Source of the DNA: Mobula hypostoma
Taxonomy: Eukaryota
Reading direction: 5' to 3'
Length of the DNA: 64,000 bases
Assembly: GCF_963921235.1 (NCBI RefSeq)
Contig: NC_086108.1
Coordinates: 38,876,001-38,940,000, forward strand
Positions within the stretch are counted from its first letter, which is position 1. Every line of letters begins with the position of its first letter. Positions 1-64,000 of the stretch are shown piece after piece. Made by a program: the position numbers and the translations under genes. The notes beneath the pieces were generated by a model. The model had not been told where the DNA came from, did not search any database, and worked only from the letters and a program-made list of their open reading frames with translations.

Positions 1-552
1 GCAAACAACCCTGGACATTACCTGCGCTGTCAGTACCTGATTCAGATTGTCTGCATTTCTTGGAGGCGATTGAGCCATTCTGAGCTTGAGTGTGGAGAGA
101 GTGAGTGAAAAGACAAATGCAAGGAGAGGGCTGGTGAAAGAAAAGACTCTGCTTAAAGTAAAGGGGAACAAACAAAGTGTAAAGAAGAAAGGTAAAAGGA
201 GAATGGATGATGAATGAATGAGAAAAAGGATCAATAAAGAGAATTGAGAGAGAAAGGAGTGAAAAGACAAGTAAGAAGGGGCAGGTGGAAGAGGTGAGAG
301 CAGACATGATTTTTTTCCCCTCTGCTTCATTTACAATTTTCTAATTCAACAATCACAGGATTAAAGAATGGTAGAATTTAGTTAAGGTGTTTTTTGTCCT
401 TTTCCCCTACAATCCTTACCCAGCTCCATCCCCACCTCCAAATAACCCTCATTTCATGATTCTCAGGTGGAGAGTATCGATTAATTTTGTTTTGTGGTCC
501 AGACTGTAAAAGTGAATGTAACCATTATATGCATTTTGTGATTTTAATTCAG

Positions 553-735
553 GTTTTATGGGGGCACAATGTGAGATCGATATCCCTGAGTGCTTCAGTA
601 ATCCTTGTTTACATGGGGCAGAGTGTGTTGAACTCTCCTGGCGAAGCATGAATGGAAACACCACTGAATCGCCTGTAGTCTTTAGCTATGAGCGTGCTGC
701 TGGCTACATCTGTAAATGTCAGCATGGATTTACAG
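553..735 (+). CDS. CRB1: CRB1 exon (human exon 5 equivalent), EGF-like repeat
   Basis: Acceptor ttcag|GT and donor ACAG|gtacc, 183 bp, phase 1-1. Translates GFMGAQCEIDIPECFSNPCLHGAECVELSW...FSYERAAGYICKCQHGFTG, matching the CRB1 EGF with the CVELS...FSY..A.GY insert. Confidence 0.95.
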
Positions 736-1359
736 GTACCCTTCAAAGTTATACGTTGCATTTTGTTTCCTGAGGAAGAACATTGCAGAAATCATCAGAG
801 ATTTTAGTTTACTTTGGTAGTAAGCAAATACATAGAGACAAAACGAGGCTAAGGATTTTGCCCTTTCTTTCATCTGGGGACTACAATCAGTTTAATTATT
901 GACATTGTAGTAAGTGACATCATTTGGTGAAACACTTCAATAATAATGCACATGGAAACTGATATTAATGAACTAGTTACTATACATGGAAACTGAATTC
1001 TAATTTATAAACATTATCAAAGGAAATAGATGTCCTTAACATTGTACGAGTTGTCTGTTAAAGGTGAAATAATTTTCCATGGAATTAATAATTTTTCAAA
1101 ATTAGAATGGCTTAATTCATTAACAAATGGAAACTCACTGGCTTAAGGATTTTTAAAATCAATTTTTAATGTAGCATTCCTGTTGCATCCTCGTTGGGAA
1201 TTTTACTCTGGAAATTGGGGTAGGCAGAACAAAAATTCCAACAAAACAGAGGAGATGAATTTCTTCTTGAGCACTAAAAGACTCCAAAATATAAGCAAAT
1301 TTATTCCACCCTGAGCTGGGTAAATCTTCAACACCACAACACCAGATTATTTTGAGTTA

Positions 1360-1680
1360 GAACATAGAACAGTACCGCATAGGGACAAGGCCTTGTGCCG
1401 AACCGACTGGAAAGTAAAATAAAAACCGCAAACACTAATCCCTCCTGTTTACACAACGTCCATATCTCTCCAACTTCGTCATATTCATGTGTCTATCTAA
1501 ATGTCTCTTAGAAGCCTCTAATGTATTTGGCTCACCATACCGGGTGGCACATTCCAGGCATACACCACACTCTGAGTCAAAAAATTTACCCCCCACATCC
1601 CCTTTGAACCTACCTCCTCTCACCTTCAATGCATGCCCTCTGGTATTAGACGTTTCTACCCTGGGGAAAAAGCTGCATAT
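1360..1680 (-). mobile_element. CR1-type LINE 3' fragment
   Basis: Minus-strand KVRGGRFKGDVGGKFF...LEASKRHLDRHMN (CR1 ORF2 C-terminus) and a gttctatgttct tail. Confidence 0.75.
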
Positions 1681-2244
1681 ATTTCTAACCTAGTCCATCC
1701 ATCTGCTTTAAGCTGAGTCAGTGGCTCTGAGACAGCATGTTAAATAGACTCTGGAAAAAGCAAACCCTTTTTAGGATGATTTCTCCTTAACTTGTCAGTT
1801 TTGTGGAGAATATGAACATGAACATGTTTCTCTCACTAGAAACTGCCAAAAACTTATTTTTAAAAAACTCCACCAAGAGCTCTCCAACGTTCTCCCACAG
1901 AAGGAGGGCAGGATACATGATGTCAGAAAAAGGACTACCCCTGGTTAATTAACCTGCAGCAAATTGATACATTGCAAAAGAGTGGCAACTAATTGACTTC
2001 ACACTGCTAAAGAACGTTGGACAGCTCAATTAGTATATAGCTGGATGTAAATCTTCCCGTGACTATTTCAAATGCTGAAAAAGGATCAACATCAACAAGC
2101 CTTTTTAAAATTTATTGATTAACATAATTAATACAATATTGTTGGTAACCAGTTGGGCTATGGGATTAATTTGAACAGATCTGCTTGTTTTAGGCTTTCT
2201 CAATGTCATACATCAGCAGAGATTTGAAGTGCTTCTATGTTAGG

Positions 2245-2650
2245 ACTCCGGTAGTATCCAAGACATCTTCAAGGAGCAGTGCCTTAGGAAGGCCGTGTCC
2301 ATCGTTCAGGACCCCCACCACCCAGGACACGCCCTCTTCTCATTGTTACCGCCAGGTAGGAGGTACAGAAGCCTGAATGCACACACTCAGCGATTCAGGA
2401 ACAGCTCCTTCCCCTCTGCCATCCAATTTCTAAATGGACATTGAAGCCATGAACACTATCTCACTACTTTTTTAATTCTTTTTTTGGCACTGCTTATTTT
2501 AACTTAACTACTTAATAGATAGATATATCTTTTTTACTCCAGTTCAGTATTTTTCTCCATATTTATTTATCATGTATTTCATTGTACTGTTGCCATAAAG
2601 TTAACGAATTTCATGACATACGTTGGTGATATTAAACCTGATTCTGATTC
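2245..2650 (+). mobile_element. L2/Rex1-type LINE 3' fragment
   Basis: DPHHPGHALFSLLPPGRRYRSL motif and a taaacctgattctgattc tail; the same family recurs near 28100, 43570 and 62350. Confidence 0.75.
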
Positions 2651-3119
2651 AGTTTCGTTCTTAAGGACATCTCACCACAGTCATTTTATATCAGCAATTG
2701 GTTAATAATTACTTATCAACAGCTGGTTACGTAGAAAACATGGAACAGATTCACTGAAATGAACTAACTGGATGACAATTAACTGTTAATAGCAGATGGA
2801 AGAAATTAGTGTTAGCAGGTGCTGGGGACCATGGACAACTTTGACGTAATGTGATGTGCATGCAGAATGAGGCCATTCATGCTTGGTTCATGATAAAGCT
2901 CCCTCATACAGGAGGTAATATAGTTGTATTTTGCAATAAGATGCTCAGACAAGAAAGTCATCTTTTTAGCTTTATTAATAAATAGGAATTGACAGTCCAG
3001 TAGTCTCCCAGACCTTTCCCATTCAAATTACTAGTTAGTATCTAGTTTGAATTTGACCTTAACCCTTGGATAATAATCATGAAGCAAAGGTGAAAGTTTG
3101 TGTGTCTTTTATTATGTAT

Positions 3120-3941
3120 ATTGTGTATAAAGGGAAGACAGGAGGATGAATACAGGGCCCTGGCGGAGGACTTTGTCAAATGGTGCAAACTGAATCATCT
3201 GCAACTCAACATCAGTAAGACAAAGGAGATGGTGATGGACTTTAGGAAGACCAAGCCTGCACTGCTCCCTGTTACTATTGATGGTGAGGACATGGATATG
3301 GTGAGAACCTGGGGGTGCACCTGGATGACAGCCTTGAGTTGAGCACCAACAGAAGAGGCAGTATACAAGAAAGGCCAAAGTCTCCTCTACTTCCTGAGGA
3401 GACTGAGGTCCTTTGGAGTATGCAAGCTTCTCCTTCACATGTTCTACCAGTCTGTTGTCACCAGTACGATCTTCTATACGGTGGTGTGCTGGGGCAATGG
3501 CATCAACATGGGTGATGCCAATAGGCTCAATAAACCGATTAAAAAGGCTGGCTCTGTTATAGGAGTCTAACTGGACACACTGAAGGCTGTATTAGAACAA
3601 CAATTGCTGGAAAATCCTGGCAATCCTGGACAGTGCTTCTCTCCCTCTGCATACCACCTTGCTGAACAGAGGAGCACTTTTAATAATACATCAAGACAAC
3701 TGCACTGCTCCAAAGAGCACTATATGAGGTCATTCTTACCCTCAGCCATTAGGCTTTATAATGAGCCAACCTATAGGCGGGTAAGGGATGACTCCCTCCT
3801 GTTAGACTATTTGAAGTTACTTGTGTTTTATTCTTTCTTACTTCTCTTCTAATATTTGTATATTTGTATATCTGTGCACTTGTAATGCTACTGTGTCACT
3901 GTAATTTCCTCTGGGATCAATAAAGTATCTATCTATCTATC
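3120..3941 (+). mobile_element. Rex1/Babar- or L2-type LINE 3' part
   Basis: FVKWCKLNHLQLNISKTKEMVMDFRK RT-thumb region, RSFLPSAIRLYN, then AATAAA and a (TATC)n tail. Confidence 0.8.
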
Positions 3942-4202
3942 TTCTTTGTAATTCAGTTATCAATAAGAATACCTGTAACATATTACGACTTTACCCGGCA
4001 ATAATAAAAGCAAATACTTGTGCGAAGCTTACATTAAAAAAAATTACAATGCAATTGATTCCTCCAATTGCACAATACACTTCCAAGGTAATGTTTCACT
4101 GTATTCTTAATATCCTACCTGATAATGTGTACACTTGCACTATAGGGTCATGTAACACACTACTAATTGTTTTAAAAAAGTAATTACAAGAAAAGATGTA
4201 GC

Positions 4203-7200
4203 TTTTCTGAGATAAGGAGCCCAAGACTGCTCACAATACTTCAACTGATGCTTCATCAGTGCCTTTATAAACCATCATCATTACATCTTTGCTGTTAAAT
4301 TCTGGTCCTCTTGAAATGAATACTGACATTGCATTTGCCTTTCTCATCAACGACTAAGCCTGCAGATTAACCTTCAGAAAATCCTGCACAAGGTCTCCCA
4401 AGTCCCTTTGCTCCTCGAATTTTTGAATTTTCTCTCTACCAAAGTGCATGACCATACACTTACTGACACTATATTCCATCTGCCACTTTTTGCCTGTTCT
4501 CTCGATCTGTCTAAGACCTTATGCAGTCTCCCTGCTCCTTCAACATTACCTGCCCCTCCATCTGTCTTCGATTCATTCACAAACTTGGCCGCCAAGCCAT
4601 CAATTCCATAATCCAAATCATCGACATACAACATAAAAAGAAGCGGATCTTAACACCAGCCCATGCTGAACACTGCTAGTTACTGGCAGCCAGTCAGAAA
4701 AAGCTCCCTTTATTACCACTTTGCCTGTGCCAATCTGCCAATGGTCTGTCCATGCTAGTATTTTTCCTTTAATAACATGGGTTCTTAACTTGCTAAGCAG
4801 CCTCACTTGCTAAGTGTGGCTCCTTGTTAAAGGCTTTCTGAAAATCCAAGTACCAAGCATCCATTGACTCTCCTTTGTCTATCCTGCTTGTTATTTCCTC
4901 AAAGAATTCCAACAGACTTGTCAGGCAAGATTTTCCCTCAAGGAAACCATGCTGACTTTGGCCTTTATTATCATGTCCTTAATAATTGACTGCAACATCA
5001 TCCCAACCACTGAGGTCAGGCTAATTGGTCTACAATTTCCTTTCTTCTGCCTCCATCCCGCTTGAAGAGTAGAGTGACATGCAATTTTCCAGTCCTTTGC
5101 AACCATGCCAGAATCTATTGGTTCTTACTGATGCCTCCACAATCTTTTCAGATACCTCTTTCAGAACCCTCAGATGTAGTCCATCTGGTCCAGGTAACTC
5201 ATCTACCTCCAGACTATTCAGCTTCCCAAGCACATCCTCCCTAATAATAGCAATTGCATTCACTTCTATCTCCTGACACTCTTGAAACTTTGGCATACTG
5301 ATTGTGTCTTCCACTGTGAAGGCTGTTACAAAATATTTATTCAGTTTGTCCACCATTTCTTGTCTCCCATTACTAGCATTTCAGTGTTAATTTCCAGCAA
5401 TCCTATATCTACTCTTGCTTCATTATTACTCTCCACTAACTTCCCACTTATTTTTTGCCCCATTATATGCCCTCTCTTTTGCTTTTATGTTGGCTTTGAC
5501 TTCCCTTGTCAGTCATGGTTGTGTCATCTTCCCTTAGAATACTACTTCTTTGGAGTGTAACTATCCTGCTCCTTCCAACTTGCTCCCAGAAACTCCAGCC
5601 ATTCCTACTGGTCTCCCCTTCCAAACAACTTTGGCTCACTCCTCTCTCATGCCTCTGTAATTCCCCTTACTCCACTGTAACACTGAAACATTTGACTTTA
5701 GCTTCTTCCTCTCAAATGGCAAAGTGAATTCTATTATATTATGATCACTGCCTCCTAAGCGTTCCTTTACTTTAAGCTCCCTGATCAAATCTCAGTTGCT
5801 AACACAACACTCAATCTAGAAGAGCTGATCCTCTAGCGGGCTCAACCACAAGCTGTTCTAAAAAGGCATTCTACAGGTTCTCTCTCTTGGAATCCAGCAC
5901 CAGCCTGATTTTCTCAATTTACCTACATTTTGAAATCCCCCATGACTATTGTAACATTGTCCTTTTGACATGCCTTTTCTATCTCCCATTGTAATTTGTA
6001 GCCCACAACCTGGCTAATGTTTGGAGGCCTGTATATAGTTCCTGTCAGGGTCTTTTTACCCCTGTATTTTCTTAACTCTACCCATGAAGATTCTACATCA
6101 TCCCATTTCACCCATGTCGCCTATCTCTAAGGATTTGATTTCATTTTTTACCACAGAGTCGTGCCACCCCCTCTGCCTACTGTCTGTCCCTTTGATACAA
6201 TGTGTATCCTTGGATGTTAATCTCCCAGCCATAATCTTCTTTCAGCCATGATTCAGTGATGCCCACAGCGTCATACATACCAATCTGTAACTGTGCGACA
6301 AGTTTGTCTACCTTGTTTTGTAATCTGTGTGCATTCAAGTATAATCCCTTCAGTCCTGTATTCATCATCTTTTTCTGTTTGGTCCCCATTTTATGTTGCA
6401 ACTCATCCCGCTCACTGCAATTTTGCCCTATCATCAGCCTCTCCCTGCTTGGAGTCTCACTAAAGATTGCCTTTGTAAACCAACTATGTCATCGTTAGCA
6501 CTATCACTCCAGTTCCCATCTCCCTGCTAAATTAATTTAAACTCTCTCCAACAGATCTAGCAAACCTGCCTGCAAGGATATTGGTCACCGTTGGGTTCAG
6601 GTGTAACCTGTCTTTTGTACAGCTCATAGCTTCCTCAGAAGAGATGCCAATAATCCAGAAAACTGAAGCCTTGCCCCCTGCACCAGTTTCTCAGCCACGC
6701 ATTCACCTGCCAAATCATCCTATTCTTATCCTCACTGGCATGTTGCACAGGCAGCAATTCAGAGATTACTACCCTCGAGGTCCTGTTTTTCGGCTTTCAA
6801 CTTAGGTCCCAAAATTTTCTCTTCAGGACCTCCTCCCTTTTCCTACCCACAGTATGTCATTAGTGCCAGTACATTATGTACCAAAAGAGACTGCCTGCTC
6901 ACCCTCCCTCTTTAGAGTGCTGGGGACCCTGGCACCTGGGAGGCAACATACTATCTAGGTGTCTCTATCGCATCCACAGAATCTCGTGTCTACTCCTCTT
7001 ACTATGAAATCCCTTATCACTGCCACACTCCTCTTCTCCCACTTCCCTTCTGAGCCACAGAGCCAGACTCAGTGCTGGAGACCTAGACGCTGCTGCTCTC
7101 CCCGGTAGGTAGTTTCCCCATACCCCGTGACAGTATCCAAAATGGTACATGCATTATTGAGGGGAACGGCCACAGTGATACTATCCATTTCTTTCCCCTT

Positions 7201-7245
7201 TCCTGACAGTCACCCAGGTACCTGCCTCCTGCAACTTAGGGATTG
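4203..7245 (-). mobile_element. Degenerate CR1 LINE (ORF1 end, APE endonuclease, RT)
   Basis: Minus-strand fragments LYLNAHRLQNKVDKL..GITESWL, IYRPPN..IVMGDF, GNCRPISLTSVVG and KFVNESK; many frameshifts. Confidence 0.88.
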
Positions 7246-8136
7246 TACTCTTTCTCTGCAGGGTACTCTGTGAAGTGCAGCATACAGGAGTGGCTGTCTT
7301 TTTAGGACTACAGACTGACAGTGAATAACCCGTATCAATATTTATTCTTGACCCAATATCATTAAAATAGAATATTTGGTCATGATCATATTGTTAGAGA
7401 ATTGGTGAGTACAAGTAGCTCTGTTCCCTGATGATAATACTTTGGCAGTCAGGAAGGTATCAATTAAACAAAACTTCATTCTGAAGGTACTGTTGCCTAG
7501 AAACTTATTCAACCTCCCTTCTGAAGGACAGTAGTGTAGCATTCCCACATTGCTGAACTGAGGTGACGAGGTAGATTATGTGCTCAGATCTCTGTAAAGG
7601 AAATGGAATTCACAATCCTTGGATTTAGGGAGATGTATTGCTGGAACCTAATTACTCTGATATAGCATTATAAAATATGGCACAGTCTTGCTTTGCCAAA
7701 ATTTAATCAAATTATCACAAAGTATTTGCTATTTTATTCCTGATTTTATAAAGGTCAGAAATTGTATAGAAAAATGAGGCAATTTCTTTAATTGATGAAA
7801 GTCAAAGTTCAACTTGTTTCCATCTGTAATATAGGTCTTCAGGGACAGAATAATATTTAGCATTTGTCGCATTTCACAAAATTTTTTTTTTGTGTTGTAT
7901 TTCTACACTTGTTAAACTGCTTACTTAGGAGATAAGATTAAGAAAGTACACAAAAGAATTAATAGTTCACAATTTTTTTCCAGTCATGTTGCTATCATCT
8001 AAGTTTAAGTGAAAACATCAGGTCTGGTACAAATATAAATACATGAATCCAATGTAAATGGCTCAAAACTCTTATCACAGATGCACAGCATAATAAAAGT
8101 AACAATAACACGACTGACAAAATCTATTACATCACT

Positions 8137-8460
8137 TAATCAGATTATAGTAATAAATAGTCTTTAGGATAAAATGCCCTGCTAGAAAAGCAACATTTTG
8201 AACTAAATCCTGCAATGCATTTCTTCCACAGTTAAAATCCAATATTTCTTTATATTCTTTTCACAGACACCAGTTATAGTTGTGGGAGTAGCATAAGTGG
8301 GTCACAGAGACTTAGACCATTGGATAAGCAAGGAATTGACTGATTCCTGGGCTTAGCCTTGTTGATCTGTCTTTCAGAGCATTGAGCACTGAGCTGAGTC
8401 AGCGGACACAGCAGACAAAGGAACAATGTGCAGAGTTAGGATGTAAGTTAATCATAAGAA
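8137..8460 (+). promoter_or_regulatory. Candidate photoreceptor promoter for CRB1-B
   Basis: TAATCAGATTA paired-homeodomain palindrome at 8137-8147; GGCTTAG (CTAAGCC on -) at 8350-8356; GCTGAGTCAGC MARE core at 8393-8403; TAATCA near 8449. All lie just upstream of the candidate first exon in repeat-poor DNA. Confidence 0.6.
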
Positions 8461-8520
8461 ATGAAGTACAAACAGCAGAGGTTGAGCTGACACAAGACTA
8501 AAGGTTTTTGACGATTTTTC

Positions 8521-8596
8521 ATGTCTTTAAAGAATTGTCTTGGAGAAATGGTATTACCCGTTCTTAAGGCTTCCATCTTCATGTTGGCTGTTGCAG
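8521..8596 (+). CDS. CRB1: Candidate internal first coding exon (exon 5c-like) of the CRB1-B isoform, signal-peptide-like leader
   Basis: ATG 8521 or Kozak gaaATGG at 8548 reads MSLKNCLGE-MVLPVLKASIFMLAVA-G. Ends at a strong phase-1 donor GCAG|gtaaat, in frame with exon 6 (G-SHCE). Confidence 0.75.
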
Positions 8597-10182
8597 GTAA
8601 ATATTTCTCAAAAATATTCTTTTGCAAGAGCATAAGAGTGAGTGTTACTTAAATACTCATGAGAAAAAGCAGTAGATGATAGCAACTTATATAGACAGTG
8701 ACTATTTAAATGCTTCTTTCTAAATGAGCTTCTGCAGAGTTCATTGTAGTTATTATACAGCAATATAGTGTGGTGAAGGATCAGGGCATCACTTATACTG
8801 GATAAAAAATCTTTAAACATTAGTTGGTGTTGCAAAGATCCAGGGGAACCTTAATATATTTTATTAGTATTGTTCATGTTTTGAAGAGTGTAACTAGCTT
8901 AACGAGTTTTTCAAATATAATTTATTGGAATTACTTCATGGTTTTACTGAACTGGAAATGATTTGCTTGAATTTGACTGCTTTTTTCTCAAAAGAGGGAT
9001 GTTAATCTGCAATTCCACTATCAAGAGTCACCGAGATTTTTGTGTTCAATATCTTAACCAAAAATAGATTAATCTTCATAATCCACAGGAAGCTGTCACC
9101 TCAATATAGAGCTGATATAACAATTAACTACTTACGAGGTTACTTCTAATCATCCATATTTATTTAACTTATTTCTATTTGCTCATTTTGTATATTGATT
9201 AATGGAACAACTTATAATCAGTAACAGTGTTGTAATTTACAGAAAAGTGTAACAACTATTTTGGCTCTCCTACCAACGTGTATAATGTAATGTAATTGCA
9301 TTTAGCGTGTGTCATTCACTGTTGAGACAGAATTCCTGAATGGTTAAAATAATTACACAGTCTAGCAGTTGGCTAATGGGCAGCTCAAATGTCAACTGGT
9401 GGGTAAAGAACCTAGAGATGACGTGAGGAGAAACTGTCATAGACAAAGAATCAATTTAGAATCCATTTAAAAGAGTGCTGGAAATTTTCAGCAGTTCACA
9501 CAGCTTCTATATACAGAGAAGTAGAATTCATGGTTACAGCATTTTCTGTTTTTGCTTCAGATTCCTAGCAACTGCAGGTGTTTGATTTTCATTTGGAATG
9601 CAATGCTTGAGAATGTAGGGAACAAATTCATGAGGCAATATGATAAACAGAAAGAGGAGAGAAACACAGGAATATAGGAAGGAGGCGTTTTATAGCATGG
9701 GGCTAGATTGGAATGGAACTAACTCGATTGCTCTTTGAAATTGGTGCCACAGACTCATTGGTCCAAATGATCTGAGTACAACTGGTTTATCACATACATC
9801 ATTGATAATCGTTACAGCAGTAATTTAGAATTAGTGATATGTTAGGATTTAAAATTTCCCATCCATTCTACTTTTAACCATGTGGGCTTCTCACCTCCCA
9901 AAGGTGTGCAAGTTGATAGGTTGATAGGCCTCTGTGCTTTACACCAACTGTATTGCTGAGTGGTTGGATCTGTGAGAATTAAACGGGTGTATGGGTAAAA
10001 CAAAAGGGATTAGGACTGATTCTGTAGTGTATAACTATATCATAGCCCAGTCAAAATGGTGACAAAAGGAATTTATGATGGTGACTGATAAGTTCAATAA
10101 ACTTCAGATTTATGCAATATGTACAAAAGTTTTAATGTATTATCTATTAGCAGAGCAAAAATATATTTTCTTCCTTTTCAAG

Positions 10183-11142
10183 GTTCACATTGTGAAATGG
10201 ACATCAACGAGTGTGACTTAAGCCCTTGTCAAAATGGAGGAACATGCCAGAATACCCTAGAGGGTTATATTTGTCACTGTCCAACAGGAAGTGAACAAGA
10301 GATATTTTATGGAGGCCAGAACTGTACAGACATTCTAACTGGATGCGAGAACCATGAATGCCAGAACAAAGCAACATGCATTCCTTATCTGAGGGACTCA
10401 CAACACGGGTACCATTGTCGCTGTGCTAATGGCTATGCTGGCTTGAACTGTCAATTATCAACTACATTTTCCTTTGCAGCCAATGGACATCTTCATTTTA
10501 AAACATCACTTACGGGGAGAAATGAGAACTCGACGAATAAACTTCCTTATCGTGTATTCCTAAGGTGTAGAACTGTGTTGTCCAATGCACTTATTTTTTA
10601 TAGAGGAACCAGAAAAACATTTATGAAATTGGAAGTACTCAATGGCCACTTATATGCATCTCTGCAAATAAGCAATCAACCGGTCGCAGGTCTTGAGATT
10701 TTTAAGAACATAAGTGATGGAGAATGGCACACTGTGGAAGTGACGTTCAGCAGAAACTTTTCTGTCAAACTTTTGGACAACGCCTGTTTGGAAGAATGCA
10801 TGATCCTGAAGTTTGTAGGAATGGAGAGTGAGGAATTTGCCAGAGTATTTGAAAACATATTCTTTGGGGGCATAGAGGACAGCTATGGAGGATTTTCAGC
10901 AGCCCCCCGGCCCCAGACCTGGCCTCATTTTATCGGTTGCCTTCAGGACGTGACAGTGGAATCAAAAGTAATAGACGTGGGCGTCCTTACAGTTGACTCA
11001 GCACTGAATGTGAAGCCAGGGTGCAGCAAGAGCGGTTGGTGTCAGAGCAATCCGTGCCAGGGCAAGGGTCAATGTATCGATTTGTTGATCAATTACACAT
11101 GTGAATGTTTCAGACCATACATTGGTTGGAACTGTTCTGAAG
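10183..11142 (+). CDS. CRB1: CRB1 exon 6 equivalent: EGF x2, laminin-G 1, EGF
   Basis: ttttcaag|GT ... GAAG|gtaaat, 960 bp, phase 1-1. SHCEMDINECDLSPCQNGGTC...SDGEWHTVEV...FIGCLQDV...CFRPYIGWNCSE. Confidence 0.97.
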
Positions 11143-11264
11143 GTAAATGGTACAATAATATTTCAAGGTTTTAAGTGAATACTCCACCTTTTCTTAGATA
11201 TAATGCTCACTATCCGTTTACATGTTCCTAATAATTTAGTTTCCCAATTCAGTAATAAAGGAAC

Positions 11265-13300
11265 ATAAGATGGAGAAGCCCAGAACTTTGCTCCACCACT
11301 GACTAAGGTCACTGGTGATCAGATCTTGGCCTCAATCCTTTTTTCTGGATGGTTTGCCATAAGCCTTAATTTCCCAATATTTCAAAACCTGGCTGTCCTA
11401 AGTTAATTATACTGCATTTAGTGATTTCAATTGGACAGCTTTCTCAGGTAGAACATTCCAAACATTACCAACCTCCTGAGAAGAAATTTGTTCTCATTTC
11501 TGACTTAAGTTGTTCTAATATTGTTGATTTGTTCTTAAATTGTGCCTTCAATTAGCGTCGTACAGCACAGAAACAGGCCCTCTGGCCTTACTGGTCCATT
11601 TTAACCAAGGTGCCCATCCAAGCTAATTGCTTGGCCAGAATTTAGTCATAATCTTCTAAACATTTAATATCCATGTAACTATCCAAATGTCTTTCCTCAG
11701 CCACTTGCTCTAGCAGTTCATTCCACATACATACTGTTCTCTGTGTAAATAAGAAAGTTGCCTCTCAACTTCCTATTAGATATTACCCCTCTCACCTTTA
11801 ATCTATGCCCTGTACTTCTTGATTTCCCCACCCCTATTAAAATGACCGAGTACATCCACCCTACCTATACCCCCATGAATAAATAAGATCACCTCTCAGT
11901 CTCTTATGCTTCAAGGCAAAAGTCCGAGCCTGTCCATCCTCACCCTATTACAAAATCCCTTGAATCCTGGCAACATCTTTGTAAATATTTTTCTGCACTC
12001 TTCAATCACTAAATTCCCACACAAAGAGGACCAAGCTTAGTGTAACTCTATCAAATGCACCCAGAACTATGAGTGTGTTAGTTCATTCTTATTCTTCTAA
12101 TCTCAAATGGGTACTTACTACCTGTACTTTCCTCATCCTCATCAGACCTAGATTTTCTACTGTTAATAGGATGCATCTATTTTTCTTCTCTGAATGTAGA
12201 AACAGAGTATTTGTTCAAAAATGTCTTGATATTTTATTATTTTCTATTGTTGTGCTTCAATCTCACCATCAAAGGTAAACCCATTCACTCTATCCATTCT
12301 CTTCCATTTTACATGCTCGAAGAAGATTAATATTTTTTATTGGTTCTTACTCACTTGCATCCATAATCTACCTTCCATCTCTTTAGTAACTTTATAGTCA
12401 CTAATGTTCAGTAACTTTATCAGTTTCCACATTTTTCCCAATACATTGATTAGTAATAGTATTACATGCGTTTTCTTTAATTTGATAACGTCCCTACCTT
12501 CTGTTATTAGCCATGGTTGGATTATCCTTATTGTAGTCTTCATAATGGATAATATCATTGTGAAATATACTTAATGCACTGCTTTACTACTGTTTTATCA
12601 TTAAATCTATTTTGCCAGATTAGTCTACCCTACGTTCGTGCCTTTACAATTATCCTTGTTTAAATTTAAGACTCTAGCATCATTCTCCAATTTCTTGCTC
12701 TCAGATCATGAAATTCTATTATGTTATGACCACCATTTCCCAGAAACCTATTCTATGTTGGTTCTACAGCATATTGTTTGAATAAATGGCCTCAAATACA
12801 CTCTACTTGTTCATCCTCCAGGCTACCTTTTTCCATTTGACTTGACCAGTTTACAGGGGGAAGTTAAAGTTACTCAAGTACTTTTACAAGCCTATATTCA
12901 CAAAAACCCATGCTGACTTCCTCCAGTGACTTCTTTTCCTTAATATTTTCCGTCTCCACCCAAATAAGTCCTACATCTTGATCTTCTGTACCATGATCAT
13001 TTATAAACAGCTATTCCATTTATACCTCTCTGTTTTGAAGGTGAAGTACCCAGATATTGTATTCCCAGCCTTGGTCACATTACAGTCATCTCTTTGTAAT
13101 ATCGTTTAAATCCTGTTCATTTGTCATTAATACATTTACCATATTGTAAAGGCAGGGTGCATTCAGCTAAATAAACTTTAATTTTGTCTTTCCACCAGTT
13201 TTCCTGAACCTGATGTTATTATCAGATGCAATTTATTGTTCTATATCCTGTCCTTTCCTGATGTTCAGTACTCCTATTGCTACTCCGTACAATTGGATTG
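11265..13300 (-). mobile_element. Old, highly decayed CR1 fragments
   Basis: CR1-like 3' UTR motifs (acagcacagaaacaggccc; cccctctcaccttta) and decayed endonuclease-region sequence. Confidence 0.55.
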
Positions 13301-14971
13301 GCTGTCTCCTTAACTTTCTTTCCCCTTAGAACAGCTAACAAGATTTAGTGTTCTGATTCTGAAGTGCAAAACTATTCCAGATTATTTTTCCTAGAAAAAA
13401 AAATCAAAATTATTATAAAATGATGTTGCCAGCAATAAATAGGGCTGCAGATCATAAGTAGAAATGTTTCAAATTTTGTAATTAATTCAAATAACCTAAG
13501 TCTATTAAAATTAAACATATAATTTTGAATTTGGATATGTTCTTTCCAGACAGTACCTTTACAATTAAAACTTTGAACTCCTCACACTAAACTTCATTGT
13601 ATTATTATTTCATTACGAAGTACTGTATTAAATACTACTCTAATTGATTGCCATTAACAGTGGCCTATATCTTGTTGGACATGATGTGTTGAAATCTCTG
13701 CCCATAGTTCCCACAGGGTCCATACTCATCCAAGCCACCTGAAGAGAAATTACCTTGTTGGCCTTCACGTTCATGTTGGATGGTAAGGTCTGGATGTTGA
13801 TTGCAATACATCCGACATAAGGTAGAGGTCCCAAGCCTGAAAAGGTCCTGTCAGAGGTTATAGCTGGTGTGATTAAAGCCATCACTGAACTTGATAATTT
13901 TTACATGACTTTCAGAATCAAAAATATTTAAAATCTGTAAACATGAAATAATAATTATTGGAAATAATAATTTGAAGTAAACTAATTATGACTTCCCCTT
14001 TGCCTCCTTACCCCCAAACTTAGAACGGCATTGAAATGGCTGTGCAAAAGTAAACCAGCCAACTAGTTTGTAGACTTGCCTACCTTTCAGCATGATACTG
14101 GGAAGTTTGAGCAAGACGGAGTTCCATCATTGGACTCCATGTGGAGTTCAGCAACAGAGTGCAGTGACAGACATCAGGTCACTTATCGGTCAGTAAGTCC
14201 AGAACACTTAGCACGTGCACATACTTTGGAGGCTTGAATCACTCCATTTCAAACATTTTCCCTCTGAAACATTGGTGGCAGCCAGCAAGATTCACCTGTG
14301 TTTTTGAGGTGCATCAATGACAAACCTATAACAATCCAAGTAACCAACAATAAATAGTTACAAGTCATCATTAGAAAAGCTTCAAATTGAATAATTAAAG
14401 GTATAATTTTGAAATTAAAACAGGTTTGTCAACCAGTAGAGTCCCTTTACTGTAAATATGTGTTCTTGCCACTTTAACCACCAGATATTCTCATCTCTAT
14501 GTTAATTTTGACATCTGAATTTAACAAGTTTGATGCAAACCATGTCTAAGTCACAACAGGCTTTATTGGAAAGTGATTCGATCTTCAATTATGGGACAAG
14601 ATGAGCAAGAATGAATCAGCTGCCTTTTGGATACCCTGCCCAATAGTCTTTTACTTTGACCTTAATTTTAAAAAATGACAGAATACAAAACTGCTGAATT
14701 TTGTTTAACTTGTTTTGTATGACCGTGCAAGACCAGCATATATCACAATGCTTAGTTAAACACTGTTAGATTTCACTTAAATTCATCTGGTGCATAAACC
14801 CTTAATATATGCGTTTGTTTTATTTTAATCAATAATGCCAGTCTAATTTCTTTTGGGGTAGAAATGGATGCAACTCTGTACATAAGCAAATTGGTCAGTG
14901 ACTAAAGGCTCGTAATTGATTCAGATGACGTTTAATAGTAGAGCATTCTGCCTTTTGATTTTCTTCAACAG

Positions 14972-15522
14972 AATTAATCCCTGGTGGATTTGGCTATGAA
15001 GATTCCAAAAGCTATGCTTTGTTTGTCATTGATAATGATCCAGGAGAAGAAGTGAACATATCCATGTTTGTTCGCTCTCACCAACCAGATGGTGCGTTAT
15101 TGATCCTGAGGAACAGTAGTGTTCTCTATCTACAGATGAAGTTGGAAGCTGGCCACGTGGTAGTCCGACCTCACTTGTCCAAACCTCTCACAAGTGATCA
15201 CTACATCACGGACAGTAAATTTTATTTAATAACTGTGGAAATAAAACAAAACAAAATGAAACTTGTTCAGATGGGACAAGTGGTAGGTCATGTACAAATT
15301 CCTCCGATTAGAATTCGAACTGGTGATGTAGTTTATATCGGAGGCTTGCCAGATCAGCTGGAACATGCTCAAGACACAAGACACTTTGAAGGATGCATCC
15401 AGGATGTAAAGATCAACAACAAGAGACTTGAATTTTATCCCATTAGTATCCCCAAGGAGACTTACAGTAACAGAATACTTGTCAATATAACAAGAGGCTG
15501 TAATGGCAACAGCACATGTAAG
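14972..15522 (+). CDS. CRB1: CRB1 exon 7 equivalent: laminin-G 2
   Basis: caacag|AA ... TGTAAG|gtacag, 551 bp, phase 1-0. LIPGGFGYEDS...ISMFVRS...GDVVYIGGLPD...FEGCIQDVKIN...GCNGNSTCK. Confidence 0.97.
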
Positions 15523-15682
15523 GTACAGTATACTGATTACATCACACATCTTCGTTCATTGAGTTTTATCTAATTGATTTGAAGACAACCAATTATAACT
15601 AAAATATCAGCACAGCACCATAATCTCAGAGCAAACAAGTATTTGTCACGAAGCCAACAGTAATGGAATCCATCATTTGAAC

Positions 15683-16085
15683 TACAGTGGATTGTGGTTA
15701 ATTGGGACCAGTAAACTTTGGTCTAATAGAGTACCTGCCTCAATGAACCAAAGTTTCAAGAAAATAGTTTAAAAAAGATACAAAAAAGACTGAGTAACAA
15801 ATTATGTGTTTAAATGAAATACAAATTAGCACATTACCAATACCACTGCAGTGCTATAAAACTGCGTATTAGTTGCTCACAGTTATCGACGGAGGAATGA
15901 ACCTCATATATGCTGTCGTGTTCTTTTGAAGAAGATCAGTCTAGACACCTAGCAGATAATAGACTGCCTTCATACAATGTTTTTGACAATCATATCCTTC
16001 AAATCTTCATTTTCATTGTAACATTCAAGATGATTGTCGATACTTTCAACTTCTTTGTAGTACCTAACTTGTTGAAGGAATGAAG
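15683..16085. mobile_element. Tigger/pogo-like DNA transposon fragment
   Basis: TA-CAGTGGATT...TTAATTGGGAC terminus. A related copy lies at about 38803-39320 and the opposite-orientation terminus at about 51340-51421. Confidence 0.55.
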
Positions 16086-16623
16086 TTATTACCGGAATCT
16101 ACTGTATTTTCTTACTCAAAGAATTTCAGAGACTCTTAAATCAATTAAAATGAAGGTAAACTGATTAAAAATATGAAAAAATATATTTACACATATTTTG
16201 GCTGACCTGCAAAGTATACTTTGCCTTCAATTCTTTGCCAAAATGCCTGTAAGTGGGAAGTACATGGAGTCAGTATAATTTAGAACAGAAGAACACAATT
16301 CAGATTTCATAATTATTACCACTATGTATCTAAATATGAAGATATACAGTGCTAATAGTGATAAAAATTTTGCATGACATACTGTCTAATTAAATCCTAA
16401 AAATTATTTAAGCATTAAAAATAAATGAAGGTGCTTATTGGTATCAGAGACTCAGTATGCAGTTCTTACAGGGCAACCTATTAATACAAATACAATTCTT
16501 TGAAAGGTAGACATTCCCCAGAGAATAAATATAGCACATTTTTCAGCAGTTAGATTTGGTATCTAGAATTGAATCTGCCAGATATAATTTTTAATTCTGT
16601 TTTTTTTTTATTTGTTTACCTAG

Positions 16624-16789
16624 TTCAGCCCTTGCTTGAATGGTGGAACCTGCTCTTCCATCAAGGATGACTTTGTCTGCAACTGTCCTTCGAATACCTC
16701 AGGAAAAACCTGCAACCAAGTCCAGTGGTGCCAGCTCAGTCCTTGTCCGCAGGGTTCAAAATGTCACCTGATCAGAGATGGATCTGATT
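16624..16789 (+). CDS. CRB1: CRB1 exon 8 equivalent: EGF
   Basis: cctag|TTC ... GATT|gtgagt, 166 bp, phase 0-1. [42 protein letters not shown]. Confidence 0.96.
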
Positions 16790-17335
16790 GTGAGTGGGGA
16801 ATTTCCCATTTTTCTCAACAGTTGTATTCTTCTAAGCTCAAAGTAAACTTTATTATCAAGGTATGGATATGTCATGAAATACTTCCCTGAGATTCGTTTT
16901 TGTAGGCATTCCCAGAAGAACAAAGAAGTTCAATAGAATTAATGAAAATTGGCAAATCGCGTAATTACAAAAAGAAACAAGTAATAATAAAAATAAACAA
17001 GTAAATAAATAAAACTATGAATATGAGATGTAGAGTCCTTGAAAGTGAGTTTACACTTTGAGAGAGGTTTGTTAGGAAAGGAGCAATATCACAAGTTCAT
17101 TACAGTTTTTGCTCTGTAGGGGGAGTCAGCCAGTAAGCTGCTATGGAAGTGCAACTGGCATTGTAGAACAGAAAACGGAAGTGTTGTTAGACATTTTGCC
17201 CCATTGGGTAGCATTTTATTTTGTGTCATCAAGTAAACATTAATCTAAAAGTGGGAATCACTACTTTGATCATCATGATAACACTCACAACACGCTGGAA
17301 GAACTCAGCAGGTCGGGCAGCATCTGTAGAAACGA

Positions 17336-17375
17336 TCAGTTCACGTTTCAGGCCGGAACCCTTCATCAGGACTGA
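17336..17375 (-). ncRNA. Minimal hammerhead ribozyme motif (PLE-associated, degenerate cleavage site)
   Basis: tcagtc-CTGATGA-agggttccggcct-GAAA-cgtga-actga. Confidence 0.6.
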
Positions 17376-17790
17376 AAAGGGAAGGGGCAGAGGCCCTATA
17401 AAGAAGGTAGGGGGAGGGTGGGAAGGAGAAGGCTGGAAAACACAATGGGTAGTAGAAGGAGGCGGAACCATGAGGGAGGTGATAGGCAGCTGGGGGAGGG
17501 GGCAGAGTGAAATGCAACTTCCGGTAATTCCCTCCCTCTCCCTTCCCCTATCCCTATTTCACTCTGCCCCCTCCCCCAGCTGCCTATCACCTCCCTCATG
17601 GTTCTGCCTCCTTCTACTACCCACTGTGCTTCCCCCTATTCCTTCTTCACCTTTCCTGCCTATCCCCTCCGTGCTTTCCCTCCCCCACCCCTTTATCTTT
17701 CCCCTTACTGGCTTTTCACCTGGAACCTACCAGCCTTCTCCTTCCCACCCTCCTCCCACCTTCTTTATAGGGCCTCTGCTCCTTCCCTCT

Positions 17791-17830
17791 TCAGTCCTGA
17801 CGAAGGGTTCCGGCTCGAAACATTGACTGA
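17791..17830 (+). ncRNA. Minimal hammerhead ribozyme motif (PLE-associated)
   Basis: tcagtc-CTGACGA-agggttccggctc-GAAA-catt-gactga. Confidence 0.6.
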
Positions 17831-18889
17831 TCATTTCCACGGATGCTGCCCGACCTGCTGAGTTCCTCCAGTGTGTTGTGAGCGTTGCTTTGACCCCAGC
17901 ATCTGCAGAGTACTTCGTATTTTTGATCATCATGATTGTTCCTACCTAATTGCAGAATAAAGCAGATTACATATTGAACCAAGCTTTCTTCACTGAAAGG
18001 TAAAACAGTCCATCTTTGGTGATTTTTGATAAAAAGAACATGGGGATTCCCATGGTGCTTGCTAGTGCCTCAAGGCGGCGTCAACATGCAAAATACAAAG
18101 ATAATCAGACTCTTTAATGAAATGCCAGGTCACATTGAACTTGAGAGAGGATTTACCACATTTCCAGATTTTAAATACACATATTAAAACAAAAGAAGCT
18201 GTAGCAGTTTTTATATTTAGATTTGAAAATGGGCATTAGGACTCACCCTCTAGGTCAGAGGTTCCCAAACTGGGGTCCTCGGCTCCCTTGCTTAGTGGTA
18301 TTGGTTATGTTTTGTAACTTCAAAACATTAAAATAATTCAAAGAAAGACATGCGAGTCCAAAATGTGAGTCTAACTTCATCTTTTACTTTAAGCGAGGTA
18401 TGCACATATCAAGTGGTAGCATGATGTATGTAATTCATATATTTATACATATAACCTGTAATTAATTAGTTAAATGAACATGAATGCTTAATCAATCAAT
18501 ATATATACATACAAGATTAGTCAAATATTATTGAAATATTAAATACACAACACTCCTCTCTGCTTAGCTATAAACTCCAACTCAATATAGAAAGCATCTC
18601 AACGATATACACTGTATACTATATAATATAATCACTATATACAGATATCCACAGTATAGCAAATTTTAAGGTGTACCCTTTTGAGGTGTAAAGATTTAAT
18701 TGCTCTGGGGGATTTTTTTTTATTCTTGTGGGATAAAACCTTGCCTGACAAGGGGGATCCCTCTGCTTGACAGGAGAGACTTGTGGCTGTGAACCTATCT
18801 CAGGTTCTGGAGCCTCCTTTGTGGTAGTTGTAAGTGTTGTCACTGAGACTGCAGGAAGTGTTTTAAACAGCTGTGGACACCTTTCTTGT

Positions 18890-19295
18890 CCTTCTCTCAG
18901 CTTTTCTCTTTCTTACTCACATTCTTTCTATCTCTTCTCTCCTTTTCAACTTGTCTTTCTTTCTCTTGCCTTGCTTCTTCTTCCTAGGATGTGTATCTTG
19001 ATCTTGGGAAAGTGCATTTAGTTCACTGGAGTATTCTCTTATTAATCCTTCTATTGATCCCTTTACGATCTGATCTCTTCTCTTGGTTTCTGCATCCACA
19101 ACATCAACTGACAAATCCTCTCTTTTCTTACCTGCATGGGCTCCTTTCTTTTTGGCCTTCTGTTGATCCAGCTGGACTTTGGTCTTTGCATCTACTTTTA
19201 CAAGCAGCTTTTTGTCTCCTCCTGGAAGCTCTTGTAATATCATTAATGAACACATAGTAGATTCTGGTTCTTTATACTCAAAAGCCGAATGCTTG
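18890..19295 (-). pseudogene. RBM25: RBM25 processed fragment, 3' part
   Basis: AFGF/EYKEPEST...KKLLVKVDAKTKVQLD...ETKRRDQIVKGSIEGLIREYSSELNALSQDQDTHPRKKK, recognised as the RBM25 RRM C-terminal half and following region; contains a frameshift and stop. Confidence 0.9.
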
Positions 19296-20692
19296 TGTAA
19301 CTCTTGGTTCGACTAGCAGCTTAATCTAGGGGTTGATAGCCCTTGACCTGGCCGAACTTAAGAAATCTCGTTTGGGTGGATGCTGCGATGTGTACCTTGT
19401 TACAAAACAGTACCACGAAATAACAAACAGTACACAATATGCGATTAAACGATTGAGCTTTATAATTCTTAATTTGACTATATGGTTAGTGAAGAAACAA
19501 AAAAAAGAAAAGGGCCCATTCTCATGAAACAGTCTTATGCGCAATGTTGGAGATCATGGTTCAGTCCGCTGGTTTCCCGTGGACCTCCTCCGAGCATAGC
19601 CGGCCCTTGGACCCTCACTCTAAGTCCACTCTGTCTGGTGGTTTACCAACTCTCTCCATTTGGGTCTTCTGTCCTTATCGCTCCCCAACAAAAGACTGTG
19701 AAATCCCTTTTCCCAGACCCACAAGAAAGAACAACATCCCTCTCATTGGGTAGCTCCACATTTCAAAGCTCCATTATCTCTAGTCGTAACCCAAACATTG
19801 CTGCTACAGAGAAACTATTACCTTTGCAGTGAAACCTCACAGCACATTATACTCTCCATTCCGCCTCCCCCCAACCAAATTTAGTCATGTCTTCATGACG
19901 TTGAGATAGTTCGCCAACTCCTCCTGCAAAACACAAAGTCCAATCCAGGAGTAGAAGGCAGTGACATAGCTCCCCAACACGGTAAGAGTCACAATCTGTT
20001 CCCCTGGTGTTACGTAGGCCAGCCTATCCAGTAGTCTGCTAATTCACTAAGACCTCCGTACCCCCTCACCTAACTCTTCAGGTTCAGTCAGAACTGGGGA
20101 TACTTCCGGTCTACCTGGAAAGGCCTCCCCCCACCCATCACTCGTGCCTACCTGCAATTCAGGTCCCTCAGTCCTGTGGCCAAGCCCCACTTCATCCCTT
20201 GCAGGGTCCCGCTGCAATCCAGGCTGTCCACAGATAGCTCCACCCCACTTCACCTGACAGCGGGAGAAGGGCTGGAAGTCTCTTCCTCAATCAATGGAGA
20301 GTTAACAGGTATCCAGGTCTTCATCCTCTGAATCAGTATCCCCCTCAGGGGTGGGGGCCGGTCTAACCTCGCCTGCTGTGGGCCCTGCAATCGCCCCGCA
20401 TTTCCGACAGGTCCTCTTACTAGGTGTAGTCTCCAAGTCAGGCTCTGGGTCTACCTGCACCTCTTGACCCAGGGGCAGCAGGTGGTTCCGATAGAGAATC
20501 TTGACAGGCCCATTCCCATCCTCTGGTTTCACCTGGAAAACCGGTAGGCTTGGCATTTCACTCTCCACCACATAGGGCTTAGCTGCCCAACAGTCTGCCA
20601 ACTTATTTTTCCCAGGTAGCCCGAATTCCTTATGAGGACCTGGTCTCTTGACAGGAGTTGAGAGAACCTCAGCTTTTGATCATATCTCCTCC

Positions 20693-20765
20693 AATTTCGG
20701 CATGGATTAGAAGGGCCAAGATGGTCTGTTTCTGTGCTGTAATTGTTATATGGTTATATGGTTAT
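20693..20765 (+). mobile_element. Short CR1 3'-end insertion within the Gypsy B integrase
   Basis: ggcatggattagaagggccaagatggtctgtttctgtgctgtaa followed by a (ttatatgg)n tail. Confidence 0.65.
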
Positions 20766-21963
20766 TTCCTTGATTCTGCTTGGCAACCATGATCCTGGCT
20801 AATTCATAAGCCCTTTTCAGCTTTCTTCTCATGTTAGACACATACTTCAGATAAGTCTTTGGTGGTAAGTCGCCCTCGTCAGTCCCAAAACAAAGATCAA
20901 TGGACAACCTCACCTCACGCCCAAACATCAGATAGTATGGCGAGTACCCAGTAGCTTGTAACTGTGGACCAGATGTCCAATATGTTGACTCCACCTGCTC
21001 TTCTTGCTGATCTCCAACGTCTTGAGCACGTCTAGCAATTAAACCTCTCGGGCTGGGGAGCACCCTGCGGATGATAGGGCATGGTCCTCGACTTCTCAAC
21101 TCCAAGCATGCCCGGTCACTCCTGGATGAGTCTGCTCTCGAAATCCCATCCCTAATCACTATATATCCACCTGGGAAGGCCATGATAAATGAAATATTTC
21201 TCCCAAAACATTTTGGCCACCATGGACTCCCTCTGGACTTTGGTAGGAAAAGCGTATGCATATCTCGTGTAGTGGTCCGTGATGACTAAGACAATTGCCG
21301 CATTGCTGGCATCAGGTTCTATTGACAGGAAATCCATACACATCAGGTCCAGGGGCCCTGCACTCTGCAAGTGGGACAAATGAGCTGCCCACGCAGGCAG
21401 TGTCTTCCACCGTGTGCATCGAATGCACGATTTGAAGTATTTTTCGACCTCTGACTTCATTCGGGGCCAGTAAAACCGGTCTCCGAGCAATCCATAGGTC
21501 TTTTCCACCCCAAAATGTCCAGAATCATCATGAAGTGACTTCAACTCCATCCTCCGATACTTCTCCTGCAGAACCAGCTGACAACGCCGAGGTCGGTCCG
21601 GGCGTGACGTGACCCGATATAAGATCTGGTTCCGCAACTCCATCCGAGGCCATTCTCTCAGTAATGGAGGCACCACTGTGTGTTTCGTCTTCCCTGCCTG
21701 AGCTATGTCTCCCTTTTTGACCGCTGACCAAATGATACCGTTGCCTGGGTTGTTTTGCTGAGCAGCTGCCACTTCCCCAGAACTCAATTCCGGCGGCTGA
21801 TTTGTCTTCAGAGCTGTCATGTTACACTAAACGTGGAGAATGGCATCATCGGAAGCTCCCATCTGCCTTCATGGTGATGGCAAACTGACACAGGGCCTCC
21901 ACCCCCGGGGCAGGAACGCTGTCTCACTCCTCGTCCCTGACCAGTCCCTCATGCACCCGTCAG

Positions 21964-22963
21964 TGTCATCAGGTGGTGGCTGGGAACAGACCCAACTGCA
22001 AGACACAGACACAAGTACTAGGGACAGGTCTAGGATACAGGGTGAGGGCTAGGACATGGACACGAAAACTGGGAACCTGGAACAGGACTGGACAAGAGAG
22101 CTAGGAGCCTGGGCTTGGACTCCAAGCCAGAGACTGGACAAGGACCCAGAACCTGGGTCTTGCCTCTGGCTCGGACCCCAGAACTAGGCAAGTACGTGAC
22201 TTGGCTGGCAGGCAGGATGAGGCTGGAGTCTTCAGACTTGAGGCAAGGCTGGAGACCAGAGGCTTGAGGCGAGGCTGGAGACCAGAGGCTTGAGGCTTGG
22301 GGTCTTGAACCTTGACTTGGGGCGAGGCTCGAGGCTTGGGGGTCTTGAAGCTGGGCTGGGGCGAGGCTTGAGACCAGAGGCTTGGGGTCTTGAAGCTCCT
22401 CCTGGGCAGGGTGCAGATCTCCACCCGACGGAGGCAAGGGACGGGAAGGGACAGAAGCAACCATAGGGTAACGGCAAGACAGCCTGGCTTACCCGACAGA
22501 GGCAAGGGACAGGAAGGGAGCTAAGTACAGGGTGGCTCCAAGACAAGACTTCAGGTGAGACGAAGTGAGAGTTACCAGCAAGACAAGGCAAGACTTCAGG
22601 CAATGCAAGGTGAGACAAGAACTTCAGGCGAGGCGAGAGTTACCGGCAAGACAAGGCAAGGCTTCAGGCAATGCAAGGTGAGACAAGAACTTCAGGCTAG
22701 GTGAGAGTTACCGGCAAGACAAGGCAAGGCTTCAGGCGAGGAAACAGAAGGCAGGGACAGGGATACGAGGAGTAAGGACAAGAACAATCCAGCAGCCACA
22801 CCCTGGTCTCTGGAGGTATTTATGCAGCCAGCCCCAACGAGCATCAGCTGCCTCAATTAGTGCTCAACAGGAACAGAAACAGGGTAGACAGGAAAACCTG
22901 GAGCAGGGGTCGATGGACTGGACCATGAACCGGAATGCGGACTTCACGGACTGGACCATGACA
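21964..22963. mobile_element. Solo LTR of a third family, inserted in Gypsy B pol
   Basis: TGTCAT...ATGACA termini, perfect 5-bp TSD GTCAG, 1000 bp, internal tandem repeats (gagaccagaggcttgaggc; caagacaaggcaaggcttcaggc). Confidence 0.88.
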
Positions 22964-24112
22964 GTCAGGACAAAGCATCAGCATCAATGTTCCTGCTTCC
23001 CGGCCGGTACTTCAGGCTGAAATCATAGGCAGACAATGCCACCAACCATCGATGGCCTGTGGCATCCAGTTTCGCTGAGATCAGGATATGTTAGGGTGTT
23101 GTTGTCCATTCTCACCTCAAACTTGGCCCTGAAGAGCTAGGCACTCAGCTTATCCGCCACCACCCATTTCAATGGAAGAAATTCCAACTTGTGCGTGGGA
23201 TAGTTTTTCTCGGAGGGCGACAGACTCCGGTTGACAAACACAACAGGTCTCAACCTGATGCCCTGATCCTGATACAGGACACCCCCCAAGCCCTCTTAGC
23301 TGGCATCCATGTGCAGTACATACGGTAATCGGGGGTCCGCAAAAGCCAGCACTTGGTGCCTGGATCAGCATCTCCTTCAGCGACTGAAAGACCTCTTCAC
23401 ATCTTGCATCCCAACTCGGTCCAAAGGGCTCCAACGGCTAAAATACTCTCCACCCTCCTGTCCTTTTTATCCCCCTCCCTTTCTTCCCCAATGGAGGTTA
23501 ACTGCACAGAAGCTGATTCATCGGGTGACTCATTTTTGTGTAGCCTTTCATGAATCTCTGCTAGTAACCACAGAAGCCGAGGAACAAGTGCAGAGTGCTC
23601 ACAGTCTGGGGTCTTGGCCAAGTGGTCACAACCTCTGTCCTAGCTGGACCTCTAGCTACTCCATCCCGTGAGACCATGTGCCCAACATAGCTAACAGATA
23701 TTTGGCAGAACTGGCACTTGTCCAGGGAAAATTTTAACCTTTCAGCTTTCAGGTGGTCCAGCACCTTCAGCAGCCTCACTTCACGTTCTTCCAAGGTGGA
23801 TCCAAACACTAGGAGGTCATCTGGATACACCAATACCTCAAGCAAGTTCATATCCCCCACCATCTTCTCCGAGACCCGCTGGAAGGTTGCAGGAGCTCCC
23901 GAGATGCCCTGGGGCATCCTTTCAAACTGGAAAAATCCCAGAGGGCATATAAATGCCATTTTCTCTTTGTTGGCCTCACTCATGGGGATCTGGTAATATC
24001 CACTCCTCATCCAGCACACTGAACCACTTCGCACCACTCATACAGGCCAGCTCATCTTCGATCCTCAGGACAGTATACTGGTCAGGGACGGTGCGCCTGT
24101 TCAGAGTCCTAT

Positions 24113-24114
<2 letters not shown>

Positions 24115-24161
<47 letters not shown>
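24115..24161. repeat. (CA)n microsatellite inside the Gypsy B RT
   Basis: About 23 uninterrupted CA units. Confidence 0.98.
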
Positions 24162-24163
<2 letters not shown>

Positions 24164-27010
24164 CTCTACCTTCCCATTCTTCTTTCAGGCCACTACCATT
24201 GGGAACACATAGGGGCTTCGGGATTCGGTGATGATCCCAGCTTCCTTCAACTTACACAAGTTTTGCCAAGCGTCTTCCACCTCTACAGGGACCAGTCTCT
24301 GTGACCGCTCTCTAAATGGGGTGTCCTCGGTCACCCGGATAGTGTGACAAGTGCTCATGGAACAACCCACATCAAACTCTTCAGTGGAAAAGACACCTTC
24401 CAGCTTCAACATCTTCTCTACCAGCCTCCTCTTCCAAACCACAGGAACCAGGGAGTCCCCGAAGTTGAATGACTCAGCGGTCAACTTTCCCCCTTTTTCC
24501 AATAGTTTCTCCCCAGTTTGCCTCACAGGGACACTAGACATTACCGTCACTGGGAACAGATGCACCAGGGGCATCCCCCGCTTGAAGGTGACCTCCCTCT
24601 TCGTAGTGTTCCTGATAATCACTGCCATCCTGTGTTCCTGTACAACCGAGGGCAATTCTGCAATTCTGGCCTCACCAGTACCCCAGCAGGAAATCCCGAC
24701 TCCCCCTCGTGGTCGTCCAGAGCATGCACTAAGAGGGCTTTGCCCTCAGGCACTCTGGAAATTTGGGGGTCCCCATCACTCTCGCTATTTCCCCGGGGCG
24801 TACCACCATCGGCTTTGTCTGGGTGAACCACACAGTCCTTCGTCTAAATTCAGTATCTGGCCTGATGCAGCCACACACTTCCTCAAAAGCCGCTCAAAAC
24901 ACTGGGTGCACGGACAATGTTCCCAGAAAGCTCTCGCCGGCCTTCTCCCTGCAGGCCCCCATAAGCCTCCTCACAAGAGGGGTGTTGGTTCCACCAGAAT
25001 TGAAACACTGCCCATCTCAACAGGGTCCGGACAAACCAGCACCAACTGTATCAAGAACCTCAGACACTCCCACACCGGCCTCCGAGAACTCCAGTTTCAC
25101 TGACAAATAACCGTCCGATCGATAATCACCAGCACTGAGACCCCAAATCTCCAGTGCATTGAATGGTGTCAATGGTAAATGCTTCAGATACCGGTTGTAA
25201 AACGAACAGTACAACAACATGACCTGCGACCCAGTGTTGAGTATGGCTTTAGCATAAGTACTCTCTATCCGTAGCGACACACTGGAGCATGGTCCCACTA
25301 AACCTTCAGGAATTGGGCCTTTCGCTTTCAGGGATTCCTTTGTACATTGCTGGGAACATGTTCCCCCAGTGACACCAGGCCGTTCCCTCATTGGGTCTCC
25401 TCTAAGTTTTCCCAACAACTCTCCCTGCTTAGGTACCCGGGGGCTCACTCTCCTTCTAGTGTGACACCTGCCAACAGCCCCTCCACATTGTTCGTCCCCT
25501 TGAGGAATCTGTTCCCCCATCAGCTCCATCAAATGGGGGTGTCACACCTGCTGATAACAGCTGACATATCTCCGTTCTCAGCTCTGGACAATCTCCTCTA
25601 CCACTCCCCGGGGTAGGCTATCTGTGGTTACTTCAGGGGACTGCTATGGAGGACTGTACCCTGCTTTTGGAGCTCCTAGCTACGTGATCCATTCTTAACT
25701 GATCCACTTTAGCTGCCTGAATGACCCCTCTGCGCTACAAGCAATTTAGCTGCCTCTCTAGCTGAAAAATGTAAGCAGAAAGCATCTCCCCTTCTCCTGA
25801 CGCATGTTCTGAAACCCCACCATAAGCTCCAGTGGGCTTCCTATTGGGCAAAAAGCATTGTCCAGTGCTTGCATGTAATTGACAGCTGTTGCTACGGATA
25901 CCGCAACCTGACAGCTCTCACAACGTCAGCAGCCCACCCACTCAAACTCTCAACCAATCGCTGTCGCTTTACGCCATTAGAGCATTGCCACTCATCTAAC
26001 AACTGAGAGGTCCGCTCCGCCCAAGTCTCATGCTCCTCCTCCCCTCTAGAGGTGGGTGTTATTCCAGAGAATAGGCAGAGCCTGCCATAGCTGGGACTTC
26101 GAACCTGGGCATTTTCCCATTTATTCGCCAGAGAGGTAAGAGCGAATACTAACTCAGAATTCTCACTCTTCACTGGGGGACGTGGACTAATTAGATATTC
26201 TAAATCCGACCACTCCTTCCCCTCACTCCTCAGAAAATATAAAACCCTGTCATTGAAATCTCCACCCCCTCCCAGCTACATCTACGTCAAAGCTGGTCTG
26301 CATTAAAATGAGAGCTGCGCCCGCCACTTCATTAAACTTCCACCCCGCAATTGCAACTTTAATAGTACTTAACAGGCAAATTAACAATTCATTCCACTGG
26401 TTCAATGCTCAGGGTGATCACACAGCATCCAATGAAATCAATCCCGGACAAGCCCCCTCAATTGTAACTCTTGGTTCGGCTAGCGGCTTAATCTAGGGGA
26501 AGACAGCCCTTGGCCCGGCCAAACTTAAGAAATCTTGTTTGGGTGGATGCTGCGATGTGTACCCTGTTACAAATCAGTACCCCGAAATAACAAACAGTAC
26601 ACGATATTCGATTAAATGATTGAATTTATATAATTCTTAACTTGACTAGTAAGGAAATAAAAAAAAAGAAAAGGGCCCATTCTCATGAAACAGTTTTATG
26701 CGCAATGTTGGAGCTCACGGTTCAGCCCGTTGGTTTCCCCTCGACCTCCTCCAAGCGTAGCTGACCCTCGGACCCTCGCTCCAAGTCCTCTCCGTCCGGT
26801 GGTCTACCAACGCTCTCTCTTTGCGTCTCCTCTCCTCATCTCTCCCCAGCAAAAGACTGAAATCCCTTCTCCCAGACCCACAAGAAACAGCAACATCCCT
26901 CTTATTGGATAGCCCTACATTCCAAAGCCCTGTTATCCCTAGACATAACCCAAACATTGCTGCTACAGGGAAACCATTACCTTAGCAGTGAAACCTCACA
27001 GCACATTACA

Positions 27011-27290
27011 CTTGCAAATTTCTTCAAACTCCTTGAACTCTCTTCCAGCTTAAAACCAAGCCACATTTCGCAAGTAACTGCCTGGTGAATACATCAGTTT
27101 TCTCAGATATGTTGCCTGCCAAAATTATTGCAGTCAGGCCACTGCTTTCATCACTTCCACATTTCTACTGAGAAGTATGGTCCTTCCTTGATCCAATATG
27201 CTTTCCAACCAGAGGCACCACGGTTGGCACCAACTCTTGCTTACCCTCTGTTGGGCAATGGTTCATGGTGTACAGCATGGAGACAGTTTT
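27011..27290 (-). pseudogene. RBM25: RBM25 processed fragment, 5' part
   Basis: LVPTVVPLVGKHIGSRKDH..*...GNISEKTDVFTRQLLAKCGLVLSWKRVQGV*RNLQ joins the 3' part exactly once the Gypsy element and one CTTG TSD copy are removed. The 5' junction is uncertain between about 27235 and 27290. Confidence 0.88.
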
Positions 27291-27859
27291 GCATCATCCA
27301 ACACCTTTCCTAATTCATTTTTAGTTGACTTCACTGTAGGGAGTGTGACATGTAACTGGTGGATGGATCTCCAGTTAAGTTGTAGCTGTCTCAGCCAATC
27401 ATGTCCCCACAATGCTTGTCCTCCCATTTTTACCACATACAGGCTCAGTGTGGCATGTTGGTTGTCGTATTTCACTGACACGAATGCTGTTCCCACAGGA
27501 GTTATCTTTTCTCCAGTATAACTTCTTTGTTCAAAGGTATCTTGTGGAATGACTGTAACAGCTGACCAAGTATCCAATTCAATTTTAATTAAATTGCTGT
27601 TCACTTCTAGTGTAAGCCATATTGCTTGTCTATTTTTAAATTTCACATTATAAATCTCAAGGCTAGTCGGTCCTATGTCACTCTCATCATTATCAGATGT
27701 TTCATCAACAGCATGCAGATTAGTGCTCCTTTTGAAACTGTAACTCGACATTTTAGCTTTTTCTCTTCCCTGAGCAGTCTATTTATTTTTGTCTGCCCGG
27801 CACGCTCTTTGTATGTGTCCTATTTTGTTTAATTTCTTGCTAGTTTCATCGTTCGATCT

Positions 27860-30800
27860 CTGATGATCTATTCTGGTCCCAACATATTGATGCAGCTATA
27901 AAGAGTTTGAAGAGATTTGTCATCTGAAAAACTCTAAAATTCCTACAGATGTATCGTGAAGAGGATTCTGACAGGCAGCATCACTCTCTGTTATGGTGGG
28001 GGGGTGACTGCACAGGACCGAATTAAGCTACAGAAAACTCTAAAATTACTCAGCTCCATCTTGAGCACTAGCCTCCATAGTATGGAAGACATCGTCAAGG
28101 AGTGGTTCCTCAGAAAGTCGACGACCATCATTAAGGACCCCCATCACCCAGGACATGCCCTCTTCTCATTGTTACCATCCGGAAGGAGGTACAGAAGCCT
28201 GAAGGCACACACTCAGCGATTCAGGAACAGCTTCTTCCCCTCTGCCATCTGATTCCTGAATGGACATTGAACCTATGAACACCACCTCACTTTTTAAAAT
28301 ATATATTATTTCTGTTTTTGCACTATTTCTAATCTATTTAATATACAGAGTGTTAAAAATACACTTGGACTAAGATGTTAACTGTCCTGTGCTATCACCA
28401 GTGGGATCATCAGTTGATTTGCCACCTGTCTTCAGGAGTTTCGGCCCGCTTATGATCAAGACTCCCTCGAGGTGGTGGGCCAGCAGTGCTAAAGCACCAC
28501 CTCCCACTGGTGAGCTTAAAAACTTGGCATCTGCCTCTGTCAGTCACTTCCATCCAACAGAAAGTCTGCTCTTTAGGTGTCTATGCAACTACTGAAGGGT
28601 TTGCAAAAGATATACACACTGTCTGACTATCTGCCCCTCTGGACATACTTGGTCCATACCCATGCTGGTCCTTTCTCTGCTGCCTCAGCTACAGCCCTGC
28701 TGGTTGACTTGATCTCTCTTCTAGTGAAGCCAAGGTCATGCAGCCACTTCTGGAGAGTGAATACAATAAACCCACGGCAGCCTGCTTCGAATGGATAACA
28801 TGAGACCTTCCACCCTCTGTCTCTGCACTCTGATCTTAATTCTGCATACTTGGTTAACTTGCGCTCACGGGCTTCATCGATGTTGTCTTCCCAGGAGACT
28901 GTGAGTTCACCAATAACCACTTCTCTACTGGTGTCAGACCATACGATTATATCTGGACGCAATGTGGTGAAAGCTATTTGCTTCGGGAAACTGCCTTTCC
29001 CATCCAGGTCGGCCTTGACACACCAATCATTGGCTAAACAAAGTATGCTTGATCGTGATCCTGTGCTGTACACCCTTGACTTGGAGCCTTCTTTCACAAA
29101 TGATATGCAATGTTCTGTGCAACATGGGGCATGAGATAAGTTGTGCTGCAGTACTCTCTGCTCAGCCGCTTCTGTTACAACTTTGAGAACATTGTTATGT
29201 CTCCAAGTGTACATGCCGCTGGAAAGATTGACTCTGCATGCACTCAAGATATGTTGAAGTGTTCCCTTCTCGCCACAAGCAGCACACCTGTCTGTCTTAT
29301 CTTCATACCAGGTGCTGAGGTTGGTAGGTGTTGGGAGCAGGTCGTACACTGCTCTGCATAGAAAAGAGATGCGGAGTGGTTCCATCTGCCACAGAACATT
29401 CCAAGATAGATGTCATTGTTCAACACTTTCCCACCAGGTCCAAGCCCCTTGTTTGGCCAGGCCAGCTGTTTTAGTTAACCTCTTCTCCTCTTCTACCTCT
29501 CGTATTTCTTGTGTTACAAGCTCACGGCGCTCCTTACCTGTAGAAGATGACCACCACTTGTGGGTTGTCCACCCAAGTCCCTGGCGGCCTCACTGGATAG
29601 CCCCAACTGTCTCCTTGTGGTTCAATCTAGACTCTGCCTCATCAACTGCTACATGGGCTGACCACTTCCTGCCTGATCTCACATCCGGCTGGGTGTTCTT
29701 GATGACAGGGTCTTTTGAGTCTTGAAGCATCAAGAATGATTTTACCTTGGCTACCTTGACCTCCTCAACAAGGGATTGCACTGGGATGGTAAGCTTTGTC
29801 TGGCTACTGTGGATTGCAACATTGGTGAGGCTGCTTGGTACTCCAAGCCACTTCTTCACATACTTGTTGATCTTCCATTCCATTGCCTTAACATGGGACA
29901 TTGCCACTTTATAGACAGTTCGTGGCCACATTATCCATGGCATCAGTCCGTATTGCAAGCACCACAACTTCAACTTGCCAGGCAAGCCACACTTGTCAAC
30001 AGACATCAGACCTCTGCTGATCTGTTCTCCTGTCTCTTGAACCCTCTTGGTGTCTCTCAGCTCCTCTGTGTACCATCGCCCGAGGCTCTTAACTGGTTGG
30101 TCCTGAATAGATGGAATCTCCTCTCCACAAAGGATGAAATGAAAGTCAACCAGCTTTCCTCTCCTAAGAACAAGGCTCCTTGACTTCTTGGTCTTGAACT
30201 TCATTCTTCCCCAATCCATTAGCTCCTCGAGTCTAGATACTATAGTACATTTTCCACTGCCTCCGTGCTGCGACCCAAAAGGGTGAGATCGTCCATGAAC
30301 ACTTGTATTGGTGGTAACTCCCCTCCGCCATCAAGTGCGACACCTGGTCCCACTGATTCTGCAGCCCTCACAATGACCTACGTGGCTAACACAAAAAGGA
30401 TGGGTGAAATCGCACATCCCATTGGGATTCCAACATAAAAGCTCTGCCACCTAGTTGTAAACTGCTGAGTGGAAAACCTCATCCAGAAATCATTGTAGTA
30501 ATACATAACAAAGTTCCTCACCTTAGCAGGAATCCATAGGAATTCCATCGCAAACTCAATCAGGACATGGGGAACAGAACCATACGCATTTGCCAGATCA
30601 AGCCAAACTACAGCCAGATTTCTTCTCAACCTTTTTGACTCCTGGATGGTATGCCATATCATACTAGAATGTTCAAGGCATCCTGGGAAGCCTGGTATTC
30701 CTGCCTTCTGCACAGATGTATTTACTAATCCATTCTCTATCACAAATAAAGATATTCTTTCTGCCAGAATGCCAAACATAATCTTCCCCTCTACATTCAG

Positions 30801-32108
30801 GATTAAAATTGGTCGGAACTGATTCAATGTAGAAGAATTCTCTTCCTTCGAGATGTATACTCCTTCAGCCTCACTCCATGACAAAGGAACAACACCTTGT
30901 CTCCACACCACTTTTAGCAATTTCCACAAGTATTTCCTCAGCTCTTCACACTTCTTGAACACCTTATGCGGCACTCCATTTGGTCCTGGCACTGAGCCTG
31001 ACCTTGCCTTTCTGATTAACCGTTCGACTTCTGTCAATTTGGGTTCTGACAGATCGAACTTCACTCCTGGCTTGGTAGGCTTCACAGGCCCTGAAATATC
31101 AAGCAAAGGAGCCTCCCGCTGTTCGTTAGAGTAAGTGCTTGCCAGGTGATCCTCAAGTTCTTGTTGAGAGATGTTAATCTGCCCGCTCTTACTTTGTTCA
31201 AACTGTTTCTCTGTGAACTCATGAGGGTTCTTAAAGAACGACTTTCTTGCCTTCTCTCTCTTCTTTCTCTTTATGTTGTGACTCTGCATGATGGAGTGAT
31301 GCTAACTTTATTTGAAAATGCTCTCGGAGATCAGCAAGCCCTGGCTTGTCACCCTCACTTGCGACCTTCCACCTCTGTCTCAATGATCTAAGCTGTCTCC
31401 TCAACCTAACAATCTCCTTCTGGCGCCTGCTTGGTTGCTGTGTAGGCTTTGCTTTCTTCAATTCAACCAAACCAAACCTGTACTTTCCAACATCGTAAGT
31501 CATATCGCCCATCACTTCCAACTTTCTCTTTGATGTTCTCCTGAGAGTGTTCTCCAACATCATACTGATATCCTCATAAAAAACATGCCAAGCCTTCTCA
31601 TCTGCCATTGTTGGCCACTTGACCTTCCTCTTCTTCTCTACCTCCTCACCACCACCATCATGCGAAGGATCTACCTGGGTGCTGTGGTCTGAAACCTGAC
31701 CTGGGTTATCTTTCTTCTGACCTGGAATATGATGACTCTCTCCAGAGCGAATCGCTGTGGCTTGTGAATCAGTGGTTGAAAAGACCACATCATCTGTGCT
31801 TGGTGAAGTAACCTCATCTTCATCCACTGGGATGGAATAGCACCTCAACTTTGCTTGGTGGACTCGTACACCTTTAATGCTGGAAAACGCTCTCCCACAC
31901 CAACACACTGGACACTCAGAGCCTCTTATTCTAGCTCTTGGTTGTAGTCGTTCCCTGTAATTAACTGTATCCATATATACATGTACTGTAATTGAACCAT
32001 TTATTTATTTCATTTCTTCCTTTATTATCAGGTATTGCATTTTCCTGCTGCCGCTAAATTAACAAATTTCATGACACATGCCAGTGATAATAAACCTGAT
32101 TCCGATTC
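27860..32108 (+). mobile_element. L2/Rex1-type LINE 3' fragment (27860-28347 plus 31975-32108) split by a HERO-like element
   Basis: IIKDPHHPGHALFSLLPSGRRYRSLKAHTQRFRNSFFPSAI*. The 3' UTR resumes after 31975 and ends taaacctgattccgattc. Confidence 0.8.
28348..31974 (-). mobile_element. R2-group (HERO-like) non-LTR retrotransposon: ZnF, RT, CCHC, restriction-like endonuclease; frameshifted
   Basis: CWCGRAF..VHQAKLRC; VVWLDLANAYGSVPH; GIPMGCAISPILF; FMDDLT; CAAC..HILSAC..WRHN; RPDIIVW..IGELTV..RKLTKY. Probable TSD atataca at 28341-28347 and 31975-31981. Confidence 0.9.
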
Positions 32109-32725
32109 AATCTCCATTGGTCTGGTGTATATGAGCCCCTGCCACAATGGCAACACAATTTGCTCGGCCCAGCCAGTTTCTGTTTAGACATTGCAATTTT
32201 GTTCACGGTCACTTTCATTCCTAACTGCCACTCAATTGTGCCTCTGTCTGTGGTTTTCATTAATACAGCTATTTCAACTGCTCCTTTAAATGTAAGTTGT
32301 GTTTCAGTTAGGAGATGTTTTTGAATGCTTTCTTGTCAAATTCCACAAACTAAACAATATCTCAGTACATCATTAAGCCCATTGCTGAACTGACAATGGC
32401 TCAATTTCTTCAATTCAGCCACGTATGGTGAAATGGACTCCCCCTCTTTTTGATTCCATTTATGAAACCTAAATTTATGAAACCTAAATTCTGCATCACT
32501 TTGACAATATCAGCAAAGCTCATTTTGGATGGTTTGGTTGGAGAAGTTAAACTTTGGAGCATGCTGTATGCCTTTAAATCTAGTGCAATCAGCAAAGTTG
32601 GCTTTTGGCTATTTCATTTGATTAAAAATACTGTTTCATTAGCTCAGTATACATGAGCCAGTTATTTCTTGTGGAATCAAATGCACTAATCTCCCTGATG
32701 TAGCCAGCCATTTCTGCTTTTTTTT

Positions 32726-33672
32726 AATCAAATCAAATCAAATCAAGTTTAATTATCATTCATGGATACAGCTGAACAAGACAGCGCTGCTCTGGGTCCC
32801 AGGTGCATAACATACATTCAAAATTGTGAGAGAGAAAAAAAAACACACACACACATTTTATGCAAGAAAACACATGTATAATCCAAGTCACCGAGTGACA
32901 TGCAAACTAATGGTACAGCTCCTGGCACTGGAAGGCAGCACTGACAGGAGAGGCCAGCTCCTAACTGAGCACAGACTCCAAGCTATACCGCCTCCAGTGT
33001 CATCTCATCAGGTCTGCAGCAACTGGCAAGCCCGTTTGAGACCTTGTCCTTGCTACAACCAAGGCCATGCTGCTGCCTCATTGCCTGTATCACCACCAAG
33101 CAAGGGAAACAGGCCTGTGGCATCTCAGATTATTAATGTCTAATCGCAAGAGAAATGTCCAAGACAATCACTCACGGTTACACTGCACGATACTTTCGCG
33201 TACCAGCTCTGATATCTTTAAGTAACAGGCAGCATCCAGGTCAGCTCCTCCGAACCATCTTTGGCCTGCCTGCTGGCTTTTCCTTCTCCCGGCCCACCCA
33301 GCAGCTTCTTCTTCTCCCGGGCAACTTGCTGGCTTCTCCTTCTCTCATCTGACCATTGGCTTCTATTTCACCCAGCCGAGTGCTGGCTTCTCCTTCTCCG
33401 AATTGTCCACCAGCTTCTCCTTCTCCCAGCTGAGTGCCAGCTTCTCCTTCTCTGACTAATCCGCTGGCTCCTTCAACACCCTGGCCGGCAGCTCAGAACA
33501 ACGAACAGATCACTGATGTGGTAGGTCAGCTGTATCCATTGTTTTTGGAGTACAATATAGTCTTAGGACCATAAAAAACATATTTTTAAAAGAGAAGTGC
33601 ACCTTTGGTTGGCCTTCAAGAGGCTGCAGCTTTCGATTGTGCTGCCATCTTACCAGACAGGGAACTGGCAAG
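32726..33672 (-). mobile_element. Non-autonomous LINE-derived element with (TTGAT)n tail and internal tandem repeats
   Basis: (atcaa)4 run at 32727-32746, AAGATGGCAGC 5' motif near 33650, cttctccttctccc tandem units at 33265-33470; interrupts the leader of LTR element A. Confidence 0.6.
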
Positions 33673-34024
33673 ATTTATGATTATTATCACCCAGTACTTA
33701 CTCTTTATGAACCCGTGAATTCTTCTGTTTTCTGACTTAAAAAAAAACTTGATTGTGCCTTCCCTTCCGAAAAATATTTGCTGTGCTACTTTGTTTTTTA
33801 CTCAACTGTCTCTGCATATGCTCACTGTGCTTTTCTCAGTTTGAACATCTCTCTGCGCTTCTACAGGTCAGTGGTCGTCTTGGGTTTGCTTTAAAAATAC
33901 CTCGTCACCAATGATATGTTTTGTAACTTTGAAACATTAAACTAATTCAGAGGACGACACGGGAGTCCAAAATGTGAGCCTACCCTTGTCTTTTATTTTA
34001 AGTGAGGCGCGTGCATATCTTGTA

Positions 34025-35658
34025 CAGATTTCCCCCGCCATCCGAAGGTAGAGCGTTCCTATGAAACAGTTCGTAAGCCAGAATTTTGTAAAGCGAAGAA
34101 GCAATTACCATTTATTTATATGGGAAAATTTTGTGAGCATTCGCAGACCCAAAAATAACGTACCAAGTCATGTGAAATAACACTAAAAACCTAAAATAAC
34201 AGTAACATATAGTAAAAGCAGGAATGATATGATAAATACACAGCCTATATAAAGTAGAAATACTTTTCCACGATCATTACTGAACTGTTTGCCGTACCGA
34301 AAATCTCACGCAAGTGCCGTCGGCAGAAAATCTGACGTAAGCGCCGTTGGCAAAAACATGGTGCAAGCACTCTCCAGTAACCTTTAAGCTATGAAGCTGC
34401 CAAATCATACCAAATAACACGTAAAAATACACAGCCAATATAAAGTAGAAATAATGTATGTACAGTGTAGTATCACTTACGGGAATTGCGGCAGCGCCGA
34501 GCACACTGATGATGTGTTAGGCTGAGTTGTCGCAGGTTGGAGTGGTGCAGTGGCCCCACCCTCCAGGCTGTCGACCAATACATTGCCGCGAAGCACACAG
34601 GGGTCCAGCGGTGGCCGGGAGGCACACAGCACATCTTTAAGAAAAAAGCCGAAATAAACAAGCTAATTAATTAGGTGCTGCCCGGCATGTAATTGTCGGC
34701 CCAGATCAGTGCCAATTGCCGATTGCGTCGTCTCTGATCTGGGCCGACAATTACGTGTTAGGCAGCACCTAATTAATTAGCATGTTTATTTCAGCTTTTC
34801 TCTTAAAGGTGTGCTGTGTGCCTCCCAGCTACCGCGCATTCTCTGCGAATCAGTATCTGTCCGTGGCCTGGGTGTTGGGGTGGTGGGACACTGGGGTGTT
34901 ATCTCGTCGTCTGCTTCCATTAGGGCAGGCAGCTCATCTTCTTCTATGTTTGTCTGCCTCAATGTCGAAGGTCGAGGTTCGTTGTCTGTTGTGGCTGATG
35001 TGGAAGTCTTGCTTGACTGCTGAACCTTGCACATTTTTCTATCATACAGTTCTTTGTAAGCACTCAAACCATCCTGCAAATATCCCCTAAACCAACGTAC
35101 TCTTTCAAAGTTAAAGTTGTACTTTATCATTGAGCGAAAATCTCACGCAGTTGCTTCACGTTCAGTTCCTGGACGACTTCACTTTCGCTACTGAATTCGG
35201 TTTCGATTGTTATCCTTTCCTCTTCCAATTGCATCAGCCCTTCATCTATGAGTTCTTGGTCATGGGATGCCAAAACCTCTTCAACATCATCTTCGTCAGC
35301 TTCCACAAGTCAAACTCACTTAGTCCTTACTTCGTTCACCACGATCGAAATGCTTAATTATGTCTAGCTTTACGCTAAATGCAACACCCTTATGAGCTCT
35401 TTCAGGCTTTTCTGATAACCTTAGAACTCATCTTGCGAACCACTGCTCACAGGCACGTGTTCAAGCAATGCTGGCGAGAATACCGTTCCGAATCCGGGCG
35501 AGAGCGGCTGCTCGGGATGCACTCTGCCTTTTATCGCGCGCTGCTTTTTTTTCGTAACAGTGAAAACACCTTCTGAAAGTGAAAACAGGGTACTAATGTA
35601 GGTCTTTCATAACAGTGAGGTTTCGTAAAGCTAACGTTCGAAAGGCGGGGGACACCTG
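34025..35658 (-). mobile_element. Internally deleted Tigger/pogo DNA transposon
   Basis: TA TSD; TIRs CAGATTTCCCCCGCCATCCGAA and TTCGAAAGGCGGGGGACACCTG. HTH start (VKLDIIKHFDRGERSKD) is fused directly to the C-terminus (LASHDQELIDEGLMQLE...YKELYDRK); DDE core missing. Confidence 0.88.
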
Positions 35659-35888
35659 TAGTATGATGACGTATGCAATTCACGTATTTATACATATAAC
35701 CTGTAATGAATTATTTAAATGAAAAGGAAATGAATGTTTATTCTCTCTCTTTCACACACAAGATTACTCAAATATTATGAAAATATCAAATGCACAACAG
35801 TATTGGTCCATGGCATAAAAAAGTTAGGAATCCCTGCTCTAGCTAGTCCTCATTGTAAGGAGCATCATCAACAAAGTGAGGAATTATA

Positions 35889-36443
35889 CTCTCAGTGACT
35901 ACTTTATTAGGTACCTCCTAAGTGCACGAGTGAATGTTTGTGGTCTTCTGCTGCTGTAGCCCATCCACTTCAAGTTTCGACCTGTTATGCATTGAAGTAT
36001 GTTCTTCTGCATACCACTGTTGTATCTTGTGGTTATTTGACTTACTGTCAGTTTCTTGTCAGCTTGAAACAGTGTGGCCATTCTCCTCTGACTTTTCTCA
36101 AGAACAACGTATTTTCACCTGCAGAACTGTCACGCACTAGATGTTTTTGTTTTTCCCATTATTCTCTGTAAACTCTGGAGACTGTTGAGCTTGAAAATCC
36201 CAGGAGATCAGCAATTTCTGAGATCCTCAAACCACCCTGTCTGACAACAACAATCATTCCACAGTCAAGGTCACTTAGTTCACATTTCCTCTCCATTCCG
36301 ATGTTTTGTCTGAACAGCAATTGGACCTCTTGACCATTTCGGCATGCTTTTATACATTAAGTTTCTGCCACATGATTGGCTGATTAGATATTTGCATTAA
36401 TGAGCAGGTGTACAGGTGTACCTAATAAAATGGCCATTGAGTG
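35889..36443. mobile_element. Non-autonomous Tc1/mariner element
   Basis: TIRs CTCTCAGTGACTACTTTATTAGGTAC and GTACCTAATAAAATGGCCATTGAGTG. Minus-strand remnant ADKKLTVSQITTRYNSG..LKWMGYSSRRP (Tc1 HTH). Confidence 0.8.
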
Positions 36444-36886
36444 TGGGTTAGGACACAAGACATCTCATTAACCAAGGACTTGGCTCATATTTCAACGTGT
36501 TCCTCTTTCCCTCTGAACTGGAAGTTTAAAGATTTATGGAGAATTTGCTCTTCTTTCCATTCTCTCAAAAGCAGAATTGCTTCTGTGGGCAGCAGGCTGA
36601 CTGACCTATGTTTCTTCAGAGTGTTTTGGAAAACTGGTGGTGGTGTAAAAATTTAGTGCAATATTGAGCATCAAAAGAACCACCTTTGTTGACAAAATTG
36701 TCTGCAAGTGATAGCTTCCCCACGATAATTAGGAATCAAAACCACATCTCCCATTAGAAACTCGTGTAGATCTAAATTTGGAATCTAGGCAAGCATAGGT
36801 GTATGCTAATGGCAGGAGTATAACTGTAACACACGCGAAATGCTGGGGAACGCAGCAGGCCAGGCAGCATCAATGGGAAGAAGCAC

Positions 36887-36925
36887 AGTCGATGTTTCAG
36901 GTCGAGACCCTTCGTCAGGGTTAAC
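36887..36925 (-). ncRNA. Minimal hammerhead ribozyme motif
   Basis: CTGACGA-agggtctcgacct-GAAA-catc-gact; stem I partly eroded. Confidence 0.55.
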
Positions 36926-37794
36926 AGAAAAAAGAGATAGTAAGAGATTTGAAAGTGGGAGGGGGAGGGGGAGACCCGAAATGATAGAAGAAGAGAGGAG
37001 AGGGAGGGATGAAGCTGAGAGCTGGAAAGTTGATTGGCAAAAGGGATACAAGGCTGGAGAATGGAGATTATCATAGGACAGAAGGCCTTGGAAGAAAGAA
37101 AGCGGGAGAGGAGGAAGATGGAGAACAGGCAAGGAGTTATTGTGAGAAGGAACGAGGGAAGAAGAAAAAAAAATAAATTAAATAAACAAATAAATAAATA
37201 AATAAATAGGAGGAGTGGTGTAAGAAGGGGAGGAGGGGCATTAATGGAAGTTAGAGAAGTCGATGTTCATGCCATCAGGTTGGAGGCTACCCAAACGGAA
37301 TATAAGGTGTTGTTCCTCCAACCTGAGTGTGGCTTCATCTCGACAGTAAAGGAGGCCATGGATTGACATATCAGAATGGGAACGGGACGTGGAATTAAAA
37401 TGTGTGGCCACTGGGAGATTCTGCTTCCTCTGACAGACAGAGCAAAGCCTCCAAACTGAAGGCATGAACATTGATTTCTCTAACTTCTGTTAATGCCCCT
37501 CCTCCCCTTCTTACCCCATGCCTCCTATTTATTTATTTATTATCTATCTTCTCTCTTTCCTTTTCACAATAACTCCTTGCCTGTTCTCCATCTTCTTCTG
37601 ATCCTCCCCTCCCCCTTCCTTTCTTCCAAGGACTTCCGTCCTATGATACTCCCCCTTCTCCAGCCTTGTATTCCTTTTGCCAATCAACTTTCCAGCCCTT
37701 GACTTCATCCTTCCCGCTCCTGTCTTCTCCTAACATTTCGGGTCTCCCCCTCCCCCTTCCACTTTCAAATCACTTACTATCTCTTTTCTCCATT

Positions 37795-37830
37795 AGTCCT
37801 GATGAAGGGTCTCGACCCGAAACATCGACT
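37795..37830 (+). ncRNA. Minimal hammerhead ribozyme motif
   Basis: agtc-CTGATGA-agggtctcgaccc-GAAA-catc-gact. Confidence 0.65.
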
Positions 37831-39744
37831 TTACTTCATCCTATTGATGCTGCCTGGCCTGCTGCGTTCACCAGCATTTTGTGTGTGTGTTGCTTGAATT
37901 TCCAATTTCTCGTGTTTACGAGTATAACTGTATCTGCCTTTCTCACCCCTTCCTTAGTCTGTTGTCCCTACCTTATAACTATTGGAACATGCGAGGTAAT
38001 TGCACACTTTCAAATTTTATAGCTTTAGGTAATATTGAATTAAACCACAATGTCAGTAAATAAATTTAATATATACAATTTTATAACTACCACTAGAAAC
38101 TCCATCACATTGGAAACTTACCTCTCAAAGCTGTGTCGTCTCACGCGACCTTCTAATTAGATGAGCTAGATTACAGTAAAATAACAGTATAAAACTGACA
38201 TTTCTTTCAGTTAATCAGATGTTAAAAAGCTGTTAATCAGAATTAATATATTTGGGAACTCTAAATGCAGCATGTGCTATAACAAATAGATAAAATTAAA
38301 TTAATAATGTGTATTCTCGTCAAGCCGAAAGATTAACTTTGAGAAATCTTGTTCTTGTTGTCAGATATCCTGATAAGTCTGAAGCATTTCTACACTGCTG
38401 TGAAACCAGGATTTATTGATTTTTTAGATTCCTTGTTAGTTTTCTTGATAGGATATTTTTAAAATAATAGGTTGTTGCAAAGCTATCTACAACAATGAAA
38501 ATACTTTGGTTACAGAACTGAAATACTCCAAAATTTAATGCCGTGGGCTCATTCATGATGCTTGTTAGTATATAATAGGATTCATAGCACATCATATTAT
38601 GGATGCTTATTGCCAACAAGATTAGTAAGTCTCAAGTAAGTATACTGTATTTTGCTCCAATTAATAATTGACTAAAAGTTGAAGGAATTTCACACATCGA
38701 TTGCAAATTTTGTAAGATCCAGAACTGCTGCTTTGTTTTTAGAACTGCCTATTGTGCAAACAATCATGCAAGGTACAAATGTGGAACATGTTGTATGAGA
38801 GTATAGTGGGTTCCAGTGAATTCAGACACTTCGGTACCAGTACATCTTGGTTTAGTTAAGCAGCTGCCCCTATTTACTGGTTTCATAGGAATAGGTTAAA
38901 GTGAATTTATTGTCAAGGTATATATACGTCACCATATACAACACTGAGATTCATTTTATTTGGGAACTCTAAATGCTTAAAAAGTTATAAAATAGACAAG
39001 CTATCATTTAACTAAATAAGAAATTAGGTATTTAACTGAAATACAGAAGAAATTAGAAAACTATCATTACCACTTCAGCACTATAAAACTGTTTGTAATA
39101 GTTTTCGACGGACGAATTCAGCCACTGTATACTGCTATGCTTTTTTGATTGACTGGAATTGAAAAATATCAGCACAGACACCTAGAGTAGATAATGGACA
39201 AACCTTCATATTTTTTGATGATTGCATCCTCCAAATCTTCATTTTCATTACAACATTCAAGATGATTGCCAATACCTTCACGTCCTTTGTAGTTCCTAAC
39301 TTGTTGAACTTGTTGAAATTGGGAATTGCAACCTACAGTCACAACACATCCAACATTTGCCAAGGCCATATGGGAGAATTGATCCCACTAGTCTATGTAT
39401 CTTTGAATTGGCTTGTGAACTCCAGTTGGTGAATGAGCCTCAAATGAATTGCAGAACTGGAACTCCTTAAATACCACTAACAGTCTCCAAGTAACATTTA
39501 ATAAGGTTCATTGGAGGTCTAAATAATAAAAAAACTATTAGACACATAAAATCAGTTAAAATTAATCTAAAGCATTAACCAGAACTACTTAATATTAAAA
39601 ATAACTTGCCTTCCTCTGGCCTTCTAATCTGTTTTTTTTAGAATTACCACTGAAGTGAACGGGATCTTCAAAACAGGTCCAGAATGTTACTGTAGTGTCC
39701 CAGCAGGCATAAGTCCTCCACTGGATATCACATGGACCATAAGA

Positions 39745-40300
39745 CATGGGAGCAGAATTAGGCCATCAAGTCTGCTCCACCATTCAATTAAGGCTGATTT
39801 GTTTCCCCTCTCAAATTCATTCTCATGCCTTCTCCCCTTAACCTTTGACAGCCTTACCACATAAGTACTTATCAACCTCCACTTTAAATGTATCCAATGA
39901 TTTGGCCTCCACAGTCATCTATGGCAATGAATTCCATAGATTCACCACCCTCTGGCTAATTAAATTCCCCTTCATCACTGTTCTAAAGGGACACCCTTGT
40001 ATTTTGAGGCTGTGCCCTCTGGTCCAAGACTCTTCCACTATTGAAAACATCCTCTCCATGTCCACTTTATCAACATTAGATAGGTTTTAATGAGATCCTT
40101 CCTCATTCTCCAGTGAGTACAGGCCCAGAACCATCAAACATTCATCATCCATTAACACTTTCATTCCCAGGACCATTCTCGTGGACCTCCTCTGGACCCT
40201 CTCCAATGTCAGCACATATTTTCTTAGATATGGGGGCCAAAACTACTCACAATACTCCAAATTTGGTCTGACAAATGGCTTCAAAGCCTCAGCATTACAT
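39745..40300 (-). mobile_element. CR1 LINE 3' fragment
   Basis: accataagacatgggagcagaattaggccat tail and a decayed ORF2 end. Confidence 0.75.
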
Positions 40301-40929
40301 CCATCAAATGGAATCCTATGGTGGAGCATTGTCATGAATATGGTATTACCCTTCACTCGTTTCCAGCGCTCTAGTGTATTTGCTCAACCCAAAGACTCAC
40401 TTCTTTTGATTGGCTGAACCACATTAGTTCTGACCATAGCCAAAGACACTGGTGCTAAGGACATTAAACAGATACAGCATTTCACTTAAACTTGGCATCC
40501 AACCCAGTATATGAGATTCATAATTAATTTTCTTTGCTGATTTGCAGTGAGTTATCTAATTTTATATTAAACAATTACAACTGTAATCCAAGTTTGCAAT
40601 TATTATTGGCACTAAGGTTGTTCTTATTGTTCTAATGACTTAAAAAACAGATACTGCAACATAAATTATTAAGGGAAATTTGCTGTGTGTTTGACTGTAG
40701 GAATCCAAACAGTTGAACATGCTGATAAAGGAGCTAAGGACTCATTAGACTGCTCTCCTGAGCAGTGAAGATGGACTTCTATCAGAAACTGGACAGGGTT
40801 TCTTTAAATATGCAGAATGAACTTGTGTCCAGCTGCAATTTTAGCCATTAGCTATGCCCACAGGAAGCAGAGCAGAAACTGGGCCGTAAGCAAAAATGGC
40901 CAAATACACTAAGCTTTCCTTGCTGGAAA

Positions 40930-41391
40930 TCTGGAAAGAAAAGATGCTCGAAGTAGTCCATCATCAGGGACCCCCACCACCTAGGTCGTGCGCTCTTCTT
41001 GCTGCCGCCATTAGGAAGAAGATACAGGAACCTCAGGACTCTCACCAGCAGGTTCAAGAACAGTTAATACCCCTCAAGCACCAGAGGGAATAACTTCACT
41101 CAGCCCCATCACTGAACTGTTCCCACAAGCTATGGACTCACTTTTAATGACTCTTCATCTCATGTTCTCTATCTGTTGCTTATTTGTTTATTACTATTAT
41201 TATTTATTTTTTCTGTTTGTACTTGCAGTTTGTTTTCTTTTGCACACTGATTGTCTGACTGATAGTGCAGTCTTTCACTGATTCTATTATGATTATTGGA
41301 TTTATTGAGTATGCCCGCAAGAAAATGAATCTCAGGGTTGTATATGGTAACATATATATAATTTAGTAATAAATTTACTTTGAACTTTGAA
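40930..41391 (+). mobile_element. L2-type LINE 3' fragment
   Basis: atcagggacccccaccacc...ggaagaagatacagg followed by a (ctttgaa)n tail; same family as 52190-53145. Confidence 0.7.
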
Positions 41392-42231
41392 GTTAGGCAG
41401 TATCTGTGGAGACAGAAAGGAAATTAACATTCCAGGTTTGAGATCTTCCATCAGAACTGGAAAATCACAACAGAAATTCAATTAGACAATGCCTCACCCA
41501 CATTGTTTCAGGCAAAGACAGCACATTTTTGTTGAACTGTAGGATGAGAATAGAAATAAGACGGGCAGCCATATAACAAGTTCAGTATGGTTTTTTCTCT
41601 CCGTTGAGCCATTGCGAGCTAGCTGAAGAGTCTGAGTGCAGTAGGGTTCTGCCCTTTTATAAAAGGATCTCCCAAAACCTCTGAATAATTTATCTGAGTG
41701 CTGTGACTATTCTTTCTAATTGAGACCTTGCGCTATTCCATTCCTGCTTGCCTATTGGTTTCAAGCATGATATTGAATATAAAATTGCCAATAAAACCTA
41801 GTCATAGATGATTCCCAGGCACTGCACTTTCATGGTTGAAGGGTATTTTACTCAGTCCCTGACTACACAATAGCTATCCAAGTTAACACAACAAGTCTGG
41901 ATTGCACATTATATAGAGGCTTGATTGGTAGTGAAGGAAATTCATATTATTGAAATTAGCCAGAGTCTAAATGACATTTCTGAACATTGAATCCTCTTCC
42001 ACTTACATGTCTCAACAAGTTAGGCTGGGTCATTGCCAATCGATTTTTATTTAGTTTACTCAGAGACAAAAGTATGCTTTCCAGTTCTTTGATTTGAGGA
42101 AATAACTGCAGTGTGGTTAACTAAGTTAATGATATGTTTCACTTTTTGGTTAGTTCATCTCCTCAGTTCTAAAGAAAGGTGAAACATTCAGTATAAGCCT
42201 TTGACTTTGTCTCCTCTTGTCTTCATTGCAG

Positions 42232-43132
42232 GCCTTATTAGTGCTACGTTTAAAGGAGAGGAAAGACTAACTTTCAGAGGGAATGGCAACATTAAGCAAC
42301 AGCTCACCAATGTTACCTTCAGCCTCCAGACAAGGGAACCGAACGCAGTTGTGCTCCACGCTGTAAAGGAACAAGATTTTATCACAGTTGGCACCCAGCA
42401 GGGCCATTTAATATTTATGATACGAAGTGGAAACAGTTGGGGCAATCTGAGTATCTGCAGCTCAAATCCGATAAGCGACGGTCTCTGGCACGATGTTACT
42501 TTTCGCATGAGTGATCCCTTGCTTCAGTATTCCAGCTGGCAGCTGGAAGTAGACAGGAAAGAAATTGTAACCAGTGCGACTGTCAGTGGGAACCTGAACT
42601 TCCTGAGAGCAGAAACGGACATTTACCTAGGTGGCGGAGATGAACGCAAAGGAGGCAGCTTCAAAGGTTGCCTGAACACACTGAAACTTGGTGGCATCTC
42701 CTTGCCGTACATTGCAATTGATAATATGCATATTATCCAACCTCAGCAAGAACAATTTATACAGACATCCTTCAAAATCATATTACTGGGCTGCCCAACA
42801 GAGAGTACTTGTGCATCAAATCCCTGCAAAAATAATGGCAAGTGTGAGCACATGGTCAGTTACTATCAATGTAGCTGCCCTCCAGGCTGGACAGGCTTGA
42901 ACTGTGAAGAGAATATCAACAATTGCCAGTCAAGTCCATGCATTCATGGCAACTGCACAGACAATGTCTCGGCGTACAAATGTGTCTGCTTACCTGGTTT
43001 CACCGGCAATAATTGTGACGTGAGCCTAGACAACTGTCAAAAGCACAGGTGTGCCAATGGAGCAACTTGCATTGACACAGTCGACAATTACTCGTGTAGT
43101 TGCCCGAGTAACTTCACTGGAAGGTTTTGTCA
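42232..43132 (+). CDS. CRB1: CRB1 exon 9 equivalent: laminin-G 3 and EGF x3
   Basis: ttgcag|GC ... TGTCA|gtaagt, 901 bp, phase 1-2. LISATFKG...LTNVTFSLQTR...SDGLWHDVTF...GNLNFLRAETDIYLG...NFTGRFCQ. Confidence 0.97.
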
Positions 43133-46009
43133 GTAAGTAAACTTGTAAAATTAGAATTGACAAAAGTGAAGCCAATCTGCTCTTATACATTGCAGCACTT
43201 TTTTGTTTGTTAATCAGAGTATGAGTAATCAATACCTATTTGAATATTGTTTGCATAACCTTATTTCTTAACTCACTACATCATTTGCTCAATTGATAAT
43301 TTATTACAGGACAGCGATTCAATAAGGCACATTCTCCAAGTCCTGGCCTTTCTATAAACTGTTCCGGTGCATGAATACAGTAGTAACATCAAAAATATAG
43401 AGCGACTGAAGGCATGATGATCACCTTATTGTCCATTACAAGCCTACAAGAAAAAATCAAAAAGAAAATTGTGAAATTGTAGATGCTGGTCCTCCAAAAG
43501 AAAAGGCGAGAAGAACTCAGGCAGCATCTGTGGAGAGAGAGATCAAGTTAATGTTCCAGGTCTGAGATCCTGCCCTCTTCTCATTGCTACCATCACAGGG
43601 GGAGGTACAGGAACCTGAAGACACACACTCAGTGCCTTCGGAACAGCTTCTTCCTCTCTGCCATCAGATTTCTGAATGGTCAGATGAACTCATGTAAACT
43701 ACCTCTTTATTTTTGCTCTCTTTTTGCACCACTTATATAATTTAATTTTTTTGATCTTATTGCAACGTATAGTTTTTTTATTATTATATGTTGCATTGTA
43801 TTGCTACCACAAAAACAACAAATTTCATGACAAATACCATGACATTAAACCCGATTCTGATTGATTGGCCGAGGTCATGACGGGTCTAAATAGGGTAAAT
43901 GGAGGGAATCCATATCCATGATTAAATATTGCTTGGTTGACTGGGCGTCATCAATAAAAAGCAAAAGGATTGGTATATGATGGAGACAGATGTGAGGAAA
44001 AGACTTCTTTATGCAGAAATAAGTGATATACTGGAACTCATTGTCTGTAAGGGCAATGAACATAGAACCAGAACATTCAAAAGATAATTGAATAGGCGTT
44101 TGAGGGAAAGTGAATTAAAGTGCTCCAGCGAAAGAGCAGGGAAATGGGACTGAAAAGGCACAAATGGGCTCAATGGGACAAAGACTGACTTGTACACCAT
44201 AAATATTTACAAACATTTGTAATTGTCCTGTAAGGTGTTATTTTCCTGATGGAAAACCTGCTCACACTTGCAAAACACATGCCTTCTCAGTAAAATGCTA
44301 TTGGAACGAGGCCACACCACCAGCAGATTTCCGGATGGAACAGGTATTGCGAGATCTCATGCCGATACCTGAATTGTAAGTGATGGTCAAAGGATTTGTT
44401 AACATAATTGAGACCGGTACAGCCTGTCCTTGGCACAAGGTTGGTCTGCCTCTTTACTCAGATTGCTCACTCTTTATAAACAACTCTTTGAGTGTAACCA
44501 AATTTTAATAATCAGCTCTATTGTCAGATTCTCTCTCTATCTGTAATACATCAGAAGTTGGACCATCTTTGGAGGGCTATGTATCCAATGAAAAACATTT
44601 CTCTGTGTTGTAATTTTCCTTCATTCATCACAGGGTATGAGTTTCAACAGTTTATTTCAGATGTCCCAATGATATTTGTTTCACAATAGAGGCTCTCTCT
44701 AACATATCTTTGTACACAAAAAAGCCTAACAATACTGTCTACAAATGAACTGGGACCTGAGACCCATGACTATCTCTTTATTTTACATAATACAACCATT
44801 ACTTGAGGCTACTGACAAACCCATGACGAATCAAGTACCAAATAGTGCAACTTGCACGGTTTTGCTATTGCATGTCTTTACACTGGATAGTTGAAAATCT
44901 AAAATGCAAAATTCACTGTGAAAGTAAATTAGACAACTGACAAATTTAAAGAATTATCAGATTGTACAGCACCATGTGACCCTTTGTTGTCCCTCAGAGA
45001 AATCCAGGTGAACCAATGGAGCAAATTCAGAAAGCGACAGATGGCTGTAGAGCCAAGTCACTGTGCATATTTAAGGTAGAGGATTGATAGGTTCATGATG
45101 AGTAAGGGCATCAAAGGTTACAGGGAGAAGGTAGGAGAATGGGGTTGAAAGGGATAATAAATCAGCCATGATGGAGTAGTGGACCAGACTCGATAGGCCC
45201 AATAGCCTGTGGATTATTGTCTTATAGCATTAACAATAATTGTGTAAAAGACTTCAAAGTAACTCCACAGGGTTAATTTAGATTTTAAGATAATTTAAAT
45301 AATTTTTAGATTTTTCAGGTCTCTGTCAGCTAAAGGCAGATCGTGCAATGAATACTGCTTTAAACTTTGCTTAGAATTGTTTCGAATAATCTTTTTCATG
45401 CCCCTTGCTAAGCAATACTAAGGTTACTTTTAATTCAGAGTGGGAAAGATTTATCTTAAAATCTGAATAAGCATCATTTAAATGAATACTCTTTCTCATG
45501 GAAACAACCTATATTTTTCTATGAGAAACAGTATTCATTTAAATGATGCTTATTGCCAGGTCCCATCTGAGATGAAGATAGCTCAGAGTACAAATTAAGA
45601 TTGGCAACTTTTGGTTCCTTCCGCATCGGTGGTGGAGTAGATGGTTTCAGGACATTATTGTGGGAAAAAAAAGAGAGAAATTTTTGAGTGTCTTTGGTCC
45701 TGCATTGTCCTATCCTGCTACAGAAACCATGGTGCCTTCTTAGCTCCCAGTTAAGATATTATTCTGCTGTCACCATTAGAATGGGAAGTAATCTTCAAAT
45801 CCACAAGGCTTCCAGCTACTTTAGAGTAATTTAGTTCTCGTTAAACTTCAATGGAAAGTGCTGAATTTCAGAAGATAGTTAACTTAGTTCTTAACTGTCT
45901 ATAGTTTTTGGTTTGAGTCCAATCATCTCCATAAGGAAGTAATGTAAAATACACACCCACCACATCACTGATTGATCCATTCTTGTTCTTTATATTATTT
46001 CTTTTTTAA

Positions 46010-47520
46010 TAAAAAGGGGACCTGAAAGCCAAGATCAGGGAGGCTAAAGACAGGTACAGGAGGAAGCTTGAGTGGAAACTCCAGCAGAACAACATGAGAG
46101 AGGTCTGGAGTGGGATGAGGACCATCACTGGGTTCCGGCAAACTAGCAACAGAGGAGCTGAAGGCAGTGTGGACAGGGCCAAAGAAACTTAACCTGTTCT
46201 TTAACAGATTTGACATTCTGGCCCCTGCCCATCCCCCATATGAGTCATCTGTTGTCAGCCCCCAACCAACACATATTCCACTCTCCCCTCCTACCCCTCC
46301 TCACAGTCCCCCACCCTGCTCTCATGATTATACCTCTTCCCCACACGAAACTACCACGGTGGGCTTCACAGCTGAACAGGTGAGAAGACAGCTGAAACGT
46401 CTCAACCCAAGCAAGGTTGCAGGACCAGATGGTGTCAGTACCAGGGTGCTCAAAGCCTGTGCCCCTCAGCTATGTGGAGTACTTCGCCATGCCTTCAACC
46501 TGAGCCTGAGACTCCGGAGGGTTCCTGTACTGTGGAAGACGTCCTGCCTCGTCCCTGTGCCGAAGACGCCGCGCCCCAGCGGCCTCAATGACTACAGACC
46601 AGTGGCATTGACCTTCCACATCATGAAGACCCTGGACAGACTTGTTCTGGAGCTGCTCCGGCCTATGGTCAGGCCACACTTAGATCCCCTCCAGTTCGCC
46701 TACCAGCCCCAACTAGGAGATGAGGATGCCATCGTCTACCTGCTGAACCGTGTCTACGCCCAACTGGACAAGCCAGCGAGCACTGTGGAGGTCATGTTTT
46801 TTGACTTCTCCAGTGCGTTCAACACCATCTGCCCTGCTCTGCTGGGGGAGAAGCTGACAGCGATGCAGGTGGATGCTTCCCTGGTATCATGGATTCTTGA
46901 TTACCTGACTGGCAGACCACAGCATATGTGCTTGCAACACTGTGTGTCCGACAGAGTGATCAGCAGCACTGGGGCTCCACAGGGGACTGTCTTGTCTCCC
47001 TTCCTCTTCACCATTTATACCTCGGACTTCAACTACTGCACAGAGTCTTGTCATCTTCAGAAGTTTTCGGATGACTCTGCCATAGTTGGATGCATCAGCA
47101 AGGGAGATGAGGCTGAGTACAGGGCTACGATAGGAGACTTTGTCACATGGTGTGAGCAGAATTATCTGCAGCTTAATGTGAAAAAGACTAAGGAGCTGGT
47201 GGTAGACCTGAGGAGAGCTAAGGTACCGGTGACTCCTGTTTCCATCCAGGGGATCAGTGTGGACATGGTGGAGGATTACAAATACCTGGGGATACGAATT
47301 GACAATAAACTGGACTGGTCAAAGAACACTGAGGCTGTCTACAAGAAGGGTCAGAGCCGTCTCTATTTCCTGAGGAGACTGAGGTCCTTTAACATCTGCT
47401 GGACGATGCTGAGGATGTTCTACGAGTCTGTGGTGGCCAGTGCTATCATGTTTGCTGTTGTGTGCTGGGGCAGCAGGCTGAGGGTAGCAGACACCAACAG
47501 AATCAGCAAACGTATTCGTA
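46010..47520 (+). mobile_element. Rex1/Babar-type LINE with a largely open RT ORF (46167-47558)
   Basis: GPDGVS..LK.CA.QL; DYRPVALT; LDPLQFAYQ; FFDFSSAFNTI; GAPQGTVLSPFLF; KFSDDS; YKYLG. Truncated at both ends. Confidence 0.92.
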
Positions 47521-47994
47521 AGTTCAAAGTAAATTTTAAGACTGAGAGCAAATGGTAAAAAATATCCTATTCCTTCACCTAGCATCACTCGAAGTTTTTG
47601 ACAAACTAAATCAACTTAAAATTTGAAAGCAGAAATTTGATATTATTAATTTCCTAAAGAACATGAAAAATAGAAATTGGAGCAGCAGAACTGTTGTCAT
47701 GGCTGAAATTGAACAGTGCACTGGAAGGTGCACAAATAAAATCTTGCAAGTTGGAACAGAGTTCAAGCTACATTTGTCATTTTGGTATTAGGAAATTAAA
47801 TGGAAAAGCGAATAGAAGAAAACCATAAAATACAGCCTTTGCTGCTGCATGATTCTGTGATGAACTTTGCACTGTTCAAAATTGTGCTTTAACTAGAAAA
47901 CCCACTCTCTGTACAAATGGCATGATTCAACTACAGAAGTGATGCGTCCCACTTGACCCTGCCTGCAGGGAGGACTGTATCTTACCCTGGGAAG

Positions 47995-48788
47995 CAATGT
48001 TCCCTCTAAGATGTGCACATGTGCGTACACACACATCTTTTCTACTAGCACACAAAGGAAATTAAACTGTACATGAAAGGTTGTCACCCTCTACCTCATT
48101 GGCATGTTAAGTATATTACACGATCATACGCAATCATATTTCCTTTTCCGGTTTCTGATGCGGACAGTGTTGACAATGTGGAGATTGCAATGATTTGTCT
48201 GCAGATTTTAGAACTGGCTTATTTATACTGTTTTTATTGAAGAAATTATTGATTCACCATGTTGAATTCCAAAGAAGCAAAGTGCGTCAAGTGCAAAAGA
48301 ACTGCTAGTTTTTTTTAAGTGGATATGTTTAATGAAACAGTAGCAATTGTTACACCAAAATCTGTTCTATGAGAAATGTTGATGTACAATACAAAAACTT
48401 GTGTTACCTGTATGTATTGTTGTGATGCAAAAGTTGCTGGAGAATTTACAAGTGGGAAGAAGTGGATGATATTTGGAAACTTGACTTTTTAAAGTGTCAT
48501 TTAACAAGCAAAACTCATATGGATGGTATGCAAAAACTCTGGCAAGAAAATCCTTCGTAACACAGTACAGACCTGCTACATATGTTTTGTGAGAGTGCAG
48601 GTGAATGAGAGCAAAAATCATCAAACCCAGAGGCAGTGAAACTTCCTATTGACAGTGTTTTGCTAGTCGTTAAAATGAATACCTCTATATATAAAATTCA
48701 GTGCGCAGATATTGTTGTCACTGGGCAAAAAATTGCACTGCACAAGATTTTTGTGCACACTGGTCATTACAAATTAGGGGGAACATTG
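47995..48788 (+). mobile_element. Non-autonomous hAT (Tip100-like) transposon
   Basis: TIRs CAATGTTCCCTCTAA and TTAGGGGGAACATTG; perfect 8-bp TSD CTGGGAAG; short zinc-finger-like remnant CMYCCDAK. Confidence 0.88.
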
Positions 48789-48990
48789 CTGGGAAGTTTG
48801 ACACAACTTACTGCTGCAAAGATAGAGTAAAAAATTTTGAATTCTTGGATGTCAACATTTCAAATGTGAACGCACAAACACATGAGGGACAAAAAAATAT
48901 TAGAACACTTGACATATAACTGTACCAAGATGTTTATCTAGCCTTTTTATAGTCAATAATTAATATAGAATTAATTTCCTTTTGTCATAG

Positions 48991-49116
48991 ATACCTTAGA
49001 TTATCTGTTACATTTTGCCATGATGAGAAGCATAATTGGACCTGTTACAATGGAGGCAACTGTACCGAGGAGAAATTTACAAGGTGTACCTGCCCGTTAG
49101 GATTCACTGGAAGCCT
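48991..49116 (+). CDS. CRB1: CRB1 exon 10 equivalent: EGF (too short for the ORF track)
   Basis: tcatag|A ... AGCCT|gtaagt, 126 bp, phase 2-2. [41 protein letters not shown]. Confidence 0.95.
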
Positions 49117-51984
49117 GTAAGTGACACAGAAAATTAATTAACATACTCTGATCAATTTGGTACTAAAAGTTGTGCGGGCGGGGTAGACTGATTGGTGGTG
49201 ATGGTAGAGGGAGAGAAACGTTTAGAGTTGAAGTAGATTTTTGGAGGCAGCATGTGGAAGCAGAGAAAGAAGCATTCTAAGTTCAAGACTTTCCAGATTG
49301 TTCTACATTTAGACAGCTCATCACAACTAAATTATCATCAATACGGGCAGGAACCTTCATAAAACTTACCAACTCAGTCATGTGGCAATTAACGAGAATA
49401 AAATTGCAAACAGATATATTAAATCTGGAAAGAAGATCATCACCGTGTCAAGAATAAAGAAAATTATGACAACAAATTCATTAATGTGTATACTGCCTGT
49501 TGCATTTTCATAGATGGAAAGTAACAATTTTACATAGAACAATATTTCTCTAAAATCAAAACTAAGAGAGAAATAAAATTAAATATGCATTAAATTGCTT
49601 CTTTTCATACAATCTGTCTGGTGTTTCACAGGAAAAAATTCTGATAACTCAGAATTGTCAACAAAATTGTGTAATAATGTGGTTGGTCCAAGTGTTCAAC
49701 AGTTCAAAGGTTCATTTATTATCAAAGTATACAACTCTGAAATTCTTCTTCTCTGGCTAGCCCTGAAATCAAGAAAGAAAAGAAAGGTAGCCCGATCATC
49801 AACCCCCAAAATCCCTCCGCCCCTCACAACAAACAAACAAAAATAGAACAGGCACATTAAACCCTAAATCCCTCCTCCCATACAAAAAAACAAACAAAAT
49901 GAAACTAGCACATTGAATCCCCCTCCCCACACAAAAAAACGAGAATGATCGGATGAAAAACACAGGATAAGACTGAAACAAAAGCCTATATATAGTTCAA
50001 GTCAACATCCAAAGCACAGAAAACCTGAGCAACACTCCCCGGCCACAGTGGCAGGCTCTCCCCTCTCCAGTAGCAAAGCGATCAAAGGACGGGCAGACAG
50101 TGCTCACACTTATTCTTCATTTTGTTCTTATGCTACTTGTTTACTTTAAATCATAGCATCTGATGGAAGCAGCTTTTCCAATTCAACTTGTTAAATATGT
50201 ACAAAATACGCTATGATTCATGGTTCAATGTAACAAATATGTAAATAGGTTAAACTCAGCTGCTTCAACATTGACCTTCCCAAAGTCAGGAAAGGGGACA
50301 TTGGATTTTCATTGCAATTCCACAGACAATGAAGCTGTCCATGTCTGAATGTAAGCAAGAAATTGAGAATGTTCTGACATGGGTTAAGAAGCAACAAACA
50401 AGATGTACAAAACAATGATTGTCTCCAACATGAGGGAGCTAAATATTTCCCCTTAAGATGCAACAACGTAGTCTCCACCATTAACATCTGGGCTGGGAGA
50501 GTGTCATCAATACCTTGACTTTCTAAATACTGTGGCTGCAAGAATGTCAGGCACTCTGTATCCTGAGGCAAATGATTCGCCACCTGGCTCTTCCTAATCT
50601 TTCTATCAACATCAGTGATAAGGGGGGTAAAATGGAGCATTCAGCATTTGTTTTTGATTGCAGTTCCAATAACTCTCATGGATCTAAACAGAGCTAAGCA
50701 GCCTGCTCACTGGCACTGTGTAAACACTTCTAAACACTTAACCCTCTCCCACTGCCCCCGTTGGCTTGGACTGTGCTTCACAGTTAAAGTCACCCATGAC
50801 AACACTGCTGTTTTCACACCTTTCTCCAATCTGTCTGCATTGTCTGCTAAACACACTGCAGCAACTTGTCATTTTGTTAACATTTCCCTACAAGCTGCTC
50901 AGTGACTTGAAAATAAATCCCTATTTCTTATCAGAGCTGGTTCAAAGTACTGGAATTACTTATCAGATGTGCAGAGACATCTTTTATCACTGGGGCTGCA
51001 GCTGTTCCAGGGGGCAGTTCATCACCACTTTCCAGAGAGCAATTAGAACGAATACTAAATACTGCCCTTTCCAAATATGCCCTCAAACTGTGAACGGAGG
51101 CAATAAAGGCATCAGTCACCCTTTGGAAAAAAAGGAAGAATTTGTGATGGAGCACAAGTAAACAGAATAAATATTTTAGGAGATGCTATTGTTATGATGA
51201 CACGGAGCCTTTTCCTGCATTCAGCATCTGTGCTCGCTGTGGAGATCCTATCATGTTGCCCCAGATCCTCAGTGGCAACACCATCTCCATCAGTGCAGTA
51301 TTAGAACCCTACTCCTAACAACTTTTTTTTATACCTTTTTAACTATTTCCATGAAACTTAGGCTAATTGGGGCAAAGAAGTACTGGTCCCGATATGTCTC
51401 ATACAAATGGAATCCACTGTAATTAATAAAATGATTGCAAAAATATCCAAGTAAAATTATTTAAATGCAAACAACAGCAATCATTGCAAATATTAAACAG
51501 AACAATAAGGAAGGAGTTTATCTTCCTCTTTTTTTCTCTCTGCAGTCTGACAATCCCCAATGAAGGGGTCAGATACTCAAGTTTAAATGGTGGGGATTCT
51601 CAGCAAGATCATGCTCTGTCAGTGGGCGCCATGAAAAACTGTGTAGCACGATGTCTGATGGATCCAGTGGCCATTAAAGTTGGCACTTCCACATTTGACA
51701 ATGCAGGTGTGCAATTCCCAGACTTGGTAACTTCACTTTAAGTGGGTACCATTGGCATTTACCAACTACATCTGAGCTGACGTTGTAAGGGACAGGCACA
51801 TTTTGAGTTGAAGAATTCAGACTAAATATAAAAAAATGACAAATAATACTGCATTCCAAAGAATATCTGAAACTCAAATTTGTGGCATTCCATAATACTA
51901 CAGTGAATAGTGGTAGAAAAATTGCTTACAATTAAGCACTGTATCTCTAAATAAATAAAGACTGTTGTTCTTAAATTGCTGTTG

Positions 51985-53145
51985 GTCAGCACAGGGCTTC
52001 AGCGCATGACTGGGTATCCCGTCTGGTCCAGATGCTTCCGTGGATTCACCCTTCTGAAGGCAACTCGCATGTCAGCTTTGGAGACTAAGATCACAGGATC
52101 ATCAGGGATGTGGGTGTTCATGATGGTTTTCTTCATGTTCTGAAGGTCAAAGCGAGCGTAGAAGATGTAGACAAACAAGAGAAAATCCATAGTGATGATG
52201 ACTGTGTGGCCAAGTACAGCTGCAATGCCATATTCAAGTTTGCTGATGACACCGCTGTTGTGGGCTGAATCAAAGGTGGTGATGAATCAGCATACAGGAG
52301 GGAGGTTGAAAATTTGGCTGAGTGGTGTCATAACAACAACCTCTCACCTAATGTCAGCAAGACCAAGCAACTGATTGTAGACTTCAGAAGAGCAAAGCCA
52401 GAGGTCCATAAGCCAGTCCTCATCAAAGGATCTGAGGTGGAGAGGGTGAGCAACTTAAAATTCCTGGGTGTTAGTATTTCAGAGGACCTGTCCTGGGCCT
52501 AATTTCAAACTAGCACAGCAGTGCCTCTGCTTCCTTAGGAGTCTGTCAAGATTCAGCATGACCACTAAAACTTTGACAAACTCCTATAGATGTGTGGTGG
52601 AGAGTATATTGTCTAGCTGCATCACAGCCTGGTATGGAAACACCATTGGCCTTGAATGGAAAATCCTACAAAAATGGTGGATATGGCCCTCTCAACTATT
52701 GAGCACTTCAACATGAAACACTGTTGTAGGAAAGCAGCATCCAACGTTAGACATCCTCATCACCAAGGTCATGCTCTCTTCTCACCACTGCCATCTGGTA
52801 GAAGATACCAGAGCCTCAGGTTGAAGAAAAGATACTGTTTCTCAACCATCAGGTTCTTGAGTGGAAAAGGAGAATTACAGTCACTTGCCCCACCTTTGAA
52901 ATGTTCCCACAGCCAATGATCTCACTTTAAGGACTCTTTATCTCATGTTCACGTTATTTATTGCTATTTATTTATATTTGCATTTGCACAGTTTGCTGTC
53001 TTCTGTACTCTGGTTGGTCTTTCATTGATCCTATTATAGTTACGATTCTGTAAATTTGCTGTGTTTGCCCAGAAGAAAATGAATCTCAGTATTGTATGTA
53101 GTTATATATATGTACTATGATAATACAATTTACTTTGAACTTTGA
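51985..53145 (+). mobile_element. L2-type LINE 3' part with an inverted 5' segment (about 51985-52190)
   Basis: KFADDT, LAEWCHNNNL..NVSKTKQLIVDFRR, HPHHQGHALFSPLPSGRRY and a (ctttgaa)n tail. Minus-strand FYARFD..RVAFRRVNPRK abuts it. Confidence 0.8.
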
Positions 53146-53239
53146 ATGATGCCCAGTTGAGCAATTGTCCTTAAAAATGAAAGTAATATATATTTGTCTT
53201 AAGTATTTTACTTGAACACTTCTCCTGAACATCTTGCAG

Positions 53240-53366
53240 ATGCGAAATCGACATGAATGAATGTGAATCAAACCCTTGTCTTAATGGAGGTTTCTGCCAA
53301 GACTTGCCCAACAAGTTTCAGTGCATCTGCGATATGAGCTTTGCCGGTGACCGCTGTGAGTTTGAT
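53240..53366 (+). CDS. CRB1: CRB1 exon 11 equivalent (canonical spliced form): last EGF
   Basis: ttgcag|A ... TTTGAT|gtaagc, 127 bp. [42 protein letters not shown]. Confidence 0.96.
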
Positions 53367-53477
53367 GTAAGCGATCTCTCATTTTTCATCTCTGTGTTAC
53401 TGTGGCAAAATATTTTTCAGCTTCTTTCATACCTCATTCTACGAATGGATGATGAACCAGCAGTTGAGTGGGCTTGA
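53367..53477 (+). CDS. CRB1: Exon-11 read-through extension: alternative CRB1-B-type C-terminus
   Basis: The frame stays open across the donor: [36 protein letters not shown]. This closely resembles the mammalian alternative tail as recalled ([36 protein letters not shown]...). AATAAA at 53498 and 53732. Confidence 0.9.
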
Positions 53478-55687
53478 AGTTCTTGGATAACCAAACTAAT
53501 AAATCATCTAAAAGGATTGGACTTAACTTATGCCTGAATAGGTCTCGGTACTGTTAGGAAGCAGCTAATTACAAACCTTTAAACATTGGGAAAACTCAGG
53601 ACCTATTATGGCTTTCAACCTATATAACATTTTAATGCACATTATCTGGGAAAATTATTTTTTGGAAATATTTAGCATCAGATATTTCAATGAAACACAT
53701 AGCTAAGAAACTTATTTTCCAGTAATTTGGGAATAAATACGCGTGGAGATGATCCCATTATATTTTGTTTCCAGTGGAGATTAATTAAGAATATTCATTT
53801 TAGCTAGTTAGAAATCCTTGTGTTCTGCAAGGTGAACACACTACACTGGGATGATTAACCATCTTAACTCACTTTGGTGTTTAGCAGTTTTAGTTATTAG
53901 GTTCTGCATTTTTCTTTCAGATGAAAGTGATAAATGTTTAAAAATGGTAAACATTTCTATGATATCATTTCTTTCCTCTCAATTTCATGTTTATATTTAA
54001 ATGCAGTTACACGATCCGCCTCAGTCATTTCAAATTGGTGAAAATATGACTTTTTATCCACTCTGAGAAAAATTATTTTTGCTGATCTCCTAATTGGATT
54101 TGTTAGTGATTATCTTGTACATTGGACTTGATATTTTCCTTATATCTTCTCCACTTTTAAAGACCTCTGTCAAGTCACCTCTATGTCTTTTATAAAGTAA
54201 AAAGGTTCCAAAACTACTCAGCTGTCCCTTTTTCTTTAAATTATTGAAAATAAAACCAACAGGTGCTAAAGAGAATATCATTGAGTAATGTGCTGCCCCA
54301 TCAGATGCAACTTTTCAATGTCATCCTATTCCTGAGCTTCTTGGGGGTTGAGGTTGTGGGTTTGGGATGTGTTGCTGGAGTAGCTTGGACAAGTACAGGG
54401 AGCTTCAGTGCGTTTTGTAGATAGCACTAATTACAGCCATTTGATGATGACAATGCAGAATGTGTTCCAGGTGTTGGATACGGTACCAGCGAAGCAAGGC
54501 ATTTAGTAAGGAGCAAGTGAGCTTTCACACCAGGAGGAAAATCCAGGCTATTCAACCACTTACCTCAAATCTGGCTATCTGGGTCTCAGGGAAGGGTAGT
54601 TTAATATCTAAAGCAGAACCTGCCTTGGTAGAGTGTAGTGCAGAAACGGCGGAGTGTAGGTCTCATTGAACTGCTCATATAAGGGGCTGGCATTCCAGTA
54701 ATGATTGTTATTCTGTGATCTAGATTTTGGAGGCATGAAAGACATCTGGCAAAAATTATCATATTTTGGGGTAAAGAAGGATAATAAAATTATAAATCAG
54801 CAGTGCTGCATCGCAAACAAAAAAAAACAGCCATTCACCCAACTCCTCGGAGAAGAAAAGCCCATGAACTTCGGAATAAAATCAACAAAGATGATTCTTA
54901 ACAACTCAGAGCAACTGTGGTAAATCAAACCCACCCTGAAGTTGCTCTTTTCCCATCGATTATCAAGTGAGTCACTGAACAGCACCAGTGACTATCTTAG
55001 TCATGATAGGAAACATATCAATGGACTACAATTGTCCAGAGTATTTGGGTACATCTTCCGGGCGCAGCAGAAATCTGGCTGTAAATAACGACAAGAAATT
55101 CCCATCAAATAGAGACATATACCAGTAAATTCAATTATCATCCAATGTCCCCAGTCTCTCTATTTTTTAAAAATATAAAGTAGTAAATTCAGTTGTTACA
55201 AAACTACTAAACTTTCTTCTGGCCCAAGTATAAACTTTCAAACCATGCCATTGCTGAAACAGTTTCTAAAGCCTTGGGGGAAAAAAGGGCATCAGGACTA
55301 GTGATGGGGTGACAAGTTGCTTAAACAACCAATTCAACAGCAAATCACTGTCTTACGGTGTTCTTTTTCACTGATAAGCGATTTCACCAAGGTTCCATCG
55401 AACAACAAGTAGCAAGTGAAGCAAAATATGTTAAGACTTTCATGGAAATCTTCAGGGGCTTACACTTAGTTCCATACGACAGCTTCAGAACACTGTGCTT
55501 CAGAGTTCAGTCACAGTAAATTTAGGGTTAATACAGGATGTCTTCACTTTCACTGGATGCTAAATTTGTGATGTACAGATTAGGATTACCAAATCAAACC
55601 CAGGATTAAGTGGTGTGAGATTCTTTTCAAAGTTTCCGGTTTCCAGGTTGAACACTGATATTGCATTAAGGCTCTACTAATGCCATA

Positions 55688-55970
55688 AGGCCACAGTGGC
55701 ATAGTGGTTAGCAGGGCACAGTTACAGCTCTGGGCGTCTGGAGCTCAGAGTTCTATTCCAGCACCATCTGCAAGGAGCTTGTGTGCTCTCCCTGTTAATC
55801 ACATGCGCTTCCTCTGGGTTCTCAGTTTTCCTACCCCAGCCCGGTTGGCTGGTTAATTGGTCATTGTAAATTGTCCTGTGATTACTCTGTGGTTAAGTAA
55901 GTGGGTTGCTGGGCATAGCGACTCGTTGGGCCACAAGAAGCTGTTACGTGCTGTATTTCTAAATAAATAA
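55688..55970 (+). mobile_element. tRNA-derived V-SINE
   Basis: A-box-like gtggcatagtggttagc, B-box-like gagttctattcc, V-domain-like ggagcttgtgtgctctccc...ctcagttttcctaccc, and a (taaa)n tail. Confidence 0.7.
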
Positions 55971-56086
55971 ATATAATGTAAATCAGTTAAAATATGCTAT
56001 TCTTGTTGACCAAGTGTACTGCAAATACCTAACACCTGTTATCTATACCAGTCTGGTATTCATTGCACATCAACATCGTATAAATC

Positions 56087-56366
56087 TATTTATTTATTTA
56101 TTGAGACACAGCACAGACTAGGCCCTTTGAGCAACACCGTTCAGAAGCCCCCGACTTAACCCTAGCCTAATCACAGGACAATTTACAATGACCAGTTAAC
56201 CTACCAACTAGTGTGTCTTTGGATTGTGGGAGGATAGCAGAGCGCCTAGAGGAAACACACACGGTCACGGGAAGAATGCACAAACTCCTTGCAGTCAGCG
56301 GTGGGAACCGAACCACAGTCACTGGCACTATAAAGCATTGTGCTAACCACTATGTTACCATGCCGC
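56087..56366 (-). mobile_element. tRNA-derived V-SINE
   Basis: Minus strand gcggcatggtaacatagtggttagcac...ggttcggttccc...ggagtttgtgcattcttcccgtg, with a (taaa)n tail. Confidence 0.75.
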
Positions 56367-57697
56367 TCAAGGAAGATCTGCATTGGTAGTGTATACCAAA
56401 TATTCTCCATCTAGCTGAAGTAAAATTCCTGATTTTCGTACCAGCAGCTTGCTGGTGGTTTAAGACTGATGATTAAGAAATCATGTAAATTAAGTGTTTT
56501 TTTTTATTGTTGCTTTGAATGTGAACAAAATCACAGTAAAAAGAAGAAAATCTAAGCACACATTATTTTATATATATATCTATAAATAATTATGCTGAAG
56601 GTTTATAAATGTTCTTGTGTATTTTATATATGCATATGTTACAAATATTCTGGTACTTGAAATTATATTTTTGACTGGCAGTGAATCTAGTAAGTCAAAC
56701 TGAAATAAAGTGTGATTTTAGTGAATAGTGGAGGAGGCTCAAGGGACTGAGTAGCAAAGACCTGCTCCTTTTTCTTGTGTTCTTATAAATAATGGAGCTG
56801 CCCTGGTCAGAAAAACACAGACCAAGGGGAAATATGAAATGCACACAAAATAAAGTATGAGTTCTGGCTTTATTGGAACAAGCAAAAAAAGGCAAGGGAA
56901 TACCTGGGTTGTTTAAGTTGTAGTTTTGTTCTTTTCCTTGTTTATACATAGAGCTCCTGTATTTTTCAATGTCATAAGAATATACATTTTCTCAAATAGT
57001 CGTCAAGTTCACAAAGATGAGCGTGTGTGCGAATCACCTTTTATCTATTGCTCCCTGATATTCTTTATTACTAACTTCACCAACCATTATGACCATTCTA
57101 CATCTTATCACTGTGTCTGTGTTCTTTTGGCTAAACCACATTGTCATCTGGCATTATTCCAGAAGATCAACAGCTCTATCCATTCCTAATATTCACAGTG
57201 TTGTTTATCCTGTTGCAGCATGTATGATAATCCACACTTTGGGGGCACTGTCCCAATGTTATTATTTGAAATCTTAATAAACACACAATCTTTGTTCTAT
57301 CTGTGTGACTTCATTTCTTGTGCTTTGTTTAATGTTAAATATGTTCAAAGTAATTTTATTATCAAGTTACCATAACGTTCATTTTCTTGAAAAAATAGAA
57401 ATACAATAGAATTTTACAGAAAATCCGTACAGAAAAGATTGATACACAATGTGCAAAAGAAGGCAAACTGCACAAATAAAACAAAAATACTGAGAACAAG
57501 AGTTGCAAAGTGTCCTTGTGAGTGAGACTATAGGTCATAGAATCAGTTCAGAGTAGTAGTGGTGATTGAAGTTATCCAGGCTGTATCCACCATTATCTCA
57601 AACGACAGGAATTCTGCAGATGCTGGAAATTCAAGCAACACACATAAAAGTTGCTGGTGAATGCAGCAGGCCAGGCAGCATCTCTAGGAAGAGGTAC

Positions 57698-57733
57698 AGT
57701 CGACGTTTCGGGCCGAGACCCTTCGTCAGGACT
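57698..57733 (-). ncRNA. Minimal hammerhead ribozyme, consensus core intact
   Basis: AGTC-CTGACGA-AGGGTCTCGGCCC-GAAAC-GTC-GACT. Confidence 0.75.
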
Positions 57734-59277
57734 AACTGAAAGAAGAGCTAGTAAGAGATTTGAAAGTGGGAGGGGGAGGGGGAGATCCAAAATGATAGGA
57801 GAAGACAGGAGGGGGAGGGATGGAGCCAAGAGCTGGACAGGTGATTGGCAAAAGTGATACGAGAGGATCATGGGACAGGAGGTCCGGGAAGAAAGATGAG
57901 GAGGTGGGGGGGGGGCCCAGAGGATGGGCAAGGGGTATATTCAGAGGGACAGAGGGAGAAAAAGGAGAGTGAGATAAAGAATGTGTGTATAAAAATAAGT
58001 AACAGATGGGGTACGCGGGGGAGGTGGGGCATTAGCGGAAGTTAGAGAAGTCGATGTTCATGCCATTAGGTTGGAGGCTACCCAGACGGAATATAAGATG
58101 TTGTTCCTCCAACCTGAGTGTGGCTTCATCTTGACAGTAGAGGAGGCCGTGGATAGACATGTCAGAATGGGAATGGGATGTGGAATTAAAATGTGTGGCC
58201 ACTAGGAGATCCTGCTTTCTCTGGCGGACAGAGCGTAGGTGTTCAGCAAAGCGGTCTCCCAGTCTGCGTCGGGTCTCGCCAATATATAAAAGGCCACATC
58301 GGGAGCACCGGACGCAGTATATCACCCCAGCCGACTCACAGGTGAAGTGTTGCCTCACCTGGAAGGACTGTTTGGGGCCCTGAATGGTGGTAAGTGAGGA
58401 AGTGTAAGGGCATGTGTAGCACTTGTTCCGCTTACACTGATAAATGCCAGGAGGGAGATCAGTGGGGAGGGATGGGGGGGACGAATGGACAAGGGAGTTG
58501 CGTAGGGAGTGATCCCTGCGGAATGCAGAGAGAGGGGGGGAGGGAAAGATGCGCTTAGTGGTGGGATCCCGTTGGAGGTGGCGGAAGTTACGGAGAATAA
58601 TATGTTGGACCCAGAGGCTGGTGGGGTGGTAGGTGAGGACCAGGGGAACCCTATTCCTAATGGGGTGGCGGGAGGATGGAGTGAGAGCAGATGTGCATGA
58701 AATGGGGGAGATGCGTTTAAGAGCAGAGTTGATAGTGGAGGAAGGGAAACCCCTTTCTTTAAAAAAGGAAGACATCTCCCTCGTCCTAGAATGAAAAGCC
58801 TCATCCTGAGAGCAGATGCGGCGGAGACGGAGGAATTGCGAGAAGGGCATGGTGTTTTTGCAAGAGACAGGGTGAGAAGAGGGATAGTCCAGATAGCTGT
58901 GAGAGTCAGTAGGCTTATAGTAGACATCAGTGGATAAGCTGTCTCCAGAGAAACAGACAGAAAGATCTAGAAAGGGGAGGGAGGTGTCGGAAATAGACCA
59001 GGTAAACTTGAGGGCAGGGTGAAAGTTGGAGGCAAAGTTAATAAAGTCAACGAGCTCTGCATGCGTGCAGGAAGCAGCGCCAATGCAGTCGTCGATGTAG
59101 CGAAGGAAAAGTGGGGGACCGATACCAGAATAGGCATGGAACATAGATTGTTCCACAAAGCCAACAAAAAGGCAGGCATAGCTAAGACCCATACGGGTGC
59201 CCATAGCTACACCTTTAGTTTGGAGGAAGTGGGAGGAGCCAAAGGAGAAATTATTCTCTTAAACTCTTCCTTCAGTT

Positions 59278-59313
59278 AGTCCTGACGAAGGGTCTCGGCC
59301 TGAAACGTCGACT
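59278..59313 (+). ncRNA. Minimal hammerhead ribozyme, consensus core intact, sense to CRB1
   Basis: AGTC-CTGACGA-AGGGTCTCGGCCT-GAAAC-GTC-GACT. Confidence 0.75.
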
Positions 59314-62300
59314 GCACCTCTTCCTAGAGATGCTGCCTGGCCTCCTGCGTTCACCAGCAACTTTTATGTATGTTGCTCCACCATCATCTGTAGCCTTTTC
59401 TGTTCCTAGGCATTGGTGATTCCATACCAGGCCATGGTACAACCAGTTAGGATACCACCCACTGCTCATCTATAGAAGTTTGTCAAGTTTTAGGGGACAT
59501 ACTGAATTTACACAATCTTCTAAGAAAGTAGTCTTTTGTTGTGATGACAATTATGTGCTGGTCTCAGGACAGAGACCCTGATTTGTTGACACTAAGGAAA
59601 TTAAAGCTACTGCCCCTCCTCGCCTCCATTCCCCTAATGAGCACTGACTCATGGACCTCTAGCTTCTTCCCCCTGCAGTCGATAATCAGCTCTTTGGTTT
59701 TACTAACACTGAGCGAGAAGTTGTTGTTGTGGCACCACTCAAGCAGATTTTCAATCTCTCTCCTGTATGCTGATTCATCATCACCCTCGACTCGGCCAAC
59801 TACAGTGGTGTCGTCAGCAACCTAAGATATGGTATTGGAGCTGTACTTAACCACACAACGATAAGCATAAAGCAAGTACAGCAAGGGACTAAGCACACAG
59901 CCCTGTGGTGCACCTGTGCTGATGGTAAGAGTGGAGGAGATGTTGGATCTGCCAGTGAGAAAATTGAAGATGCAGTTGCACAGGAAGGTATCAAGGTCCA
60001 GGTCTTGGAACTTAGTAATGGGGTTCAAGGGAATGATAAGTGATGAATCCTGAGCTGTTGTCAATGAAGAGCATCCTGACATATGCATCTTCATTGTCCA
60101 GGTGTTCCAGAGCTGAGTGGAAAGCCAATTGAATGGCATCTGCTGTTAACTCGTTATGATGATAGGCAAATTGAAGCAGATTCAGAACACTCCTCAGTCA
60201 GGAGGTGATATATTTCATGACCAAGCTCTCAAAACACTTCGTCACTGTGGATGGAAATGCAACTGGGCTATAGTTGTTGAGGTAGGTTACCACATTCTTC
60301 TTGGGCACCAGTATGATTGATATCTGTTTGAAGCAAGTAGGTACCTCAGACTGCTGAAGCGAGAGCTTGAAGATGTCCATCAACACTCCAGCCAGTTATT
60401 CACAAAGGACGCCAATACTTGGCCAAGGATACCATCTGGGTCAGATGCTTTCTGTGAATCACCCTCCTGGAGGATGCTCTCACGTTGGTCTCAGAGCCTG
60501 AGATCACAGGTTTATCGGGGAGCTCCGGTGGCGGGGGAGGCAGGGAGGGGTTCATGAAGGTGTCTCCATGTTCTGTCAGTCATAACAAGCTCTGAAGGCA
60601 GTGGTGACATTCAACCCCTGCCACAGTTGTTGAGCATTCCTTTGTGGTTCAAGTTTAGTCTGGATTTACCACTGAACAGGTAAGATGGCCATGCAGGGAT
60701 CATATCTGAACTTCTTGTACTTTCCTGAATCACCACTGATCTAGCCCTTGGCAGATTCTAAATCTCTTAGTTAGCCCAGGGCCAATGAGACTGAAACTCT
60801 CAAACTATCATAAAGGCCCATCTGATTCATGGTTGTAACTCAGGAATGGAAGATCTGACCTTTTTTGAGAGTTCAGGCCCACTTATGTAGTTGAATGTTG
60901 CCTACTATCCTCCAACATGCTTACCAAATGAGAAGGCAATTAGGGCTACACTGTATAATTTACGTTGACATTACCAACAACATTTATATCCAGTGATTGA
61001 ATAAAGAGAAGTAATAAAGTTATTCACACTTTCCTTTTAAATTCATTCTAGTGAAAGCTACCATTAAGATGATCATGAACTGCAAGAAGCTCAGTAGAAT
61101 CTAGCACAAAACTTGGGGTGAGGTCATTGTAAAGTGGAGCTGAGCTCTTAATAGATAAGGTATGAGTAAAGGTCGGTCAGTGAGGCTGGTGGTTTAACTT
61201 GAGCATTATCAAGAGGAGAAAGAACTTAAAAATCAGAGAAGGCCACATGGCTATTGGAAGACTACCAAGGTTTGGTGCTGACTCATGTAGAATGTCCTGG
61301 CAGGGAAGCTAACTCATCTTCACCACAAAACAAAATGGGAAGAAGTTGTGCATATGATTATTCTTATTCATGGAGGGAGATGTATGATGAATTGGTCACA
61401 ATGGTTCTATGGCAGGGGCTCCCACCCTGTGGTCCACAGACCCCTTGCTTAATGGTGTTGGTCCATGGCATAAAGAAGTTTGGTATGGTATAATTAACAG
61501 AAATACTAACTGCTCGTATTTGTGTAGCATCTGCATTGTAAGGAGCTTATCAAACAACACTTAACTCTAGGACAACTGATCAAAAATTTAGCTGGAGAGG
61601 CAGCAAGACAAGTAATAATATCTTTCCAAATTGCTAGAGCAACAGAAACTATGAATAAGGACCCATGCTCCTTATATCCTCTGATGTTCAACAGATAGGG
61701 ATGCCACTCATCAGTACCTGTATGATCTGTGATAACCAACAGATCATGCATATGAATGAAGAGATTACTAGGAGAGGACTCTTAAATTCTACCCTCAGGG
61801 CCTTGTGGGCAGAAGTTTATATCTGGGTGGTGACTAATGATTAGCTTTAGAGACATTAGGGTTTACCACAGTAAAGCAAGCCAAGCAGATTAAAAAAGCC
61901 TTTAGCAAACTACATACTGTAAAACTCACTTGAGAAACAGCACTATCAGGTAGACCATATTTACACTTGTAGAGTACCGTAACATTCAGAAACTTCCAGA
62001 AAGCACATAGTGTATAATTGAGCAAACATGCTCAATACAAAAGCAAAATAAAATAACTTTTCATTGCACCAGTTGCATTCAGAGTAATATATCACAAACA
62101 CAGTTAAGAGCATGATAGAAGTTTATTTATTTGAGAACTTATTTCCCTGTGCAGAGTGGTCTATAAGTCAAAGTCATAGATTTAAGATGAGTAGAGAAAG
62201 TTGAGAAGGGACTTGATTTTTTTTTTCCCTACTCACAAACAGATGAACTTCTAGCTCGTAAGAGTGGTGGCAGCAGAGACTCACAACATGTTTAAGAGAA

Positions 62301-62837
62301 ACATTTGAACTGCTGCAAACTGCACTACTTATTTAACTATTTTATATATATATATATTTACTATAATTTACAGTATTATTATATATTGCATTGTGCTGCT
62401 GCTACAAAGACAACAAATTTTATGATATGTGCCGCTGAGATTAAACTTCTGAAGAGTGCAGAGTGACAATTAGGAGGTGGGAGGTGACTTTTGCATTGTC
62501 TGGCATAGAAATGATGGGCTGAATGGTTTCCTTCCCAGCCATCAATGTCCTTCCTCTCCCCGATGCAATGTTAGTCCAGATAGGTTTAGGTGGGAAAATT
62601 TCTGAAAGGTTCTTAATGTGTTACGGGAATTTGTTTTTGGAAAATAAAGATAACAGTGGGTTTTCAGGTGATTAATCGTTGACCTAAAAATTACTGTTCT
62701 GCTATTTATACCTAGTTGCTCTATCAAATTTCTGAGGATGTTATCATTCTGGCTCTGCTTTTCTGTCTCAGTATAATCAGCATTAGGCCAAAGTTATCAG
62801 CAGAGAATACCTGAGACAGTTATAATACTATGTTAGG

Positions 62838-63025
62838 AACACACACACACAATGCTGGAGGAGCTCAGCAGCATCTATGGAAGGGAGTAAATATTCAACA
62901 TCTTGGCCCAAAACATAGACTCTTTATTCCTTTCCGTACTGTAGATGCTGCCTAACCTACTGAGCTCCTCCAGCATTTTTGTATGTTACTCCGGATTTCC
63001 AGTACTTGCAGAATATCTTGTGTAT
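62838..63025. mobile_element. Short Penelope-derived fold-back remnant
   Basis: aatgctggaggagctcagcagcatcta paired with tagatgctgcc..tgagctcctccagcatt; the HHR core is deleted at the hairpin tip. Confidence 0.7.
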
Positions 63026-63739
63026 TTTTCCCAAGTTGTGTTGGCTAGTTTGCCAGTGTGAGCTCACAAACTAGCAGTGTGAGTGTGTTAACCAATGATT
63101 CAAACAAAGCAACATCAGACATCACCATTGGGTAATCATCACATGCCTTTGGAGACAGACTCTTCGTGCTTCCAGTGTATTCATTTGGATTCTTTCTCTC
63201 CAGGAATCGACATACCTCACACACAAGACAATTTAATTCTAGGTTCTTGTTGATCTTGCATTCTTTCTTCCCCAATGTATTGAGTTCGCGATCAGGCAAA
63301 ATATTTGAGTAAAGTTGGCTGAGTGAGTTTTTTTTTAGTCAGGAGAATGAGTAGTAGTCTTAATCTTTCCATCAAATTACAGACATCAATCCGCACCAGG
63401 GAACTAGGCAGATGTCACTGTTTGGAATACTGTGTCTAATTAAGCTCCCCCTGTTTATGCTGGTGTATGACGCACACAAAATCCATGCTTGTGGCTCACA
63501 AGACCAGCAAACTGTGCTGCTGGACGCCTGAAAGTGCAGCACTCAGGCCCTGTTTCGCAGTAATATTAAGTCAGCCGGTTCTCTCGAAAGCCACCTCTTG
63601 AATGGGAAAGTGTATGTGACTGAGACCACTAAAGCTGACAACATGCTTAATCCTCCTCCTGACATCCCACTGCATTATTCCACCTCCTTTCCGATCACAC
63701 GCTGAGGATGTGTAAGCATGCCTCTCTCACTTTCACTCC

Positions 63740-64000
63740 GCAACCCTTCCCTTCTCACAGCAGGTCCATAGCAGATGCCATATTATTGGCTCTTCACTCA
63801 ATCCTGGAACATTGGGACAGCAAAGATGGACACATCAGGTCAGTTCAGCATTTGATGCCATCTTCCCGTCAAATATATCAATAAGCTTCAAGACCCTGGC
63901 CTCATACCTCCTTGGGCAATTGGATCCTCAATTTCCTCACTTGCAGACCCCAGTCAGTCTGGATTGACAACATCTCCTCCACGATCTCCATCAGCACAGA
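63740..64000 (+). mobile_element. L2/Rex1-type RT fragment running off the window end
   Basis: RSIADAILLALHSILEH...NWILNFLTCRPQSV...ISISTG-like sequence. Confidence 0.65.

Follow-up and report, generated by a model that had tools for sequence, protein, structure and literature searches.

A candidate first exon for CRB1-B within intron 5 of the CRB1 gene of the ray Mobula hypostoma

CRB1-B is the main retinal form of an inherited-blindness gene and is a candidate for gene therapy (bioRxiv 10.64898/2026.08.05.743134). Ray et al. (2020; PMC7335077) reported it in mouse, human, cow, rat and zebrafish and quantified the zebrafish form in their Supplementary Fig. 5A; their Fig. 7b, an alignment of the B-specific ends across vertebrates, may cover further species. 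The question raised by a short stretch of DNA within intron 5 of the M. hypostoma CRB1 gene is whether it is the start of the same isoform in a ray. The initial annotation had described CRB1-B as a mammalian isoform starting in intron 5, which is correct for mammals but too narrow if restricted to them, given the zebrafish form. In the literature that was searched, most subscription journals lying outside its scope, there was no report of CRB1-B in cartilaginous fish. What is new here is an unannotated ray first exon of a known isoform, which on the evidence of its sequence is very likely functional; the gain is modest, since CRB1-B is already known from zebrafish to human.

The window, by which we mean the whole 64 000 nt stretch of DNA analysed (positions 38876001–38940000 of NC_086108.1, in a genome of 3.48 Gb), carries CRB1 exons 5–11 on its + strand. 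The translation of exons 6–11 was 100% identical across 943 aa to the M. hypostoma CRB1 protein XP_062919931.1, and in a quick IQ-TREE maximum-likelihood tree of 18 rows the window protein fell within the CRB1 clade (SH-aLRT 100), apart from the six CRB2-type rows; the gene is CRB1, not CRB2. The database protein is an A-type model only, of 1410 aa with an ERLI tail, and has neither a B leader nor a B tail. The exons are as follows.

553–735, + strand: CRB1 exon 5 of the canonical A form, replaced by the B start; phase-1 donor at 735, exon 5–11 frame open
10183–11142, + strand: exon 6, common to A and B; acceptor at 10183, joined open frame
14972–15522, + strand: exon 7; joined open frame
16624–16789, + strand: exon 8; joined open frame
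42232–43132, + strand: exon 9; joined open frame
48991–49116, + strand: exon 10; joined open frame
53240–53477, + strand: exon 11 in its read-through B form (11b); donor of the A form at 53366, B tail 53367–53474, stop 53475–53477

Several other features of the gene were observed in passing. The exon 6 frame runs about 10 codons beyond its donor before a stop (11143–11174), so that retention of intron 6, if it occurs, would yield a secreted CRB1-C-like form. Introns at about 20300–27800, 28600–32000, 46100–47600 and 58000–59300 hold broken retroelement-like ORFs, which were judged from their translations, and labelled by reading these, to be LTR-type pol and gag pieces and non-LTR reverse transcriptases. 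Short interspersed repeats with many genomic copies lie at 7000–7245 and 9530–9595.

The candidate exon itself comprises the following elements.

8521–8596, + strand: candidate first exon of CRB1-B, coding part; two ATGs, a signal-peptide-like leader ending AVA-G, donor CAG|GTAAAT
8461–8490, + strand: upstream ORF of 9 codons, in frame with the leader; stop TGA at 8488–8490

Translation from the first of the two ATGs, which share a frame, gives MSLKNCLGE-MVLPVLKASIFMLAVA-G, ending at the donor CAG|GTAAAT (8596/8597). The context of ATG 8521 is weak (tttttcATGT), whereas that of ATG 8548 is a strong Kozak sequence (ggagaaATGG, with G at −3 and G at +4). The donor at 8596 is in phase 1, like that of exon 5 at 735, and is thus compatible with the exon 6 acceptor at 10183. 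When 8548–8596 was joined to exons 6–10 and the extended exon 11, the resulting frame was 2991 nt long and encoded 996 aa with a sole stop at its end; starting at 8521 instead gave 3018 nt and 1005 aa, again with a sole stop at the end. The initial annotation had named the ATGs, the hydrophobic peptide and the in-frame phase-1 donor, all of which were borne out on re-reading the sequence, and its 2991 nt and its protein lengths of 996 aa (from 8548) and 1005 aa (from 8521) were reproduced exactly on recalculation. Its statement that the product is similar in size to mammalian CRB1-B also held, mouse CRB1-B being of 1003 aa with seven exons in both species, but the interval 8521–8596 that it gave as the exon stands as the coding part only, the true start of the exon being farther upstream. 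Short ORFs begin at five ATGs upstream of 8521, and only the one at 8461–8490 shares the leader's frame.

The leader from ATG 8548 is 17 aa long and its hydrophobic core is short, at approximately 8–9 residues. Its best 9-mer hydrophobicity was 2.42, as against 2.26–2.39 in the signal peptides of A forms, and the core is weaker than in the B leaders of sturgeon or catfish. By hydropathy and the −3/−1 rule, the predicted leader is consistent with a signal peptide. A search of the peptide against 1.84 billion representatives (50% level) found no relative, the one match being of low identity and in multiple stretches, and none was found among the database proteins compared.

With a vertebrate donor matrix, the donor at 8596 scored 5.2 bits, the highest of the eight donors of the gene that were scored, the other seven lying between 1.0 and 4.7. 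The 64 kb were scanned for an ATG followed by 13–35 open codons, a hydrophobic core, small −1/−3 residues and a strong phase-1 donor; the candidate was the sole match on the + strand, the − strand gave none, and of 100 Markov-simulated versions of intron 5 three contained a match. The thresholds had been set close to the candidate's own values, so that this 3% is optimistic and the scan should be read as supportive.

Independent evidence came from comparison with the mouse. For mouse Crb1-B (PB.338.150; 1003 aa, seven exons), the cDNA 5′ end was published by Ray et al. (2020; PMC7335077) as Supplementary Data 1 and encodes the leader MFGHKTQGFHILMAVLIG ahead of exon 6. One segment of the ray intron closely resembles the coding DNA of mouse exon 5c.

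8489–8508, + strand: 20 nt with 18/20 identity to coding DNA of mouse exon 5c; reads HKTKGF, 5′ UTR in ray

This segment lies in the leader's frame and ends 88 nt upstream of the donor at 8596. When the mouse 20-mer was compared with the whole window, allowing up to three mismatches, 8489–8508 was the sole match; shuffled controls at the same threshold gave a mean of 0.06 matches, with 6 of 100 shuffles containing one. The 20-mer had been chosen after inspection, and a correction was therefore made for the approximately 291 possible 20-mers of an exon of about 310 nt (counted by eye), which gave an expectation of 6e-3 anywhere in intron 5 and of 2e-4 within 300 nt of the previously named donor. 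Comparison by eye of the whole mouse exon with the ray DNA suggested a second, gapped likeness from 8295, about 194 nt upstream of the match as compared with about 200 nt in mouse. The candidate exon is thus likely to be homologous to mouse exon 5c, as the initial annotation had proposed, the support being the 18/20 nt match in the leader's frame and its position 88 nt from the donor.

The correspondence does not extend to the leaders as proteins. In the ray, the leader frame across the match reads stop-HKTKGF-stop-RFF-M(8521), as compared with GHKTQGFHILM in mouse; HKTKGF therefore sits between two TGA stops, in the 5′ UTR, and the leaders of the two species do not correspond residue for residue. 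Aligned from the left, the internal Met of the mouse leader corresponds to ATG 8521, and aligned from the donor it corresponds to ATG 8581; both the mouse Met and ATG 8581 are followed by 13 nt to the donor, and I-x-M-x-x-x-x-G is present in both. The ATGs at 8521 and 8581 are exactly 60 nt apart, each inside a copy of the direct repeat TTCATGT (at 8518 and 8578).

Upstream of the match are three motifs of the kind that might belong to an internal promoter, all picked after inspection of the sequence.

8137–8147, no strand assigned: TAATCAGATTA, a perfect match to the dimer site TAATCNGATTA of K50 homeodomains (CRX/OTX); the sole one in 64 kb, candidate promoter element
8350–8355, − strand: TAAGCC, sequence motif
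8393–8403, no strand assigned: GCTGAGTCAGC palindrome; candidate NRL site, the sole one in 64 kb

We take TAAGCC at 8350–8355 to be a monomeric K50-type site, and the GCTGAGTCAGC palindrome is presumably the core of a Maf recognition element. The dimer site and the Maf-type palindrome are both located within 400 nt of the ATG. Counting the dimer twice, there are five K50-like sites in 7901–8501, a number reached by 3.5% of 600 nt windows, and TAATCC does not occur in 7900–8520. According to Hughes et al. (2018; PMC6169884), TAATCNGATTA is a K50 dimer and dimeric sites make stronger photoreceptor enhancers, and the number of NRL motifs was uncorrelated with activity. The densest K50-type clusters in the window (seven per 600 nt) were seen at 8650–9600, just downstream of the candidate donor, and could possibly represent an intronic photoreceptor enhancer.

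At the other end of the gene, the B tail (53367–53474) consists of a hydrophobic segment, with a best 19-mer hydropathy of 1.67, and a short acidic tail that is not of ERLI type. It is single-copy in the genome and strongly conserved, with 27/35 residues identical to human and mouse, 30–31/35 to coelacanth, lizard and bird, and 31–33/35 to the Narcine, Mustelus and Amblyraja models; across 12 vertebrate B tails, 24–34 of the 35 residues were identical. A candidate poly(A) signal follows closely.

53498–53503, + strand: AATAAA, candidate poly(A) signal; 21 nt past the B stop

According to the legend to Supplementary Fig. 6A of Ray et al. (2020; PMC7335077), 5c and 11b are used jointly in mouse. 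This joint use, together with the strong conservation of 11b, predicts a working 5c in the ray.

Database models were considered alongside the DNA. From a collection covering part of RefSeq, and all but four members of one protein cluster, 44 chondrichthyan CRB1 models were retrieved; 43 contained exon 6, and a B-leader start was present in 0 of these 43; the start of the B tail was present in 6 of the 44. Those from Narcine (P0139 and P0140) and Mustelus (P0146) combine a B-tail ending with A exons at the start. A metagenome pattern scan gave no match, and a metagenome protein scan returned six loci (five weak EGF matches and one with a match from base 24), none of which holds intron 5. A search for short B-type fragments returned only a skate exon-6 ORF starting inside the exon. 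Among sequencing runs recorded as RNA, none contained 8200–8700. Four of six runs were compared with 7400–11300: the candidate exon was covered by none of them, no splice junction was seen, and nearly all of the matching contigs derived from the short interspersed repeats; one contig of 264 nt fell inside exon 6 and may be DNA, so that these runs are uninformative on splicing. We also noted that 118-aa CRB3-like proteins (P0158, P0163 and P0287–P0289) have a C-terminus common to many shark and ray ‘CRB1’ models, and that shark and ray annotations carry two different ERLI tails, encoded past the window's end.

Three other explanations of the locus have to be weighed against a functional first exon. 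The region might be orthologous to 5c and yet be a relic, or purely regulatory as a photoreceptor enhancer, with 11b being used together with A exons or with another first exon. The mouse-matching codons are indeed broken by TGA stops in the ray, as could be seen in a decayed exon, and the chondrichthyan B-tail models of Narcine and Mustelus all begin with A exons; these models, however, are automated predictions, mouse 5c and 11b are used together, and a relic would leave unaccounted for the intact ATG in a strong Kozak context, the leader and the top-scoring donor of the right phase directly behind the conserved DNA. We consider this explanation improbable. It is also conceivable that the donor closes an internal poison cassette of 219 nt, with an acceptor at 8378 between exons 5 and 6, the inclusion of which would send CRB1-A transcripts to nonsense-mediated decay. 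There is a YAG at 8377 whose pyrimidine tract resembles that of genuine acceptors, and several stops lie in the frame that follows it, but 26 sites in intron 5 are at least its equal as acceptors, and the Kozak ATG, the leader and the match to the mouse first exon would all be left unexplained. As the principal use of the donor we regard such a cassette as very improbable, although it could exist alongside the first exon as a minor use.

The third explanation is that chance has brought together an ATG, a stretch of hydrophobic codons and a GT donor in an AT-rich intron, and it is true that the scan thresholds were tuned on the candidate and that two similar donor sites appeared on the − strand when the −1/−3 rule was dropped. 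Against coincidence stand the independent 18/20 match to mouse 5c beside the donor (expected 2e-4), a CRX dimer site that occurs only once in the window, and the conservation of the B tail, and the probability that we would give to it is very small. The uninterrupted frame, a donor of the right phase, the DNA shared with mouse 5c, the CRX- and Maf-type motifs and the conserved 11b tail together lead us to conclude that 8521/8548–8596 is, with high probability, the coding end of the first exon of an expressed ray CRB1-B orthologue.

Our working model for the production of this orthologue is that CRX/OTX, probably with NRL in rods, would drive an internal promoter in intron 5, active in both rods and cones if the mouse is a guide. 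Translation would begin mainly at 8548, the ribosomes having passed over the short ORFs farther upstream and the ATG at 8521 with its weak context, and 8596 would be spliced to 10183. The leader would act as a signal peptide, cleaved probably after AVA, while the exon 11 donor would be read through and the transcript would end at the nearby poly(A) site. The predicted product is a type I membrane protein of about 980 aa, in which EGF domains are accompanied by three laminin-G domains and the C-terminus is a short acidic tail in place of the ERLI-type Crumbs tail of the polarity complex. It would be expected to act, as in mouse, at the junctions between photoreceptors and Müller glia, i.e. the outer limiting membrane.

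The difference between the ray and mouse leaders is most simply read as a 60 nt in-frame indel: either the ray line may have gained the 60 nt by insertion, or they may have been deleted on the way to mammals while an ATG farther upstream was recruited. The 17–18-aa leaders of sturgeon and catfish, hydrophobic along their whole length, resemble the 17 aa of the ray, so that the balance leans, judged from protein models, towards the mouse state being derived. A tentative reconstruction, to which we attach rather less than even weight, is that translation of the ancestral leader started at the downstream ATG, a state shared by the ray and probably by ray-finned fish, and that in the mammalian line a 60 nt deletion between the TTCATGT repeats removed most of the leader, the upstream ATG then recruiting the former 5′ UTR (HKTxGF) as signal peptide. 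If this reconstruction is correct, the 20 nt element, retained over about 450 million years in coding and non-coding states alike, would be a hidden regulatory element within human CRB1 exon 5c and a place to seek unexplained CRB1 disease alleles.

Taken with the zebrafish and mammalian data, the ray exon makes it likely that CRB1-B dates to the jawed-vertebrate ancestor. The initial annotation had drawn the same conclusion, which we would uphold at that strength from the DNA match and the zebrafish and mammalian data; as zebrafish CRB1-B was already known, the advance is of one node, from bony to jawed vertebrates. If so, the division into an A form in glia and a B form in photoreceptors would be as old as jawed vertebrates, and the presence of both unique B ends in cartilaginous fish would mean that shark and ray gene models can be corrected. 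This study also names candidate promoter motifs, and the DNA match flags a conserved element of exon 5c that is coding in mouse and non-coding in the ray.

How does the ray arrangement compare with systems already described? Among ray-finned fish, the sturgeon model MGH0155199.1 and catfish models (e.g. XP_017326717.2) have, as predicted in the ray, a hydrophobic leader of 17–18 aa directly before exon 6; the catfish models, like the ray, end in the B tail, whereas MGH0155199.1 ends in an A tail. The B leaders of ray-finned fish gave no significant alignment with that of the ray, and most catfish models are without the lone cysteine at the start of exon 6. When the leaders were aligned with MAFFT, that of the ray was misplaced, and the alignment was set aside. 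A side observation concerns the catfish CRB1 entries P0011, P0013, P0014, P0236–P0245, P0251 and P0252, in which the full-length ones listed are of about 1000 aa and B-type, with a short leader, exon 6 onward and the B tail; no A-type model was among those listed (three clusters), and catfish may have kept CRB1-B only.

The zebrafish paralogue offers a parallel, in that crb2b-sf is a short form with an internal start in intron 7 (PMC7044448), and so is likewise a shorter, later-expressed eye isoform arising from an internal start in a Crumbs gene, although the paralogue differs. One CRB2-like locus was found in the M. hypostoma genome, on C67, of which 50 kb were examined. The 24 kb intron equivalent to CRB1 intron 5 contained no comparable leader, no CRX dimer and no DNA likeness, and a looser donor cut-off yielded one poor candidate, with a charged C-terminal half. 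This examination revealed no internal start common to CRB1 and CRB2, there being no matching leader exon before the exon-6 equivalent of CRB2 in this genome.

The closest counterpart is the CRB1-B of mouse and human, the human protein being of 1003 aa (PMC8657784) and the first exon being termed 5a rather than 5c in a further report (bioRxiv 10.64898/2026.08.05.743134). CRB1-B is expressed in mouse and human, whereas the ray form is predicted from DNA. The ray differs from mouse in that most of its leader is encoded by 60 additional in-frame nt lying between the two TTCATGT repeats, and its B tail ends one residue past the conserved W (EWA), as compared with six more in mammals and birds. In the remaining respects the arrangement is the same: a first exon within intron 5 with a phase-1 splice to exon 6, predicted in the case of the ray, a short leader ending in G, the same chain of exons and a nearly equal length, with the lone cysteine from the split EGF domain kept at the start of exon 6.

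What the first reader, a model, noticed from the sequence alone, without database searches (positions are those of the whole stretch)
18890..27290. Host RBM25 mRNA captured inside an LTR retrotransposon, replacing pol
Seen: between the protease (ending ELGKVLDDA, about 27290) and the integrase C-terminal tail (about 18885) of LTR element A there is no RT, RNase H or IN core. About 0.65 kb of contiguous, same-orientation sequence instead translates as RBM25 (VGKHIGSRKDH, GNISEK, RQLLAKCGLVLSWKRVQG, AFGF, EYKEPEST, KKLLVKVDAKTK, LIREYSSELNA, HPRKKK). No introns, poly(A) tail or TSD are visible, and the 3' junction falls in purine-rich GAAAG-type sequence. Known: template switching onto co-packaged mRNA yields LTR-flanked retrocopies, as in retroviral oncogene transduction. 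Inference: an LTR-mediated retroposition of a splicing-factor RRM, giving a gag-PR-RRM chimaeric non-autonomous element that may have multiplied.
Basis: partly seen in the sequence, partly recalled or inferred. Interest (0 to 1): 0.88.

Follow-up and report, generated by a model that had tools for sequence, protein, structure and literature searches.

The report
Retrotransposon family carrying captured RBM25 mRNA
This is one old, decayed copy of a jumping-gene family that swapped its own copying enzymes for a spliced piece of the host splicing-factor gene RBM25 and then spread to well over a thousand places in the genome, a known kind of accident at an unusually large scale.

Summary
Confirmed and extended. 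Element A (35799-18303, minus strand, TSD AATAC) is a Gypsy element whose RT-RNaseH-integrase is replaced by spliced RBM25 mRNA (last 10 nt of exon 3 to about 29 nt into exon 11). The host gene has eight introns over that span; none was found in 92 other copies. Pol-bearing relatives show microhomology with the mRNA at both switch points (7 nt; 9-10 nt). The 5' join is in frame (protease-RRM); there is no poly(A). All legible copies share both junctions, so one capture multiplied: 1,203 genome-wide matches to one RBM25 24-mer, about 1,800-3,400 copies after calibration. The tree is star-like, LTR divergence equals that of the pol-bearing family (0.21), and copies decay neutrally, so the cargo looks like a passenger; selection on the founder cannot be excluded. 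The 7.7 kb in the middle is a younger Gypsy element inserted exactly at the exon 6/7 join. The mechanism is described (Tan 2016); precedents I read reach 1-9 copies. The scan noted this family four times before on other DNA of this genome.

The parts
35800..35804 (-). 5-bp target-site duplication AATAC, 5' side of element A
33912..35799 (-). 5' LTR of element A (about 250 bp, starts TGTTGTG), split by a DNA-transposon-like insertion at 35658-34025
   Evidence: both parts align to the 3' LTR
34025..35658 (.). later insertion in the 5' LTR with TA on both sides and CAG...CTG ends (pogo/Tigger-like is a recalled label, not tested)
33900..33910 (-). primer-binding-site-like TGGTGACGAGG directly after the 5' LTR; similar in other copies
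   Evidence: the matching tRNA was not identified
32103..32727 (-). gag of element A (decayed); other copies join it directly to 27848
   Evidence: zf-CCHC in relatives
27853..32102 (-). later insertion(s) in gag, mainly a non-LTR retrotransposon (RVT_1, zf-RVT)
27294..27852 (-). end of gag plus aspartyl protease of element A, ending ELGKVLDD
   Evidence: Pfam RVP in copy L033 (the window's own frame scored no family); similarity to pol-bearing relatives stops at 27291
27285..27293 (-). 5' switch point: last 10 nt of host exon 3, with 7-nt microhomology TGCCACA shared by parent element and mRNA (one base lost in this copy)
27011..27284 (-). RBM25 exons 4, 5, 6, spliced (start of the RRM)
19296..27010 (-). 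nested element B: younger Gypsy element with its own PNMA-like gag, RT and integrase; LTRs 27010-26463 and 19853-19296 differ at 67 of 549 sites; TSD CAAG; sits at the exon 6/7 join
18882..19291 (-). RBM25 exons 7, 8 and remnants of exons 10 and 11 (deletions of mRNA positions about 772-892 and 961-1205); ends in the 3' switch microhomology (G)GAGAAGAAA
18553..18881 (-). integrase C-terminal tail and 3' untranslated part, ending in a purine tract AAGCAGAGAGGAG before the LTR
18303..18552 (-). 3' LTR of element A
18298..18302 (-). 5-bp target-site duplication AATAC, 3' side of element A

Best explanation
A Gypsy LTR retrotransposon co-packaged a spliced RBM25 mRNA. During reverse transcription the enzyme left the element's RNA in the integrase tail, copied about 1.07 kb of mRNA (exon 11 back to exon 3) and returned to the element at the protease/RT boundary, each jump guided by a short microhomology. 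The product kept LTRs, primer site, gag, protease, tail and purine tract but lost RT, RNase H and the integrase core. It then multiplied in trans with the enzymes of its pol-bearing relatives during the same burst, to roughly 1,200-3,400 copies, losing more of the repetitive Arg/Glu-rich part in shared, stepwise deletions. The RBM25 piece was a passenger; all copies seen are dead. Shown: spliced origin, replacement of pol, microhomologies, shared junctions, copy number floor, equal age with the parent family, neutral decay. Inferred: co-packaging, switching during reverse transcription, mobilisation in trans, passenger status of the cargo.
For: Host gene on contig C1 has AG/GT-bounded exons with introns of 1.7-6.1 kb. 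In 92 other copies the joins E3|E4, E4|E5, E5|E6, E6|E7, E7|E8 are contiguous in 76, 80, 86, 84, 79; E8|E9, E9|E10, E10|E11 in 6, 6, 26; 0 of 20 pol-bearing loci pass the same test; 0 of 92 hold any of 16 intron ends or host sequence beyond either switch. Pol-bearing relatives: 320 pattern hits, 30 of 30 fetched have no RBM25 match and most read on into RT; Pfam order RT, RNase H, integrase. Microhomology TGCCACA and (G)GAGAAGAAA. 29 of 29 loci picked by RBM25 sequence alone have element sequence on at least one side, 26 on both. 1,203 matches to an exon-7 24-mer with up to 2 mismatches, reversed control 0; detection rate 13 of 37 and 39 of 58. LTR-LTR distance 0.211 (16 of 40 chimeras scorable) against 0.209 (9 of 20 pol-bearing). 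Star-like tree, median tip 0.10, host tip 0.042. Diversity at non-degenerate over fourfold sites 0.95 (CI 0.80-1.15) in the RRM; private N/S 3.0. Shared deletions, e.g. 27 of 73 copies share a first deletion at about 752-870. Pol-bearing copies also have deletion derivatives landing on the same 3' site (6 of 16; 5 of 25), so short derivatives multiply without cargo.
Against: The star-like tree leaves almost no internal branch on which selection for the cargo could show, so 'passenger' is weakly tested. The join is in frame, and the RRM core is kept while the repetitive part is lost (expected from slippage alone, but also from selection). Host-versus-family differences are 18 synonymous to 2 replacement at non-CpG sites against 12.7 synonymous per copy (P 0.09): a slight, non-significant excess that could hide a selected founder branch. 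TSDs were not established for copies other than the window's. Whether all 1,203 matches lie in LTR elements was checked only on samples.
Confidence: 0.85

Rival explanations
1. Same capture, but the in-frame Gag-protease-RRM protein helped the element (for example by binding or packaging its own RNA), and that drove the burst, as with transduced genes in retroviruses.
For: In-frame 5' join; RRM scored by Pfam in natural frames L045 and L054; family founder nearly identical in protein to the host (19 synonymous, 1 replacement difference shared by at least 70% of copies); RRM core retained while the rest is deleted; in the protease of chimeras 8 of 13 common variants are at third positions.
Against: No excess of fourfold-site diversity in the RRM; synonymous excess on the host/founder branch not significant; cargo-free deletion derivatives of the same family also multiplied; chimeras are a minority of the family (5 of 30 tail-anchored loci).
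Confidence: 0.1
2. A LINE-made RBM25 processed pseudogene or free cDNA was copied into the element at the DNA level (break repair or ectopic recombination), and the hybrid then multiplied.
For: Microhomology-guided joins also arise in DNA repair; LINE-type elements are abundant here.
Against: No poly(A), no fragment TSD, both ends fall inside the coding sequence; 2.5-3.5 kb of pol is replaced, not interrupted; a search with the RBM25 C-terminal 147 aa found 3 matches among 6 candidates, all exons of the gene itself, so no 3'-anchored pseudogene was seen; the 3' site is also the landing site of cargo-free deletions, as expected of an RT switch site.
Confidence: 0.04
3. The many copies arose by segmental duplication of one chimeric locus, not by retrotransposition.
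For: Two small sets are near-identical: four copies within 0.5 Mb on C76 (1.3-4.9% apart) and L044/L049 (1.1%).
Against: Matches are spread over many contigs and both strands equally (602/601); similarity to the window stops at the LTR end near 18304 in most copies; mean pairwise distance 0.18 with a star-like tree.
Confidence: 0.01

Closest known systems
LTR-mediated retrocopies of animals / 'pseudo-LTR retrotransposons' (Tan et al. 2016, PMC5131818; abstract and sections 5, 6, 9 read)
   Same: Partial spliced mRNA replaces part of the internal ORF; microsimilarity at both switches (their median 6 bp); no poly(A) or fragment TSD; in-frame fusion; secondary copies share switch points; one preferred return site in the element (their BLASTOPIA case).
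   Different: Scale: the sections read give 18 insertion sites for nine fly retrocopies and single loci in vertebrates; here at least 1,200 copies from one capture. Age: here all copies are about 10% diverged from the founder.
Maize Bs1 (via PMC5131818 discussion and PMC13317346 passages)
   Same: LTR element with captured exonic host sequence, further amplified with identical switch points.
   Different: Bs1 has three donors, 1-5 copies and a translated chimeric product; here one donor, more than a thousand copies, no intact copy seen.
Crocodilian ERVs CrocERV29 (KIT ligand) and CrocERV31 (nectin3) (PMC4299795; 12 of 14 passages read)
   Same: Old vertebrate LTR elements carrying a host mRNA in several copies; in CrocERV31 at the cost of an element gene.
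   Different: Those are retroviruses with nine and six copies and cargo under purifying selection; this is a Gypsy element that lost pol, with neutrally decaying cargo.
Acutely transforming retroviruses with transduced oncogenes (recalled, not looked up)
   Same: Host mRNA fused in frame behind gag, replacing pol; helper-dependent.
   Different: No env, no infection, no sign of selection for the cargo.

Membership tests
LTR-mediated retrocopy (Tan et al. 2016) | Intronless host mRNA segment spanning exon joins | tested here: met
   All 8 joins seen contiguous in 6 to 86 of 92 copies; 0 of 16 intron ends found
LTR-mediated retrocopy (Tan et al. 2016) | Flanked by discontinuous parts of one LTR element; internal ORF replaced, not interrupted | tested here: met
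   Parent has 2.5-3.5 kb of RT-RH-IN between the same two points in copies with the native integrase end
LTR-mediated retrocopy (Tan et al. 2016) | Microsimilarity at the switch points | tested here: met
   7 nt at 5'; 9-10 nt at 3' depending on the parent variant
LTR-mediated retrocopy (Tan et al. 2016) | No poly(A) tail or TSD around the fragment | tested here: met
   No A-run of 8 or more in the window's 3' piece; junction sequences
LTR-mediated retrocopy (Tan et al. 2016) | Co-transcription from the LTR | tested here: inconclusive
   No run on record as RNA; a few diverged intronless contigs at depth 2-5 in runs guessed to be RNA or of unknown kind cannot show LTR-driven transcription
Non-autonomous LTR retrotransposon family | Two LTRs, primer site, purine tract and TSD, lacking RT/IN | tested here: met
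   Window copy; LTR pairs scorable in 16 of 40 junction-selected copies
Non-autonomous LTR retrotransposon family | Many dispersed copies sharing structure, with a contemporaneous pol-bearing partner | tested here: met
   1,203 and 2,403 motif matches; equal LTR divergence
Non-autonomous LTR retrotransposon family | Mobilisation in trans shown directly | not testable with these tools
   Family is old and decayed; inferred from shared LTRs and age
Ty3/Gypsy superfamily (parent element) | Domain order PR-RT-RNase H-integrase | tested here: met
   Pfam on natural open pieces from several decayed copies, ordered by distance from the protease end; 14 of 17 pieces scored a family, several below the curated cut-off
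Ty3/Gypsy superfamily (parent element) | RT phylogeny places it in a named clade (Mag-like is my recalled guess) | not tested
   No reference RT set was available; BEL/Pao, which shares the domain order, was not excluded by a tree
Functional retrogene | Intact frame under purifying selection | tested here: not met
   Longest natural frame across the junction 228 aa among 98 loci; N/S 3.0; no fusion protein among the best 150 library hits

The most novel reading that the evidence does not exclude
The captured RRM was recruited, not carried: the in-frame Gag-protease-RRM polyprotein gave a pol-less element an extra RNA-binding domain that favoured its own packaging and drove one of the largest single-gene transduction bursts in a vertebrate, a retrotransposon counterpart of oncogene capture. 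In its wider form, repeated pol-for-mRNA swaps by Gypsy elements, not LINE retroposition, would be the main source of high-copy 'processed pseudogenes' in cartilaginous fishes.
Probability: 0.12. Interest if true: 0.85.

Novelty: new variant of a known kind. Interest (0 to 1): 0.55.

Why it matters
It is an unusually complete natural record of LTR-mediated gene capture in a vertebrate: donor gene, isoform, both switch points, helper family and later deletion series can all be read. The copy number (at least 1,200) is two to three orders above the precedents I read. It warns that retrocopy counts in cartilaginous fishes can be dominated by single captures amplified as transposons and not by LINE activity or expression level; a recent survey (10.64898/2026.06.26.734816, passages) lists MIPOL1, SUDS3, SDF2L1, SLU7 and ZNF276 as their top parental genes and discusses non-LTR content as the driver, and earlier notes of this scan (unchecked by me) report SUDS3 and 4E-T captures by Gypsy elements in this genome. 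It also makes a testable case of host conflict: more than a thousand transposon copies of an essential splicing factor's coding sequence could feed silencing RNAs against the gene.

Tried and rejected
PDB sequence search with the RBM25 piece: 0 matches. PWI family search of the genome: 3 matches, none RBM25 by tblastn; the gene was found with a C-terminal protein query. Protein searches with the protease (141 candidates) and with protease plus junction (51 candidates): no hit at E 0.001. Profile search of 1.84 billion representatives: 540 hits, none of the 150 listed covers the protease side; 10 looked up gave no cartilaginous-fish name, so taxonomic range beyond close relatives is unknown. 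No RNA holder listed. Exon variants of related organisms were cut from the read table, so the synonymous differences could not be polarised. Linkage search for subfamily-diagnostic alleles: none at P below 1e-4 with 4-nt spacing; only 2 pairs below 1e-4 in a looser run; the apparent common changes at codons 194-195 come from a deletion join and were dropped. Only 3 protease sites separate chimeras from pol-bearing copies, none fixed. TSDs of other copies not resolved. PDB search did not name the surrounding EGF/laminin-G gene. Look-up of earlier findings by the protease DNA: nothing. Dropped before counts: L133 and L147 (same loci as L038, L042), L049 and L166-L168 (near-identical duplicates), 4 copies covering under 300 nt. 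Rejected: LINE insertion into an intact element; retained introns; assembly artefact (junction shared by 63 exact 30-mer matches). Literature: seven searches listed no paper on an RBM25-carrying retrotransposon; the library lacks most subscription journals and Repbase/Dfam were not available; supplementary tables 8-11 of the bioRxiv retrocopy survey could not be seen and may list RBM25.
Full report
Observation. The window lies at G000:C50:38876001-38940000 of a 3.48-Gb genome; that it is a cartilaginous fish is my recalled impression and that of earlier notes, not tested. The frame 18920-19312 finds RBM25 proteins (best E 2e-32), and tblastn with paddlefish RBM25 hits both window pieces.

Anatomy of the locus. 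Element A runs from 35799 to 18303 on the minus strand, inside an intron of a plus-strand EGF/laminin-G gene (Pfam; crumbs-like is a recalled guess). It has about 250-bp LTRs, a primer-site-like motif, a purine tract and the same 5 bp, AATAC, on both sides. Four later insertions inflate it from about 3 kb to 17.5 kb: one in the 5' LTR, about 0.95 kb in the leader, a non-LTR element in gag, and Gypsy element B (27010-19296) with its own RT and integrase. B's LTRs differ at 67 of 549 sites (0.12) against about 0.21 for the A family, as nesting requires. Its TSD CAAG is the last four bases of RBM25 exon 6, so exons 6 and 7 abutted before B arrived.

The donor. The RBM25 gene is on contig C1; the exons concerned are AG/GT-bounded with introns of 1.7-6.1 kb (exon numbers are mine). 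The captured span starts 10 nt before the end of exon 3 and ends about 29 nt into exon 11, about 1.07 kb. It includes a 48-nt exon (E4) that is absent from the paddlefish, gar and frog proteins printed; runs guessed to be RNA show the E4|E5 join at depth 54 and 53 against 96 and 85 for E5|E6, which fits an alternative exon. Among 92 other copies the eight joins are contiguous in 76, 80, 86, 84, 79, 6, 6 and 26; 0 of 20 pol-bearing loci pass; no copy holds intron ends or host sequence beyond either switch.

The parent and the switch points. A pattern for the protease end followed by non-RBM25 letters gave 320 hits; none of 30 fetched matches RBM25, most read on into RT, and their similarity to the window stops at 27291 in 27 of the 29 that match there. 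Pfam finds RT, RNase H and integrase in that order in natural pieces. At the 5' switch parent and mRNA share TGCCACA, in the same codon frame (parent D-A-T-A-V, host P-A-T-T-V), so protease and RRM were fused in frame; 18 natural open frames from 17 loci cross this junction, the longest 228 aa, two with a Pfam RRM. At the 3' switch they share GAGAAGAAA, or GGAGAAGAAA in a parent variant; read by hand, the host frame continues out of frame with the integrase tail. The same 3' site is where cargo-free deletions of the parent land (6 of 16; 5 of 25).

Scale and age. One exon-7 24-mer with up to 2 mismatches matches 1,203 places (one is the gene; reversed control 0). It is detectable in 13 of 37 junction-selected and 39 of 58 BLAST-selected copies, giving about 1,800-3,400 copies; the exact junction 30-mer (63 hits; 4 of 58) gives about 900 by the more biased route, so 1,200 is the floor I trust. 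A comparable RT-start motif matches 2,403 places (present in 18 of 29 other loci, chosen as the best motif, so optimistic). In a tail-anchored sample 5 of 30 loci carry RBM25 and 25 carry pol remnants. All 29 loci picked by RBM25 sequence alone have element flanks. LTR pairs differ by 0.211 in chimeras and 0.209 in pol-bearing copies; the tree of 88 copies plus host is star-like with tips near 0.10 and only 6 of 86 inner branches well supported (bootstrap had not settled). No rate was available, so no date is given. Contigs of a run from a related organism (about 5% intron divergence, kind of library not on record) show intronless joins in dozens of contigs and summed depth 11,650 on exon 5 against 0-14 in unique intron bins; two further related organisms show such joins and diverged intronless contigs. 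The tool warns that this depth is no copy number; it does indicate the family predates these splits.

Later history. None of 73 scorable copies keeps the whole 484-nt Arg/Glu-rich stretch as such (median 38 nt left); deletion breakpoints recur at unrelated loci, 27 sharing about 752-870 and about a dozen about 1002-1140, so deleted forms kept transposing. Diversity at non-degenerate and fourfold sites is equal in the RRM (ratio 0.95, CI 0.80-1.15) and private changes are 3.0 replacement per synonymous: neutral decay. Host and family majority differ by 18 synonymous and 2 replacement changes at non-CpG sites against 12.7 synonymous per copy (P 0.09), so capture and burst were close in time, with only a weak hint of a selected founder branch. 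Against my reading: this test has little power on a star tree, and third positions are enriched among common protease variants in chimeras (8 of 13).

Mechanism. Shown: spliced donor, replacement of pol, two microhomologies, one origin, large dispersed family of the same age as its pol-bearing relatives. Inferred from established retroelement biology: co-packaging, two template switches, mobilisation in trans. I put 0.85 on this with the cargo as passenger, 0.10 on a useful RRM, 0.04 on a DNA-level copy of an older pseudogene (no 3'-anchored pseudogene was seen).

Comparison. It meets four of five features of LTR-mediated retrocopies in Tan et al. 2016 (PMC5131818; abstract, sections 5, 6, 9); co-transcription is untested. 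Precedents read: Bs1 with 1-5 copies, crocodilian ERVs with six and nine, fly retrocopies with a few sites. Seven searches listed no paper on this family; the VGP paper and its retrocopy companion have no 'RBM25' or 'RBM' in the main text; the companion's supplements were closed and the VGP paper's were not searched. Earlier notes of this scan describe the same family at four other loci and similar SUDS3 and 4E-T captures; my reading was fixed before I saw them, and I did not check the other genes.

Verdict. Real, well documented, mechanism known, scale exceptional: a new variant of a known kind, interest 0.55.

Noticed in passing
window 27010-19296: Element B inserted exactly at the exon 6/7 join of the retrocopy, mimicking the lost intron; with eight joins in about 3 kb this is roughly a 1% coincidence, and 84 of 92 other copies have the join intact.
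   Followed up: partly
L111, L114, L121, L122, L126, L127, L175, L179, L180, L182, L191: Pol-bearing copies with a deletion from the integrase zinc-finger region to the same AGAAGAAAGG site used by the RBM25 3' switch: a cargo-free deletion subfamily or a switching hotspot; sequence downstream of it may be needed in cis.
   Followed up: partly
G000:C1:99832633-99832586 (L071:7586-7633): 48-nt RBM25 exon not present in the bony-vertebrate proteins I printed; apparently alternatively spliced, and included in the captured isoform.
   Followed up: partly
L165-L168 (C76, 4.5-5.0 Mb) and L044/L049 (C91): Near-identical chimeric copies (1.1-4.9% apart), probably recent segmental duplications.
   Followed up: no
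L069 99810351-99810685 versus copies L003, L008, L009, L020, L030: After the common deletions some copies read exon 10 in a shifted frame (K-K-L-K-R-R-E-E-I-E-R), which is why part of the window's 131-aa frame does not look like RBM25.
   Followed up: no
window 21960-22960: A GC-rich stretch with 68-nt and shorter tandem repeats interrupts element B between RNase H and integrase; similar sequence interrupts copy L194.
   Followed up: no
window 27853-32102: Non-LTR retrotransposon with RT, zf-RVT and a C-terminal endonuclease-like region (R2/NeSL-like is recalled) inserted in gag of element A, with long open pieces (307, 246, 261 aa).
   Followed up: no
window 10101-11174, 14959-15573, 42183-43136 (+): Large EGF/laminin-G exons of the surrounding gene (crumbs-like by recalled exon layout); the nested element stack lies antisense in one of its introns.
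   Followed up: partly
G000:C1:99876647-99876896 and 99906397-99906639: Two LTRs of this same family lie 36 and 66 kb upstream of RBM25 exon 2.
   Followed up: no
window 33327-33488: Three 54-nt tandem repeats in a roughly 0.95-kb stretch (33673-32728) that most other copies lack between leader and gag.
   Followed up: no

Follow-up and report, generated by a model that had tools for sequence, protein, structure and literature searches.

A CRB1-B-type read-through C-terminus in the ray Mobula hypostoma and the conservation of its predicted membrane helix

In the ray Mobula hypostoma, the last CRB1 exon ahead of the usual C-terminus can be read through its splice donor into a tail of 36 residues, and this tail is almost certainly the ray ortholog of CRB1-B exon 11b. 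CRB1-B is the photoreceptor isoform made of exons 5c, 6-11 and 11b, and its tail segment was described as a predicted transmembrane and intracellular domain conserved across vertebrates (Ray et al., 2020, PMC7335077). As the best explanation of the data as a whole, we consider it likely that the exon 11b ortholog acts as a membrane anchor with a polar helix face used for packing. Exon 11b and its vertebrate conservation are known already, and the tail is present in Narcine and Mustelus RefSeq models; what is added here are read-through contigs that extend past the first AATAAA, a candidate B first exon and a residue-level map of conservation. No system of a new kind emerges from the result, which indicates a candidate B first exon that ray annotations lack. 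CRB1 is a human blindness gene, and the CRB1-B isoform is under consideration for gene therapy.

Seven CRB1 exons (5-11) were located on the + strand of the 64-kb window, i.e. the whole stretch of M. hypostoma DNA that was analysed, by tblastn to ray CRB1 and by AG/GT boundaries. The 943 residues encoded by exons 6-11 were letter-identical to the named M. hypostoma CRB1 protein (P0095), and the six exon pieces matched M. birostris at 97.3% and Hypanus sabinus at 91.1% identity. In a quick tree, P0095 grouped with CRB1, apart from CRB2 (support 100). Judged from sequence, the gene in the window is a CRB1 ortholog, and its exons 6-11 are those also used by CRB1-A. A motif scan gave no match within the 64 kb to exon 12 (FERM-binding/ERLI motifs) or to a crb3-like gene. 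The features of the locus are given below.

553..735, + strand: CRB1 exon 5, A isoform only, EGF repeat (tblastn to ray CRB1, AG/GT ends)
8137..8147, no strand assigned: TAATCAGATTA, a K50-homeodomain (CRX/OTX-type) dimer site, candidate B-promoter element (sole TAATCNGATTA match in the 64 kb)
8548..8596, + strand: candidate CRB1-B first coding exon (5c), 49 nt, phase 1, reads MVLPVLKASIFMLAVA, signal-peptide-like (best intron-5 donor, shape)
10183..11142, + strand: CRB1 exon 6, EGF repeats and LamG1 (tblastn, domain search, AG/GT ends)
14972..15522, + strand: CRB1 exon 7, LamG2 (tblastn, AG/GT ends)
16624..16789, + strand: CRB1 exon 8, EGF (tblastn, AG/GT ends)
42232..43132, + strand: CRB1 exon 9, LamG3 and EGF repeats (tblastn, domain search, AG/GT ends)
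48991..49116, + strand: CRB1 exon 10, EGF (GT..AG joint from 49116 to 53240 in contigs of 3/4 runs)
53240..53366, + strand: CRB1 exon 11, last EGF repeat, with the phase-0 donor used by the A isoform (translation, contigs)
53367..53477, + strand: exon 11b read-through, 36 aa and TGA; residues ~4-25 predicted membrane helix, 26-36 predicted acidic cytoplasmic stub (translation, conservation, donor-bridging contigs of X1 and X8)
53478..54254, + strand: 3' UTR of the read-through form, candidate poly(A) signals at 53498, 53732 and 54249 (contig cover, AATAAA positions)

Translation of 53241-53480 gave the last EGF repeat followed by the 36-residue tail and a stop (TGA at 53475-53477), the tail starting right at the exon-11 donor (GAT/GTAAGC, 53366/53367); the overlap of extension and donor described in an earlier note on this DNA is thus confirmed. 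Against the donor consensus, this donor matches at 6/9 positions vs 7/9 for the exon 10 donor, and it is ordinary, not strong. As in mouse and human CRB1-B, which share the read-through of the exon-11 donor, the translated tail has neither the FERM-binding motif (GxYSPS) nor the C-terminal ERLI PDZ-binding motif, just as the note had stated. An open frame of 36 codons has a chance of ~16% in this intron, so that the reality of the tail rests on conservation and RNA.

Four of 14 public runs, none of the 14 being recorded as RNA, were compared with 48850-54350. All were assembled contigs (three runs presumed RNA, one unlabelled, with no tissue label), and contig depths were not taken as expression levels. 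Contigs of X1, X2 and X3 (3/4 runs) joined 49116 to 53240 across a GT..AG intron, and because they span the exon 10-11 joint these runs hold spliced transcripts. In X2 and X3, a spliced contig ended exactly at 53366 and another began at 53337 and crossed the tail to 53740 (X2) or 54178 (X3), which is the pattern of a fork at the exon-11 donor. The read-through contigs of X2 and X3 have 30 exon-side letters, one below the 31-letter bridging rule. The donor was properly bridged in 2/4 runs, by an X1 contig (53312-53518, 0 differences) and an X8 contig (53306-53473, 3 differences), and it is these contigs that speak for transcripts retaining the segment. X1 also has a contig at 53657-54213. No single contig in the four runs held both the exon 10-11 joint and the tail; 6/30 bins were without cover in any of the four runs, all of them in intron 10, and the last bin was covered by X1 alone.

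The AATAAA reported after the extension is present at 53498-53503, with others at 53732 and 54249. Since the X2 and X3 contigs run past it, however, this first signal is probably not the main transcript end. The simplest reading of the contigs is a terminal exon of up to ~0.9 kb, though contigs cannot mark a true end. In the mechanism that we propose, a transcript in which the exon-11 donor is left unused would run on, stop at 53477 and be polyadenylated within ~0.8 kb, and the Crumbs tail of exon 12 (FERM-binding and ERLI) would be replaced by another membrane anchor with an 11-residue acidic stub.

The tail was then followed across vertebrates. Among the 94 hits of a first protein search (102 candidates), 37 carry it, from birds, a snake, coelacanth, sturgeon and many teleosts, and a tail-only search (15 hits of 16 candidates) added a lizard and three mammals. 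The cartilaginous-fish set comprised 43 entries from eight clusters, one cluster being represented by its best 15 of 19; the tail was found in 4/43, namely Narcine (two isoforms), Mustelus and a fused M. birostris model. A chimaera model carries the first ten tail residues, and the M. hypostoma CRB1 entry ends in the A tail. When all 368 fetched proteins were aligned to the tail, 94 scored at least 100 and the other 274 below 60, with none between. The fetched CRB2 and invertebrate Crumbs entries, all annotated A-type models, fell in the low-scoring group, and this is weak evidence that the tail is absent from them. A search of 1.84 billion representatives with the tail gave 22 hits, of which 19 were CRB1-type tails and 3 repetitive proteins. 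The homolog searches were seeded by shared words and could miss diverged tails; no tail was found in an amphibian entry, 8 frog CRB1 entries having been examined. Neither novelty nor absence is shown by the blanks in Pfam (0 families on the tail), solved structures (0 matches) and the protein atlas (no usable hit). Metagenome contigs were scanned for tail DNA of other species, and not one of the 339 pattern matches could be confirmed. Judged by titles and the opening of abstracts, no literature report of the tail in cartilaginous fish was found, a check that does not extend to the species in Fig. 7b of PMC7335077.

The ray tail was identical to the CRB1 C-termini of marmot, swan and coelacanth at 28/36, 31/36 and 30/36 positions, respectively, and it was 67-89% identical across jawed vertebrates in 14 comparisons (75-78% to the three mammalian entries). 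Its identity exceeded that of all three LamG domains in 14/14 comparisons, which upholds the earlier claim of higher similarity than in those domains, and that of the adjoining EGF repeat in 13/14, with one tie. For marmot, 28/36 in the tail compares with 163/390 in the pooled LamG domains (Fisher p 3.6e-5). The LamG domains are an easy benchmark; the telling contrast is the CRB1-A membrane helix (see below). The 943-residue core identical to P0095 bears out the cartilaginous-fish origin given in the note, and the tail is of the CRB1-B type; on this distribution it is at least as old as jawed vertebrates and predates the shark/bony-fish split.

To see where conservation sits, a column tally was made over 54 distinct tails, with rows chosen by alignment score. 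Gln14, Asn15, Gln18, Tyr22 and Leu23 were invariant where aligned (53 or 54 rows), Trp13, Phe17, Ser21, Asp29 and Trp35 each varied once, and positions 4-10 varied freely among hydrophobic and small residues. Near the end, D29 (53/54), P31 (52/54) and W35 (51/52) were almost invariant, and the Arg that closes the 22 uncharged tail residues was kept in 52/54. The invariant core W-Q-N-x-F-Q-L-L-S-Y-L falls inside the predicted membrane helix. In six distant species, identity to the ray was 12-13/14 over residues 13-26 and 5-8/10 over residues 27-36. What had been taken for a single conserved motif is indeed conserved, but it consists of two things, residues 13-26 in the predicted membrane helix and the last 11 residues, which are predicted to be cytoplasmic.

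Such conservation could in principle belong to the RNA or DNA, as a splice donor, an intronic polyadenylation element or a splicing regulatory element, with the peptide carried along. The first two tail codons also form the splice donor, and part of their invariance comes from this double duty. Furthermore, the matches listed for X2 and X3 give one difference in the 111-nt tail, a synonymous one (53429, Ser codon), vs at least 15 in the 263 nt after the tail among the matches listed for X2. Yet the substitutions among the 54 tails are conservative (I/L/V/F/M, D/E) and the length changes keep the frame. Six tails start with Ile or Ala instead of Val, neither of which can be a GT donor codon, and the core is retained in them, which argues for selection on the peptide. 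The tail peptide was also detected by antibody in mouse retina (PMC7335077). We accordingly regard a purely nucleotide-level explanation as very improbable.

With selection on the peptide as the preferred reading, its structure was considered. AlphaFold2 (35-row alignment) predicted tail residues 2-27 as one helix with an unstructured end (pLDDT 94 and 82 in the two main blocks). The B tail resembles the canonical Crumbs tail (CRB1-A exon 12, CRB2, CRB3) in that it, too, comes after this last EGF repeat and provides a membrane helix. In CRB1-A, however, the helix is strongly hydrophobic and variable and it is the 37-residue cytoplasmic tail that is conserved (25-35/37 identical); the B tail reverses this, with a conserved polar helix and a short acidic stub that lacks GxYSPS and ERLI. 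Identity of the membrane segment to the ray was 15-19/22 for B (6 species) vs 3-12/23 for A (8 species, ungapped). In the only species present in both sets, the values were 18/22 vs 12/23 (coelacanth) and 15/22 vs 7/23 (sturgeon). The mean hydropathy of the best 21-mer was 1.6 for the B helix vs 2.9 for the A helix, and a summed insertion scale (position ignored) gave +3.9 vs -5.3 kcal/mol. The B helix is weakly hydrophobic and marginal as a membrane span.

This marginal hydrophobicity, with a net charge of -3 after the helix, would suit a tail that does not cross the membrane, being either an in-plane or re-entrant helix or the end of a secreted protein tethered outside. A human isoform of 1376 aa with an alternative exon 11 was reviewed in 2017 as lacking transmembrane and intracellular domains and putatively secreted (PMC5380682, available part), and as 1335 + 41 = 1376 residues, it very likely has this same tail on an exon-1-start transcript; later work reads the segment as transmembrane. 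The main text of PMC7335077 uses neither 'topology' nor 'permeabil' (0 occurrences of each). In the same paper, however, mouse CRB1-B was found in the membrane, not the soluble, fraction, and a C-terminal YFP fusion reached the plasma membrane of K562 cells with a signal resembling that of CRB1-A. The mouse data and the 22 uncharged residues closed by a conserved Arg argue for a membrane span. An amphipathic helix was not supported either, the hydrophobic moment not being above shuffles (p 0.53). A non-spanning tail is, in our view, quite improbable. The earlier note proposed an uncharacterised membrane or binding function; the membrane role is likely, but it is not new, since a predicted transmembrane and intracellular domain was already described in PMC7335077.

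A GPI-anchor signal would end the protein in a hydrophobic stretch, which is then removed by cleavage. This candidate was rejected, as 11 mostly acidic residues follow the hydrophobic stretch in the ray tail. An antibody to the last 16 residues detects full-size mouse CRB1-B (PMC7335077), which also counts against a cleaved signal.

A membrane-spanning anchor needs hydrophobicity, not an invariant Gln-Asn-x-x-Gln, and we infer helix-helix packing from this. Buried polar residues commonly drive such packing in membranes. The invariant Gln14, Asn15, Gln18, Ser21 and Tyr22 would lie on roughly one helix face, and we lean, by a modest degree, to the helix itself as the conserved working element, with its polar face serving helix-helix packing. 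The five core polar residues span a 120-degree arc, and 4.3% of 5-residue subsets are as tight, the set having been chosen after the fact. The polar-face reading is weak because it is post hoc, because of the moment at p 0.53, and because the arc widens to 240 degrees once Ser5 and Ser9 are added. Modelled as a pair without alignment, the 37-aa tail scored 0.02, which speaks neither for nor against such packing. Most probably the helix would associate laterally with itself or with another membrane protein, and this association would cluster CRB1-B or sort it to the inner/outer-segment membrane. As the YFP fusion reaches the surface of non-retinal K562 cells, no retinal partner is needed to reach the membrane, and the role of any partner is more probably clustering or sorting than help with insertion. 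The available text of two reviews (PMC7456964, PMC11129452) adds no partner of the tail. As targets for mutation, the residue map puts the polar helix core ahead of the terminal Trp, and the last five residues behind both.

Besides the helix, the P-x-[VI]-[ED]-W end is conserved, though more weakly, and would probably be a trafficking signal. It could instead be the working element itself, an acidic motif read by a trafficking adaptor or a motor such as kinesin light chain, with the helix a mere anchor. Kinesin light chain binds tryptophan-acidic motifs, whose core is hydrophobic-acidic-Trp-acidic. SKIP's W-acidic peptide is LEWDD (PMC6214655, available part), and CRB1-B-type tails conserve [VI]-[ED]-W, with D29, P31 and W35 nearly invariant. 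The chain after the last Trp has 1-6 residues (countable in 87/94 entries) and a single one in Narcine, Mustelus, M. hypostoma and one teleost model; because the chain can end there, the Trp would mark the last needed position. On the other hand, the residue after the Trp is mostly Gly, Asn, Ala or Val, not the Asp of the SKIP peptide, residues 27-36 are less conserved than 13-26, and the invariant polar residues of the helix are left unexplained. We therefore hold the stub as the working element to be possible but doubtful, and prefer the helix. Unlike mammalian CRB1-B, the ray tail ends one residue after the conserved Trp (36 vs 41 aa). The idea that the last mammalian residues are dispensable agrees with the varying length after the Trp, but those residues are well kept in birds, the lizard, mammals and coelacanth and may matter there.

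In order to find the other end of the isoform, intron 5 was scanned for open phase-1 ATG..GT candidates. There were 59, of which 11 had a donor of at least 6/9, and the best donor (8/9) closes 8548-8596, a 16-codon hydrophobic stretch whose shape and A-G end resemble the starts of B-type proteins from sturgeon and teleosts; another ATG in the same frame is found upstream, at 8521. Two other intron-5 donors also pass loose donor and hydrophobicity cut-offs. The model 5c-6-7-8-9-10-11-11b is open, with all internal junctions AG/GT, and gives 996 aa, compared with 1003 aa for human CRB1-B. The available part of PMC12859255 gives this human length, together with segment 1' as 52 nt in intron 5 and segment 11' as c.4005+1 to +126; the ray counterparts are the 49-nt candidate, likewise a short phase-1 signal-exon candidate in intron 5, and +1 to +111. 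Unlike in human, where the distance is 7 kb, the ray candidate lies 1.6 kb from exon 6. With this first exon, the product would be a 996-aa cell-surface protein with EGF and three LamG domains, which might adhere or signal across the cell surface while detached from the PALS1/FERM polarity scaffold. The stretch 8548-8596 is put forward as a candidate only for the CRB1-B first exon in the ray.

The K50 dimer site lies 400 bp upstream of candidate exon 5c. Its consensus TAATCNGATTA is the one given for CRX in the available part of PMC6169884, and it has one match in the window with 0.08 expected; 8/100 shuffles reach one match. Single CRX-type hexamers were not enriched in the window (43 vs 60 expected).

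The candidate exon is not in the M. hypostoma entry, and no ortholog of it was found in other cartilaginous-fish entries (43 entries, and the best 120 of 257 in a further homolog search). The search for B-shaped shark proteins gave mostly Notch, CRB2 and invertebrate Crumbs among its best 120 of 257. Rays might thus use the tail solely on exon-1-start transcripts of the 1376-aa type, the candidate being a chance match and the full B isoform having arisen later, in bony vertebrates; such a view is compatible with the other alternatives discussed. None of the 43 cartilaginous-fish entries is B-shaped at ~1000 aa, and the tail-bearing models P0098, P0099 and P0109 have 1308-1433 aa and start upstream. 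The 1376-aa shape also occurs in RefSeq models of Narcine (P0098, P0099), swan (P0001) and sturgeon (P0002). The two further donors and the shuffles that match the dimer site point the same way. Against this stand the best donor, the right phase and length and the A-G end of the candidate, and the position of the window's sole dimer site. Moreover, annotation depends on retinal RNA, and mammalian CRB1-B itself was absent from RefSeq, GENCODE and UCSC until 2020. An exclusive use on exon-1-start transcripts seems unlikely to us.

Retaining the complete B isoform as the preferred reading, we expect from orthology and the dimer site that ray CRB1-B is made in photoreceptors, which is probable by analogy with the mammalian isoform. 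More tentatively, and in a proposal that may well prove wrong, the entire CRB1-B unit (CRX-type promoter, signal exon and read-through tail) would have existed in the jawed-vertebrate ancestor, the tail would be a dedicated intramembrane recognition helix (W-Q-N-x-F-Q-L-L-S-Y-L) binding itself or a photoreceptor membrane protein, and teleosts would have kept a B-only duplicate through its importance. If this is true, the helix partner would supply the missing step in explaining how outer-limiting-membrane junctions are held by CRB1-B when the polarity scaffold is not engaged. A 2026 preprint reports that CRB1-B in rods rescues the null mouse and leaves the biochemistry open. Among 389 patients, no variant affected CRB1-B alone (PMC12859255), although one cohort's panel missed the B-specific regions (PMC8657784, available part).

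Several teleost entries (P0032, P0039, P0048, P0057, P0060, P0067, P0068, P0070 and P0368) appear to represent a second crb1 gene that makes the B form alone. These 'crumbs homolog 1-like' proteins (980-1022 aa) are B-shaped like the isoform, with a Culter tail 69% identical to the ray, but they form a separate paralogous clade. In a quick tree on the ectodomain, eight teleost rows of 980-1022 aa made up their own clade with SH-aLRT 100 (P0070 entered as 472 residues), and Coilia and Eucyclogobius each contribute one protein to either clade. The tail starts with Ile in entries from catfish and goby, which have therefore lost the GT donor to exon 12. For zebrafish, the available part of a review lists five crb genes with one crb1 (PMC11129452).

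In Hemiscyllium and Rhincodon, a 118-aa crb3-like gene is apparently on the contig of crb1, and in many crb1 models from sharks and rays exon 11 is joined to the membrane helix and ERLI tail of this gene, giving a third C-terminus (entries for the crb3-like observation: P0121, P0126, P0097, P0034, P0008, P0016, P0025, P0096, P0102, P0112 and P0214). In fused models the B tail is followed by the crb3-like part (P0097) and this by the A tail (teleost P0034), which suggests a crb3-like gene between exons 11 and 12, beyond the window end. The splice may reflect real shared exons or an annotation artefact; a literature search found nothing on a crb3-like C-terminus of crb1 models.

Models P0184 (frog) and P0113 (catshark) go on for only a few residues beyond exon 11, the first of them Val; these ends may come from a read-through that has degenerated in frogs, or from other splice forms. 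An unnamed protein, P0347, has a cartilaginous-fish-like tail that runs ~50 residues past the conserved Trp, a stop loss or an assembly error. Elsewhere in the window, read-through of the exon-6 donor (11143-11174) gives only 10 residues before a stop; CRB1-C is the mammalian isoform that retains intron 6. Finally, broken retroelement-like frames were seen in introns 8, 9 and 11 (~20300-26300, 27200-27800, 28600-32000, 46100-47600 and 58000-59300), which by their motifs we take to be a gypsy-like LTR element, non-LTR reverse transcriptases and a Penelope-like element.
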